Position numbers and translations under genes: made by a program | The notes under the pieces: model-generated | The model's input: only the letters and a program-made list of their open reading frames with translations | Told to the model about the DNA's origin: nothing | Database searches by the model: none | Shown: piece after piece, positions 1-64,000 of the stretch | How the letters are laid out: each line of letters begins with the position of its first letter | Numbering within the stretch: the stretch's first letter is position 1 | Assembly: GCA_905331295.1 (NCBI GenBank) | Contig: CAJNYD010000049.1 | Span: 1 to 64,000, forward strand | Length of the DNA stretch: 64,000 nucleotides | Direction: 5' to 3' | Origin: Rotaria socialis | Taxonomy: Eukaryota

Positions 1-100
1 ATTTACAACTATATCTTTTAGATATAGTATAGTAAACTGTCTTGAATTGATTTTGTTCCAAATTTGATGCTTGAATCTAAATCGACTTAAAGATATTAAG

Positions 101-144
101 CCACCTGATGAGACTATTTAAACAATGGTCGAAACGCGTCGTGG
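101..144 (+). ncRNA. Minimal type I hammerhead ribozyme (Penelope/retrozyme type)
   Basis: CCAC-CTGATGA-GACTATT(taaac)AATGGTC-GAAA-CGCG-TC-GTGG: stem I CCAC/GTGG, intact core, 7-bp stem II, palindromic ACGCGT stem III; predicted cleavage after GUC at 140. Confidence 0.9.
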
Positions 145-319
145 AAGCTTCCTTCACACCCACACCCGTTTGTTTAGAACTGCGATGTCTATTATCTTTG
201 GATAGTAGTGATCTTTAATCATTTTTGTTGAAAATTTATTGGAAGTCAATTTGCTTTGATTTTTATAAATTTTTACTTAAGGATGATTTGATCGATATGC
301 AGTTAATTAGATTCTGAAA

Positions 320-364
320 TTACCTGATGATGACTGTCTAAGCAACAATCGAAACGCGTCGTAA
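320..364 (+). ncRNA. Second minimal hammerhead ribozyme, tandem with the first
   Basis: TTAC-CTGATGA-t-GACTGT..ACAATC-GAAA-CGCG-TC-GTAA; stem I TTAC/GTAA, stem II with one mismatch; cleavage site 220 nt from the first. Confidence 0.85.
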
Positions 365-1047
365 GTAGCTTTGAATCTAAAAAATTCCAGTCTAAACACA
401 CCCACACCCTCACGAATTTGAAAATAGCAATGATCAACTATGACTATGATTCAGAAAGGGGTAATATCTTACCGCCAATTGTAGTTTTCGCGAATTGGCG
501 AATGTCGTGAGGAAGTTCGCCAACGACAAATATACAATTGGCGAACTTACATAGACTCATATCAGACCAAATCATCATGTTTTTTTCTGCTACTATTTGT
601 TTTTGTTTTTCTTGCTTCATCTGTTTTCCATATCATTAGTACTCCTATATTTTTGTTTTGCTACACATTCTATGTGTTGCTTGGTTTATTGATTCATCCA
701 TATTATATTCTGAAAAAAAACGATCATCATAATGTAGTACCCGAGAATTTTTGCCGAATTTATTATATTCAATATCCATCTGGAATTCATTTATATCGAT
801 AGACCTTTCTTCTACAATAGGAAGAACAGTATCAACCATTATTCCATCTTTAGTATTTTCCGAAGTTGGTGTAGTCATATACAAAAGAGTTTTGTAATCA
901 AAATCGCCTCTAATCATGCATCTATACTTTCTTTATTCTAGATTTAAATCCAGTCGTTGACTGAATGAGAATTAAATGACTCAAAGCAACGACAGATGGA
1001 ACATTGTTCATGAAAGTGATCTGTCACAGCATGGTTAAAATGATAGA

Positions 1048-1656
1048 ATGGAAGTGATATCAGCAACACAGATACATGGTGAAGAATCAACAGATATTGT
1101 CAATAAAAAGCCTAAATATCATGGAAATAAGAAATTACAACGCTTCAAACGAAAATGGAGAACACGTGGTTTGAATGAAGAAGAAATTGCGACATTGATT
1201 AATACAAGAACCCATGATACATCTGAACAATCATTAAACGAGCCAATGATGAACGATGAAATTGAAGCGTTCAACAAACGAAAAAGAAGCTCATCCAAAC
1301 AAAAACTATCAAACAAATCTTTAATATCAATGAGCCAGTCATCTATATCACAAGGAGTTTTAAAAAAAGTGAAGAATTCTCAAATTGAAACGAAATCATC
1401 TATTGATAATAATAGCGATCGCTTGAATGCAAATGATGATATTTCTTTTTATAAGCCATCACGATACTTGAAGATGCCACGAAAGTTTCTTTTGCATTCA
1501 TTACGCCTTCAATTAAATTGCTCTATAAAAAGAAAAAAAGAACAGCGATTTACACTATCACGACTTAAACTATTTGACAAACAATTTTGTCTTTATCAAA
1601 TTCATCATTTATATCAAAAGTATTTGGATTTCGGTCTACAGTATCAAATCTGGCCA
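1048..1656 (+). pseudogene. Basic repeat-associated ORF, probably accessory ORF of a Penelope/Athena/Terminon-like element; truncated
   Basis: K/R-rich ORF (HGNKKLQRFKRKWR..., YLKMPRKFLLHSL) in the same orientation downstream of tandem hammerheads; in-frame TAA at 1036-1038 upstream; probable donor after IWP (1657) and acceptor about 1711, after which a CCGG-rich repeat interrupts. Confidence 0.45.
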
Positions 1657-1718
1657 GTCAGTTCAATCTGCTTTGTCTCAATTCATAAAATAGTATTAAT
1701 TTCATTTACAGGCACAAC

Positions 1719-2040
1719 TCGATGATTCCGACCTCCGGAACCCGGAGGAAACGGTAAGAAACGTCTTGTTTTCCGGTGTATTCCGGCCGGTTCCGGAGCC
1801 TTTCCGACAGGATCCGACCGGAAGTCGCATCGGAATATGTAAGCAGTATTCCGGCCGGATTTCACCGTACCCGGAACCGGTTCAAACCGAGTCGTATCCT
1901 TTACCGGAAACAACAAAGATCCGTTGGGGTTCCGACAGAACCTTAGCGGAAGAACAACGGAACCGTACTTATCCCAGCGGCAAGATCAGCGGAAACGCTA
2001 AAAGCTTGCGGGAACATACTTCGGATCCAGTGGATATGAA
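1719..2040. mobile_element. CCGG(A)-rich non-autonomous element remnant
   Basis: Abrupt GC-rich block full of CCGGA/TCCGG motifs, similar in character to the element at 32261-32483; termini not resolved. Confidence 0.4.
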
Positions 2041-2061
2041 AGTGAGACCCACGCAGTCTCA

Positions 2062-2340
2062 GTGAGACTATCCAATACTCACTTTTCAGCAAGTGAGACT
2101 ATCCAATACTCACCTCTCAGCAAATGAGACTATCCAATACTCACCTCTCAATAGGTGAGACTACCTAATACTCACTTTTCAGCAAGTGAGACGTCCTAAT
2201 CCTCACCTCTCAGTAGGTGAGACTATCCAATACTCACTTTTCAGCAAATGAGACTATCCAATACTCACCTCTCAGTAGGTGAGACTATCCAATACTCACT
2301 TTTCAACAAGTGAGACTTCCTAATACTTACCTCTCAGTAG
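2062..2340 (+). repeat. Tandem array of nine 31-bp units
   Basis: Units start at 2062, 2093, 2124, 2155, 2186, 2217, 2248, 2279, 2310; consensus GTGAGACTATCCAATACTCAC(T/C)T(T/C)TCAG(C/T)A(A/G); internal GTGAG/CTCAC inverted repeat. Confidence 0.95.
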
Positions 2341-2355
2341 GTGAGAGTAACGGTC

Positions 2356-2454
2356 GGGTGTGGGTGGTGTGGGTGTGGGTGTGTGGGTGTGGGTGTGGGT
2401 GTGAAATTATTTGAATTACACCCACACCGGTACCCACACCCACACCCACCCACA
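2356..2454. repeat. Head-to-head interstitial telomere-type repeats (TGTGGG)n ... (CCCACA)n
   Basis: About 8 GGGTGT-like units, a short AT spacer (AAATTATTTGAATT), then CACACCC units; TGTGGG is the telomeric repeat known from Adineta vaga. Confidence 0.85.
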
Positions 2455-2662
2455 AGTTGAACGTAGTTAAGCACCAAAATCGATTGATCGTGTTGATAAT
2501 GCATCTCCTCCTCGTGATCGATATGATCGTATTCATTTTAAAGATGATGGACATGGAAAACATGCATTATATAACAATGGAACATGGAAACATGGTGGAC
2601 GAGCCTTAACAAGAGAGGAAAAAAAGTGGATTACAGAAAATGGATGGCCATTACCAAACTAA
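2453..2662 (+). pseudogene. Orphan C-terminal fragment resembling a bacterial RHS/polymorphic toxin tip domain
   Basis: Manual translation QVERS*APKSIDRVDNASPPRDRYDRIHFKDDGHGKHALYNNGTWKHGGRALTREEKKWITENGWPLPN*; no start codon, internal TAA at 2468-2470; absent from the ORF track. Confidence 0.65.
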
Positions 2663-3531
2663 CAAATACAAATTGAAATTTATTTTTCTCTTTAAAAAAA
2701 GATGGATCAAAAATTTTATTCTGTGTTTTTATCAAGTTAAGTTCTTTCATTATATATTTAAGAAATATTTATCAAATAACACTCACTTTTTACTCGAATT
2801 CTAATTTACATAACTTCTTAATAACGAGACAGTAGCTATATGCATAGAGTTTTTTATTTCACTTCCCTGTATTCAAAAACAATTTTTCTTTTTACATATA
2901 GATCAAACTATTCAGTCAAATTTCGTTCATGGATACATATATCTTTATGTTTCATTTGTTGCAATCGGTTCACGCTATATCCGACATATCTAAACGTTTA
3001 TAAACGCTTTTTACTCTGTCTCTTGGAAATTAGAATTTTCGTATTTATCCGTAAACAAAGGGAAAAAAGTTTTTACCATTGACCCAATCATTGAGTGACA
3101 AAATTAGAAACGGTTTTTAATATTCATACACTAAATATTTTTCAATTTCTTTTAATTTTGGAGTTGCAATTATTAACAATTAAAAAGCAAAGACAACAAG
3201 AAAAACAGAAATATCCGCTGTATGTGGATTGATACGAATATTGCTGTTTCCACTCGTCTTATGAGAACTAACTTTTTCTTTGTGAAAATTGCTGAAAAAT
3301 ACGTATAACATATCACGGTATGACTTTTGCTGTATATTATGCTTCGCAAGCATACTAGAACGACGAAAGTGTTTCTAGTGTAGTTTCACATCAAGGAATG
3401 AGGGTGTGGGTGTTATAATCCTTTTGACACATCCTAGTCACACTCACACCCACACCCCAAAACAATCACCATTGTATTTTATTCAAATTTCAGTAACAAT
3501 GTTGTCATGATAAAAATATGTAATTCACCTA

Positions 3532-5740
3532 TTAGTGACAACAATATCGTACACAGTTAAGAAGAAAAAACCCAAAATCATGAAATACAAGACAGTTGAT
3601 TCTCGTATCTTTCATCCATTCGAACGAGCGATATATCCAAGTACGTCGGTGACATCGACTACAGGTAAAATCTTTCCTTTTATTCCATTTTTGCTGAATC
3701 CGAACATCGGCTGTCTGCAAGCCTCCAAGTGCATCAACTTTATTATACCACAATGTCGAATTTTCGAAGTCGTGCATGCATTCGTAGATTTGTCCCATCA
3801 TCGAATAAATGTTAATGAATTCCATTTGTTCGGTTGGAATAGCCTTCTGTGCAATTTCCAATGCTTTCTCGGTATGACCTAGTGCCCTTTGCAACTCTCG
3901 ATGTCGAAGTTCAAGCAACAGCGTTGCTAAACTTAGATTATAAAATATCAGATCCGGATGTATTTCTGGTAATGAATGATTGGCCACATTTAAAGCTCTC
4001 TCACAATACTCGAGCGATGTTCTATAGTACTTTCTACGCCGAAAAAAAGCAGCCATATTTCCATAGCACGTTGCAATTCTCGGATGATTTTCACCGAAAT
4101 TTTTCCTATAGATTGTCAAAGCCGTATTGTATGAGTCAAGAGCTTGTCTTCGCTTATGTTGCATGCTATATAGATTTCCTCGAACCAGATGAATATTAGC
4201 CTGAAGGGGATGATCCATATATCCGTGACTTTCGCACTGTTCCAGTGCTCGATCATACCATACAGCACTTTCTTCATATCGACCTGTATGTAATGCTGCA
4301 TTGCCAATATTCTGACAGTATTGTGCGCGGTTTGGATCATCTGTAGAAGTTTCATAATAGATTCGGCGAAAAAATCGATCTGCAGTGTGGAATTTATTCA
4401 TGTTGAATAATACGACGCCAAATGAGTTCAAACTTGCTTCTTTATCTTTTCCCGTTAGTTCACCGCCGTATTCATTGCGTAGTGTCTCAAAAAGCGGTTT
4501 CAATTTATTCTCTTCATTGCTGCAAAGCTCCATTTTTACTGTTGAGAAAGAATCTCCATTAATTACATCCGTAATATGAAACATACTTCCAGCCATAAAG
4601 AGTACTTCTTCTTCTTGTGGAAATTGACTGAATCTTGATATATTAGCAAAGGGTTGTACACCGCCAAGAACCTTCGAATCAGCGTTTATGTCAAATAAAA
4701 CGCTCACTTCGTCATCATTCTTATTGTTGTTTATGAGAATCTCGGCAACGCTTAGTTGAAGACTAGTTGATAGAAAAGAATTCATTGAGATATACTGATC
4801 TTTTGCTTTGGACAACTACTTCCATTCTTCTCTTGAAAGACGTTGTCCGCGATAAACATGCACTGGTAATTGTTCTTGATGAAGCATGAGCTGGTTTTTC
4901 ATATCTTGTAAAATAAACCGATAGAGAAATAGCAGATCTATATTTTGAGTGCGGAGAGCTTTATTAAGTTGACGATAGACAAATGCATCTTTGGTATACC
5001 ACTCAAAGACTTTTTCTGCATTGTATTCTAGATGAAACTTCGTCACTTTTTCTAATTCTTTTGCATTAGTGGCAAAAAGTTCGGTACATCGAGCAATCAA
5101 TTCATCCTTATCATTGAGCTTTTGGTCCATTCGAAGGAGAATATCGAGAAGTAATTGAGTGAAAAGGAATCGTCCGTTGATTTCGTTTGAAGAAAGTTCT
5201 GATGTCTTATTTCCTTCGAAAATATTGATAGAAAAGAATTCTTTAGTGTTGCGTAGGAAACGAGCTTCAAATAAACGAATGCGATTGGCTACTTGGTCTA
5301 GATTGGTATGTTTAACCTACGAAAACGATCCATATAATTATATTTTCGATCATCAAAATATAGCTTACTTTCACATATGCAGGAGATATGTGATTTTCAT
5401 CATCGGTACTCATTGCTACGAGGTGGACAACGAAGATTACTTTGATGGGACAGAGGCAATGTGTAACATTAATGATCTCTTCTGTATCTTGCCCTTCAGC
5501 AATAAGTATTACTTCAGCACTCGTGGGCAATTTGTAAAGATAATCACCACACTCCAAGAAATCTTCGAAAAAACGCATATTGTATCCGTCTAAATTCAGA
5601 ATTTGTTCGGAATACTGTGGATCTTGGAGTAAAGTTAAATGTGGCCTCTCATTGAGCCATACAATATCGAAATGCTCGATGGTAGCATGCTCTTCAATTT
5701 CCTCCTGAGCAACAGGCACATGATATTCCGAGCCTTTCAT
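3532..5740 (-). pseudogene. ADP-ribosyltransferase (R-S-E clade) + TPR repeat gene with in-frame nonsense codon
   Basis: Exons about 5740-5369 and 5316-3532 (52-bp GT-AG intron); motifs WYTKDAFVYRQLNKALR, VYRGQ, FLSTS, QEEEVLF, then TPRs; single TAG at 4816-4818 between the R and STS motifs, with the frame continuing. Confidence 0.85.
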
Positions 5741-6852
5741 ATGAGAAAGAAAGCATTTAATATTATGTTAACAGCCTAGATAGAAAAACCTACTTTTGTT
5801 TCCCATTACATACAAAATCTAATCTCATTGCTAGCCATAATATTCTTTTTTTACCTACTCTCATGTGCTGTTACTTATTCAGAATACAATTTCTGTTTAA
5901 CGTCAATTATATAGCAGCTGAAAGCAGGTGAGTTTTTTTTCTTTTCTTCCGTTAATACTGTTGGAAGTTTCCAAGTACAAAAGACACTGACTCACACATA
6001 CGGAATAAGCTGCAACAGTTGGCTCAAAAAGGGTAGGGATGTAGATTGTGGATGCCAGTGGGAGTGAAGGGCGACAGAAACAGCACATCCACATCTCAGA
6101 TTTTGCTGATTTCGAAGACCTATGTTAAGATAATGACAGCAATTATTTATCTACATTTTATGTGTCAATGAGTGATTCGAGTCTTTTCAGAGAACACTGG
6201 TGTAATGTGATATTTATTAAACAAAAAAAAACGGTTCTGATAGAACTAAGAAAAAATTATGATTGTAACAATAACCCAATCAGAATAAAATCTTAATAGA
6301 TTGTGATTTTCTATTTATCCACGAGATATCAATCGTGTCTCGCTAAGTTGAAAAAACACCAATAATTTATTCGCAATAAGTACGTAAGATAAAAGCTTTC
6401 TATAGCGAATTAATTTTTGTTCTCTAGAAGAAATTGATACAAAAAGAATCGAAACGCTCAATCATGAGTTCGCTTGCGCTAGGTGTCAGGTTTACTAAAT
6501 TGCAAAAACGCATCCATCTTTTTTTTCACTAAATTCTTGATGAAAAATGCAAGTTACAACGGATTATTGAATAATCAGAAACAAACAATGTTATTTATGA
6601 TCTTGAGAGTGTGGGGTGTGAGTGAGTGAAGAGGATAACCATTTGTCCATACTTGCACTGACACACTCACACCGATAGCCTCAAATAAATAAATTTATAT
6701 CTTAATCTCGTGCTGATTAACATTTTTGTTAAATGCAGTTAGGGAGCAAGTGTTCGGGGAGCATCTTGCCGGGATTCATAGCAATCAGTTGAGCGAAATA
6801 AAGTCTTATGCAATTTTTATTTATTTCATTGAAAATTAATAATTATTAAAAC

Positions 6853-7625
6853 TTAGTCGAATGTTTGATTTTCAACTGATGAAACAGTAGGACAGTGTTG
6901 CTGATCTTCGTACATTTTTAATACGTTTTTCACTTGTTCGCGTTGACCTACGAATAGAATATTGTCAAACCAAAAATGTTCTCGTTTAATCAAACATACA
7001 AAGTGCCAGCGAGCTTTTGCGTCCTTTCGTTCTTGAACGTTGTTTATGTAGTTGATAATTATAATCCAAAGCATCATCCGCTATTTAAATAATTCATAGT
7101 TTAAAAGTAAAAACTCACCTAAATACATACCTTCCAATTCAAATAGCATACCAATAAGAATGGACATAATGGTACCAGTTCTTCCATGTCCACCCCTATT
7201 TGATTAGCTGACAAATTATTTCAAAAATAATCAACTTGACAAAAGTTTTTACCAGCAATGTATAAGAATCTTTTGATGATCTTCTTTAAGTCTTTTGCAT
7301 AGATGCGAACAAAACTCGAATACTTTTTGATCATCTCGACAGACATATTGATCAGGAATTGGAAATGAAACAAATTCAACTTTTTGATCATCTGTTTAAA
7401 TTAAATAAATAACATTTTTTAAACGAAGATTAACAAAAATACCTTGAATAGCATATTGTCGAATTTCTGGTTCGTATGGAGTAAAACGAATGAGCTCTTT
7501 CGGTTGCATTAGATTAACAAATACTTCAATTCCACTATCATAAATAGTGCGTGTTATACGTCGATGCTCATCAAGATCTTTTGCACCTGGATATGCACTT
7601 GATAGAAGCAATTTTGGAATCGCTA
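6853..7625 (-). CDS. Cx5R protein-tyrosine/dual-specificity phosphatase-like protein (5' end unresolved)
   Basis: Spliced exons give SAYPG...FVNL...FPIPD...IHCW|GGHGRTGT; P-loop split by intron 7196-7252; last exon GQREQVK...QTFD*. Confidence 0.8.
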
Positions 7626-8478
7626 AATCGATAATAGAATAATTCTTAAAGAAATATAAAAATTCAATGTTAAATCTTTGTTTTTGATATTTCAAGGCAT
7701 GAAATTGTACAACAGTCAAATAAAGAACATTGTAAAGCATACCATCAACAAAACATTAATAGGAGATCAAAGATGATGATGAGTTCGTCAAATATATTGA
7801 TTTAACTTTCTCAATATTTCTTAACATTGGGCAGGTAAAAAGATTTGTTTTCAAAGATTCTCTGCCACAAAAGTACATATTGGCAAAATAGTTTCAGTTC
7901 TTATAGAACGAAGGTTAGGAATGACCTTGTAAAATAATCGTTCTTATTGTAATCAACAGAGCTGACTGACCCAAATGTACAGAATGGACGAACTATTAAT
8001 GTGTTGACAAAGAAGAATAAGCTTTCCAACAGCCGGGTGGTACTGAGTCATTCCTTCTCTCGCGACGTTTTTGAAAGATATCTCTTACTATAGCTAGAAG
8101 GATGAAGGGAAGCAGTTCAGCATTCCTGGTCCCATCACTACTTAGAAGTGAAAACATTTTAGAAGATAACTCGAACTTATTGGCACTGCCAAAATATGAT
8201 ATTACATTTCTAGTTCCTAGAGGTATTACTGAGTTCAAACGCAGAATCACAACTGTTTTTCTTTTACTGATACCAAATTGTGTTAAACTCACATTTTGCT
8301 TTCAATGAAAATAATAAATGTAAGTATGCAATCAAATTTTTCGGGTCCTTCTTTCACATTGTCGACTTTAGTTTGTAATGCCTTTTACGAGTTTCAAGAA
8401 AATTAGATGGCGTTCCCCGAGATCAACTGATGGTATATTTTAAAAAATCTTTTTCATAAACCAGTGCAGTTTCAATTA

Positions 8479-8933
8479 CTATTATCCGTTCCAGAAGTCA
8501 AGGCAGTCGGTTGTCTTTTGAATAATGTTTGATAGGAACAAGATAGAGACCTGCGATTCTCGCTGTTTCATAGCCATGACCCAGATACATATTTGACCAA
8601 CCCCTGAGCGTGACCACAGGGGTGAATTTCTCGACGAAAACAAAAGTTCGTGAAAAATTCGAAATATGCATTGGTCGGCTCAGTTTTTGATGCTGATTCC
8701 GAATGTGTAAGAAAATCTATAGACTTCTATAACACTTACCAGAAATCCAGAGTGGTTTCCCAGTGACCCTTTGAAAAATCGATCTTCAAATTTTTCCTTA
8801 GAAAAACTTTTGCTTGTGGAAATATGTATCTGGGTCTTGGCTATGAAACAGTGAAAATCGCAGGCCTATCTTGTTCCTATCAAACGTTATTCAAAAAACC
8901 ACCGACTGTCTTGACTTCTGGAACGGATAATAG
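8479..8933. mobile_element. MITE with about 115-bp TIRs, TA-flanked (Tc1/mariner-like)
   Basis: CTATTATCCGTTCCAGAAGTCAAG...CCCAGATACATATT mirrored at 8821-8933; TA on both sides. Confidence 0.85.
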
Positions 8934-11689
8934 TATGCGAACTGAAATGCTGATTATCTCTCGTGGTGTGGATGTCTCGAAATGACATAATATGTGTCAA
9001 TCGATCGAGTTGTACGCTAGGTCGTTAAGTCTTAATTATTTTTTAGTACGATACTTATAATTTAACAATACAAGAACGAGAAAAATGGAGAACTGAATCC
9101 AGTGACTATTTATTTTTAAATAGCGTTTTTCTTTCTATTAGGGCGATCGAGTGATTCTATTAAATTCTTATTTCAGTTGTCAAAACAAAAGCTAACCATT
9201 ACACCCAGTTCTCCGATCACGAACTGCCACAGATCGAAAGCGATAATCGTTTTAAAAGAACTATCGTCTGTTAGAGATTTCACATTTTGTGTGTCTCTTC
9301 TTGTTGGTAGAATAACCCTAGAGAAGACTGATGAGTTGTATGCATCAGTCCCAAGGGTCTGTTCTGATAAACAGTTTTCTTTTTACCAGGACCAAATACT
9401 ATTCACATCGTTCATCGTTACATAGAACCTTAACACTTTATTCGTTGGCTTCACAGTAGAAAACAGATAATTTATTAAAGGTTTCGTAATTCAAGACTCT
9501 TCGCCTCTATCGAACTAGGCAAGAAAATAATTATAAAGCTCTGATAAATGATGAAAAAAGATCCATTTAAATAATCATTTACGAATAAAGTCATATTAAA
9601 AACATTTTATAAAATAGATTAATATAAATTTTTGATTTTACTAATAAATTTAGCTTGATGTATTTTTTTTAGTCATATTATAACTAATCTTCTCTGTCTT
9701 ACTGGTGGAATTGCAGTATAAGAAGATTAAATAATTGCTTATTCTCCGGTAATTTATTATTTCAATTTTAAACTATTTACGGACTTCTATTTTTGTATTT
9801 AAACTGTGTGATAAGATCATAGAATCTTAAATAGATTTTTATCAAACTTCAAGGCTTCGCACTCGTGGCTGAATCATTTTAACTTTGGGATGGTACCTAT
9901 TTTTTTTTAGAGTGTACATATCAATAATCTTAATGTTAAAAAAGAGCGAATCACACGATCAAGAACGATATGTATTTAAAATATTATGAATGTTAGTAAA
10001 GCAGAAAATGTACATATGTCATAGTTACAGATACTTATTATAATCGCTACTTTTTTCATCACCTACTCGTGCTAGTGGATCCTTCAGAAGAAGCTTAAAA
10101 CAAAAATTTAAACTAACACCCAGTGTCCCCATCACTAGAAAAACACATAGCAAAACTTTGTAGCCTTTGTAGAACAATGTCCCCTTCATTTAAAAAATAC
10201 CGCGAAAAAAATTTCAAAAATGCTTCTCCAATCTCAACTGAATTCCAAATGGAATAAAATTACGCTGGGGATTTTATCGTTAAAACAGAATCTCATTCTA
10301 TGTAATATTTTCATCTGTAAGAGAATGTCAAAATGTCTTACTCCAATGACTTGTTTCAGTGGGACCACAACATGACGAATCGGTGAGACTCAATTGCATA
10401 GCTAATAAATGACAAATGTTATGAAAGGTTGTTTCTTTTTGTTTCATTTCATCATTACATAAATGTTGGGCAATGAATATTTTTGTATGAGAATACAGCG
10501 ATGACTCACCCTCTGCATATCCTTGATCCTCTTCTTCTCAAATATTGAGTACAAAAATATGAAGAAAAAAAAAGCTGAAGAATCTTGTATTGATGAACTG
10601 ATCTAGATTTGTTTCAATAAATTCATACATAATGAAACGGCAAACCTAAAAAACAATTTAATCAACAATTTTCTTTATTATAAATACAACTCTAAAGAAA
10701 AATCATATAGCACACGTTAAGCTTTCGTTTCTGTTTCTTTTTTCAGTTATTTGAATATTTCTTGGCAATCTAATAATCCTACTTTTTTCTTCATTATTTA
10801 ACTCTGTTACTTCAGGCATGTTTTGCAATAGAGTTTAAATAAGAAAAGTAATTTTAATCTTCCTATCATCTAGCCATTTCGATAGTTGCTGACTATCATA
10901 TTACAATAAACCGAATAAGCTGGTTTTGACGTGCTCTATTAATTTCAAACATGATTAGCCTGCACCTTAAGACAGAAATAGAATTAATTAGTTGAGTTGC
11001 ATTATTCTCTATCTATGAATTTTTAGAGAGAAAACTAAAATAAAAAATTCAATTTACTTTTATTTGAATTTGTTTTACTGGATATTCTTTTGGTCATGCA
11101 TACCGATGGTCGCTTTCCCCCTAAACCCTCTCAGAGTCTGAAGGTGGTACTGGAATTCACTTGTTGTTTTGTTCATGTAGCAACCTCGAAATACTTGATC
11201 GTATTGATCAGTCTTGTAGGTGCGAAAGATTGCACCATGTTCGCTTTGGTGCATGTGTGCGACTACCCACCCATATGAAACTGATTCCAATACTACTGTA
11301 GCATTGAACAACATTGCTTTTTTTATTGTTTTTTCCAACTTCATACTGATTTTTCAAGTCTGTTAGTTGATAACGAACAATTAAAGCGATACTTTCTCCT
11401 TTCCAGGAAATTCAATAGTAGATTGTATGAGCTAATCACGAGTGGCAATCGACAAAGTAATAGCTATTCTCACTGCAGGTGTGTTTATATGTAGCAATCG
11501 TTATCGTGATTTCATATCGCGGCTAAAGCAAACATTTGCTTTTCACCATTCGCTCTTATTTGAATTTTATTTTTATAATTCATTTGCATCATCAGCTCAA
11601 AACTATCGTAATAATGTATCCTGCAACAACTTGGTTCATTTCAATATCTCTGCTGGGTTCTTTAATCGTTTGTTTTCTTTTGTCATACT

Positions 11690-12230
11690 GCTAATACACT
11701 CACCTGTCGCATACTGACCTCCTGATCCCAGTATTCCATACGACAATTCAGGTCACAATTTAAACGGCATATTTACCAACAATCCTTCTGCCACAAGAAT
11801 GCCAAACAATGATATTGTGAGTGTGTTTAATGGCCTCAACCAATACTTCACTATAGACGACAACGATTATTTGGAAATAGTCCGAACGGATATTCTCGCT
11901 ATAGAAGCATGGTTTCGATCTGACACACTACAGTTAGACCACCAGGAAGGCAGTGGCTATGTTTGGTGGATGGGGAAAGGGGAGACATACCAGTAAAGTT
12001 GAACTACGCGAGTGTACAGTTATAATAACACAGAAGAACGTTTTAATCGTCCTTGTGGTTATGCATTCAACTTATCTGGTGGCTTAGATGCTGAAATTTA
12101 TTTTCAAGATAATATTACCGTCGGACAACTACAATCATTTTTTCCAAGGAGCAATTGGAAAAGTCGCAGTTTTTGATTATGAATTGAACTCTCGACAGAT
12201 GCAAATTCATTTTAACAGCATGGTGACCAA
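11690..12230 (+). pseudogene. Bacterial-type LamG/concanavalin-like jelly-roll domain pseudogene
   Basis: PVAY*..DNSGHNLNG..FNGLNQYFTI..IEAWFRSD..EGSGYVWWMGKG..Q*S*..GYAFNLSGG..YFQD..VGQ, then after a frameshift/deletion FQGAIGKVAVFDYEL; stops at 11715, 11994 and 12000. Confidence 0.7.
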
Positions 12231-14815
12231 CACTAACTGTACTGGTGGTTAATAGCGCACATTACAAATGGGTTTGAAATACAAAGATCTAGGATATCTA
12301 AAAATCTGGCTTTGTATCATAGAAATACAATCTGCTAGAATTTTCATCTACAAATCATGAACGATGTGTATTGTGTTGCTATTAAAATATACTTTTATTT
12401 ACAGTTACTCTAGTATCACACTGAGAGGTCCTACTATCGTGCGGCGTGGGTATGTTTAATCCAGCGACTATCATTGCAATTTGATCCAGACTAAAGGAAT
12501 CATCAGATAAATTCGAGTTAATATGTATGTGCTCGCAATGATATTATATGATCATAAATAAGTAGCTTGTGTTGTACGCTTTCAATTCAAAATTGAGGAT
12601 AAAATGAGCTTGTGGTAGGAGAGATGGGTACCTAATGCAGCATGATGTTCTCACTTACAAACATGAGTCTTTCAGTTTTTCTCTGATGAATTCGATGAAC
12701 ATGAGTATGAATGATGTATGTGGATTTGAAGTGTTTAAGGAGAATATCAATACTCAAACCCGCATCATCACTTGTTATTGTTTGCAATTGATCAAATCTG
12801 ATTTCGGTTGAATTAAGACGCCTCGAATCAAACAATGGAAAAACGAACAGATGACACTGGGTGAATTTGTTTTTGATCACTGACATAATATACTAGCATC
12901 TAGCCTAAATAGGTTCTTAAACAGGTACTATTAGTAAATAATCGATCAAAATAAGATACGGATTAAATACTAGATCAATTTGGTATTTATTCATTCGCGA
13001 AGTAACAAAATAATTTGATATATTTGCAGAAATTTAGCCTGTTTGGTTTTGAATAAAATATTTTCACCTCTTTTACTGTTGGGTTTACTGATTTTTTCCA
13101 ATTGGTATGCCGAAAGATAATTGATTTTGGAATCTATGTTTAGTTCATTGCCTTTTATGTACGAATTTCATTGTTTCAGCATTTGCTGCAATATGATGTT
13201 TGCGTCTTTTTGTTTTATTTTCAACACAATTTCTATATAATCCTAACAACTCGCTGACGAGTGCATTCAGTTCAATGGTATTGCTGGATATTAATTTATT
13301 GTCGGTGATGCTCGTCGCATCTCATCAGTGACGATAGGCTGAGCTAAAGATTTTCAATCAAGCAAAAGAACTCGTTCCCGAACACGAAAGTCACACGTTG
13401 ACCTGCTGCATGACGATTGTCTACTATTGTGAAATAATATTCTATCTGGCCAGTGATACTCCTATTAAACTAAACCTGTCTATTCAATTGCATTGATCAA
13501 TCATGCATGTGATCAATTGATTAGCGAAACGGTTGCTTTCTATTTATGAAGAGAAAAAAGTTTGTTTGGTTCATTGGACACATTTGCTTATTACACGTCT
13601 ACCGTTATGAATTAAAAATAGGACATAAATGTGTGCGTGAAGCTTCAAGGACGCTATGCTGTATGATTGATGCATTGCCTCTTCTTTTTTTTTCAATGAG
13701 ATCGACGGCATAAAAGAATGAAATGAAATCTAAAATAAAAATAAAAATAAAAATTCACAAGCACATTGACCCAGTTCAATCGATTGGCGCGTCACCTTTC
13801 CAATGAACACTTGTTAATCGATTTCGTTTTTTTGTTTTGATAAATAGTTGACAGCCTGTTCTTTATCTTTCCTTCTTCTTTGTTCTCTTATCGTATACAT
13901 CTTGTTTTCACATATACAAGCATAAGTCAAACAATCGAGTGAAACAGTCATTCTTTTTTTTTTATTACACAAAGAGTGAACTCTGTTTGTTATACAGAAA
14001 TTCTTTCAGAATCGCCAGAATTAGGTAGTACGTATATAATAAATTATACTAACACACAGAGACAATAAAAAAATTTCACGATTGTAGAGTCAATCCTTTT
14101 ATTTTCTTTGCTCGAGACACTCTTCCTATATGTTATGAATAATGTCGAGGGGTAGAAATGATATGTAGTCCTTGATTAAAACAAAGATACTACCAAAATT
14201 ACCAGTTATAACCGAATAATAACAACAAATATGTACGCGAATAAAAGCTTGTTTGTGTTTTTTTATTATTTTAGCAAAATGTTGACGCAGGATCAACAAT
14301 CGTCAAGGTTTGCTTTCTACTCAAACGAAGCAAACCACAATGGTGACTAGGCTAAACTACCATGACATGATATCAGAAGATTTTTCTGTTCGTTCATCAT
14401 TTTAATAAGTAGCAACAACAAAATCATCTATTGAATCAAAAGAAGTTCTACGTGCGCAATGTAATTCGTCTCCAACAAATAACGATTGTGACCGTAGGAA
14501 TCAGCGACCGAACTCGAACCACTTCTTAAAAAAACGTTGTCTTTTATGCGAACTAACATCTGTTTTGCAAAAAAATCCGCTAATGTATAAAATTATCATA
14601 ACGCATTCGATTAACCTTGATGTAAATTTGAATGACATTATGTTACTATTTACAGCAATAAGAGTAACGGCCTTTATGATAATTAGTCATTTTCAATATA
14701 CGCTCGAAGTATAAAATAGTCGATTCGATGCGGTCTCGTTTTCGTGCTCTTAGAAAGAAAAATTTACTTAATATTTTAATATACATATATTTGTATACGT
14801 TCATTTTCATTTCAG

Positions 14816-17800
14816 ATGAGCGAATCGAAATTATATTTTATCAGTATCATTTTATATTTATATATTTTATTGACTGTTGCCGATAATAATGAAAGTAATA
14901 ATAATGTTGCCGCTGCTAAACCGTATGCGCGAGGTAATGTATTCATAAAAATATCGTTCGATTGATTAACATCTAATCTGTGATCGTCTATCAAAAAACG
15001 ATTATTTTCGAAAAGTTAATTATTATTCTTTAAATCGATTAGAATAATTTTTCAGTGTTTCCGTTCTGTTGAAGAAGTTAAATTTCGATAATTCGCTGTT
15101 AGATATTGACAACGCACAGTAATCTATTATATCTCACAAAAAAACGTTTTTTTTTTCCCACAAGCACCCGAGTTAAAAGAGCTTAGTGCCGAGTAGATTA
15201 TTGAAAGAATGACACTCCAGTATGAATTCTACTATTATTCTCAATCGAAAGATAACCTTGACAGAGAAGACTACAACATCTTTAGAAAATTTCCCATACA
15301 AATCAATTACATATATTTCTATTGTAGTATGTGGCGACATTCATGTAACAGTATTCGAATTAAAAACTGGTTTTAAGAACAATCAGTTGCTGTTATGTGA
15401 AATAAGTCTTGGTTCTGTTACATATGCTCCAATGAATTCCGTAAAGAATGCAAGCACAGCAACGTCAATATCTTTTCCACATCTTCGTGAAATCTATGGT
15501 TATGTGTTACTAGGTTATTCATCCGTGGATTCATTTTCATCCATGTTTCCGAATTTATCCGTTATACATGGACGAGATTTACATCAGGGTTATTCATTAA
15601 TTGTCACGAACAATTTTCTATTAAATGAATTAGGTTTAAAGTCATTAATGAGCATACGCCGAGGAAATGTAATTATAGCTCGAAATGCTCAATTGTGTTA
15701 TGGAAAATCTTTACGTTGGAATGATTTATTAGAAACAAAAAAGAATCATATTATATTACGACAAAATCGCGATAATTGTGCTTTCTGTCCGACATGTCCA
15801 TCAGCATGTTGGTCGCCAACACAATGTCAAAAAATATGTTCAGCAAATTGTCAAGGAAATTGCGTATCAGCAAAAGTCTGTTGTCACGAACAATGTGTTG
15901 GAGGATGTTATTATCATAATCGAACTATGTCATCGACTTTAATTTGTAATGCTTGCAGAAACATGAGAATCTATTCTACGGGGATATGCGTACAAAAATG
16001 TCCAACAAATATGTTGAAAGTAAAGTTTACTTTTGATGTTTTGTTAACTTTCATAGTTTGTGCTTTTTCCTTCATATTCTTAAGAAATTTTTTTTTTATT
16101 TCAAAGACTCGCAATTCGTTATGTGTAACTCCTGCAGAATGTAAGTCGTTGGTTTCGGGCACTGCTTTCATTTTAGAAGGGACAAATGAATGCGTTTTAT
16201 CTTGTCCGTCTGGTTTTGTTCGAGAGCCAGATTCACGTTGTGTTCGTTGCATATCATCGGCAGATAATAGTTATTGCAATGGTACATGTCGCGATAAACA
16301 TATTCAATCAATAGAAGACTTTAAATTATTAAAATATTGTTCACGCGTATATACATTAAGTATTTATAATATACAAACAGTCGAATCAAAAGGAACTAGT
16401 TTCCAAGAAGCATTTGCTGCATTTGAATCACTAGAGCAAATTGATCATGAATTTACAATACGTAATGTTAAAATATTTTCAACATTAAAAATCTTTTCTC
16501 GACTTCGCCGTATTGGCACAGCATCAAATTCTTCGATGACAATTGAGGAAAACGAATTTCTAACTGAACTATGGCCATCCACACAACCGCGGCCAACTAT
16601 TCAAGGGAATTTAAATATTGTTCGTAATGCTCGTTTATGTATAGAACATATTACAGATTTTATTAATTATACAACTAAACATGAACGAGGTTTTAATGAT
16701 TATTGTTATTGATATTCTATTGAACAAACTCAATTTTTATTTAGATCTTCAACCAACACCCGACACATTGAATCAATATGCTAATGGATATTTAACATCG
16801 TGCGAATCAAATTTTTTAGAAATAACAATTAGTAATATAAGTTCATTAACAGCACGAGTTAATATTGCTATAGCAAAAGATTTATTTCTTCACTCAAGTG
16901 GTAAAGCCAAAAATTTACGTCGGTCATTTTTCTCAGTTTTTTACAAACCAACACGAACGAAAAATGAAACATATTTCGATGCAACACATTCATTGAATTG
17001 GTTAAGAAAGGTTGAAATGGTCAATTATAATCGTCCACCAAATAGTAAATATGCATTCGAATTTATCTTCATTCAAGATTAACGAGTCCAATAGATAGAT
17101 AATTCACTCACACCCTTGTTCGTATTAGCGCTTGAATTCATATAATCCGCTTTTTGATTTAACTGGGGAAACTTGATAGAAGATCATTTCCAAAGGAAAT
17201 TGAAACTACGATTAAATCTACAAGGTGCAGAGTGTATAAAGGATATTCGAGAAAATACATAAACGGATAGGGATCACAATAGTTTTCTACCTGTCGTTCC
17301 CGAGCGAAACACTAAACCGGATGAACTTCTTGAATTTTTATTGATATAATATTGTCTAGAGGAAGAATAGAGAGAGAGAGAGTATACTAGACAATGTGCG
17401 CGAAATTATTAATCTTCTTTTAGGTGAATCGTTTAAAATGAGCACACAATTAGAGTCACTTGTTGGCTATCAATGGTATGCAGTTTATGTATCAATAACA
17501 TCAAATCTTGATACAATCGGTTCATTTTCTTCTATTACTTATTTTCAAACATTACAACGTCAACCGGAACCAGTGCTTAATTTGCATGGTAAATCATTAT
17601 CTCGATCAACAATTGAGTTAGTATGGCAAACGCCATCGAAACCTAATGGTCCAACAACAAATTATCTCGTCTATTATGCACCCATAGAAGATCGTTTACC
17701 AGTCGATAATTCAAAATTATTGTGTTTAATGAAAGGTAAATTGAAAGTATAAAAGAATTTATTTCGCTAAATAAACGATACATAATTTGTTTTCTTAGAT

Positions 17801-19843
17801 CGTTGGCGATCGGAAGTAAATGTTCAAGTTAATAATTTAAATCTTACGCAGTCAGTACAATGTTCACAATCTAAAACTGAAGTAAATAATGTGATCACAA
17901 ATAATTATGATTATGATGATGAAGAAAGTACAAATATTGACCACGTTGCAACGGATTTATCTATAATTGAATATAAACTTATTAATTCTGTCACTCGACG
18001 AAACGATCCCCTAACGCTTAGTAAAGAAGTTAAAGCTGACATCATCAATAATTTAGATATTTTTTTTGAAAATAACACTACTGATTTTAATGATAACTAT
18101 CAGATAGACGTTCAAGAGTCATCCGTTGTTGAACACAGACCATATATTGATCAATACAATCGATCTACATCCGACACAAGAATTATTATTGACGCTTTAA
18201 AAGAAGCACAACTGTATCTATTTCAAGTATATGCATGTCATAATATATCGAAACAAGCTTTATCGAATTCTTGTAGTCTTAATGGAATTATATTAGCGGT
18301 TAGAACAAAACCCGGTGATGGTATGTTTTAATGAACCGTAGAGAAGCTATTTTTCGCTCTAGTGAACCCTGAAAGCTGAAAAACGGTTTTGGTTTTTCTA
18401 GAGATCCTATATTTTGTAGCTCGTGCAGATGCTGATCAAAATTGAATTTTCGGAGTCGAAACAATTCGAATTCACAGGGCTTCAGTAGATTATCTTCATA
18501 TCCTTCGCAAAGGATATTTCGGTTGGACTTAACGTGATAATTCTCTTGTGGTTGTTCGCTGTTACCGATTAGAATTCTGTATTAAAAGTTATTCTTTTCT
18601 AATGCATCCTGTTTTCAATTCATTTTTTTTCTAGCTTCGCGTGATTTAGTACGGAATGTTCAACTTACCTCTTCAGCAGATGATTCTGATCGTTTAACAG
18701 CTGGTGAAAGACTATTTCTGTATCGAATATCATGGTTGGAACCACTAGACCCAAATGGACTTGTTTATTATTATATGATATATATTGCACAAAATAGTAA
18801 TAATGAATCAGTACAAGAATATTGTGTCGGTTATGATAAATATTCAATAAGTGTAATACTTTTACCGAGTACAACGTATCGTTTAAGAATCATAACATAT
18901 ACAATAGCTAGATTGAATAACGAATATGACGATAGAGAACGGATCAATGGCGAACCCAGTCCATCTAATTCAACAAATTTTATTTTTGAATTGACTTTTA
19001 CAACAAAAGGTTTATCAAGTAAGATTGAAAGAAAGAGAAATCTGTAGTATAAGATTATAAACGTGTAGATTTAGTTAAATGAAATAAATAGACGATGTTT
19101 TATATTCGATTCTCATAATGAGGAAAAGAATTCTATAAATGCTATATGAAAATAAACCAAATTGAGACTATAAACCATCACGTACGGCTGTGGGTATTTC
19201 TCATCTCTCAACTCATGCCTAACTCTTGGATTCGTCTAGGGCCTTTTCAGCGTCTTCCATGGCCAAATCCAAACTAGGATAGGGTATCTAGTAACTGCAA
19301 CAGATCGTCATTCATTCAATAGCATAACATATAATAGATCTCCTTGATAGCGCCACGAAACGACTATTTCAATACAGTGCTTATCGATATCGCAGCTAAA
19401 TGTACGCAAACGAACTCCCCTAAAACAGAAAACGCTTTGTTTATCATTGATCAACAATTTGCTTTAAAAAATGGATGTATTGTTGCTTCTATTGAAGTAA
19501 CAATCTATGACTTTTCTGGGTCAGTTTCTCAGTTTGACCGAAAGAATATGTAAGATAAAAAGACTTTATTTTCGTTCAATTTTTATTAAAAAAATTCTAT
19601 TCATCATACCTATAAATTTTAGGTAATCAATTATTTCGACAAAATCGTTTACCAATATTTATATTAATAATTTTGTTAACTATAATTTTACTAATCGTTA
19701 TAGTTATTGCACTAATTTATTATTATAAATCTCGTCGAAGGACTAAAACATCAAGACCAGCATTTCGTTGCTTGTTAACGACTGTATACGACGACGTAAA
19801 CGACCGTACGCGATCGTACTCATTGCAACATACGATGGTATAA
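14816..19843 (+). CDS. Insulin/IGF-receptor-like ectodomain protein with TM helix and short tail, no kinase domain
   Basis: Predicted exons 14816-14933 (signal peptide), 15328-16019, 16107-16689, 16745-17044, 17424-17735, 17799-18320, 18635-19018, 19623-19843; L domain (FPHLREIYGYVL, FPNLSVIHG), furin-like Cys-rich region (CCHEQCVGGC), second L domain, FnIII (WQTPSKPNG, EPLDPNGLVYYY), TM; AATAAA about 19920. Confidence 0.85.
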
Positions 19844-20154
19844 GAACTCTCTTTTTTTGTCATAGAAGTTATCTTTGAATTGTTTATTCTTTTTACTTTG
19901 TATGATCAATATTGTTCGTAATAAAATGCATGTATTTGAAATATCATACTATCACCCCTCAGATATTATTATTATGTAAATAAATAACATAAAAGGCGTT
20001 GACTGAATAAAACTCTGCATTTTCTAATAATCTTAATCAAAGCACAACTATTTTTTTATTCTTTTTGAATAGAAATTTGATAAAGCCAATTGCTGAAAAG
20101 CAAGAGTTAAAATAAGTTTTTCACAATGTAGGTCCTAACTTATGAGCTCAAATA

Positions 20155-23100
20155 CTAGCATGCACCATTGATCAAATTGTTAGTGTGTATTTCCAGTTCT
20201 CGATTCATGTTGTGAACTTTGTTGCAACGGTGCTCGATATAATTAACATGTAGTTTAAGTTCTCGATACACCGTCTCAGCTTGGCGACAGTGTTCAGCAA
20301 AATTATTCGTCAACGTTTCTAACTCTCGACTCTTCTTTTCCATCTTGTTCCAGCGGTGCTGAAACTCGTTAACATCCACTTGAATCTCACGGGTCTTGGT
20401 GTCCATATGGTTGCATCGTTGCTCGAAATCGCTGATATGCGCACCAAGCTGTGTCCTCATGGTTTCTGTCTGATGACAGCATTTCTCAACGTTGTGATTC
20501 TGTGTTTCAAGTTCTCGATACTTCTTCTCAACTTTGTTACAACTCAATTGTAGATCGTTAATCTGCGTTTCAAGCTCTTGATTCTTCGATTCCACTTGGC
20601 TGAGATTTTGCTCCAGATCACTGATGTGAGTAACATGCTGTCCATTTATCGTTTCAACTTGAATAAAGCGTGTCTCAATTTTTTCATTTTGTATTTCTAA
20701 CTCTCGATTTTTTGTGACTATATGGTTACAGGATTGCTCCAGTTCGTTAATATGAGCGTCCAGCTGCCGTTCCGTGGTTTCAGCTTGATGACACCGTTGC
20801 TCAAAATTGTTACACTGCGTTTCGAGCGTTCGATTCTTTTTCTCCACTTTGCTACAGCGTTGCTGAAGGCTACTAACATCCGTTTCAATCTCTCGATTCT
20901 TCATATCCGTTTGGTTGTAGCGTTGTTGAACATCGTTAATCTGCGCTGCTAGCTGTTGATTTATGGTCTCTACTTGATGACAACGTTGCTCAAAATCGTT
21001 ATTTTGCGTTTCGAGCATTCGTGTCTTCGTGTCCAGATGACTGCAACGTTGTTCAAAATCGTTGATGTGTACTCCCAATTGCCTATTCGTTGTCTCCACT
21101 TGATGGCAGCGTTGATCGAAGTTGTTGTTGAGAACTTCTAATTCTCGACTCTTGCTGTCCACTTTGTTGAAGCATTCCCGAAGATCTCCGATGTGTATCT
21201 CAAGCTCTCGATCCTTCGTGTTCATTTGGTTGCACCTTTCCTCAAATTCGTTAATATCTACTCGAAGCTCTCTATTCATGATTTCCACCTGATGACAACG
21301 TTGCTCCAGGCCGTTATATTGTGTTTCTAACTCTCGATTCTTCTTGTCTACTTTATCCCAGCGTTGCTCAAAGTCATTAAAGTGTACTCTGAACTCTTGA
21401 CAAGTGGTCTGAATTAGATGGGAATGTCGCTCAAAGTTTTTATTCTGTCCTTGAAGGTCTTGATTCATGGTTTCTACTAGATGACAGCGTTGCTCGAATT
21501 TCCCATTTAGCACTTCTAGTTCTAAATATTTCTCCTCGATTTTCTTGCAGCATTGTTGAAGATCATTAATCTGTACACCAAGCTGTTGATTCACGGTATC
21601 CACCTCATGATGACGTTGCTCAAAGCTACGATTCTGATTTTCAAGCTCTTGATTTTTCATGTTAGCGTGTTTCTGACTTAGCTCAATGTCGTTAACACGC
21701 ACACCAAACTGTCGATTCATTGTCTCCAGTTCATGACAACGTTGTTCTAAGTTCTTATTCTGTGTTTCAAGCTTTTGATTTATGATCTCCACTAGATGAC
21801 AACGTTGCTCAAAGTTCTTATTCTTTGCTTCTAGTTCTCGATTGTTTTTGTCCATTTCATTGGAATGTTGCTGTAGATCGCTAATCTGTGTTTCAAACTG
21901 TCGATTCTTGATACCAGCATGGCTGTGAGTTTGCTCAAGATCATTGACTCGTGCTACAAGCTGGCGATTGGTATTCTCCATTTGATGACATCGTTGGTCA
22001 AGACTTTGATTCTGTGTTTCCAACTTTTGATTCGTGATTTCGACTAGGTGACATCGTTGGTCAAAGTTACTATTCTTCGTTTCAATTTCTCGATTAGTCG
22101 TAGTCATTTGCTGAGATCGTTGTTGAAGATTGTTGATCTCCATTTCAAGTTCTTTATTTTTTATATGGAGTTCATTGTAGTGCTGCTGAAAATCATTCAT
22201 CTGCAGTGCAAACTGTCGATTCGTAGTTTCAATTTGATGAAAACGTTGTTCAAAGTTTTGACTTTGCACTTCTAGTTCGCGATTCCCATTATCCACTTTG
22301 TTGCAGTTTTGATGAACCTCGTTTATCTGTGTTTCCAGGTCACGGTTTTTTGTGTCAGTTTGGTTACAACGTTGTTCTAAACTGGTAATCTGTGTTCCGA
22401 ATTGTTGATGGATGATCTCCGTCTGGCGACAGCGCTTGTCAAATTCATGGTTCTGCGTTTCCAACTGCCGATTGGCGTTGTCCACTTTATGATAGCCCTG
22501 TTGAAGCTCATTAATGTGCACTTCCAGCTGTCGATTATTGGTCTCTAATTGATGGCAACGTTGTTCAAATTTGTTATTCTGCGTTTCGAGTTCTCGATTT
22601 TTATTGTCCACTAGGTTGCATCGTTGCAAAAGATGATTAACTTGTATTTCAAGCTCACGAGTCTTGGTCATCGTTCGATGACAAAATTGCTCAAAATTAT
22701 TTTTCTGTCCTTCTAGATCTTGATTGGTTTTGTCCATTTTGTTGTACCGTTGAAGGAGGTCGTTGAGTTGCATTTCAAGTTCTCGACTCTTTGTGTCTAT
22801 TTGAGTGTTATGTTGCTCCAAATTGTTATTCTGATTTTTAAGATCTCGAGTTATGATATCGAGTTGGTTGCAGCGTTGATCAAAGTCATTAACCTGTGTT
22901 TCGAGTTTTTCATTCGCTGCGTTGGCATCATGACCATGTTGCTGAAGGTTCTGAAGCTGTATTTCTACTTCTGTATACTTCTTGTCCAGATAGTTACTGT
23001 GTTTTTCAAACTCGTTCAAGAGTTCAATGTCATGGTGTTTGAGACTTTTCAGCTGCTGCGCAAGGTGCTGAACGTCTTTTGTCAGATGTTTATAGTTTTT

Positions 23101-23535
23101 CTCGAGAATAATGTATTGACCAAGAGTTACTCTTTCGTGTTCGTAGGGAAAACTCTCTGCTCTCCTAGTATATATATATTTTGATGATGTCGGTCTGTGC
23201 ACGAATTCTTGCATTTCATATGGTGATCCTATGCGTGGATAAAGGTATTCGGGCAATGCGTCTGAATAACTGGTTTGTTTTTTCGTTTTTTCTTGAATGG
23301 AGTACTCTACTGGGTTTCGATCATACTTATTTCTAGAATAATGTCCATCGATTCTCGGTTCATCAGCGTGCTTTGGTACATCACGGCAGAGGGAACAAGA
23401 GCGATGGTGTCTTGATTTGGCTTCAGTAGAGTAAGGATCAAATGAGTAATCAAGTGATGAAGATCGGTGATGATGAATGGAAGTATCATTACATATTTTA
23501 CACATAAAATGCGTGCTGGTCGGCTGCTTATCCAT
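20155..23535 (-). CDS. Long coiled-coil protein built of about 40 degenerate 21-aa repeats
   Basis: 1126-aa uninterrupted ORF; repeat type FEQRCHQVETxNRQLxxxINd. Confidence 0.85.
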   Translation of the reverse strand: MDKQPTSTHFMCKICNDTSIHHHRSSSLDYSFDPYSTEAKSRHHRSCSLCRDVPKHADEPRIDGHYSRNKYDRNPVEYSIQEKTKKQTSYSDALPEYLYPRIGSPYEMQEFVHRPTSSKYIYTRRAESFPYEHERVTLGQYIILEKNYKHLTKDVQHLAQQLKSLKHHDIELLNEFEKHSNYLDKKYTEVEIQLQNLQQHGHDANAANEKLETQVNDFDQRCNQLDIITRDLKNQNNNLEQHNTQIDTKSRELEMQLNDLLQRYNKMDKTNQDLEGQKNNFEQFCHRTMTKTRELEIQVNHLLQRCNLVDNKNRELETQNNKFEQRCHQLETNNRQLEVHINELQQGYHKVDNANRQLETQNHEFDKRCRQTEIIHQQFGTQITSLEQRCNQTDTKNRDLETQINEVHQNCNKVDNGNRELEVQSQNFEQRFHQIETTNRQFALQMNDFQQHYNELHIKNKELEMEINNLQQRSQQMTTTNREIETKNSNFDQRCHLVEITNQKLETQNQSLDQRCHQMENTNRQLVARVNDLEQTHSHAGIKNRQFETQISDLQQHSNEMDKNNRELEAKNKNFEQRCHLVEIINQKLETQNKNLEQRCHELETMNRQFGVRVNDIELSQKHANMKNQELENQNRSFEQRHHEVDTVNQQLGVQINDLQQCCKKIEEKYLELEVLNGKFEQRCHLVETMNQDLQGQNKNFERHSHLIQTTCQEFRVHFNDFEQRWDKVDKKNRELETQYNGLEQRCHQVEIMNRELRVDINEFEERCNQMNTKDRELEIHIGDLRECFNKVDSKSRELEVLNNNFDQRCHQVETTNRQLGVHINDFEQRCSHLDTKTRMLETQNNDFEQRCHQVETINQQLAAQINDVQQRYNQTDMKNREIETDVSSLQQRCSKVEKKNRTLETQCNNFEQRCHQAETTERQLDAHINELEQSCNHIVTKNRELEIQNEKIETRFIQVETINGQHVTHISDLEQNLSQVESKNQELETQINDLQLSCNKVEKKYRELETQNHNVEKCCHQTETMRTQLGAHISDFEQRCNHMDTKTREIQVDVNEFQHRWNKMEKKSRELETLTNNFAEHCRQAETVYRELKLHVNYIEHRCNKVHNMNRELEIHTNNLINGAC

Positions 23536-25372
23536 GTAGACAAGATAACGTGTTCACTTGTTTTAGCGCTTTACACCTACAACTAAGAATAGTAACATCA
23601 TTCTATGCAATGAATTGAAAAGAATGTGGTTGTGAGGGTGTGAATGCGAGTGTGGAGAAGAACTATATCCACACCCACACCCACACCCAGGTTCTAGTTT
23701 GGTATTGACTACAGACATTATCAGTTACTTGTTTAATGGAAGCAGAGATAAACCAAAAAAGGACGTCCTCTAACCCTTATTTCGACTTGACCTACAGAAA
23801 TTATCACAAATATATGCTACTATTGATACATGACATATGGCTATACTACAACTATTTTCATTACAATACGAATATTAACACCAGGTACGGCTTTTTTATT
23901 TCCTTATTTTTAGCTCTTGGTTGGTTTTGGATTTTCCTACCTCTATAAATCATTTTGGAAAAATATGGCTACCACAAAATTTTGCCTCAGTCATGTACTG
24001 CTCCTCGTGATTGAAAACATATCTAAACCATATGGTTTTTCTGAGTTTTGGCAATTTTTTCGAAATGATTTCCTTTATTAGCTAAACATCTACTAATTAA
24101 CAGAAAGAAAAATCATAGAACACCATGTAGTTCGAGTTCGTTGCATATCAATAGGGAAAGGAGGAAATGATAGATTTTTCAGAGTAAGCTTTAATGTACA
24201 AACTATTCTTATCAAAATACTATAATGTATTACTTAAAATATTCTGCATAAACTTTGTTTTGGGTTTCGAACAAATATTTGCGCGCATGAAATTGTCCCT
24301 TGCCTTCTATAAATAGATGAAAACTGAACACATAGGTTGACTTCTATCTCTATGTTTTATTTGCTGTCTCATTCTTTGAAGTTCTACTAGTACAAATTTA
24401 TCATAATAAATTCAAATGGCTGAAGTAAAGTGATAATTAAACTCTTTGTGATATAATAATGTCTTATCTGTCTATTTGTTAGATTTTCCAGAAAGCCACA
24501 TTTTATCTCTCTAAATGCCTTGTTTCCGAATCAATTGTTTTGATTCACTCCCATAGAAATTCAAATATAAGATGGAATCGATGACTAAATATTAGGTATC
24601 TGGTTACTAAAAAAAACACATTATTCCAAGACAAGTTATTTCTAGGTTTTACAGTAGTTTAGAATGAAAATACGCCACAAAAGAGCAGTATGACTCAAAA
24701 TTATTACACCAGAGTATAATTCACAAAATAAAAAGATAAGTTTATTTACAGATACCGTTTCAAACGACCAAGCCTATTTTCCACTATGCACTGATTGAAT
24801 ATGGCAACTGGTTGCTGTTGATTTCTTATTGACTTTGTTGTGAGTAGAAATCGCTTTCAAATAATGGAGAGAATGAATAATAGTGAGAAATAGAAACATA
24901 TATGAGATGTGTCTTTATAAGATGTTTTATTTCTGCAGTTCTCTCGATCTATGCTCTTTACTATTGTGGTTTTGTTGTTCAAACGGTCGGTGTCTTTCTT
25001 TTCAGATTTTTCTCATGTGGAGAAAAAAGAAAAACAACCATGTTTTTCGTTGATTTTGTTTTCCAGTTACTTCGACGAGTGTCTACACAATATGCATAAA
25101 CAAGTATCAAATCCTTTTAGCGAAGAAATATGTTTTGAAGAGAAACCAATACTCATGAATTACATCAATTTGATTTCTATCAAATAGTTTCTGCGGTTTC
25201 TCTCTGTTAGTCATGAATCTCAGTATTGATTGTGAATCTATAGAAACCTTTTCTTTCTTTCTACACCTCCTAGAGAAATCATTCAGTGAGCGAAACTGAT
25301 CGCACCTTGGTGGATTATCAGGGTGTGAGTGTGAGCGTGCTATCACTTTTGTCATTGGCAACTCACACCAAC

Positions 25373-25539
25373 GGGAGCCCGGAATTTCGGCCCAAGGAAT
25401 TTTCGGGCCGGACTTTCGGCCCAGTAGGAAATGAAGATGAGGATGAGGATGAGGATGATCCAGTTTCATGATAAAAAGAATTTCATTTGAGGCCGAAAGT
25501 CCGGCCCAAAAATTCCTTCGGCCGAAATTCATGTAACCC
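25373..25539. mobile_element. MITE with GGG...CCC termini and AC target duplication
   Basis: About 48-bp imperfect TIRs (GAATTTCGGCCcAAGGAATTTTcGGGCCGGACTTTCGGCC); AC at 25371-72 and 25540-41; internal (GAGGAT)n. Confidence 0.85.
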
Positions 25540-25811
25540 ACACCAGCATCCCATAAATAATTTAATGGTATTTCACTGAAGTCTTGTTATCAAATGACAA
25601 CAGTTTTCTATTGGTGATAATGTTAAGTTTATGAAAAAATCATGTTTTAAACTTATATGATAAGAGGTCGTATGTCTAAAGAATGAGTCAGACACAACAT
25701 TTGCAATACATATCTTCAAAGCAAGTATATATCTATGTATAAATCTAGTGAAAATCATTACAAAATATATGGAGTGTTTACGTGTTCGGTTATACACTTG
25801 TTGACAGCATA

Positions 25812-26816
25812 ATGCACATAACATATTGTGGCCTTTTCCTTGTTATCTGTCTAGGAATGACAGGTGAATGCCTGCGTTTATCGAATTTATATGGACCTAT
25901 TCGTGCTCCTGTAATTCCCCATATTCCTGAAATTCCTCATCTTCCTGAAGTTGTTGATCCTTCTTTCCACGGAAATAACGAGCATAGCAGCAATCATGGT
26001 GGTGACGGTGAAAATGAACATCCTGGCATTGATGAAGGTAAGTAATTTGCTTATTATTGAACCAATTCAGTACATGGCAGCATTAAGCGAACTTTCTCAC
26101 TTTCAAAAATATTTTATTTTAAGAATATGGTACTCTGTAAAAGACAAAAAAGGTTTTATGTAGTCAAATATTTTTCAAGAATACTAAATTACATTTCAGG
26201 TCACCCACATGCATCCCATGAATCTGCCGAGAGCTCATGCAAAGACGATGACGATGACTGTAAAAACAATAAAATTGCAATAATTATCACTGGTGGTGTT
26301 GTTGGATTGATAGCACTAATCTTTTTTACTTACGCATGTAAAAAAAGCCGTCAAAGTCAACGATCAAAGTCAAATGTACCTCCGGTGCAAAGGGCAACTA
26401 ATCCAGCTTTTGGGCTAAATAGATCAAAAATTAATATATTCAAATCTGGTATTTGGGAAAGAAGTAGATATCCTCAAAATGAAATTTGGCATGGACCTCA
26501 CCAACTGACACTTTGGTTTGATCCTGAACTCACGAATGTAGTTGGGTCCGGGACGGATGACATGGGTATATTTTTCGCTATTGGTACTTATTCGAGTGCA
26601 AAGCATGAAGTTACCTTAAGCAAAGGATATCTGGAATGTACTGATCATCGGCTAGAAAATTTGAATTCTAAAATTACTATTCAACTGGCGTGGAATTCAC
26701 AAAACAATCAATTTGAAGGCAAATGATCTGTGCATACAAATGAAGATTGGGGCAAAAACAAATTTGAACTCAAATTTCATGGGCAACACCCACGATATGT
26801 GCATGACAGAGTTTAG
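25812..26816 (+). CDS. Single-pass membrane protein with His/Pro-rich ectodomain; probably truncated by TGA at 26724-26726
   Basis: Exons 25812-26037 and 26200 onward; signal peptide, TM (IAIIITGGVVGLIALIFF), cytoplasmic beta-rich domain (GSGTDDMGIF, IQLAWN); frame continues 29 codons past the TGA to TAG at 26816. Confidence 0.65.
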
Positions 26817-29800
26817 CAGATCATGTCTTTTTCTAAATTACATATTTTTCGATCATTAAAATATTCAATAAAAACGATTATATCCCAAATAAGTCACCTA
26901 GATTCTGGTTTAATATATATCCTGCTAATCAAAACAAAAGAAACGCATGATTCTTTGGATTACTTCTTTGTAGTATTACTATTGGATCTAGTCGTTTTTA
27001 TTGAAGAATATTGATTAAAATCAGAAGATTTAGCCACTTTTTGTACATGGTTGATGATAGAGTAACTCGCGGGTCATTGATATTAGTGAATGCTGAGAGA
27101 TAGATATGACATATGATGAGTAGCATTATTTATCTCTTTTTTCATGTTTTATTGATGATTCTATTGTAGATAAATATTTCTATTTCCACATTTTCACTCA
27201 GTCCACAAAAACACGCAAGGTACTAAATCATTGATTGAACCTGACGTTCACTAGCGAATGCAGTTATGTATAGTGAAAACAAATTTCTTTAAAAAGTGGT
27301 AGCTAAAATTTATCTTTTTCATACTGATTATTCTTTCTTATTGCATTTGTCTTTCATATTTGTGTTAATAAAAAAGAGGAGATAACATCCGAAGTAAGCA
27401 AAAAGGTGGTGAAGGCGAGCTACACGACTAGTCCGAAACATATATCGCAATCATCACAACTAGCTTATAGAATGAAAAAATAATTACAAGAGAACTTTCG
27501 TCTATTGAGGATGTGGTCATGTATTCTCTTTCTCGTAGAGATGAGTCCAGCAAACATAAGTTGTCTGCTTGCTTGCTTGCTCGTGTGTCCGCACTTCGCT
27601 GATCGGTCGAAAAAGAACATAGTAGAGGCGTAATCCCATTGTAGCCACAACTTGGTCTAAGGTAATCTGTGGTTGTGAGTTAGAATCCGGGTCCGTTTTC
27701 CTCGAAATCCTATTGGTCAATCAGGAACAAATGGAAATCGATTTTTTTGTTCAGCAATCTTTTAAGATCAGTCTTGTGTGTATAAGTTAACTCTGACCAT
27801 TATTCATCTCGAAATTCTATCTGTGGCCCATAGATTGGTAGGAGTCTATCTTCTATAGATATGTTTCGTCATGTGGGTTTTGAAAAACGAGCTGGAGCTC
27901 ACGGCAGATTCTATCCACAACAATAATGTTTATTTAGAAACCGGCAGAGCTTGTTTTTTGGACGTAAGCAGACGGGGTCGGAAATAATTTTCGTGTACAA
28001 TTTTCGCAACATATGTCACGAGAAAGGAAGCGTACACTAGATCAGGTGTCAAATACTGTCGTTTCTGTCTCATAAGAGAACGCAAGACTGTAATGTGACA
28101 GTTGTAGTGTTCTGTGAACAGATACTGACTGAGAAAACCTATTTGAAAAGTTTCATGAGAGTTAGTTGAAGAGAATATGTCCTCAGCATCTGAAAACAAG
28201 ATTGAAAGTTATAGTTCTATGGCTAATGATCTGCCCACCACGAAATGTTTATAAAGTCAATAGTAAAAATTCGATAATGATCAAATATATTCCTAGCTTA
28301 CCATGCAAGATGCTGAACGAAATCAATGTGTTGTATCAAGATGAGAAAATGTTCTAGTTTAAATCCAAGCAGAGGAGTAAGAGAGCGACTATTTACAACA
28401 CCAATTTCCATCAAAACAGTGTTTTTTGACTTAGCTGAAAATGAAATGTTAATCTCGATCATAATACGTTTCGTTTTTCTTTTCATAAGATTCCTTTCAG
28501 AGAAAATGAGTGAGAAAGTAAGGCGAAGCTTTCAATGCATAGATATGCTCCACTCAGGATTCATTGCGGTTAGGGTTCGTGCTCACGAAGAGCGACGAAC
28601 ATAATTAAAGATGTATATTCTTCTCTCTGCTTATTCTTAAAGAAAACAAGCGTTTATATATGTATATGCAAACACAAGGAGAAAACAGAAAAGAAGTGAT
28701 AGAAACAAAAAGATAGGAATAGAAATATAGAAAGAATGAGAATAGATAGGATCGAGGCGTATGTATAGAAATACACCCTAACAATTGTACTAAAAAAGCT
28801 AACGCTAAAAAATCAAGTTGATGGACGTCAAAGATTCCACGAAATACTTGAGATTGCTGATGGAACAAAATGCCTGCACTATTTGTATCTTCTTCGTAAT
28901 TAAAAGTATAATTAAAAGATCACTGATTTATGATGCTATGTTTTTATACAAAAGCTAAGCTTCATGAAGCTTTGTGCATAAATGATTTGTTGAGATCCGG
29001 AATGCACTATTCCTACGAGAAAGAGTTGAGCGAATTCACAGACGAGCGTTACTTGTTAAATATGCAGATTTAAAGTTAATTTTATATTTTATATTTTAAA
29101 ATTTATTTAGATGAATATTCATTATCGCTATCAGAAAAATCAAAGTTTCATTAAAGACTATGAATGATGCATCATTTTTCGCTGTCCAAATATCGCGATA
29201 CTCATAAACATGTATTTATTAGTACAATTTGTTGAGGGACGATTAGGTTTTACTCTGGAAAACAAGAAACATTCAAATCCGTCGCCCACATCTACACACT
29301 GTTGACCCCATTAAAATACTTTTGGTTCGAAATTTTCGTTTTGCTGTTCCATAGTAGAACCGGATAATGTCGCACAAAACACCACCACTCATATTCGACG
29401 GTGTATATAGTAGAGTATGTATCACTGACATTTCCGACGTGACCTTCATCAGTAAACAAAATTTATCTTTAACTTTTGTTGTCCTTTTCATATGAATAAT
29501 GTTATTTCAAGAGTATTTATGATTCAGATAAAAAGTAGTCATTGACATTTTATTGACTTGTTTTAACATGCATGCCTATCAATTATATTTGTAATTGAAA
29601 TGAAAACGTACATTTCACCTTTTACGCAGTTTTAACACGAGTACTTTTTAGCCTTTGTAACACAGACGTCATCATTTGAATCATAATCATTGCCACGCAT
29701 ATTTGTTTTTTGGTTTATGCACTATATTTATTCATGACATACAATGATATTTTTTGTGATTTTTGTGGACGCTTAAGAAAAAAAGAGTCAACAGACAAGA

Positions 29801-30304
29801 TTACGATAACAAACAGAGAAAGTATGACAAGGAAGCGAAAACGAAAACGTCAACGAACAGAACAAAAGTCGACTAATCGAGGCAGTGATGACGAAATTGA
29901 CGTGCAGTACTTTTCCTCCTTTGTTTATTCTTCCGATACTGTATATCTTGACACCGAAGACATCGTGCCGGGGGAAGGGATCAAACCTTTTCATGTTTGA
30001 TTAATAATCAGATGCATAGAACCACTACGCCATCCCCGGCTTTACCACACATACATTCTGGCGTTACCTATGTGATGAGTGAAAAATATCTTAGTTCATG
30101 TTGTTTTTTGAAATCGAAAACACCTGTGAGATTTTATATTTATTTTTGAAAAATTTAAAAATACATGCTTTTTGGAACAAAATGTTAGAGAGATCGTGCT
30201 TTATTAGCCGATAGAAAAACAAAGTTAAGTTAAAAAAAAAGGAATAGGCGATAAGAATGGAAAATATAATGATTATGATATGAACGCCTCTTTTTTTCTT
30301 ATAG

Positions 30305-30928
30305 TCAACTGTTTTTTAAACGATTATTTTCCTCGATACAGCGATCAATTTCTTGTCTTAAAATGCGACTTTCTTGTTCGAAACGGCGGTATTCTTGTTC
30401 TAAACGACTGTTTTCTTGTTGTAAACGGCGAAATTCTTGTTTTAGATCACTGTTTTCTTGTTTAAGATTATTTATGTTTTCCTTCATTACATCGTTAGCT
30501 TGTTCTAAAGTGTTTATCTCTTTCTTCAATTGATCATCTTGCTCATTTAAATTACTGTTTTCTTCTTTTAAATTATTTATTTCTTCTTTAAAATCGTGAG
30601 CTTGACCAGTTGATTTGTTAGGGATAGTTGGTTGAGTAGAAACACTTTTATGTAGCTGTTGGTCAAAAATTATTTGTTGCCGTTGTATTTGAAATTGAAG
30701 TGCTTTTAATTGTTGACATAAACTAGAGTTTTGCTGCCTTAGCGCATCAGCTTCGTGAACCAATACTGTTATCCCACAAGAAGCATGCGAATGACGCTAA
30801 AAATAGCATTAATATTATAGATTCAATCGAGTTCATATTGTATAATGCGATATCAAGAAATATTTTCTTACTCGTGGCGAATCATGATGCAACAGATTTT
30901 TTCCTTCGATCGAGCGTTGATCACTCAT
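30305..30928 (-). CDS. Small coiled-coil protein, possibly degenerate
   Basis: Exon 1 MSDQRSIEGK...SPR (30928-30872), GT-AG intron, exon 2 from 30796 with heptad repeats (LKQENSD, LQQENSR, LEQEYRR). Confidence 0.5.
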
Positions 30929-31926
30929 GAAAATGAATCGATTTACAACCACGAAAATATGATCTTCTTTCGAATAGTATTATTCATTAGCATTTATAAA
31001 TTGTAGAACATTAACTTGACCTATTGCTACGATTCGTAATTTTCAGTCCACAAATGAGTATATGTGAGAGTACAAGAAAAATTTACAGGAACATTATGAA
31101 CATTATTTTTAACTCGTGTGTTATATATGAACAGAACGATGTCAAGTAACTTGATAGATGTCGTTGTAGTATGCATTTTACGCAAAGGGTGTGGGTGTTG
31201 TTTTTGTTTTAATCTGATAATAATTTTATTCCTTGTACATGAGCGGTGTGTATGTGTCGGAATGATGGTATTCTCTTTCCTTACATTCATAGTCACAGTA
31301 GCACCCTCAAACAACAAGTTAGCCATGATCACCTTCTTGAACGTGAAGACTATCTATGACACTTTTGTGATTTCTGTAGCGCCATTAATTCGCTACAATG
31401 CATCTGGACTTTTTCAACAGAATTATTCCATTTAGCTCTTAAGTAACAGATTCAACCGTACATTCATTTGTCTGTCAAGCACTTTAATGATTTTCAATTA
31501 TCTCAACACACTAAACAAAGATGCGTTGGCTGTATGTGCCGCGAATTTTGTGTTGCGCTTTCTATTACAAAAATGTATCGTAAATTTTTGTGTCGTATAT
31601 TTTCGCATTCTGTCAGTCGACTAGTCGTTCACCGTTTTGTTATGAACATACAGCGACATATAAGCAACATCGATGAACCCATGGAACATAAGTTCTCGAA
31701 TTCAAATTTTCTTTGGAATCAATTCTTGATTACTTTATAATCAAGGAATTGTCATCCCAATCCATGTTCCGGGAAGGACTACACTGGAAAGTCTGATAGG
31801 AATCGGACCAATTCCAAATCAGCCAGATCTTAGGATCTGATCAGATTGAATTTTCAAAAAATAAAGAGATATATGTAATTAAATTAAAAAAAATATCGAA
31901 ATATGCGTTTCAAAAACAACCAATGA

Positions 31927-32068
31927 AAAAGTGTCGGATGTGTTGTGAAAAATGCGTCGTAGTCTTGCTGGGCAGAATGTGTCGCAACGAGCACCTCATG
32001 TCGTACACGAATGTGTCGTGCTTCGTGTCGTAGTTTACGACACATCCGACACATTTTGACTTAGAGTG
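31927..32068. mobile_element. Short MITE remnant with TGTCG-rich interior
   Basis: AAAAGTGTCGGATGTGTTGTGAA versus TTTACGACACATCCGACACATTTT inverted ends. Confidence 0.5.
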
Positions 32069-32180
32069 AATACAACCTTAAACAACCAAATTGAATTGAT
32101 TGGATGACAGGTACATTCCAATAGGAAAAAAGTTTTCAAATCTTGATTTGATTTTAAATTTCTTTTGAAAATTTATCACC

Positions 32181-32260
32181 AATCGACTTAAGAGATATTA
32201 ATCCACGTGACAAGACTTTTGAGCAATGTCGAAATTGATTGTGGTTGCTTCAATCCGTAC
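32181..32260 (+). repeat. Degenerate copy of the hammerhead-bearing repeat at 80-167
   Basis: AATCGACTTAAGAGATATTAATCCAC..GAC..GTCGAAA..GTGG..GCTTC aligns with 80-150; core mutated to GTGACAA. Confidence 0.7.
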
Positions 32261-32483
32261 CCCAGGTCAATCGCTTCGGATACCGGATACTGTAGGAATC
32301 GGACAAAAAATTTTCGGATTTTTTTTCCCGACGATTTACTGTCGGTTCCTGCCGGCAAGCATTAGAAGTTGACCGGCATTCACCGAAAAAAGATGCAAAA
32401 CTTTCCGGCCGGAATGCCGCTTCCACCTTTTAGCGATTTCCAGTGTTTCCTGACAGTTTCCCGTCGTACCGCCATCACCTGGG
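32261..32483. mobile_element. MITE with CCCAGGT...ACCTGGG termini
   Basis: Short TIR, CCGG-rich interior, inserted just before a CCACACCC motif. Confidence 0.65.
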
Positions 32484-32643
32484 ATCCACACCCTATTTCA
32501 AAGCACAAAACTAAAATCAAAATTAAAAATACAAATACAAACAAAAATAAAACGTTTTTTATATAATTATATATTTTTTTATTTCTTATTCTATTTGTCA
32601 TGTCACCACGTTATTAAATCGCTTATTTATCCATTCTACACTA

Positions 32644-32934
32644 CTAGTCACAACAAGCAAGATGACAACCACATACATGATCAGAACAATTAGCACAAGT
32701 GTTAATAATAGCACTAAGACAACAAAGAACACCAAGACCAAGAAAAACAGCACCAGCAAAAATAGCATTACGAGCATCAGTATTATTATTATTATTACCA
32801 TAAGCAGCACCACCAGCAACAACCATAATAAGACCAACAACAATAAAAATAACAATAATAATTATAACAAGCTTCACGACATGAAGCACCACCCCGGAAC
32901 GGAGAAAATTTCTTCAGACTAGCTTCATCTGCAT
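32644..32934 (-). CDS. Small two-TM protein with Cys-rich C-terminus; in-frame TGA near the start
   Basis: MQMKLV*RNFLRSGVVLHVVKLVIIII...GLGVLCCL...CGCHLACCD; TGA at 32914-32916. Confidence 0.45.
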
Positions 32935-33922
32935 TGCTTGCTGTAACAGTTTCTATTGGTTCTGAATGATAAAGACAATCTTTTGAGTTCTATTCAGTTC
33001 TGATCGTTCTATTTGATTTAGGTTGAACATTGGATGAAATACAATTCAAAAGTGAAAGAGTTGACTGTGATTGGTCACAAACTCTAGATTTTCAATCGGT
33101 TCCAGTCGATTCTTACTCTAGTAAATAGTATTCTCTTCAGTTGCATAGTTGCTAACTTTCATCTCCAATATGAAAAGAAATAGAATTTTAGTAAAAATTA
33201 TTTTGTACTAAAATCCTGAAAGAGACTATATGTGAATTTTTCGACAAGAAACCTGTTATAGAAAAACTTGAAATAATTCATAAGTTCATAGCAATAAATT
33301 AATACGGAATCATTTTGTTTTCGTGGATCTATCTTGACTAGAGTACGAGTCACGGCTGTAACTTGCCCAGTTTGATTCTCTCTTTGGCTGGTTACGCAGG
33401 TAAAAAGTTTGTCTTTCGATAAGCATGCTATGCTTGAAGATTGAAGAAGAATATGCAGAACATTTTAGATCCTACCTTTCATTTCGAGTCTGGTTTCCAT
33501 GTCAATTAAGCTAGAAAGATAAAAGAGACATTTCATAAATATATGTACTTTAGAAATGAAAAATGGGGAACCCAGTCATGTAATGAGGAATAATTATGAT
33601 GCAATGCAATATATGTTTATTGTAGTCACAAATCAGCCTCTGCTGCGTTGTGACCCTAAAAACCTCAAGGCTACCATAACGCGAATGAATTCTAAAACTC
33701 CCATGACACTGCTGCACCGTTCTTCAGTGGTTTTGGAAAACTTCACCGAAAATCTTCGATTTTGCTGTGATAATTATCATAGTTAGATTGTATACATAGA
33801 ATTCATCATAATTCTGCCTATTTGACTCGTAGAAATTCAAAAATGAAGAAACTATTTCATCGATCTTTTGAAACATTGTTCGCATTGGTGTTATGTCGCA
33901 ATGTTTAAAAGAAAAACTACTG

Positions 33923-34062
33923 CACTGTAAAAAAAAATTCGTAGAATACTAAACCCAAAAAGGGTTGATGAAAGTGCAACGTATAATAAACCCTTTTTCC
34001 GTTTTTGAAAATTTTCATCAACCCTTTTTGGGTTTAGTATTCTACGGATTTTTTTTACGGTG
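33923..34062. mobile_element. MITE with CAC...GTG termini and about 50-bp TIRs
   Basis: CACTGTAAAAAAAAATTCGTAGAATACTAAACCCAAAAAGGGTTGATGAAA mirrored at the right end. Confidence 0.85.
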
Positions 34063-35013
34063 TATGGGTGTGGGTGTGGATATAATTTCTATTTTCGCCC
34101 ACACCCACACCATAGGCGGATGTCTTATTGGCAAAATTCCCAAATCCCTTGCCATCGCCTCGACCAATTTACTCATACATCGATGTCCCTCAAAGATTCA
34201 TTCTAACGATTCATCGAGAGCTCGCGTAGTCTCGAAGCTACTTTTAACCTCCTGAAATCTTTCGAGATGTTCCAAGTTCTAGTAAAACTCCATGAGATCT
34301 CATACAATATACTGAAAATCTCAGAAGTCTTTTGTAGTTTTCGAAACTCTGTGGAACATTTGAAATCTTTAACGCTGAAATGTCTTAAAATCTGGAAGCG
34401 CACTATTCTTTACTCTCATTTAGGTTACATATTTTTGCAGGATTTCCTCAGAAACTGGATTAGAACTCAGGAAGGTAGATACAGAGTATATGGGGATGCT
34501 CCATGAGTCTCTTCCCTACACCTACACTCTCAATATCTTCCATATGTTCTATACAACATATATTTCACATACCTACTGTATAGATATACACAGAGTCTGA
34601 ACATCTCAGGTTTTATCTTTTCCAGCATCGGTGCATTTTGTTGGTGTGTTTTAATTCCGTAGTTTTTCTTTGAATTTTTGGAGTAACTGTAGAAGACATC
34701 ATATCCTCGTTTAGGTCGAGTGATAGAATATATTGAAAACTCCGGCAATGATTCTATCACTAAGCCGTGTATTTACTGTCAGGTTTTGTACACTCACCTT
34801 CGTTTAAATTCTTTCCAACTGACTACGTTTCTTGTTGAATAGTAAAATAGAATTTTACTCGCTGTTTGTAAACGTAGAAAATAATGGCAGATTGTTTACT
34901 TCTTTCTTTGAAAAGTAATGAGAATTTTGTTTTTCAAAGAACTGCTCGATAAAAATTCAAACAGGAAAGAAATCTACTAATGGCCTTCGTGAGGATGTGT
35001 GTTTTGAAGCAGA

Positions 35014-35056
35014 CTACGACGGATTTCAATCTTGCTCAAACGGTCTCATCAGGTAG
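35014..35056 (-). ncRNA. Partly degenerate minimal hammerhead ribozyme
   Basis: Minus strand CTAC-CTGATGA-GACCGTTTGAGCAAGATT-GAAA-TCCG-TC-GTAG; core and stem I intact, stems II and III damaged; followed by AAACACACATCCTCACG, like the tail at 394-414. Confidence 0.6.
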
Positions 35057-35465
35057 CTGAGAATGGAGGCCTTTTTCGGGGAATCATATATTATATTTAT
35101 GAGTAAATGTCAAGAAATCACCTCCGTACAAAAGAAAAAGAAAGAAGACATTGACGGTTGCATAACTATGTGAATGCCACTGAAGAGTGGGTGTGGGTGA
35201 GGGTGTCGGTGTTAAGTTTTCGTTTAGCTGTAAGCATCATCCTCACCCAAACTCTGCATTTTATTTTAAATATTATTTTATTATAGGGCAAATTCATTTT
35301 AGACACAAAGTCGATTGCTGCAAAGGAAATGTTGAGACTAGCAAATTGATTTGTATGAAAATGATATAAGTCAATTTGTTTTTAATTGATCCTTTGAGAA
35401 TAAGCCTCATTAGTCATATTTCTCTCCATAAACATGCGCACACACTCTTGGATTACATTCAACTA

Positions 35466-35747
35466 TTATTGATCGATGAAGCGGCAGATAAAATGACTAG
35501 TTCTGCGTGAACAGGCGAACTGCACCCTTGGCGCAGGGTTCGGAACACTGTTTACAGCATTCTTCGCCGCATTTACAACAGTCTTTAACGTAACTCCAGC
35601 ACCCAACATTTTGCAGCAGGAATACACTCCCCAGAGTTCAAACATGAAGACAATCGCTACAGTCACAGTAAGAATTATGCTAGTGGTATCAGGCGAAGTG
35701 GTGTTCACAGCGCTAGCATTCGTAGTGGCCATAGTATTTGATGACAT
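35466..35747 (-). CDS. Small single-TM protein
   Basis: MSSNTMATTNASAVNTTS (S/T-rich, N-glycosylation sequons), TM IILTVTVAIVFMFELWGVY, then CC. Confidence 0.5.
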   Translation of the reverse strand: MSSNTMATTNASAVNTTSPDTTSIILTVTVAIVFMFELWGVYSCCKMLGAGVTLKTVVNAAKNAVNSVPNPAPRVQFACSRRTSHFICRFIDQ

Positions 35748-37167
35748 GATGATGAGTATATTGAGAAGGTAAGTTTTCAATCAAAATGATTACTGTTGCT
35801 TGATACACTTTAATATAATTTGCTGTTGAGTGTAGCCGGTCGTAAATTTTTCTGTAATTAATAGCTCAGGTCGAAGAATGCGGCATTCGGATGTGGTCAG
35901 AATCAGACTGAATTTCATCGAACATCATTGAATTCATGACCAGATTTCGCTGAAATCCTCGATTCGGGCATGATTCGACATCGGAAGATAATATATAAAA
36001 ATGCAAAAACTCGCGGGGAGCAGTACCGGACCAACCGACACCGATCGTATGACCAGTTTCACCTTACCTCTGACTGCTTTAAACCCTGTACTAACTCCCA
36101 CCTTACCCTACACGACAGTCTATTTACTGTTCTAGTGTATACTTTGCACTACCCAATACCCTCGGCTGTCACTTATATTAAATTTGAGGTGCCTATAGCA
36201 TATTCTTCGAGAGATATTAATGTCCCGATTGTCGCTTCACACGTTTGCCAGGATAATAGTCGAAAAATCAATGTTGATAGTCGTGCGTGAAATTTTAGTG
36301 GAAGTAAGACCGATATATGATCTTAAGATGTCGATATGAAAGATCTTGGCTTGTTTTTCTTTTCCAGATGAAGTGGGCGTCAGACTGGAAAAGCAAAAAG
36401 AAAAAATAATGGGAAATGTCAACAACTGACAACATTATATATTTTAGAGGTTCATTTTGAAGACCAAGTTCCGTAACAAACAATACTCAGCTCGGTAAGT
36501 TTTATTAGACTGCACCTGAAACTTTATTTTTGTACACTAAACAGTTGATGCACTGGTTTGTGAACTTAGATGCTCGCCGCTCTTTGACCTACGTCTGTCG
36601 ACATCGAGTTTTCAACAGTAACCCGACCAAGCACCGAAAATACCTGTGAAGCAAAACTCGGGACGTTCATTTCGCTCGAAGGATATCGTATAGGGGTCAG
36701 AGCCTGAATCGAACGGAACCAAACCGAACTTAAGCGGTTCGATTTCAATTATAGACCTATGCAAATGCTGGACACCAGAGATGGACAGCTCCGACATTTT
36801 CGCGCTCCACCTCCGGTCCAGCTCCAGCGGCAATTGAGTCACTCATTCCGACTCCGCTCCAAATCGACTGTTACTCTCATTCAGCAAACGTAATTTTTTA
36901 TTTCATTGAAAGAATACTGTTCTTAGGTTCTCTTTTCGACTGATTTTCATATGAATCACGATGCTAATTATTGTCATCATATATGTCGAAACAATTTATT
37001 GAAGCACTACGAATAATGGATTGAATAAGTTACCACGAATCTCAGCTACAGTCAGATCACAAAAGCAAACAAAAGAGTAGTCAAGTTAGGGGAAATGTCG
37101 GTTGGAATAGTGATGAAATAGTGATTGCTTCGTGATGTGACACTATTTTGAGGGTGTCAATGTAGAG

Positions 37168-37563
37168 TAGAGCCGGTCGGATCCAAAATTTTCAGACCCG
37201 AACCCGGACCCGGATCCAATTTACTAGGTAGTTTCCTGCCCCGGATCCGGTTCATTAAAGCTTAGTTAGACCCAGAACCGGATCCGGACCCGATTAAATA
37301 ATCTTTTTCGAAATCGGAATCTACCTGCATTGTCAAAGTCAGATCTTGTATTCAACAATAAAGTTTTATTGTTTGTTTCTTCTATTTTTTTTACATTCTT
37401 TTATGATTACTTTTTGAATAAAATGAACGAGAACTAAAAGTATACTAGAAAAATTATATTATACTTATAAAATGATTCTTTGGATCCAGACTCGGACCAG
37501 GTGAAAAATAAAATCTGAAACCCGGACCCGAACCCACACCCGGGCCCTACCCAACGGGTTCTA
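37168..37563. mobile_element. hAT-type non-autonomous element
   Basis: TAGAGCCGGTCGG / CCAACGGGTTCTA imperfect TIRs; 8-bp TSD ATGTAGAG / GTGTAGAG; subterminal ACCCG(A/G) repeats. Confidence 0.8.
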
Positions 37564-37974
37564 GTGTAGAGGTTGACAAGACGATGATCCATACGTACAA
37601 TGAGGCTGACACCCACACCCACACCCACCACTGATGTAGGTGTGGGCATGCAGAATAAATTAGGATTAATAGCCACACCCTCAGATGAATGTTTAGTGTT
37701 TGACTATATAATTTGAGTTATAATAGACCGACTGTGTTGCGTTTGTGAGTGACTCTACAATATATTATTTCTTCAAGACTGATTGAAATACTTAGATATG
37801 TTTTGTCATGCATTTAGTATTCAAGAAGCATTAAGCAAAAACTGGAAAAAAATAAAGGAACTAGTTTTGTCATCCATTAACGAAACATTTCCACTTAATT
37901 TTACTTTGTATTATGCTCGATATAGTACATTTATGACAGTTACTAATGAGCATACATATAAAGCTCGTCAAAAC

Positions 37975-39876
37975 TCACAACCGGACGTGGATTAAGCTGG
38001 GTGATGTTTTGATTTCCTTAATGTCACTGATGCTAATAGGATTCAACGGTAATTCATTAGAATTTGCCGTAGTTCTTTTTGGACCGACAAACCAATGTCG
38101 AGCTGAAAAAATCCAATACATTGCTGCAAGTAGAAATATTCCACCAACGATAACCACAGCATAATTCATATTATCTTTCGTAACTGGATATTCGGACGGA
38201 AAAAGCATGATTATTGATGTGATAAAAAGCCAAGTGGCTGAGATTATAGCAATAGGTACCCCGAATCGACCTAAGTTGAATTCACCAATGGGGAAATTGC
38301 GGCGGGCAGTGGTACATCGAAATAGAATAGGCATGAAATAGGATATTTGATATCCGAGTGTGGCTATAGAAAGAATGGCACTGAAAGCAGTCTTCGATGC
38401 TAATTGAAGTAGGAGAAGAAGCGAGTTGATAAAGAACACGAATATTACATTCCCCAATGGAGTTTTTGTCGGTTCAAATATCCAACGTAGATAGATTGAT
38501 AGTGGAAAAACACCATCACGAGCCATAGCAAAACTAGAATGAAAAAGACATCGATGACTTGCAAGAAAATTAAATATTTACATGATTCATTCATACCCGA
38601 TCCGACTAGTCACTGTCAATGATGACATCCCGGCAAAATACAAGTTAATAATGAGTAAAATTGTCAGAGCAAGTGCCCCTCCGTAAGGTACAGCAGCTCG
38701 ATAAGCATCAGTGGTGGAACTTTGAGTTGAATCAGCCCCATCACTAATCATAATAAAATTGTTCATATCCGGAATAGAAAACAGTAGAGCAAGAAGATAA
38801 ACGAAACCAGTAATAGCGCTGCATATACAAGTGCCCACGATTCCTTTGGGAGCTTGAAAACGAAAAGAGTCGAATGGTATTTTAAGAATTTTTCGAAAAG
38901 TTCACTGTCTTCTAAATATTTTCTTACCTGCTCGACTTGCACCTCTAGTTTCTTCAGCCAAATGAGCACCAGCTTAAAAATTTAGAGATTACTAACACAA
39001 ATTCTAATACTTAATCATTACCTTCATAACCAGAGAATGAAAAAAGTGTCGACAAGATACTAATGACGCATACATATGGGAATGAGAACCCAGTACCATT
39101 GTATGTTGATGCAAAAACATCATAAGCTGTAGCTCTCTTAGGTGCCATAGAAAAAAGCACTACAACAATGGTGATTGCTGACCCGAGTTGAAAAAATACA
39201 GCAATATTGTTCAACCAGCCTTGTTGATCAATACGTAATGCATTTTGAGCAGCCCATACAAAACATATTCCTATTCCAATACCTACTTGAGCACCTGTAT
39301 TCAATGAATTGTTACCACCCATAATAACCGCTGCATTCACAATTGTAGCAAACCCAGACGCAAATGCAACGTCTCCTTTAATATTTTAAAAATAACCAGT
39401 TGCTTAAATTTGTTGGTCTTCCTTGCCTACCTGCAAAATTCCCCACAAAATTGAACCAACCACAAATAAACGAAGCCAATGGTGCATGGTCAACGGGAAC
39501 TAGCTGACCTGCCCTAAAAAAAAGAAGAAATACATTCCTATCATTATCTATCTGACTTATAGCTCTTAGACACATACCAGTGGTATACAGATCCAGCACT
39601 AGGATACACTGAACATATTTCAGCCAAAGAAAGTCCGATGAGAATGGTAAATAGAGATCCAAGAACCCATGCCCAAATAGTCACACCTGAACCACCAGTG
39701 GTGAGTGAATATGTGAAACCGATTGATATAGATGTGAGAACATTTACAGCAGTAAAACAGAACGCAAATGACATAAATGGAGAAAAGCCACGGTATAGTT
39801 CTTGTTTATAACCCATCTCTTCAAGAAGACGTATATCAGGATCTTCTACTACCTGCGCTGTGTTTTCTATCGTCAT
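37975..39876 (-). CDS. APC-superfamily amino acid/GABA/polyamine permease (BAT1/UGA4-like)
   Basis: Multi-exon; LEEMGYKQELYRGFS, LAEICSVYPSAGSVYHW, FSFSGYE|AGAHLAEET, TVTSRI, MARDG, FNLGRFG, NMNYA, ARHWFVGP. Confidence 0.9.
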
Positions 39877-42800
39877 TGCTGAGAAACTAAGCTACCGTTA
39901 AGGACAATATGATCCTGAATTGAAATCTGAAAATTAGGTATCACTATTCAGTTATATTAGTTTCAAATATTTATGCAACAACAAATTAAGATTTAAAAGA
40001 AAAAACAAGACCAATCATCCGTTAAAGAATGGCCTATTACCTTTAGAAATAAAGCTTGCACGACGTGCTCTACGACGAATATAGCACACGAGAAAATGAA
40101 ACCTATTGATTTGCTGAGTGTCAAGCCTGATCAGTGGGTACTGCTAAAAATAAAATTGTCTGCTAGCCAATTTCACTTCTCAAATACAACTGAAGTTAAA
40201 AATATAATTAAATCATGTCTGAGACGAGACATTCATAAAAATATTACATGGTAAAGTGACGCGTTATTGTCACGAATATACATTATTCTTATTCGTTTAA
40301 ATATTAACAACACTCTTCATCATGCATCATCAATAAAATGAATCTATGTTCTGCATCATGACTTCGCTTTTATGCTAATGGTCTCGAACAACTGTGAGTG
40401 GCATATAGTGACATTCCTTGCCATATGAAATACTTTAACTAGTCCTAAAAAAGAATAAAAAATGTTGAAAAATAATAATATTCAAATAAATATTACATTA
40501 GTAGAAATGAACTCACCTACTCCCAACCCATAGCATACAATCATAGGTGTGAATATTTGTTGTACTCTCAACGGTGCATATCTGTATGCATGAAAAATAA
40601 ATGACCAACTCTACGCATGACTGCACGTCATGTGTTAAGAGCAAGCAAACTCAGCACTTATCATGTAATATGTATGTGTATTTTTTTTAGTGTTAGCAAT
40701 CTGCATTATTTTCTGTAGCTAGTCAGAACATTTCAAATGTCAAGTTCTTTCAAAAATTAGTTTCCAGTGTAAAAATGACTGCGAAGAATGAAAAACAATT
40801 TATTTTACCCACATCTTTCATAGAAGTCGTTTCAATTTAATGAATTGACCTGGAATTTTCTAGCAGAATAGAGAAAAACATGATCCGTGATGAAACGAAC
40901 GCTAAATAGAACCATCTAGATAAAAATAAAATATCTGTCGCCATTATTCAAGTTGTGCAAGTAACAGCTTAATATACTAACTTTTATTACGGTATCTATT
41001 TCGAATAAATAATAGTTTTGAATGATAAAGCTAGTTTAATATTTCTGACCAGTCGTCGAAGTTTAAAAGAGTTCTTTGCAAGTGAAAGAAAGATGAACAG
41101 ATTTTCAGTTAACAGTAGACTATTTTTATACTCAGAACTAGTGCAATTTCCACAAAAATTCATCAATAATTGGCAAAGCTTATCTAATATAGTATCAAGA
41201 AAATAAATTATACGACAATAATCGAAGAAAAATAACCTGAAAAATCAACACGGTGTGAATGTCGATTATTCATGAATGAGAATTTCTTTTTTCATATTGA
41301 AGTAGCGCCAAGTTGCTCTTTAGAAACCATTGGTGTGAATAAACATTGCACAAATATAAAATATCAACGTAGCTGTGTGACTACTAAAATAGTCTGAATC
41401 ATCATCATGTTGTTTTGACTTCGAACGAGGTGATATATAAAATTTATGCACATATGTTTACAATATCAGTAATTACTGATGCAAACGACTCGAAGCTATC
41501 CTTGAAAGAAAGAAAGAAACAAAGAAACGAGTGTGACTGAAGGCAGAAACGAGAACGACAAAAATTTAGAACACGTGTAACATGCTATTTGCAAGTTATA
41601 ATCCTCTCGTCTATTTTATCGCAATGACAGCAAAAAAAAAGATAACTAACTAGTCTGCAGCCACAGTGAATTGTAAAACCTATTGATGCTCGCGTGATCA
41701 TATAGAGAGCTATATAGTGATAGTAGAAGTCATTGCAGAATAATGTCAATCGTCACACATACTTAGGAGTGAGAGAGACGAATCAGAAGCTAACACGTAA
41801 GGTAAACGAATCTTGATATGGCTGATTATATTTTCTCAGCTACGTTACTTGAATTCTTCAATTTTCAAGTTCTTGTTATAAATACCGATGGTACAAAAGT
41901 GTTTCTCGCCAACAAAGACTTTGATGAAGGTAAGATTGATTTTATGAGTGAAAATAAACTAGACTGTCTTATTATATTGAAATTCATCTCAATATAATTC
42001 TTATCTTTCATTAATTGGCGTGGATACAAATTTATAGTATCAAAACAGCGTTGAATAGCCAATTGCCATTATAGTTTATTGCACGCTTAATTATCTTTTT
42101 CATACTCTTTACACGGTGTAACTTGCCCAATATGCAAGCAATAACAAAATGAGTATATTGTGGGAAGCATGTGAAATATGTACGGTATGTATAACTAATC
42201 GTTATATGATGCAGAATGTTGGAATGAAATTCGCATTCTCACCAAGTTTGAATGTTCTGTAAGCAGCATAGTGTACAAAGCAATCTATGACATGTTCGAG
42301 TACGATATGTGACGCTTTTCGCGTGCATTATGTTCACAAAAAATTATGCGTTTTTTCAGTTCAATTTGTATCAATGATACCATATCAAAAATTTTAGAGC
42401 GGTTCTATCTGGAGACCTGGGTGTCTCATACTCATCTGAACTAGATCATGGATAAAGAAAATTTTCAAAATTCGAACAGCTAGCTGCAATTTTTCAACCT
42501 TTCGAGCAAGGGGGGAAATCGCTCGGGCATTTCTAGCGATCCCAAGTCAATATAAGACACTGTTTTTTGTAGGCCATAAGTTAACTTTTGATTTCAATGT
42601 AATATGAGTAATTCAATGAGATGCAGTAGCTGTTAATTGAAAATCTTCTAATGCTTTATAATCACTGAAATAGATCTAGACAAATTGTACATGAAAATAC
42701 GTATACATTTCTTATGAGCACGTGACATGTTTATGTAGAGACACGTGTGCGAAAATACATGGTAAGAGAACATTCATCATACCGAACGTTTAAGACTCGT

Positions 42801-43719
42801 ACTCCGACATATTCTATCTTAGTGTATACTAGATTACTTACTGCATTACGATGACCGAGTGATCAAGACGTCTGATTAAAATCATGAAGTGGGCAACAAA
42901 TGCTATTGGATGGGATTTTTCAGCGTTGATTCACATTCCATGCGCAGCGCTCATTTGTTTTTAATAGAACTTGCATCGAATGATACTTGGCATGAGAGTT
43001 TACTCAAAGCTGAATCATATTTTAGGTGCAAAGCAGAATATTGAATTGTCCAAGTAGAATCTAGCATGATATTTTTTGGACGAACTGCTCTAAACATTCC
43101 CTGAAATATTTTATGTATGATTTCCTTTCAATGCATCTATTAGGACTGGTTCTTTAGACGAATTTTAATGCCTATTATCAGAACAGGAGAGAATTGAAAT
43201 TTGTCCTCGTCAATGTTTCAGTTTTCTATTTTATTTTATATGGATGAAAAGAATAACAATGTTATATCGGTGTTCTGAGAAAAATATCACTATTTCAAAT
43301 AATAATTTTCTCCCCGATAGTTGATGTGTATGCTCTATTTTCAATGATATTCCATCTTTGCTAAGTAATTGACGCGATAGTTTTTCACGTACAAAATATG
43401 TCTCGAAGATCTGCGGTGTATCCAGGTGGATGTGGGCCTTCTGTAGAGTGGCAGTCTATACTTGCACATGATCGTCATCACCATTTCTAAAATGTTTTGC
43501 TGAAATCACTGAAGTAACAGATTCGAATCGATAGAGAATATACACGATGGTTTGGTACTATGCAGTTTGTGCTAACACTGAATCTATGTTTGGTTCAAAT
43601 TTGCCTTTGTATTGGTTTCTTTGATGGTGTTCTACTATTTCAAATTGTGGTGTGTCATTCTTTTGTTGAATTGATTTAGCGTGCTTTTCATTCGTTAGTC
43701 ATCTGTATCCTTTGAGCGA

Positions 43720-44026
43720 TTTTTTCATATGTTTATCCACGTATTCATTAATGTACAGGTCTGTTAAAAGAGGAGATAGAGCATTGCCCATTGCTACACC
43801 ATATTTTTGTCTATAGAATTTTCTGTTGACTTGGAAATATTTATTCTTTGAATGTTATTTTAAGTATTTACTGTGGATCTATTTCAGTGAAATTTGATTT
43901 ACAGAATTTTTCGGAGTATTTCAACTTCTCGATTGCAATATCTATTGCTCTCAATACTGGTACATTTGTAACCAAGTCTTCGATCTGTAGGCTTACAAAA
44001 CTTTCGCCTCTATTCAAGTAATTTAA
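43720..44026 (-). mobile_element. Degenerate Penelope-like reverse transcriptase fragment
   Basis: Manual translation FVSLQIEDLVTNVPVLRAIDIA ... (stop, frameshift) YFQVNRKFYRQKYGVAMGNALSPLLTDLYI; catalytic Asp lost, YxDD not intact. Confidence 0.8.
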
Positions 44027-44308
44027 TTTCAATTATTTGGTGGATGACTTTTGATGTATTTGGTATGATACTATCCACTGTTTCTCTTTATTGTTTAATG
44101 TATGACAATGTTACATTAGATAAAGGTGAGATGATAGTATTATTTTTACATGTAATAGTTCTAATAGGGCTGCTTTGTGGGTATATTTTAAGGTGTGAGT
44201 GTCGGCTTGAATTTGAAATGTAGTTGTTTTTGTCTGTATTTCTCTTCAATCAAATTCACACCCACATCTACTTAGATCTTAGTCAAAAATATTTATTTCT
44301 TAGGCCAA

Positions 44309-45166
44309 CTAAACAATGCCAAAAGAAAAAGGTGGACACTTTTTTCGTGACATAACAGTCGAAGTCGTAAAATCAAGTTCACGTAATAGTTGTAGATATT
44401 TCATTGATGAGCAAAGGTTTTTGTGGCAATCTTTCCAATGTTGAGTTTGACATAATTTACTACAATACAATGCTATTTGGCATTTGGAACACTTCTTCAA
44501 TGGTAGGCTTGCCGACGCCAGTTGTGAATTTTCATCTACATGTGAAGATTGGTCAACTGAAACAGGATTTTCATTTTTCTCTAGAGGTGAGTTTTGAGTT
44601 GGACTTGGTGATTTTGCTCCGCACTGAAAGCAACCTGGAGGAGCCATCATGGATCCGAAAGTTTTAATGAGTGTTTCCATAGAACATTTGAAAATAACTA
44701 CGAGATCTCCATCTACTTGTCGAACACCAGTACTCATGTCGAGAAAATCATGCTTTTCAGCATACATTATTAAAACCGTATGCCCGATTAATGCGTCATT
44801 AAATGAGAAAGTAGGTATGTTATTGTCCTCCTCGAGATAAAAATGAACTGTAACCTTCTCATCAAATCGGGTACGAATCGTTAACTTAGGACGATTGAAA
44901 TAGTTAACGTTTTCGATTTCTCCCATCAAACACCATCGACGGATCTGTTTAAAACTGCCTTTAATCATTCTCCAGTAAGGTTCACATGGCTGATCCTCGT
45001 GGCACACACCATCAAAAGACGGGCAGTCAACGTGATTATCCAACTTGTTGATATTAGGACAATAGTCAAATGCGGGTTCCCGACCGGTAGGCTTGATATT
45101 GGCTTCTTTGTCACCAAAGCCACAGGAGCAAGGTTTGATTGAAACATCATTCGCCCATCTAGACAT
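44309..45166 (-). CDS. MYND zinc-finger protein
   Basis: CFQC ... LKKCSKCQIALYCSKLCQTQHWKDCHKNLC; N-terminal beta-rich domain (WCLMGEI, GHTVLIMYAEKHDFLD). Confidence 0.85.
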   Translation of the reverse strand: MSRWANDVSIKPCSCGFGDKEANIKPTGREPAFDYCPNINKLDNHVDCPSFDGVCHEDQPCEPYWRMIKGSFKQIRRWCLMGEIENVNYFNRPKLTIRTRFDEKVTVHFYLEEDNNIPTFSFNDALIGHTVLIMYAEKHDFLDMSTGVRQVDGDLVVIFKCSMETLIKTFGSMMAPPGCFQCGAKSPSPTQNSPLEKNENPVSVDQSSHVDENSQLASASLPLKKCSKCQIALYCSKLCQTQHWKDCHKNLCSSMKYLQLLRELDFTTSTVMSRKKCPPFSFGIV

Positions 45167-46778
45167 TTTAATTCGAGTTACAATCTAACTGAAGAAGATT
45201 GGTAGTGATGAAATCGTTTAAACTAAAAGGAAAAATAGTTACAATTTAAATATTTACACAAAGAGAATTATCTGAGTGATGCACGTGTCTTCTCTTAGTT
45301 TTGTTTTCCCCGAAAATCGATATCTCTGTCGTGCAAAAGTGACATTTGAGTAGCTGTTTTCATTTGCATAGAAAGAATTCAATAAGAAACTGGAGACTGA
45401 TGCGCATTGTTGACTGACAGCAATTTGTATGTGGGTACTATTGTGGGTTATTCATGAGAACAGCCACGTCCACATTCTCAAAATTAAGTACATGAATTTC
45501 TCTCCCTCGTATTTTCTTTCAATCTTTGATGTGGAATATTCTTTTTCTTCTCTTTTAACTTTTTATATTTTACTGCTTTTTGTAACTACTTTTTTTATCG
45601 TGTTTTTTCAATTATTTAAAATAATGAATTTGAAAGCAAACAAATGTTTTTCATTCATTTTTTTGCATCCTTTCAATTCATTTAATGGGTTCTTCATTGC
45701 CAATATGATATAAAACGAAGAAAAATTTCTATTTTTCATTTACTTCCGAGCAGAAAAAGAGAATGAAGAAATGATTCACGAGACATTCGAGATCGAATCG
45801 CTCAGCATATCGATGACATACAGATTGCCAAGTCGATCGAAGGACAAGCCGATGGATTAGTTGAGCTAATTTGCTCTTTGCTCCTTGACCATTTCCACCT
45901 GCAATTACAGTAATTGGTTGATTGTCCCCTTCTGCAACATAGCATGTACTCTTCGTATCGACGAATAGTCCTCAAGAATACGACAACTGTTTCAGAGCAT
46001 TCTCGAAGCTGTGACTTCCAGCGATGACTATACCTTCTTTTGCACCTTTATTCTATTTCATTATACGATGATTGCTGTTGTCTGACACGTAGATATTTTT
46101 TTGTCGATCCACAAAGAGATTAATCGGAAATTCGAGTTGATTGAGACCATCACCTTGTTCATTACCACTATCCATAATGGCTTCATTATTGTCTCCTAGT
46201 CGATATTCTCTTACTTCATGCTTTTTTTTATGTCAGCGACGTAGAGATATCTCTGGTCATCAATTACTAGTCCACAACATATGGTATTATTAACAAAAAG
46301 ACTATAAGGTACATAGAGTTGATAGGTATAATCACCTAACCCGTGACCTCCACGAACAGTAAAGCCATTCTGTGCTCATTTGGCAGTAGCAGGAATAATG
46401 AAAAGCACTACAAAAACCAGAAAAAGGAAAATTCATCATCATTGTTGTCTGTTCGATTTCTTGAAATTTCTGTTATTACCTTTCTCCCTCTCGTGTCAAA
46501 GTTCAATTTCGAGCATACAATATTTCATACAAAGAATCGTCTCAAACGTTTCCAATTATGCCCATGAGTACTTGGGGTGTGGGTTTCTATTATTTTCCAT
46601 TTCACCCACACCCTCAAGATTAAATTGCTACACTAAAGATTAAATAATTACAGGAAACTTTATATAGCTATGCATTACATAAAAGATGTCGACTGAAATC
46701 TCACAAGAACGAACAGTATCTCTTTTGAGAATGAACCGTTGCAGTCATTGCATGCTTTTTAATGTCTACTTGGGTATG

Positions 46779-48930
46779 TTACTGATGAGTTTGTCTGTGT
46801 AAGGTACGTGGATCGAGGGAAGCGATGCACTTGAAGGGACGAAATAGTCTTTCAAATAGTTCCGGCAGTGACTCAGACAAATTCATATTTTCGCGAGCGT
46901 TTTCAGCACTTTGGATAATATTTTTGATATGCAAAAGATGAGGATTTTCCACAGGCCACATATGAAGGCAAATGCTAAGCGCTTTTTTATATAAAGGTAG
47001 TGCTGTCCATAAATCGGCTTTCTCTTCAATGCTGCCTTTATTTACTAATACAATAGCGATCTCTATATGTTCTGATGGTAGCGATTTCTTGTAGACTTCA
47101 AGCGCGCGCTTATAATAGTCCAATGCCGTGTCATATTCGCCAAGACGTTGATGAACTTCTGCCATATTATTCCAGGATGTACCAAAGCGGAAATGAGTCC
47201 GTGGCAAATGTTTTAATCGAATCTCCCGAGCTTTTTTATGATAATCAAGTGCATCAGGATATATCTTCTGTTCTTTACAGACGACACCGATGTTAGTATA
47301 AGTCATGGCGCTCGCCAGATCATCTTCACCAAGCGCTTGTTGAAAGATAGCTAACGCCTCGTGGTACAATTGTAGTGCCTGGTCAAAGTTACACCTATTG
47401 TAATGCACACGCGCGATAGCGGTGAGTGTATCAGCAATACTCGGATCTGATGATTTTAATGTTTGCCTTCGAATGTTTAACGATTTATTAAGAAGATCGA
47501 CGGCACGTTCATCGTCACCGTTTTCTGTGGCTACTAAACCAAGCAAGTAATAACAGTAAGGCTTCCACACATGATCATCAGACGGCAGTAATTCCAGACA
47601 ACGATTATAATAAGTTTTTGAATGTTCGAATTTACCCATATTGTGCAGTGAATTACCAAATTCGAGAAGATCTAATTCGCATCGACTAGACTCTGTTAAC
47701 AAATAATCAAAGATTGGTTCCAAAATCTCATTATGATTACTGAATAATTTTAGTTCAATCAACCATACTCCGTATTTATCAATCTGAATGCTTTCAATCC
47801 GAAAAATTGATCCCGACATAAATAAAATTTCTCCTTCGTCAGAAAAGTTGCTCAGGAGTGATATATCAGCAAATGGTTTAATACCGCCAATTGATGGATC
47901 GGCATATATTTTAAAGAGTACTTTCTCTAAACCCTCCGTACCACCACCAATGAAGAATTCAGCTATATCAGGATCAAGAGTCGTTGAGAACAATGAATTT
48001 ATTCCAATCAACTTTCCGACTGATTGCTGCAATCTTTCCACTTCATATTTCGACAGAGATTGACCTCGATAAACATATCCTGGAGATGACCATTGATTTT
48101 CTTTGAGTTGCTGTGCAATATCACGAAGAAAAAAACGAAAAACAAAAAGTACATCGATGTTTTGTACACGAAGTGCTTTGTTCAGAATTCGATAAACAAA
48201 CGAGTTTCTTGTATACCACCACACTGATTTATCACTTGAATATTCGTTTTGAAATTCGTGCACAAGTTGCAATTGACTGTCTTGATCTTTGATATCTTTT
48301 TGATTGTGACAAAAGTCAATAAATTCTTTGATTGCCGCTGAAGTCGATTTCATTTTTTGAAGAGTCTCAATCAATAGTTGTGAATGAATGAAATGGCCAT
48401 CTAATTCGGCAGTTGACTTCTCTTGATCATCATCAGTGCCGAATATGTCAAATGAGAACAGATCATCGTCTTCACGACCTGGTCGAATCCTATAACTTGA
48501 TGTCATGAACGTAGCAAGTTGATTCCACTGAGAATATATGCCTCGAAACTAAGAAAGAAGATTCTCTAAATCATTAAAGTTGCTGTATGTGTATAATTAC
48601 TTTTCTAAACTGTCGAAACCATGATTCATTTGGCTGTATCTCAGCGCTACAAATATATATGGCTAACACTTGTCGAAGTTGATCAATTCGAGGTATAATT
48701 TGTTGGCCCAATGGAACATCGTCAATAAAGACAATGCAATCATCATCCGAAAGGGATCGGATGAATTGCTCACATTCAATAATATTTTCAAATAACTTTA
48801 TATGATTGATTGATGACGGAATTTGTTTTAAAGTATCAAGAATGTGTTGATAGTTACTGTGAGAGTCAAATAGTGAAATCTGCCAATGTGTCTTAACATT
48901 ATTGTTATTCGCTGTTGAAGCTGACTGCAT
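46779..48930 (-). CDS. ADP-ribosyltransferase (R-S-E clade) + TPR repeat protein, intact
   Basis: Exons 48930-48601 and 48548-46779 (52-bp intron, in frame); WWYTRNSFVYRILNKALR, VYRGQ, NSLFSTT, DEGEILF; about 6 TPRs of about 42 aa. Confidence 0.9.
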
Positions 48931-51746
48931 TGTCTTCTGTCAATAAATTAGAGACTAAATAAAAATTGAAAATTGAAAAAAATGATTATAGTGTAATGAA
49001 TTGTTACGTTCTTCCTCTTTATTATCAATTTCCTTGATACAACTACTGAGCTTTTACAGATAGTGTGCGCTTTTTATACACAATCCAGAAAGAAGAGGAA
49101 GATAGGAAAAGAAAAACAACTCTGAAGAAACATAAACATAGAAAGGAAGAACAAATAGCAAACTAACAAGGTAAAAACGTTATGATGCATCAGAACAGTC
49201 GAGAAGTATAAAGATAGATAATTCACTACAATATATTCAATGGGGGATGCCACGTATAGTAGCAATCGTTTACTTCTAATTCCAAGGTAGACATGAGCAA
49301 AATAAAAACTTCAATTATATTCAAAGCAAACAGTCGCATGTTAACTAGCAATTAAGTAGTAATGAAGCATATACCGACAACAGTCGATACAAATCAAATT
49401 GAAATTTCGTTCTGCCGCAGTTTGTGTTAACGTTTTGTGTATATTGTTGCCCATAGAAGCGTAACACACGTGCCTATCGTGTATTTCAAAAAGGTGATAG
49501 TATCGATAAATTACATCAAGCAAAGAAAAAACAGCTTCGATTGTAAAAGTAACTATTCAAAATCGCAATCATATTCTTATGGTAATCGCTCTAGAGATTT
49601 ATCAACTTTTTCATCAATGTCTGTCGCAACGAGTAATATCCAATCAAGCAACATTAATAAAAAAAAATGCTTCAAATTTAGGGCGTCATAGTTTTGAAAC
49701 GATGTCTTAATCATTTGAATATAAAAATTTACCATACATTTTAAGATTTGACGTGGTATTCTAACCTGAACCAGAAAGTAAAGCTCAAGTACTACTCCTA
49801 ATCAATACCTCTATACTCTTAGATCTCTATGGAAGCTATTATTATTATTATTATGCTTCTATTCCTCTGTATTTACTTATACCCCTAAAACTGTGTATAT
49901 GTTGTTATGTTTCTTTTCTACGGTCTATTTTGCTTCATATAATAATATAATATTAGGCAGTGCGTGTGGGTGTTCGTTCGAAGAAAATCAACAACAACAC
50001 CGACATCCAAATTTTTGGTTCCCCACCCCATTACAGACATTGATGAGTTAAAAATTGTGCTAATTAGGAGCTTCACTAATTAGGTTGCTATTTTTTCTTT
50101 TTTTTATTATAATTACAGACCACAGCAACCAGTCTCTGTCATTGTTAAAGACGCCAGGTAATAATTAATACTCCATTACAGACATACGCAAATAGGTAAT
50201 GACTTAATTATAGATCTTGAAAATTAAGATTGATTTTGCACATGAACTATTTTGAATTAGTTTAGTAAGCCTAAGGGATATTTATGGGTTTCACACTTTA
50301 GCCCCAAATGCGCTGCGCTAACAAACTTTTATAAATCAATCATAAAAAATTTGAAAACTAATGAAGAATATTCAACATCGCCTAGTCGGAGAAGATTACT
50401 TAGTATCCTTTGAAGAAATATGCATCCTATTCATTAAAGCTTTTTTGTACATGACTCGATTATTAGTCGTTCAATAATTCTTAGTTATTTTTACTAATTT
50501 ATATGAACATTGGTTTGCCTCTGTCATGTAACAAACAGGTTCGGAGCGTATTACATTTTAAAACCCGTTCGAGTGTAAATCTTTGAACATTTATAATCGT
50601 TTTGCTACGCATTAACAAGAAATGAGAGTAAATCTATTAGGCGGGTGTGGGTATGGGTGCGGGTGATATAGCCAAAAATGCGCGTCTTGAACCCCGCACG
50701 CACCCTGTTGCTTATTTTTCATATGTATTAATGATATTGCTGTGAATTTCAAAACAGAAGAAAGTAAAGATAGCTTCTCTGTTGGAAACAGATATATAAT
50801 AAATCATGAGTTTAAAATGTCATATTTTATACATGCATATAAAAATCTTCACTTATTAAAAAAACATTGTATTCAATCTAGTCGAATTTCATAAATTATT
50901 ATTTTCTTCAGATTACGGTCAACCTCAACATTTGAATCGCTTTCAAGTGAAATAGTATGCAATATTATCACAAACTGCAAGAATGAAGTAGAGGTACTGA
51001 TCAATTTTAACCATAAAATAAGTCGACATTTTACTACACTTATTAACCAATGCAAACCACGCCGTTTCAATGTGGAAAAATATGATTTTCGATTTTGCAT
51101 GGAGATTTCGCCTGGTTGTATCGACAGAATATGAGAGTGTGTACTCAAGGTTCTTGTCATCTACCCAATTACAAGCACATCCTTGGAATAAAAGACCTTG
51201 CATAGTGATCGAGAGAACTAAATTTCTATGAGGTGGCCCTTATTCCTTTAGGAATCGACGAAGGATCTTGATGAAAAATGTGAAAATTTCGCGAACACCA
51301 GCGACTTGTTCACATTGTAATTATATGGTCGTAAACCACAGTTCTCAAATGAAAAGATAAAAAAAGAGCAAAAACCGTTGACATATGACAAACAGTCACT
51401 CTATTGTTGTTTTGCTTCAAAATTCATTCATTCCCAATCTCAATAGTAGATATCGATTCAATCAACATGGAGAATAGCGGTAAACTTGAGAATCGATCAG
51501 GCTTGCTGCTATAGCACCAATGCAAATTAAGTAAAGACCAATTATGGACACCTACTTAATATCCAGGCTTTCTATTGTAACTTGAGCATTTTTAAAAGCT
51601 TATTGTGTACTCAAGATCAAGAATACACAGTGCACATACAATCGTATATGTGGACGTGTTACCACATGGCTCAGCATTGCGATTGTATATTGGCAAGGTC
51701 CTATTCAAAGAATTACGACCGTATATATATATATATATGTCGTATC

Positions 51747-52002
51747 GAAGTTACACCGATCGGCGAAGTTACTTTTAATTCATTTATCAATAAATAATTT
51801 ACTAAACTGAATGTTCCACCGCTGACCGAATGATCCAAAATATTATTTTAAATAAATACTCCTTATTCAGCAATATTGCTGAATAAGTAGTATTTATTTA
51901 AAAAAATATTTTGGACCATTCAGCGAACGGTGGAACATTCAATTTAGTAAATTATTTATTGATAAATGAATTAAAAGTAACTTCGTCGACCGGTGTAACT
52001 TC
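51747..52002. repeat. 256-bp spacerless near-perfect palindrome (foldback element)
   Basis: GAAGTTACACCG...CAGCAAT|ATTGCTG...CGGTGTAACTTC; centre between 51874 and 51875. Confidence 0.95.
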
Positions 52003-53259
52003 TATATATCAACTACAAATGTCTCGTTTTTTCTTCTTTGAAGATGTGATTTAAAAAAAAGTGCATACCAATTCAGAGGTGTTCATGTTCTGTTAACTTT
52101 CGAGTTGACTTACAAGTAAACGAAGATATGGTCATGCCGTAGTTTCTATCGGATATTCTCGCTATCAGCGAACATCGAGAATACAATCGAGACGTGACCT
52201 GTACTTCAAACATGAGTTTTTGTAAAACATGTTAAGATGTGTTTATGGTATTATTATAAGAATGTTTGTCAATATGATCGATGTCAATGTTTCACAGTTC
52301 GATTAAATTACTAACTGAAGCAGTTATTCATCTAGTAACGATTTTAATAACGAACATCTAGAGAAAGAAAAAATGACTATTCTCAAATCTGCTCTATAAA
52401 ATTGTAAATAGAGTCAATTTCGATTTCTTCTTACACCGCTATTTCAGGTTAATTTAAGAAAATTCATCAAGAAAACAACGTCTTTATTTTGTCGTGGATT
52501 TTTCTTTTGTTGACTTACGAGCTATCAAGTGACACACGCAAAAAATGGGATAAGAATATACAAAAAAAACAGAAAGAGAAAGAGAGAAAGGAACAGCTCG
52601 TATAATAAACATTTAAGAGTAAAACACTGCAAAGATGTGTGTAGTTTTCGTATTATACATTTTTGTGTCGTGTTTGCCAATCTCCATCCTATCTATGTGA
52701 GAACCGTTAAGTTTAGTAGGTCCGGGTTCACGAAGGGGGAAGATCTTTGTTTTCGGTTGACACACGTGATCTCGTATTATTGTTACTGATCTTAACGGTA
52801 CAACACATTAAATTGATGAGCCAAACTGTTGTTGAAATTAAGTTCTTCGTCACTATAAGTGGTCCTTTGTTCAATTGATATAGTTATTCGAGCTATTAAC
52901 TAGAAAAAAACAGAACGTTGAGTTAGCAAATATAACAAAACCCCAACAGTCCTAGAGAAAGAATTGTGATTCGAATCAACATTCAACAGGAAAGAGTTGT
53001 CTATGTCTCAGCAGTTCAATTCGTTTGGTACTTCATTTTTTGGATAATTATAATTGGTCGATTATAATAACATACGTATATAGTGCTGTATTCAAGGTTT
53101 TGTTTCTTTCTCAGCGAGGAGGACTATTGATAGATATATTTCTCGTTTTGTGAAATTTTCTCTTCTCGTAACGGTCCCAATCGATTTTTCTCAATCTTCC
53201 ACCTAGACACGTTATACTGTTTGCTGATATTTTACCTTTTTCTTCACAGACAAAGGCAA

Positions 53260-53810
53260 TGATGCCGTCTTATATGCAAGTACTTATCTCAGTGAGCCTA
53301 TCAAGCAACATGTAATGGTACTAATTTGTTAGCTCCGGGTCCGCAAAGTGCTACTAATTATGATCCAGGTTTCAATGGAAAAACAGCCGTTTCATCGCAA
53401 ACATTTCACATATTCATTTCCCAGATTCACTTAACGAAAATCAAAACATTTATCCAACAGATTGGTTGCGAATCCGTTATCGGGATGGTGAACAGACTGC
53501 GATTCAGCGTTTTCTCCAGTTCCATTCATCTATGTCAATGTATCAACAACGGCAACTACAGGTCCTACTCCAGCTGTAGCTTTTATATTAGGCCAAACGG
53601 TTCAAGCTACAATTACTGTTCCGTCAAAGAGGACTGATCAGGGCACATTTCAATTTTTCTGGCGTAACAATGAAGTCGGTTCGGGTGTAATGTGGTTATT
53701 ATGTGTTGATGTTGCGATTACCACTCTCGGCACAACGATAGTTCCATCAATACTTTCTATTGTTTTTGTTGTTCTAATGACTACTATTGGTACCATGTTG
53801 TTTTAAAATA
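53260..53810 (+). pseudogene. Frameshifted gene for a probable GPI-anchored/secreted beta-sandwich protein
   Basis: Coding-like pieces in different frames, ending GTFQFFWRNNEVGSGVMWLLCVDVAIT plus a hydrophobic C-terminus and TAA. Confidence 0.4.
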
Positions 53811-54590
53811 GAACAACAGTCAGATCATGCATTACAAAGATTAATTGAATTTGCTTGAACATCAACATTTTGATTTCAACAATGATTTGATGTTATCATT
53901 AGAAAATAAATAATCGAGACATTTGTGTAAAATCTTCATGAAAAATGTTTTATCTTTTCGCTTCCTTTATTTCACAAATCTTACAGCTCTTATCGTTCAC
54001 ATATATTTTGTAGATGTGTGGTGTGAGCATGCAAGTCACAAATACACCAAAACCCAGTCAACCAGAGCTCTCCATTATATGATTCTGTGAACCTCTACAA
54101 CGGTATCCATGTTTTCCCTTAACTCTTTGGATTCCCTTAAATGGTGCTCACGTCAACCAAAATAACTTTTTATCACTTTATTTATCTTTCTTCATACAAC
54201 ATTTAGATATCCTTCATGTAGATAACAAACACGGTTTTTTCCTAGATACAACAGTTTTTTTTCTTGTTCTCTAGATATTTCAAGTAAAACACAATGTTAG
54301 CTTTTATTGATGGCTAGAAAACAGAATGAGGATACCCGTTTATTTCTTTTCGACATGTCGTGTATTTGCTTCTTCTGTTCTGTATAAAAAGCACGTGTAA
54401 TACTATTTCAATAGCATTTGTTCGCTGCAAACAAAATATTTGATTTTACAAAGTTGGGTACATTGACTTCTATCTCAACGTCAATACGTGTATTTCTCCC
54501 TTATATATAGATGAATCAAGCGCGGCCATTCATTCTTTTTCATTTTGCTTCAGAATACTTTATCACAAGCCAATATCTAACTGACAAGCC

Positions 54591-56604
54591 ATGGCCGATG
54601 ATCAAATAATAAATCGCAATAGACGAGATATGTCTACGAACGATGAATCCAATAGTATTGAGTAAATAGCTCATTTTAACATAAGATATTTAGAATGATT
54701 AGATTTTGTTTAGGAAATCTGGCAAAACTAAAAATACAAAGTCATCTGATGGCCTCACCGATCTGGTTCAAATAGTTTCAGTCAGTGGTTTAGGCATTGC
54801 GTTCGGTTTTTTAATGAACAAAGCTAATGTATATCTTGCTCCGGTAATTCGAGATCAAATGTTATTCCAGCACTTTACCATGATTAAAATGTTTCTTGGT
54901 GCTGTTGGAGCATCAATGTTAAGCTCATGCATTGTTATTGTTGTTAGTGAATCAACTTATCGAACTGTTTGTAATTCATTTATTCATCGTAATAATCGTA
55001 TTCATGGTAAACGCTAAAAAAAGATATAGTTATTTAAAGGTTACATCCTAAGACAAAATGCTGAGATTAAATTCAGAAACATAAGCTGCGATCAAACTAA
55101 GATGAGGAAAACGGAACATTATTTTCCATAAGCTCATTCGAAAAGTAAACAAATCGACACATACTTTCTTAAACCATCTTTCGAATACTTAAAAGCATAG
55201 ATGTTTTTTCAGAGAAGACTGAGCATTTTTGGCCAGCGGATGTGAAACTTTATATTATTCAATTAAAATAACGATGCAGTCCAGATACGCTCGACCTGTT
55301 TATAACATACCTTGAAAAATAGAATGAATGCAATTTTAATTACACAATGAGACGTATTTTATTTTATAGAGAATTAGAAGAGCTCTTCCGATGCAAAGTT
55401 TTAGTTGCAAACATCGAATTGGCTTCTTACTAAGAAAAGAAGTTATGTTGATATCATATCAAATTGCACCTTTGAGAGAAAAAGCTTTACCAGGGAAAAC
55501 GTGATAGTTTTGTACATTTAAGTATGGTAAAGTATCTCAAAGTAGGGGAAGTGTGAAGTATCACGTTTTCTTCTTGGAAATTCATCCGGTTGTACAGAAT
55601 TTTCTTTTGAAAAGATAACGAGTTTAAATATTAATTATTTGTTTTAGGTTCTCATCTTTTGATGGGTGGAGCTCTTATTGGAGTTGGTATGGTTCTTGCC
55701 GGTAGCTGTCCAGGAACGGTATTTGTTCAAATGTAAGTGATTTATTTTCATGGATTTATTTTTGTAGTTGAAATTCTTTCTTGTACTTAGGGGCTCGGGT
55801 CTGCAAAATTCTTTTCTAACATGCCTTGGTGCTATCTGTGGAGTTTTGTTTTATTATGGATTTCTTTCTGCGCGTTTAACAAAAGATGAAGTACCAAAGT
55901 CATCAATAGTTCTGCAACAACTTCCAGAATTAATAGGTGTCAAACGTAGTTACCTGAATTTAATATTTGGTTCAATATTTATTGGTACTGCATTTACTCT
56001 TGAACATTTTATTCCCTATAAAAATGATTTCATAACACCAAAGGGACTCCCTAGTATATTAGGTTGGTCACCAGTACTATGCGGTATTGGTATTGGCTCA
56101 TTACAATTATTTTTTATGATGTTATTTAAAAAATCATTAGGAATATCAACTGGATTTACTGTATTAGTTGCACAATTGTGTCGTGTGAAATCCCTTAAAA
56201 AATTAATACCATCCTTAGAGCCATTCACTTATGGAGTACAAAATAGTTTAGCATTATTATTTGCATTTGGAGCTATTGGAGGAAGTTTTGTTTCAACAGT
56301 TTCAGCAAATCAATTTCCTTTAAATGAACAATATGGGGCAGGCGTTTTGAGTAGTTTCTTTGGAGGATTTTTATTAACACTTGGTGCACGCTGTGCTGGT
56401 GGTTGTACAAGTGGGCAGGGAATTTCTGGTAATTTTTTCTTTTTCTAATATTTCTATTGTTCTTATTTTTGTGTATCATTCAAAGGTGTCACACATCTTT
56501 TGGTTGGCTCTCTTATTGCAACTGCAGGAATGTTTGGTGGTGGAATGCTTTTTGCTGCAGGCTACGGATTGATAACAAAAGACTGGCTATTTCGTGCTTT
56601 ATAA
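54591..56604 (+). CDS. YeeE/YedE-family sulfur-compound (thiosulfate) transporter
   Basis: Five GT-AG exons; GIAFGFLMNKA..IRDQMLF..MIKMFLGA, GVGMVLAGSCPGT, GGFLLTLGARCAGGCTSGQGISG. Confidence 0.88.
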
Positions 56605-57739
56605 AAAAGATCAACTCGAAAACAGATCACCCTGATAACCTAAGCTTTTTATTTTCAGCAATTAATTAAAGGTTGAAATAAAATAAAAACTGAAATTCTA
56701 AATAATGTGCTTAATACGTAGAATACTTTAGAAGAAATGCGGATCTTGAGCCGCTAATTTCAGAGTGACTATGTTTGGAGAACATAGAACATTGAATAAG
56801 TAATGAACTTGGCGTACAGCACTGCATGGAAAAGGCATATTTAATGAGTATTACTGCATAGATATATTTGAATTAATACAAATTTTGTTGTTGTTAAATA
56901 AGGCCTTTTATGGAGTTGATTTAATCTTGACATATCCGCGTGTCGATTTTCTTGACGCGTCAGTTAATTTTTCTTCATTTCAGAGGACAGCAATAATTTA
57001 CCAATGCAGCATGTGTTAAAATCATGTGTGCGATAATCCTTGTATACTTCTATGAAATCACTTCGTTTAACGTCGAACGAAAGAAGTAAACTGCTTGGTT
57101 CACAACTTTTGGAACCGACATTCATGGTTGTGTTCTGTTCGACTCTTCATAAAATATATACTACTTAAATCGGTATCAAGATTTTTATATTAAGCACAAT
57201 CAAAAGTATATTCAATCTTCTAAGAAATGAGCATCGATAATACAGCAATTTTATTTTTATTCCAAAAGAAATATGCACGTACTTATCCTGTGTGTGTATT
57301 CCGTGCATCGTCCTATGTCGCACAAACCGACTGTTGACCCAATCGAGGACCGAACCACATCAACGCCTGGTCTTACTCTAATCTTTGATCAACATAACAC
57401 AGTCTAAAGTATCAACTATTCCATAAAACGACCATGAACTTGAAAATAAATAGATACCAAAGCTTTTTTTACAAACACAGGAACATCGACAAATGAGTCT
57501 GTTTCCAATGTGAATCTATTCAAATTGAAGTTCATTGACACGAGCTTGTGATATAATGCCAGCGAACATAAAACTCACACCATGACCTTTCTAACCAGCA
57601 GTGTCAATTTGATTGATTAGTTCATTTCAAAATTAGTTTAGTCTGTTTTTTATCTACATGAGGGTAGTGAGAAAATGCAAACATATAAGCATATGTTGAC
57701 CTCAATGCATTTCATGGCTCAGACATAAACAATTGTATT

Positions 57740-58460
57740 CATCATTTTTCAAAAACTCAATATAATTGATGATCTTTCTTCACTTGTGGATGTTAATCGA
57801 CGATTTCGTCGACTAGTCCTTGATTATCATTATATTCGTGATCATCAATTCACATGAGACTTCTTCAATAGATACTCAAGTTTTTTTCAAGAATTTGTTC
57901 GAATTTTTTACCTTAAATTCATAATCAAGTACATAAACTCTTTGTTGAAGAACATTCAATAGAAGAAATTCTTCGTGCTGCCAATTATCACTCCTAAATT
58001 TACACGAAGAGAATCTTTATCAATATTTAACAGGTAAAGAATTTTATTTTATCGTTACGCTTGAAAAAAAACCAACAAACTAATAATTATCTTTTGTTTT
58101 TATTTTCAAAATCTAAGATGATTCAATTCTTCGTGATTTTCTGACCAACCAAATAACTCAGCTGAATTATGCTCGGCAACTTTTTCGAAAATATTTTCAT
58201 TAATTTTATCTTTATGTAGTTAAAAAATTAATTGTATTGAATTTTTGTAACATGTTGCCTATGCAGCATTGTAGGCGAGCCCTCTATTCTATCCCCCTAT
58301 CGAAGAATTATATACCTTCAACTTTAATCAAATTGAAAATTAAAGTCGCGAGTTTCATTGATTGTCTCTATCTGCTTGATAAGCCTCTCGTTTGTTTATC
58401 AACATTAATTATTGATGTCAAACAAAATTTTCATCCATATTCAGCTATTGATCCAATATT
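57740..58460 (+). pseudogene. Decayed F-box/LRR-like gene
   Basis: IFQKLNIIDDLSSLVDVNRRFRRLVLDYHYIRD; LP*IHNQVHKLFVEEHSIEEILRAANY; FIDCLYLLD..LSTLIIDV; multiple stops and frameshifts. Confidence 0.55.
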
Positions 58461-59740
58461 CATTATACAAAAATTGTTACATCAACACTTATTTATCGAT
58501 AATAATATATTAAAATATTTTCTGTTCGAATTTCTTTCTATATCAACGATTTATTTTCAATAGAATCAGCAAGATTGTCGGAGGCTCAACAGGAAACACG
58601 TACACACCCATGCTATTTTCGAGATATGCGTATCTCGAGCAGTTTTGGTTCTCATGTAGAGTACTTCTTAATCTGGCTCATAAACTCTTCTCTTTGTGAT
58701 TACAAGGAACGGGTGACCACACTCTAAAACAAATTGTTTTATTACCGAACCTGTGCTCAGGATATATAAGAAGGGTGTGCGTGTGTACGTGTGGAAGATG
58801 AAGAGAACACCAACCTGCATTCCCCACACCCATTTATTTGTAAGCATAACTCAGTACAATATAAAAACTAAGACCCCATAGGTGAATAGTGTGCCAGTGA
58901 ACATGAGTGTATGAATACAGTGGTATACATGTATACCCTTTTTAGATCGCCATTGAATTTTCATAAACCGAGTCGAACAGTTATGTTTAATATTTCGAAA
59001 ATCGAGTTCTCGTATATGATCGTCACTGATGGTTAAGTATGTTGACGCTTTCAGCGCATTACACATCAGTATGAGCATCAATAACCTTCAGTTGGTTGCG
59101 ACAATGAATGTCGTCTTCGGACACGAATAAAGAACTCTTCCCATATCTGAAATTTCATGAAGAACTACCAATAAGATAATTTCACAGCAATGAGCCAACC
59201 AGGCTATCTTCGATCGCTTGTTTCTTGAAAACGAAAACAATTTGCACGATGTGCAATCAATGCGTAGGCGGAATGGAGTGGTTCATGTCTTCTTATACTT
59301 CATCTAGACTGTTTGGCACATTTGTACACGTGTCCAAAGATATTCAGCATATACAATTAATTATTTTTTTGAAAACAGAGTCCATGATGACATGAAATGT
59401 TATCGCCAGTATTGACGTATTCATACGACTAATTGTGACGATTGTCTGACAGAAGATGTACGAGTGAAGACGGGATAACACATTAATCCGTTCCTTCGTA
59501 TCGTACAATCACATCATATTCATAGGCAACACCCATTTATACATGCGAGATAAAGGAGAGAGAGAGACGCAAAGAAAAGGAAATAGGAGATAATTGTTTA
59601 AGAAGAATGATAAAAAGCATTATTAGAAAAAGAAAGTTTCGCTAAAACTGTTTGAAGATCTTGATTTATAAGTTTGAAAAGAATGTCCTTATTTCTGGAG
59701 CCAAAAGGTTTCTGAATGAAATAAAATTTTAGTGGTGGTT

Positions 59741-62700
59741 TTATCCAAACAAATCTCTCCTCAAGTCTTCTGCTTGCTGGGGCGATAACAAAGGTTTACA
59801 TTGATTTTTCGTCGGATAATTTGGTATCCCAGTAGCTACAATGGCATCAAGGAATTTCGCAACTCTATCTTGATAAGTACCTGGAGGTGGAACCTTTAAC
59901 ATATTACTTAGTTCCGTTTTTAGAGTATCATATATCCTCCCGTTTTTCAAGTGTTCTCTCAGTTCGGCGCGGTATTTCGTTGCCTCTGCGCTACGTCCAG
60001 TCGAAATATAGTCTTTATGATCATCACATGTCATAGGTATTACTGGCAAGTCTTCCGGGTTAATGTGCTCAAAAGGTGTACCTTTCAAAGAATTTTTTGG
60101 AGGGATGTGATTCAATTCATATTTGCGCCGTCGACCTTTGTATTTTTTGTTCAGCTTTTTATAGGTGCCCGCGTCTTCTTCGATTCCGTCAAATTGGTTC
60201 GTGTTTAAATTATTTTCTTGAATGTCTTTAGCACCTACGAGTAATAAACGGTTTGCTTCTTGAGGATGGCGAGTCTCGATCCACTTCTCTGCTTCTCGTG
60301 TTTTCATGAATTGTGTGGGATTGTTTTGTACCATCGCAGCTCTCTGATTACGAAGATCATCAATGGAGATATCGGTACCTTGATTTTGTAATATTTTTTG
60401 AATCACTGCATACCCACAATTATTGTTGATACTAGGCACATCGATGACGTCTCCGTTTTCTCCCCTAAGCTGATAATGTCCTATGCCTATTTTTCCTTCA
60501 CTGTTAGTTTCACCTTTCGTATAGACAATAATCTTCGTACCTTTTTCTATATCTTCCTGGGTAGGTTCGTATGCCGGATCATCGACTATTTTAATGGTTA
60601 TACCATTCTCAGCAGCCAGCCCCATCATATCAGCAAGATCTGCTGGCTTATCATTCTTGATGTCGTCTATATGCTTTTGTGTTGTACTGTCTAATGCTTC
60701 GTATTCATTTTTGCTGTCTGATGCTGCTTGCTGTGAGTGGTAAATAATTTCGCATTGACTATATGCAATACAATAATCTTTAGCATTATAATTTATTTGT
60801 TCAGTAAATGTTCGATATTTGCCATAATTTTTCATAAAAATTTTTTCTTCTTCTGTTAAATTTGCTTTACTTTTAAGTTCATCATATTTTTCTTGATCCT
60901 TATTGTGACTATCTGAGTTTTGATTTTTATCAACCAAATAATTATGTTGAATTCGGCTTGAAATACTATTTGCGACACTGCTAACTGCTAACGTTGACCA
61001 TGGCTGTATCAACTGCGATTCAATTATTTGTATTAATTGTTCAGTTATTTTATCTGCAATAGATTTCATAATTATACTAAACGAATCATATTCAACTTTC
61101 ATATAATTATCACAGAATAATATCATAAACTGGGCAACAGCATCTTGATCTTTTTCTTGTCGATTGAATTCATCTATTTTACGTTGCAATTTCCTGCATT
61201 CATCACTAACATCATCATGAGACGAAAGTTTTAAATTATCATTTTCGTCAATAATTTCCAAATTTTTAAGTTTATTCACTGCATTTCTTGCAATTTCTTT
61301 GTCAATCTTCAGATTCCGATGTAAGACGAGCGTGAGTGTCATTGTATTTTTATCAATTTGTGAAAGTTTCTTAACCAACTCTATGTATACGTTATCAATT
61401 AACGTTTGTAACTCGTATATACCATTTAATGTACCGATAATTCTAATTGTCATACTAATGACACTACCATAATTTTTGACATCTGCCAAAACACCTTTGA
61501 GCAAGGGTCCACCAATTGAATCCCATTGTCTACGGGCGAAATCGTGTTGTGGATTTATTGTATCGGCAACAATTTGATCTACTTTACATTGCAATATTTT
61601 TGACTTGGCTTGTAAATCCAACGCATACATTTTTCGTAACAAATATATCAAATCCGGTTTAGAAAACATCACTCGAATTTTCGATTGAACTGATTCGGAT
61701 ATTTGTGGTTTAATCAAATCAAATGAAAATTTCGATAAATACTGTACACCACTGTTGAGACCTTCTCTCACAACTGCTTCACCTGCTTTAACACCGGTAT
61801 ATTTGAATGCAAGACTTTTGAGATTTTTGCCAGTCTGAACAACTGTTTCGCCTATGGTTGCTGTATTTGTTGCAACTTGTGCTCCTGCTTGCTCAAGTGC
61901 CTCTTTACCAGCCGATTCAACTAAAGTCGTGACACCTTTTCCAGCATCTTTAAGATTGGAATAGCCCATTGAAACAGCAGAAATGATTAAGCTGACAGCC
62001 TTCTGTTTACAATAATCTCCCCAATTGAATTGTCTATTGCTAAATGCTCTATAGGCAGTGAACATATCAGCTATGCCTTCAGTGATAAGACCCATTCCTA
62101 CAGTAGAACCAAATCCAGTAGCAATAAGAACACCACCAGCAATAATTTGCAGAGATCCTAATATAGCCACAGCTATTACACTTCTCCAAGGAACAAATCG
62201 TTTCTCATTTATTTCGATCATATATTCAATACCTTTTGCTGTAAATTCATTCAGTTCAACAGTAGGCATAGAACCTTTTGTGTATAATTCCATTAGATTT
62301 TTTATTTTACTTATTTGTATATTTTCTTGAACGAGATCTGCATGAATAACAATATATTCAACTTGATGATCTTCCAAACATTGAAATTCGAGAGAGAACT
62401 CGATATTCTCTGTACGAAGATCTTTTATTATAATTTCCGATGTTGTCTTGTTTAAATTGTTAAAATGAAAATTTGCTTGTCCATTAAGACCATTAATACT
62501 GTTATAAAAATCTATGCCAACAAATGAAATATTAAATGAAATTTCTTGACAGCCAGATATAATTTTGCTGATTTGATCGGTTTGCAATGATTCAAATTTG
62601 ATATAAAAATATGAATCATCGTTTTTAAGTTCTGTTGCTCTTTTCACTAATTCATTTCGATCTACTTTTTCATACAATTTCTGTTCAGTTACACATATTT

Positions 62701-64000
62701 TTGCAGTTTCTATCCATTTATTGCGACCTATAATTGGCAACAGTATTGATTTAGTCAACACCATTTCGAGATTTATAGACGCGGCTTTGATTGAAGATAG
62801 TTTTTCCTTAATACTCTCAAAATCTAAACGATCAAAATCAATTTGAAGATTCTCAGAATCATTAGCTGCATTTTTGAAATGTGTATTCACTCCATTCACA
62901 TTTGCACCTTTAATAATGATGTTAAATCGAAGTGTATCATCCGTTTTTTCTTCAATCAATGTAATAAGTTCATTCATTTGTTGATTTTTTAATTCTTCAG
63001 TTTTGCTATCACTATGTATAATTTTCAAATCAACTTGATATGACCTTCTTACACGAAGTATATTCCACATGGTTCGTTCGCTCTTAAGTTTATCTATAGC
63101 TGATTCTTTCGTCAGATCCAGATATTCTTTATTTTGATTGAAAATTGCTTTTATTCTATCTAATTCGGCTTGTTTCAATGTAATAGATATGCCATGGTAT
63201 GATGACGGCAAGTTATCTTTGCAGTATGCATTATTTATAGTTTCCAATGCTTGGTCAATTGTAAAACTATCTTCTCTCGACGTCAAATCATTAAATATTA
63301 AATTATAACTTGCTTTCTTGTTCATTTTAATGTCTAATTTATTCTTGCTGTTTCTTTTAAGCTCATAATAAAACTCGATCTTTTCTAATACATTCCCATG
63401 AGAATGCTGTTCAATTCCAATCAAGTCAATAAGTCTTAATGATTTTTTGATTGCACCAATATTACCTTGAACACTATTTAAATATGTACCTAAAATAGTT
63501 ACTTTCGTCACAAACTGTTTATATAGTTCACTACCAGTAAATGTCGGTTGTTTTTGTTCTAAAAGTACTTGCATTGAATTTAACATTGCCATTTCATTGG
63601 ATAAAATTTTTAATGATTTCTCAAATGATTCAAGTGCTTTATTTTTATAATTCTCATCTCGAATTACAAGTGCGCACCAGGCTATACCTAAATAGGCTGC
63701 ACCAGAAACAGCTTCATCTAATTGAACAGCTTTCTCAAAATGACTCAAAGCACTTTTAGCTTTTGAAGAACTACGTATTGACCAATCATTCATAATAATA
63801 TCATTTGCAATCGCTGTATGATAATATGAATTTTTAATAATTTTCTCTTGTTCGTAATCTTTTCTCAATGTGGCAATCAATTTGTTGCATTCTTCGTTGG
63901 CATGATCTAATGGTATAGTGTCATCATCTAATTTTCGTAAAAACATCGCCCATTGTTCTTCAACAGCTGCAATTATATTTGTCTCATAAACAGTTGGCAT
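59741..64000 (-). CDS. 3' part of a giant protein: TPR-like helices, hydrophobic hairpin, permuted OTU-like domain, RHS-toxin-like C-terminal domain
   Basis: 1419-aa ORF open to the window edge (true start probably upstream); AYLGIAW..KALESFEK; WRSVIAVAILGSLQIIAGGVLIATGFG; GHY..NNCGYAVI..LR; ELNHIPPK..PVIPM..DH..STGRS..A..YR. Confidence 0.85.
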   Translation of the reverse strand: MPTVYETNIIAAVEEQWAMFLRKLDDDTIPLDHANEECNKLIATLRKDYEQEKIIKNSYYHTAIANDIIMNDWSIRSSSKAKSALSHFEKAVQLDEAVSGAAYLGIAWCALVIRDENYKNKALESFEKSLKILSNEMAMLNSMQVLLEQKQPTFTGSELYKQFVTKVTILGTYLNSVQGNIGAIKKSLRLIDLIGIEQHSHGNVLEKIEFYYELKRNSKNKLDIKMNKKASYNLIFNDLTSREDSFTIDQALETINNAYCKDNLPSSYHGISITLKQAELDRIKAIFNQNKEYLDLTKESAIDKLKSERTMWNILRVRRSYQVDLKIIHSDSKTEELKNQQMNELITLIEEKTDDTLRFNIIIKGANVNGVNTHFKNAANDSENLQIDFDRLDFESIKEKLSSIKAASINLEMVLTKSILLPIIGRNKWIETAKICVTEQKLYEKVDRNELVKRATELKNDDSYFYIKFESLQTDQISKIISGCQEISFNISFVGIDFYNSINGLNGQANFHFNNLNKTTSEIIIKDLRTENIEFSLEFQCLEDHQVEYIVIHADLVQENIQISKIKNLMELYTKGSMPTVELNEFTAKGIEYMIEINEKRFVPWRSVIAVAILGSLQIIAGGVLIATGFGSTVGMGLITEGIADMFTAYRAFSNRQFNWGDYCKQKAVSLIISAVSMGYSNLKDAGKGVTTLVESAGKEALEQAGAQVATNTATIGETVVQTGKNLKSLAFKYTGVKAGEAVVREGLNSGVQYLSKFSFDLIKPQISESVQSKIRVMFSKPDLIYLLRKMYALDLQAKSKILQCKVDQIVADTINPQHDFARRQWDSIGGPLLKGVLADVKNYGSVISMTIRIIGTLNGIYELQTLIDNVYIELVKKLSQIDKNTMTLTLVLHRNLKIDKEIARNAVNKLKNLEIIDENDNLKLSSHDDVSDECRKLQRKIDEFNRQEKDQDAVAQFMILFCDNYMKVEYDSFSIIMKSIADKITEQLIQIIESQLIQPWSTLAVSSVANSISSRIQHNYLVDKNQNSDSHNKDQEKYDELKSKANLTEEEKIFMKNYGKYRTFTEQINYNAKDYCIAYSQCEIIYHSQQAASDSKNEYEALDSTTQKHIDDIKNDKPADLADMMGLAAENGITIKIVDDPAYEPTQEDIEKGTKIIVYTKGETNSEGKIGIGHYQLRGENGDVIDVPSINNNCGYAVIQKILQNQGTDISIDDLRNQRAAMVQNNPTQFMKTREAEKWIETRHPQEANRLLLVGAKDIQENNLNTNQFDGIEEDAGTYKKLNKKYKGRRRKYELNHIPPKNSLKGTPFEHINPEDLPVIPMTCDDHKDYISTGRSAEATKYRAELREHLKNGRIYDTLKTELSNMLKVPPPGTYQDRVAKFLDAIVATGIPNYPTKNQCKPLLSPQQAEDLRRDLFG

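Follow-up and report, generated by a model that had tools for sequence, protein, structure and literature searches.

The window, i.e., the whole 64-kb stretch of Rotaria socialis DNA analyzed here, carries at positions 2453–2662 of the forward strand the 5'-truncated remains of a small stand-alone gene, a pseudogene with homology to the C-terminal tip of bacterial polymorphic toxins, as judged from its translation, its homologs and the lack of an in-frame ATG. We reproduced the translation given in an initial annotation of this DNA, namely five codons, a TAA at 2468–2470, 63 open codons and a terminal TAA at 2660–2662, and its statement that the 5' part is missing holds, as the frame from 2453 to 2662 offers no ATG. 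The internal TAA lies within the conserved domain and is present with the same letters in contigs of sequencing runs X1, X5 and X7. A comparison of 309 tips revealed an additional lesion that had escaped the initial annotation: the codon at 2528–2530 (+) encodes Arg in place of the first His of the HxH motif, a residue present in 277 of the 309 tips. Each of the other animal or stand-alone copies checked (36 of 36) has His here, and Arg was found in the window copy alone. The window copy thus has three defects, i.e., a lost 5' end, an internal stop and the Arg substitution. It is still 67% identical to an intact protein of Adineta ricciae (P0171), and its GC content (0.37) is the same as that of the window. 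No second copy was found, this being the single tip match in the 64 kb. With these disabling lesions and no intact allele in the three runs, the window copy is a pseudogene. Read-through of the stop or an altered genetic code was dismissed because the start is missing and the other open reading frames (ORFs) of the window read normally. Likewise, a simple insertion that merely shifted the 5' motif to another place was rejected because the missing N-terminal motif does not occur elsewhere in the window with up to three mismatches allowed. A second animal-like broken copy, with an in-frame stop near its end, was observed at metagenome locus L020.

Several other genes were recognized in the window. 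A tetratricopeptide (TPR)-array gene at 3532–5767 (−), broken up into several ORFs and interrupted by a stop between 4815 and 4816, shows a weak ADP-ribosyltransferase-like match before the TPRs (E 0.002), and a second TPR-array gene at 46779–48548 (−) resembles it by eye. An insulin-receptor-like gene with Receptor L, furin-like and fn3 domains lies at 15213–19047 (+), and a 1132-aa coiled-coil ORF with regular repeats at 20155–23553 (−). The ORF at 55768–56448 (+) encodes a membrane protein of the sulphur-transport family PF04143 (E 8e-18), a mostly prokaryotic family, and is possibly a further foreign gene. At the far end, positions 59741–64000 (−) hold a reading frame of at least 1419 aa that is still open where the window ends. 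Its C-terminal domain also contains His but is a different one, and neither Pfam nor NCBIfam gave a match. The tip at 2453 had been called unrelated to this one, and our comparison agrees (best local match 8 aa, E 0.034).

The repeat-to-fragment junction

Single contigs span positions 2420 to at least 3431 in all three DNA runs, with 0, 0 and 1 differences; the window itself may stem from two of these runs. The contigs bridge repeat and fragment at single-copy depth, and the junction is real DNA. At 80% likeness, one contig alone covers the gene in each of the three runs. For run X5 the depth of that contig (36.5) equals the sum of the two alleles resolved next door (19.9 and 16.5); therefore the broken form is likely present on both homologues.

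Run X9, which bears another species label, contains a 318-nt contig that matches positions 2452–2669 with one difference (99.5% identity). Upstream of the match, 100 nt of this contig are unlike the window, and the last 30 nt of them are open in frame and carry the N-terminal motif of the family with its Met. Since this near-identical copy retains its 5' end, the part absent from the window copy once existed and was then lost. Furthermore, a single difference set against two point lesions means that the X9 copy shares at least one of them, and the decay appears to have preceded the truncation. The contig continues unspliced across position 2543. It is the sole contig bearing on transcription of the family, and that X9 is an RNA run is only our guess.

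The place of the 5' end of the gene is taken by an inverted (TGTGGG)n-spacer-(CCCACA)n hairpin (approximately 2356–2454, −39 kcal/mol) built of the bdelloid telomeric hexamer. The fragment had been described as beginning exactly where a CCCACA tract ends; the position is right, but the tract is the right arm of this hairpin. The last three bases of the hairpin are shared with the gene (a 3-nt overlap), and the X9 match begins at 2452. The hairpin is highly repeated, because the summed contig depth over it ranges from 1,666 to 64,462 compared with 7–37 over the gene. Directly 5' of it is a tandem array of 9.2 copies of a 31-bp unit (2061–2346), and the upstream repeat pile also includes a palindrome-rich multi-copy repeat (1728–2048), with inverted repeats and with raised depth and variant copies in three runs. 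Telomeric-hexamer hairpins were noted at 2356–2454, 3402–3457, approximately 23630–23690, 34066–34115, 37610–37645 and 46570–46613; most have a TGTGGG arm, an AT-rich spacer and a CCCACA arm, with the order reversed at 37610. The sequence CACCCACACCC has 17 exact matches in the window against 0 expected, and these hairpins look like a very high-copy dispersed element.

TGTGGG is described as the bdelloid telomeric repeat (PMC7943196), and deletion breakpoints of Adineta vaga are reported to show telomeric repeats (PMC13564844). The window resembles those healed breaks in that TGTGGG repeats abut the truncation, overlap it by 3 nt and are oriented as telomere addition would leave them; it differs in that the tract forms one arm of a short hairpin, of a type found repeatedly in the window. 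As similar hairpins recur and their depth runs into the thousands, the junction is explained equally well by a deletion guided by microhomology into a dispersed repeat element and by a telomere-healed break.

The tip domain in bacteria

The protein search that the initial annotation had proposed returned 271 homologs of the 63-aa piece among 1.84 billion representative proteins (E ≤ 1e-3, best 1.2e-14), including bacterial RHS, HINT and haemagglutinin proteins. The likeness to RHS C-termini stated there is thereby confirmed, the peptide being homologous to the tips of RHS and CdiA-like proteins. Among the matches listed, 149 of 150 end no more than 30 aa after the domain, the remaining one being a chance match to an Ig repeat, and 79 of the 149 are proteins of at least 200 aa. 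Of 55 matches chosen for a Pfam scan, 19 contain delivery domains (RHS 14, PT-HINT 3, and DUF637, Fil_haemagg_2 and PT-VENN 1 each). One tip thus occurs on several scaffolds, as in polymorphic toxins.

Scanning prokaryote genomes with a single protein gave no match, and an alignment-based scan gave 43 loci from many phyla (genome G044 was left out of the alignments). Together with 80 of 98 metagenome loci and one plasmid these were analyzed for neighboring genes, leaving out of the count five animal-like loci and four with less than 400 bp downstream. An adjacent, mostly overlapping partner ORF was detected at 108 of the 115 non-animal loci, belonging to one of two families (94 and 14 loci). 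The partners are about 150–190 aa long and overlap the tip or lie directly 3' of it. Profiles built from 52 of the loci matched at 36 of the 43 genome loci, which were outside the training set, although a few of these genome loci duplicate metagenome loci. A clear example is the plasmid of Candidatus Bandiella woodruffii, a ciliate endosymbiont (L001:2031–8691), where a 2051-aa haemagglutinin-repeat protein ends in the tip and overlaps a 176-aa partner. The major partner family (e.g., L085:2703–3203 and relatives) has no Pfam or NCBIfam match, and its structural model (pLDDT 94.2) gave no significant match in fold searches; the minor family (L031, L035, L071 and L080) has a weak likeness to DUF4085.

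The bacterial members, with a C-terminal tip on a delivery protein and a conserved, immunity-like ORF adjacent downstream, have the toxin-immunity layout of the polymorphic toxin systems described in PMC3482391, and this layout suggests that the bacterial tips are toxic. They differ from the described systems in that neither the tip nor its main partner matches a Pfam or NCBIfam model, and the bdelloid copies differ further in having neither scaffold nor partner.

Predicted fold and activity of the intact protein

For the A. ricciae protein, a confident model (pLDDT 92.5) predicts a helix, four short strands and a helix, and the invariant residues of the family form R-x-D, HxH and KH motifs. 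The 63-aa piece had no match in sequence searches of Pfam, NCBIfam and PDB. Fold searches with the tip returned no significant structural match, and no BECR structure stood above noise. The order of one helix and then four strands fits descriptions of the BECR RNase scaffold (bioRxiv 2026.09.18.752725; bioRxiv 2026.08.28.747851). In the model, the tip resembles the BECR-fold RNase toxins (Ntox35, the colicin D/E5 group and BECR-Tox2) as a small alpha+beta domain with a helix, then four strands, conserved His residues and a KH motif. However, the KH of the tip is late in the domain, whereas that of BECR-Tox2 is in an N-terminal extension, the Ntox35 model has no match to the tip, and no BECR-fold toxin matches it structurally above noise.

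Ntox35 (PF15534) had seemed apt, its signature containing H and KH (PMC3482391). Nevertheless, neither it nor Ntox24 (PF15529) matched any of 17 aligned members at E ≤ 5; Ntox35 had no match in the Bandiella plasmid, and Ntox35, Ntox24 and DUF4160 had none at the tip loci of five genomes. None of 301 genomes scored above the cut-off for Ntox24. In comparison with the Atlas, the top matches were nameless bacterial clusters (0.92 and 0.89), with DUF4160, Ntox24 and DUF6367 as leads below 0.9. Profile comparison with DUF4160, a weak test, gave a probability of 2% and a score of 15.5 against a maximum of 12.5 in 30 shuffles, and HicA reached 1%, under its own shuffled maximum, so that both are at noise level; DUF4160 against HicA likewise scored below 1%, which is why the test is weak.

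The invariant R, D, HxH and KH would suit metal-independent RNA cleavage. We regard an RNase-type antimicrobial action of the intact protein as possible, though somewhat less likely than not. Its origin, the turnover of its copies, the use of foreign genes in bdelloid defense (PMC11258130) and an upstream kappaB-like motif speak for it. Against such an action, a hydrophobic N-terminus was seen in just 4 of the 16 copies examined for it, and even these may be gene-model extensions.

Intact bdelloid copies and their upstream motif

The intact bdelloid-named relatives are stand-alone proteins of 81–123 aa. They were found in Adineta steineri (82 and 99 aa), A. vaga (99 aa, on a 20-Mb record), A. 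ricciae (81 aa, two sequences) and Rotaria sordida (98–123 aa). CAF1314478.1 of A. ricciae and UJR06969.1 of A. vaga are among these intact sequences. The five AT-rich, animal-like metagenome loci also encode short stand-alone ORFs; at one of them, L021, we read the neighboring ORFs as animal-type genes, namely TPR, GPCR-like and PKD-like ones. Neither partner profile matched at E < 0.1 at these five loci or in six frames of the window.

The R, D, H, H, K and H residues and a W are conserved in each of the 36 animal or stand-alone copies checked besides that of the window. In the six copies with DNA sequence, dN/dS was 0.12–0.49 in 15 of 15 pairs, with dS near saturation in many of them, which is consistent with purifying selection on the bdelloid family. 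A tree was built from 87 columns; it comprised 30 tips from animal or stand-alone copies and 47 further ones, namely 45 random draws from the long proteins and two more that were left after removal of a duplicate. Two bdelloid groups were recovered, and the window copy groups with A. ricciae and R. sordida (80/85); a single bdelloid clade is not rejected by the AU test (p 0.08), and one or two captures by bdelloids are possible. Among the named matches no eukaryote other than bdelloids appears, most matches being nameless. The family is located on animal chromosomes with otherwise bacterial relatives, and the bdelloid gene was likely acquired horizontally. We read it best as a birth-and-death family.

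The motif GG(A/T)5-7CC, which we take to resemble a Rel/kappaB site, is located 89–147 nt upstream of the tip gene ATG at L003, L020, L021 and L022. It is therefore present within 150 nt upstream in four of the five animal-like copies, a pattern seen before it was tested, i.e., post hoc. The motif occurs in 4 of 76 other tiles of the same loci and in 1.2% of the window tiles, and none of 2000 shuffles reached three or more loci.

Discussion

Based on these results, the sequence at 2453–2662 is a broken, 5'-truncated copy of a small stand-alone bdelloid gene that is homologous to the C-terminal tip of bacterial RHS/CdiA-type proteins, likely arrived by horizontal gene transfer and, where intact, is predicted to encode an RNase-type antimicrobial effector. 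Taken as a whole, we regard this reading as probable. As for its history, we consider it highly probable that bdelloids captured, in one or two events, the tip of about 75 aa alone, without the delivery scaffold or the immunity gene. The family would then have turned over by birth and death, and an already damaged copy would, on balance, have become joined to the telomere-repeat hairpin by a break or deletion at the 3-nt match. Possibly the intact protein cuts the RNA of microbes that the animal has ingested or that live within it; inducible expression, and not an immunity protein, would then keep it under control, a step we propose with reservation. In its furthest form, this account would make the family a set of innate immune RNases of about 80 aa, inducible through the kappaB-type site and with a fold unmatched in PDB, which cut microbial RNA only and hence need no immunity protein, and would make the window a record of copy death by telomere-seeded break healing; this full combination is unlikely.

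The reading closest to ours differs from it in function only: the intact copies would work outside defense, as a domesticated RNA-binding or RNA-processing protein or as a cell-death effector. Most copies have no signal peptide and no immunity gene, as such a role would allow, and eukaryotes have recruited toxin domains for signalling or RNA processing (PMC3417536; PMC3482391), but an immune effector accounts better than a housekeeping gene for the gain, loss and decay of copies and for the upstream motif. We hold this role to be rather improbable.

Less probable still is that the fragment survives as an exon, its last 39 codons being spliced to an unrelated upstream gene as the C-terminus of the latter. 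Three R. socialis gene models (P0002–P0004; three sequences on seven contigs), in which an unrelated 167-aa domain with no Pfam match is joined to these codons, end in exactly the 39 residues that follow an AG at 2542–2543 (the identical stretch being 2542–2662, +), and their N-terminal exons could sit just before window position 1. However, the join is likely a predicted one. The models are automatic, the retained piece has lost the N-terminal half of the domain together with the HxH strand, and the intron would exceed 2.5 kb. The N-terminal part of the models is absent from the window, and the unspliced X9 contig crosses the supposed acceptor. In addition, the tip is fused to unrelated neighbors in two further bdelloid models, which points to prediction error.

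The initial annotation had compared the fragment to the orphan C-terminal cassettes of polymorphic toxin systems. On this reading it would be a spare tip of a rotifer system, available for recombination with a giant scaffold gene like the one that ends at 59741. Cassettes of this sort are kept by bacteria (PMC3417536), two unrelated toxin-like tips do occur in one window, and, like the orphan C-terminal cassettes of rhs/cdi loci, the fragment is without a 5' part or start codon. In contrast to those cassettes, no immunity gene, array or matching parent gene was found for it, and its 5' end was lost from a stand-alone gene. No partner ORF accompanies it and no further tip copy lies in the window, BLASTN of positions 1–3600 against the window did not recover the 59741 gene, the fragment is doubly damaged, and the intact bdelloid copies are stand-alone. 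Of the 74 matches to proteins of 203–2000 aa just two are bdelloid-named, and in each the tip comes after an unrelated domain and has a Met of its own, like the stand-alone copies; therefore these two are likely gene-model joins. The giant scaffold that the two tips had been suspected of sharing was found on none of the bdelloid-named matches of 112–2000 aa. The cassette idea is thus left with neither a partner, an array nor homology to a parent, and we judge it very unlikely.

Bacterial contamination or an assembly artefact, suggested by the bacterial nature of the closest non-rotifer relatives and by the many stand-alone matches on short contigs, is refuted for the window and has a negligible probability, as the three runs bridge the junction at single-copy depth, the GC content is that of the window, the neighbors are animal genes and one relative lies on the 20-Mb A. 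vaga record.

The dae amidases of ticks and mites and the cdtB genes of insects are bacterial antagonism genes domesticated by animals. The bdelloid family that we favor as the source of the fragment resembles these, and the horizontally acquired defense genes of bdelloids (PMC11258130), in that a bacterial weapon domain has become a host gene under apparent purifying selection and without a delivery system. It differs in that the bdelloid tip is another domain, of about 75 aa, mostly without a signal peptide and with a putative defense role. The openly accessible main texts covered by our literature search do not describe the tip family or its occurrence in bdelloids, at least not under a name by which we found it; PMC3482391 mentions a rotifer for Het-C only. 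The kind of event, i.e., domestication of bacterial toxin domains by animals, is hence known, and this member of it appears to be new.

The locus is thus a dead gene copy, and this removes the support for a cassette-swapping toxin system in the window. It points to a nameless pair of tip and partner that is distributed across many bacterial phyla, and to its capture by bdelloids as a minimal gene that stands alone and has been retained in Adineta as well as Rotaria. Should the intact protein be harmful to bacteria and spare its host without an immunity gene, it would be a small and testable case of a borrowed bacterial weapon and, if true, would bear on the reason why bdelloids retain foreign genes.

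Follow-up and report, generated by a model that had tools for sequence, protein, structure and literature searches.

The stretch of DNA analysed here (the window) comprises 64,000 nucleotides of a Rotaria socialis contig (CAJNYD010000049.1). At its end it holds an open frame on the minus strand (59741–64000) of 1419 codons, which runs off the window and represents the 3′ part of the gene for a giant SecA-motor protein. The closest named relative of the encoded protein is from Rotaria magnacalcarata. In a relative of 4022 aa (P0002), which is 92–93% identical to the window's protein, the SecA_DEAD, SecA_PP_bind, P-loop_SecA and Helicase_C matches all lie upstream of the part matching the window, and two relatives of 4022 and 4025 aa were found to carry SecA_DEAD, cross-linking, P-loop and Helicase_C domains with intact Walker A and DEVD motifs. 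The region 58500–64000 was covered by one contig each in two of four runs (X5 and X7, both of which may themselves be the source of the window DNA), with 5–6 substitutions and no gaps, and is not an assembly artefact.

Elsewhere in the window, two ADP-ribosyltransferase-like genes with TPR repeats (3532–4815 and 46779–48506, minus strand; ART matches below cut-off), an insulin-receptor-like gene spread over several open frames that are probably exons (15222–18331, plus strand; Recep_L_domain and Furin-like), and a repetitive coiled-coil-like ORF of 1126 aa with a strong AT skew (20155–23535, minus strand) were observed. The ART-TPR genes and the fragmented insulin-receptor-like gene give the window a eukaryotic character. 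Hydrophobic open frames at 54703–56448 (plus strand) presumably resemble a YeeE/YedE-like sulphur-transport membrane protein, and a short element at 58719–58764, to which several further contigs from three runs align, is probably a small repeat.

The encoded sequence has a single strongly hydrophobic segment (aa 608–626; 62123–62179, minus strand; Kyte-Doolittle 2.44), which is predicted to insert into the membrane and opens a conserved Gly-rich region; a homologous region was present in all 41 of the 41 matches with 520 aa or more ahead of the protease domain. This domain, predicted to be a circularly permuted OTU-like cysteine protease (aa 1103–1250; 60251–60694, minus strand), lies near the end of the SecA-motor protein of about 4,000 aa. 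It contains His1175, the predicted general base (60476–60478), followed by Tyr1176 at an aromatic 'gatekeeper' position (60473–60475) and, 20 codons after the His, by Cys1195, the predicted nucleophile (60416–60418), while the near-invariant Trp1240 (60281–60283) falls within the last helix of the domain. The domain runs into the junction N1250–A1257 (N-R-L-L-L-V-G-A; 60230–60253), with a predicted self-cleavage after Ala1257, and this in turn into a C-terminal tip of 162 aa (59744–60229), all on the minus strand. The preliminary description had placed a His-before-Cys protease at this position from its motifs; the coordinates and spacing of the two residues were confirmed, and all the motifs quoted there lie in the one open frame.

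With the C-terminal 721 aa as query, 1961 candidates were scored and 32 proteins of 2366–5184 aa returned, whose named hosts are Rotaria, Adineta, Brachionus, Tetrahymena thermophila, two ostracods and Hyalella. A profile of 18 copies of the domain, run against 1.84 billion sequences, then gave 166 representatives with E no higher than 0.001 (150 of them listed, overlapping in part with the first set), and the two that were named out of ten listed matches looked up added Bradysia, a gnat, and Paramacrobiotus, a tardigrade. The family also occurs in bacteria. One of 72,556 plasmids, from Ca. Megaera polyxenophila, encodes a 5225-aa 'SecA-like domain protein' that is 49% identical in the domain, and that aligns with the rotifer protein over 3989 columns (41% identity) and with a macronuclear protein of T. 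thermophila over 4330 columns, a stretch that takes in much of the tip (79% identity, suggesting a recent transfer). On this plasmid (CP113870.1; L001:347–20815) the gene stands in tandem with that of a second SecA-like giant of 1589 aa without the protease domain. In addition, a Francisellaceae MAG holds a member as an ORF of 3568 aa. A Ferrimonas sequence (L003, 23%) was treated as a chance match. No tblastn match of P0001 was found among 50,697 phage records, and no relatives were found among viral contigs or, by exact peptide patterns, among metagenome contigs. No description of the family was found in searches of full-text literature, and it may be listed in supplements (Additional File 1 of PMC3482391, SI of PMC12501173) or in subscription papers.

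Conservation of the two putative catalytic residues is high and exceeds chance. In the first set, where 30 of 34 proteins carry the domain, the His is kept in 29/30 and the Cys in 28/30; among the 150 listed matches of the profile search, both are present in 102 of the 116 domain rows covering both columns. In every one of these 102 listed rows the His precedes the Cys, by 17–30 residues and in 65 of them by exactly 20, which is the opposite of the order in the Pfam OTU family (PF02338). It should be noted that the third catalytic residue of OTU proteases (D, N or E two residues after the His) is absent in 20 of 20 sequences, being replaced by Q, R, K, C, Y or L, and that this counts against the self-cleavage reading; although an aromatic residue follows the His in 50 of 86 listed rows with an intact dyad, the H-aromatic-D/N/E strand of the EschOTU triad was not encountered.

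Some variants of the domain were observed besides. In P0016 (Cyprideis) a duplication (residues 3379–3780) comprises the latter half of the protease domain together with the junction and the start of the tip, and in P0035 the domain is matched twice; these repeats could be an assembly effect, or a tandem repeat relevant to the origin of the permutation. A distant SecA giant, P0034, has a diverged His-first domain (residues 2404–2477; i-E 5e-5), and its junction ends in two Gly, which hints that the family may be wider.

Sequence comparison gave little guidance on the fold. None of 18 family members matched Pfam OTU, the best Pfam matches of the domain were below cut-off (DNA_Packaging_2 and Peptidase_C39, E 0.06–0.18), NCBIfam gave no match, a sequence search of the PDB returned only noise, with no match to EschOTU, and no relatives were found among BFVD folds. 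The language-model features of the Atlas provided a weak OTU lead (0.76), no sequence method linking the domain to OTU. An AlphaFold model built from 28 sequences was of good quality (mean pLDDT 81.4, pTM 0.77, core about 90 or more), while a poor single-sequence model (pLDDT 51.8) was left out of the structure search. In the model, Cys1195 starts a helix (model residues 128–139) and His1175 starts a strand. Its best VIA-align match among 48,161 chains was EschOTU (6w9s_A; rmsd 3.7 over 128 aligned residues, 20% identity), with a Z of 8.3 that barely exceeds the best Z of 7–8 usual for models lacking a clear match; model residues 30–178 are collinear with residues 194–346 of that chain. Foldseek also ranked EschOTU first, although weakly (E 0.26, probability 0.63; next match 0.08). 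All of the top 17 VIA-align rows are EschOTU or proteases/acetyltransferases of the CE-clan type, the latter at ranks 2–17 with Z 4.6–5.9 and 8–13% identity; over all the rows compared, CE-clan-type matches ranged from Z 4.3 to 6.0. The top 50 rows contain no canonical Cys-first OTU, as expected of a sequential alignment, and this is no evidence either way.

EschOTU has been shown by crystallography to be a permuted OTU with His before Cys, an order found also in the CE clan, and its termini lie near the S1 helical arm (PMC7396840). Permuted OTUs of this type are threaded His first and have their new termini beneath the sheet, whereas the papain-like fold of the CE clan has its acid on a neighbouring strand. 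The domain is therefore predicted from the model to be a His-before-Cys permuted-OTU cysteine protease. The permuted OTU/papain-like fold proposed in the preliminary description is thus borne out at a moderate score, with the same collinear best match in two structure searches; what had not been foreseen there is that precedents for it exist in EschOTU and in the EmcB family. Since EschOTU is a solved circularly permuted OTU, the permuted fold as such was already known.

The feature that sets the family apart lies immediately downstream. Following the near-invariant Trp, its members share the motif N-x-L-L-F-x-[GA]-[GA]. In the 93 rows that cover dyad and junction, out of 155 domain rows from the 150 listed matches, P5 is Leu in 78, P2 is Gly or Ala in 82 and P1 is Gly or Ala in 84. 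Exactly after this motif conservation ends: mean pairwise identity among the listed matches is 0.67 at P1 and about 0.1 from P1′ onward, and the picture is the same in 23 non-redundant full-length proteins. Among 14 chosen pairs, the 20 residues before the junction end and the 20 after it contrast sharply, with 16 versus 2 identities between the Megaera protein and P0019, 20 versus 1 between P0006 and P0007, and 16 versus 3 between P0001 and P0005. That the short eukaryotic tips (9–24 aa; P0005, P0008 and P0009) reflect an intron at the junction was rejected as an explanation of the break, because bacterial genes and the uninterrupted frame in the window show it too.

The motif resembles the C-terminus of ubiquitin, which ends in RLRGG and enters the cleft with Leu71 and Leu73 (PMC7391069); the junction corresponds to this in its Leu at P6, its hydrophobic P4 and its small P2–P1 residues. 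In the AlphaFold model the junction (model residues 182–200) has a pLDDT under 50 and the alignment is poor past the two Leu. Judging from the offset of the aligned ranges, the Trp helix would fall on the ubiquitin-binding helical arm of EschOTU, so that the junction would leave the domain where the tail of ubiquitin would enter.

The tips themselves are diverse. In the first homologue set, 25 tips fell into 12 clusters, and 59 tips of at least 80 aa from the listed matches of the profile search fell into 35 BLAST clusters, tips under 40 or 80 aa being excluded from these counts. Pfam matches in the tip region of 11 of the 35 scanned proteins were to Lipase_3 (three), T5orf172/MUG113 (four), Endonuclea_NS_2 (three) and phage lysozyme (one), and DUF7587 is also among the named tip families. 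The tip in the window matched neither Pfam nor NCBIfam; its Atlas feature scores of 0.91–0.93 to the Tox-SHH, Tox-GHH2 and AHH clusters agree with the toxin-like tip anticipated in the preliminary description, and it is predicted to be a His-Me-finger (HNH/EndoVII-like) nuclease, with motifs at 60095–60118 and 60008–60025. The Francisellaceae member (L002:353–11059) has a phage-lysozyme tip as well (E 5e-39); its body, known otherwise from eukaryote-associated settings, thus bears a cargo of antibacterial type. As in polymorphic toxins, the body is constant and the C-terminal effector domains vary, here with one break position, and the tips are likely toxic, to judge from their domain families, from which their delivery may be surmised as well. 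Neither an immunity gene nor an orphan tip cassette is evident downstream within the window; the gene that follows after 21 bp on the Megaera plasmid is the second SecA-like one and not an evident immunity gene, and L002 ends 67 bases past the stop of the Francisellaceae ORF.

Two lines of evidence couple the protease to the junction. The junction motif is kept in 78 of the 86 listed rows with an intact dyad but in a single one of the 7 whose dyad is broken (nominal Fisher p 2.5e-5), where the broken-dyad rows are few and partly related (P0024 and P0026 are sisters), decayed genes lose motifs generally, and a search profile built from 18 intact copies favours conserved matches. Four of the eight intact-dyad exceptions have Val/Ile-Gly, and others look misregistered or truncated. 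Moreover, the gatekeeper position covaries with P2. Among the matches listed, an aromatic residue after the His goes with Gly at P2 in 48 of 50 rows (Ala and Ser once each), and a non-aromatic one with Ala in 26 of 36 (Gly 4, Val 3, Ile 1, other 2); the pair ranks second of 7910 long-range column pairs by MI-APC over 82 rows. The direction of this covariation agrees with the gatekeeper mutants described in PMC7391069, according to which only Gly is accepted at P2 when an aromatic residue follows the His, while its removal admits Val. Nevertheless, the gatekeeper label needs only two changes on the tree, with 32 of the 33 non-aromatic rows forming one branch (support 94), and 8 of 194 columns, most of them beside the active site, divide the first set as the gatekeeper does. 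The covariation is strong in direction but, with just two changes of the label, close to a single event in number. A further caution is that in polymorphic toxins tip exchange points follow conserved motifs even where no protease is adjacent.

On this evidence, the predicted permuted-OTU protease of the giant SecA-motor protein likely cuts its own chain after the ubiquitin-tail-like motif, releasing the exchangeable tip. The permutation would put the C-terminus of the domain where it lies in EschOTU, at the entrance to the S1 cleft, and the next eight residues could then enter the active site where the tail of ubiquitin would; cleavage would occur in cis, after Ala1257. As the architecture suggests, the C-terminal part may be carried through a membrane by the SecA-like ATPase and the hydrophobic region and released only then, and the gene may serve conflict or defence. 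It would have entered eukaryotes from endosymbiotic bacteria, a transfer from symbionts to which the Megaera and Francisellaceae members point.

Of the two functions offered in the preliminary description, deubiquitinase or release protease, the second is favoured by the junction evidence, and the first is not our primary reading. That the domain mainly acts as a deubiquitinase or ubiquitin-like-modifier protease, on host proteins or to protect the effector, with the Gly-rich motif only a recombination linker, appears improbable. Its best structural match is indeed a proven deubiquitinase bound to ubiquitin, both known permuted OTU groups are deubiquitinases, and the His-aromatic motif strongly enriched in such enzymes (PMC7391069) is present in the window's copy as in 50 of the 86 intact rows. 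In the other 36, however, the aromatic gatekeeper is missing and the protein's own junction shifts along with it; the Trp214 that secures GlyGly in EschOTU falls here on K-P-A, according to the range offset; the last helix of the domain and the junction would themselves fill the ubiquitin site; and a RickCE-like domain of its own (E 4.7e-5, below cut-off) is present in the cargo of the Megaera protein.

Viral papain-like proteases cut themselves and then serve as deubiquitinases. A similar dual use, in which the domain cuts itself first and the cleft freed by departure of the tip acts on ubiquitin, is suggested by the likeness of the junction to ubiquitin's tail, by which the preference of the cleft would fit ubiquitin in the gatekeeper-bearing group; yet the P-side residues would stay attached after cleavage and could block the cleft, and we regard this as an unlikely course. 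Very improbable is a derivative of the CE clan (Ulp1-like), or the use of Cys1083 in the ordinary Cys-before-His order, with no permuted OTU at all: matches of the CE-clan type occupy ranks 2–17, Cys1083 is kept in 24/30 homologues and Pfam OTU is matched by none of 18 members, but EschOTU is ahead by 2.4 Z units and in identity, and Cys1083 sits in a long preceding helix (model residues 2–27), whereas Cys1195, kept in 28/30, starts a helix after [ND]-[ND] inside the range aligned with EschOTU.

Self-cleavage with release of the tip being the preferred reading, the family can be compared with known systems. EschOTU, from Escherichia albertii (PDB 6W9S), shares the permuted fold and the position of the termini, but is a deubiquitinase with an H-aromatic-N triad and without sequence similarity, and the available text of PMC7396840 does not report it as part of a SecA giant or followed by tips that are exchanged. 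In the EmcB/CoxDUB family (PMC12501173), compared here by description, the Cys helix has likewise moved behind the His strand, to which a loop joins it; its 34 proteins (33 from Legionellales, one from Bacteroides) are, however, deubiquitinase/deNEDDylase effectors, the main text mentions no eukaryotic member, SecA or rotifer, and the benefit of the permutation is called unclear there. Other permuted papain-like enzymes are listed in PMC10318531 and PMC13720258.

As for the architecture, polymorphic toxins in which OTU or Tox-PL1 peptidases are proposed as processing enzymes have a constant delivery body, an internal papain-like peptidase and variable C-terminal nuclease or lipase tips, and SecA-like domains were noted in Amoebophilus effectors (PMC3482391); the main text of that paper does not mention a permutation, and our family differs in its SecA-like motor body, in its genes residing in eukaryotic genomes and in that no immunity gene was seen. 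SecA-like ATPases are also described in giant actinobacterial toxins (PMC8195603). The eukaryotic association module of phage WO contains two homologous SecA-domain genes of an endosymbiont that are closer to invertebrate than to bacterial sequences (PMC5062602), and the Megaera plasmid likewise has two SecA-like genes, in tandem; however, no anatomy of protease and tip is described for the WO genes in the text of that paper. What is new is the setting of the permuted OTU, with a ubiquitin-tail-like motif after the domain and then many unrelated tips.

More broadly, we tentatively propose, as a possibility that goes further than the reading above, that these proteins are undescribed self-delivering giant polymorphic effectors, composed of a SecA-like motor, a membrane segment, a permuted OTU cleaving a built-in mimic of the ubiquitin tail and a swappable tip, which may on repeated occasions have passed from endosymbiotic bacteria to rotifers, ciliates, arthropods and tardigrades, where they may still be exchanging tips; the permutation could then be an adaptation enabling self-cleavage, and explain why permuted OTUs exist. 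If true, the permuted order of the OTU fold would acquire a function, and the family would be an example from nature of a protease and its own substrate evolving together. The unannotated 'SecA-like' proteins of 4,000 residues that symbionts and small eukaryotes encode would become one system with a precise cleavage site, a polymorphic effector system resident in eukaryotes with varied nuclease, lipase and lysozyme tips.
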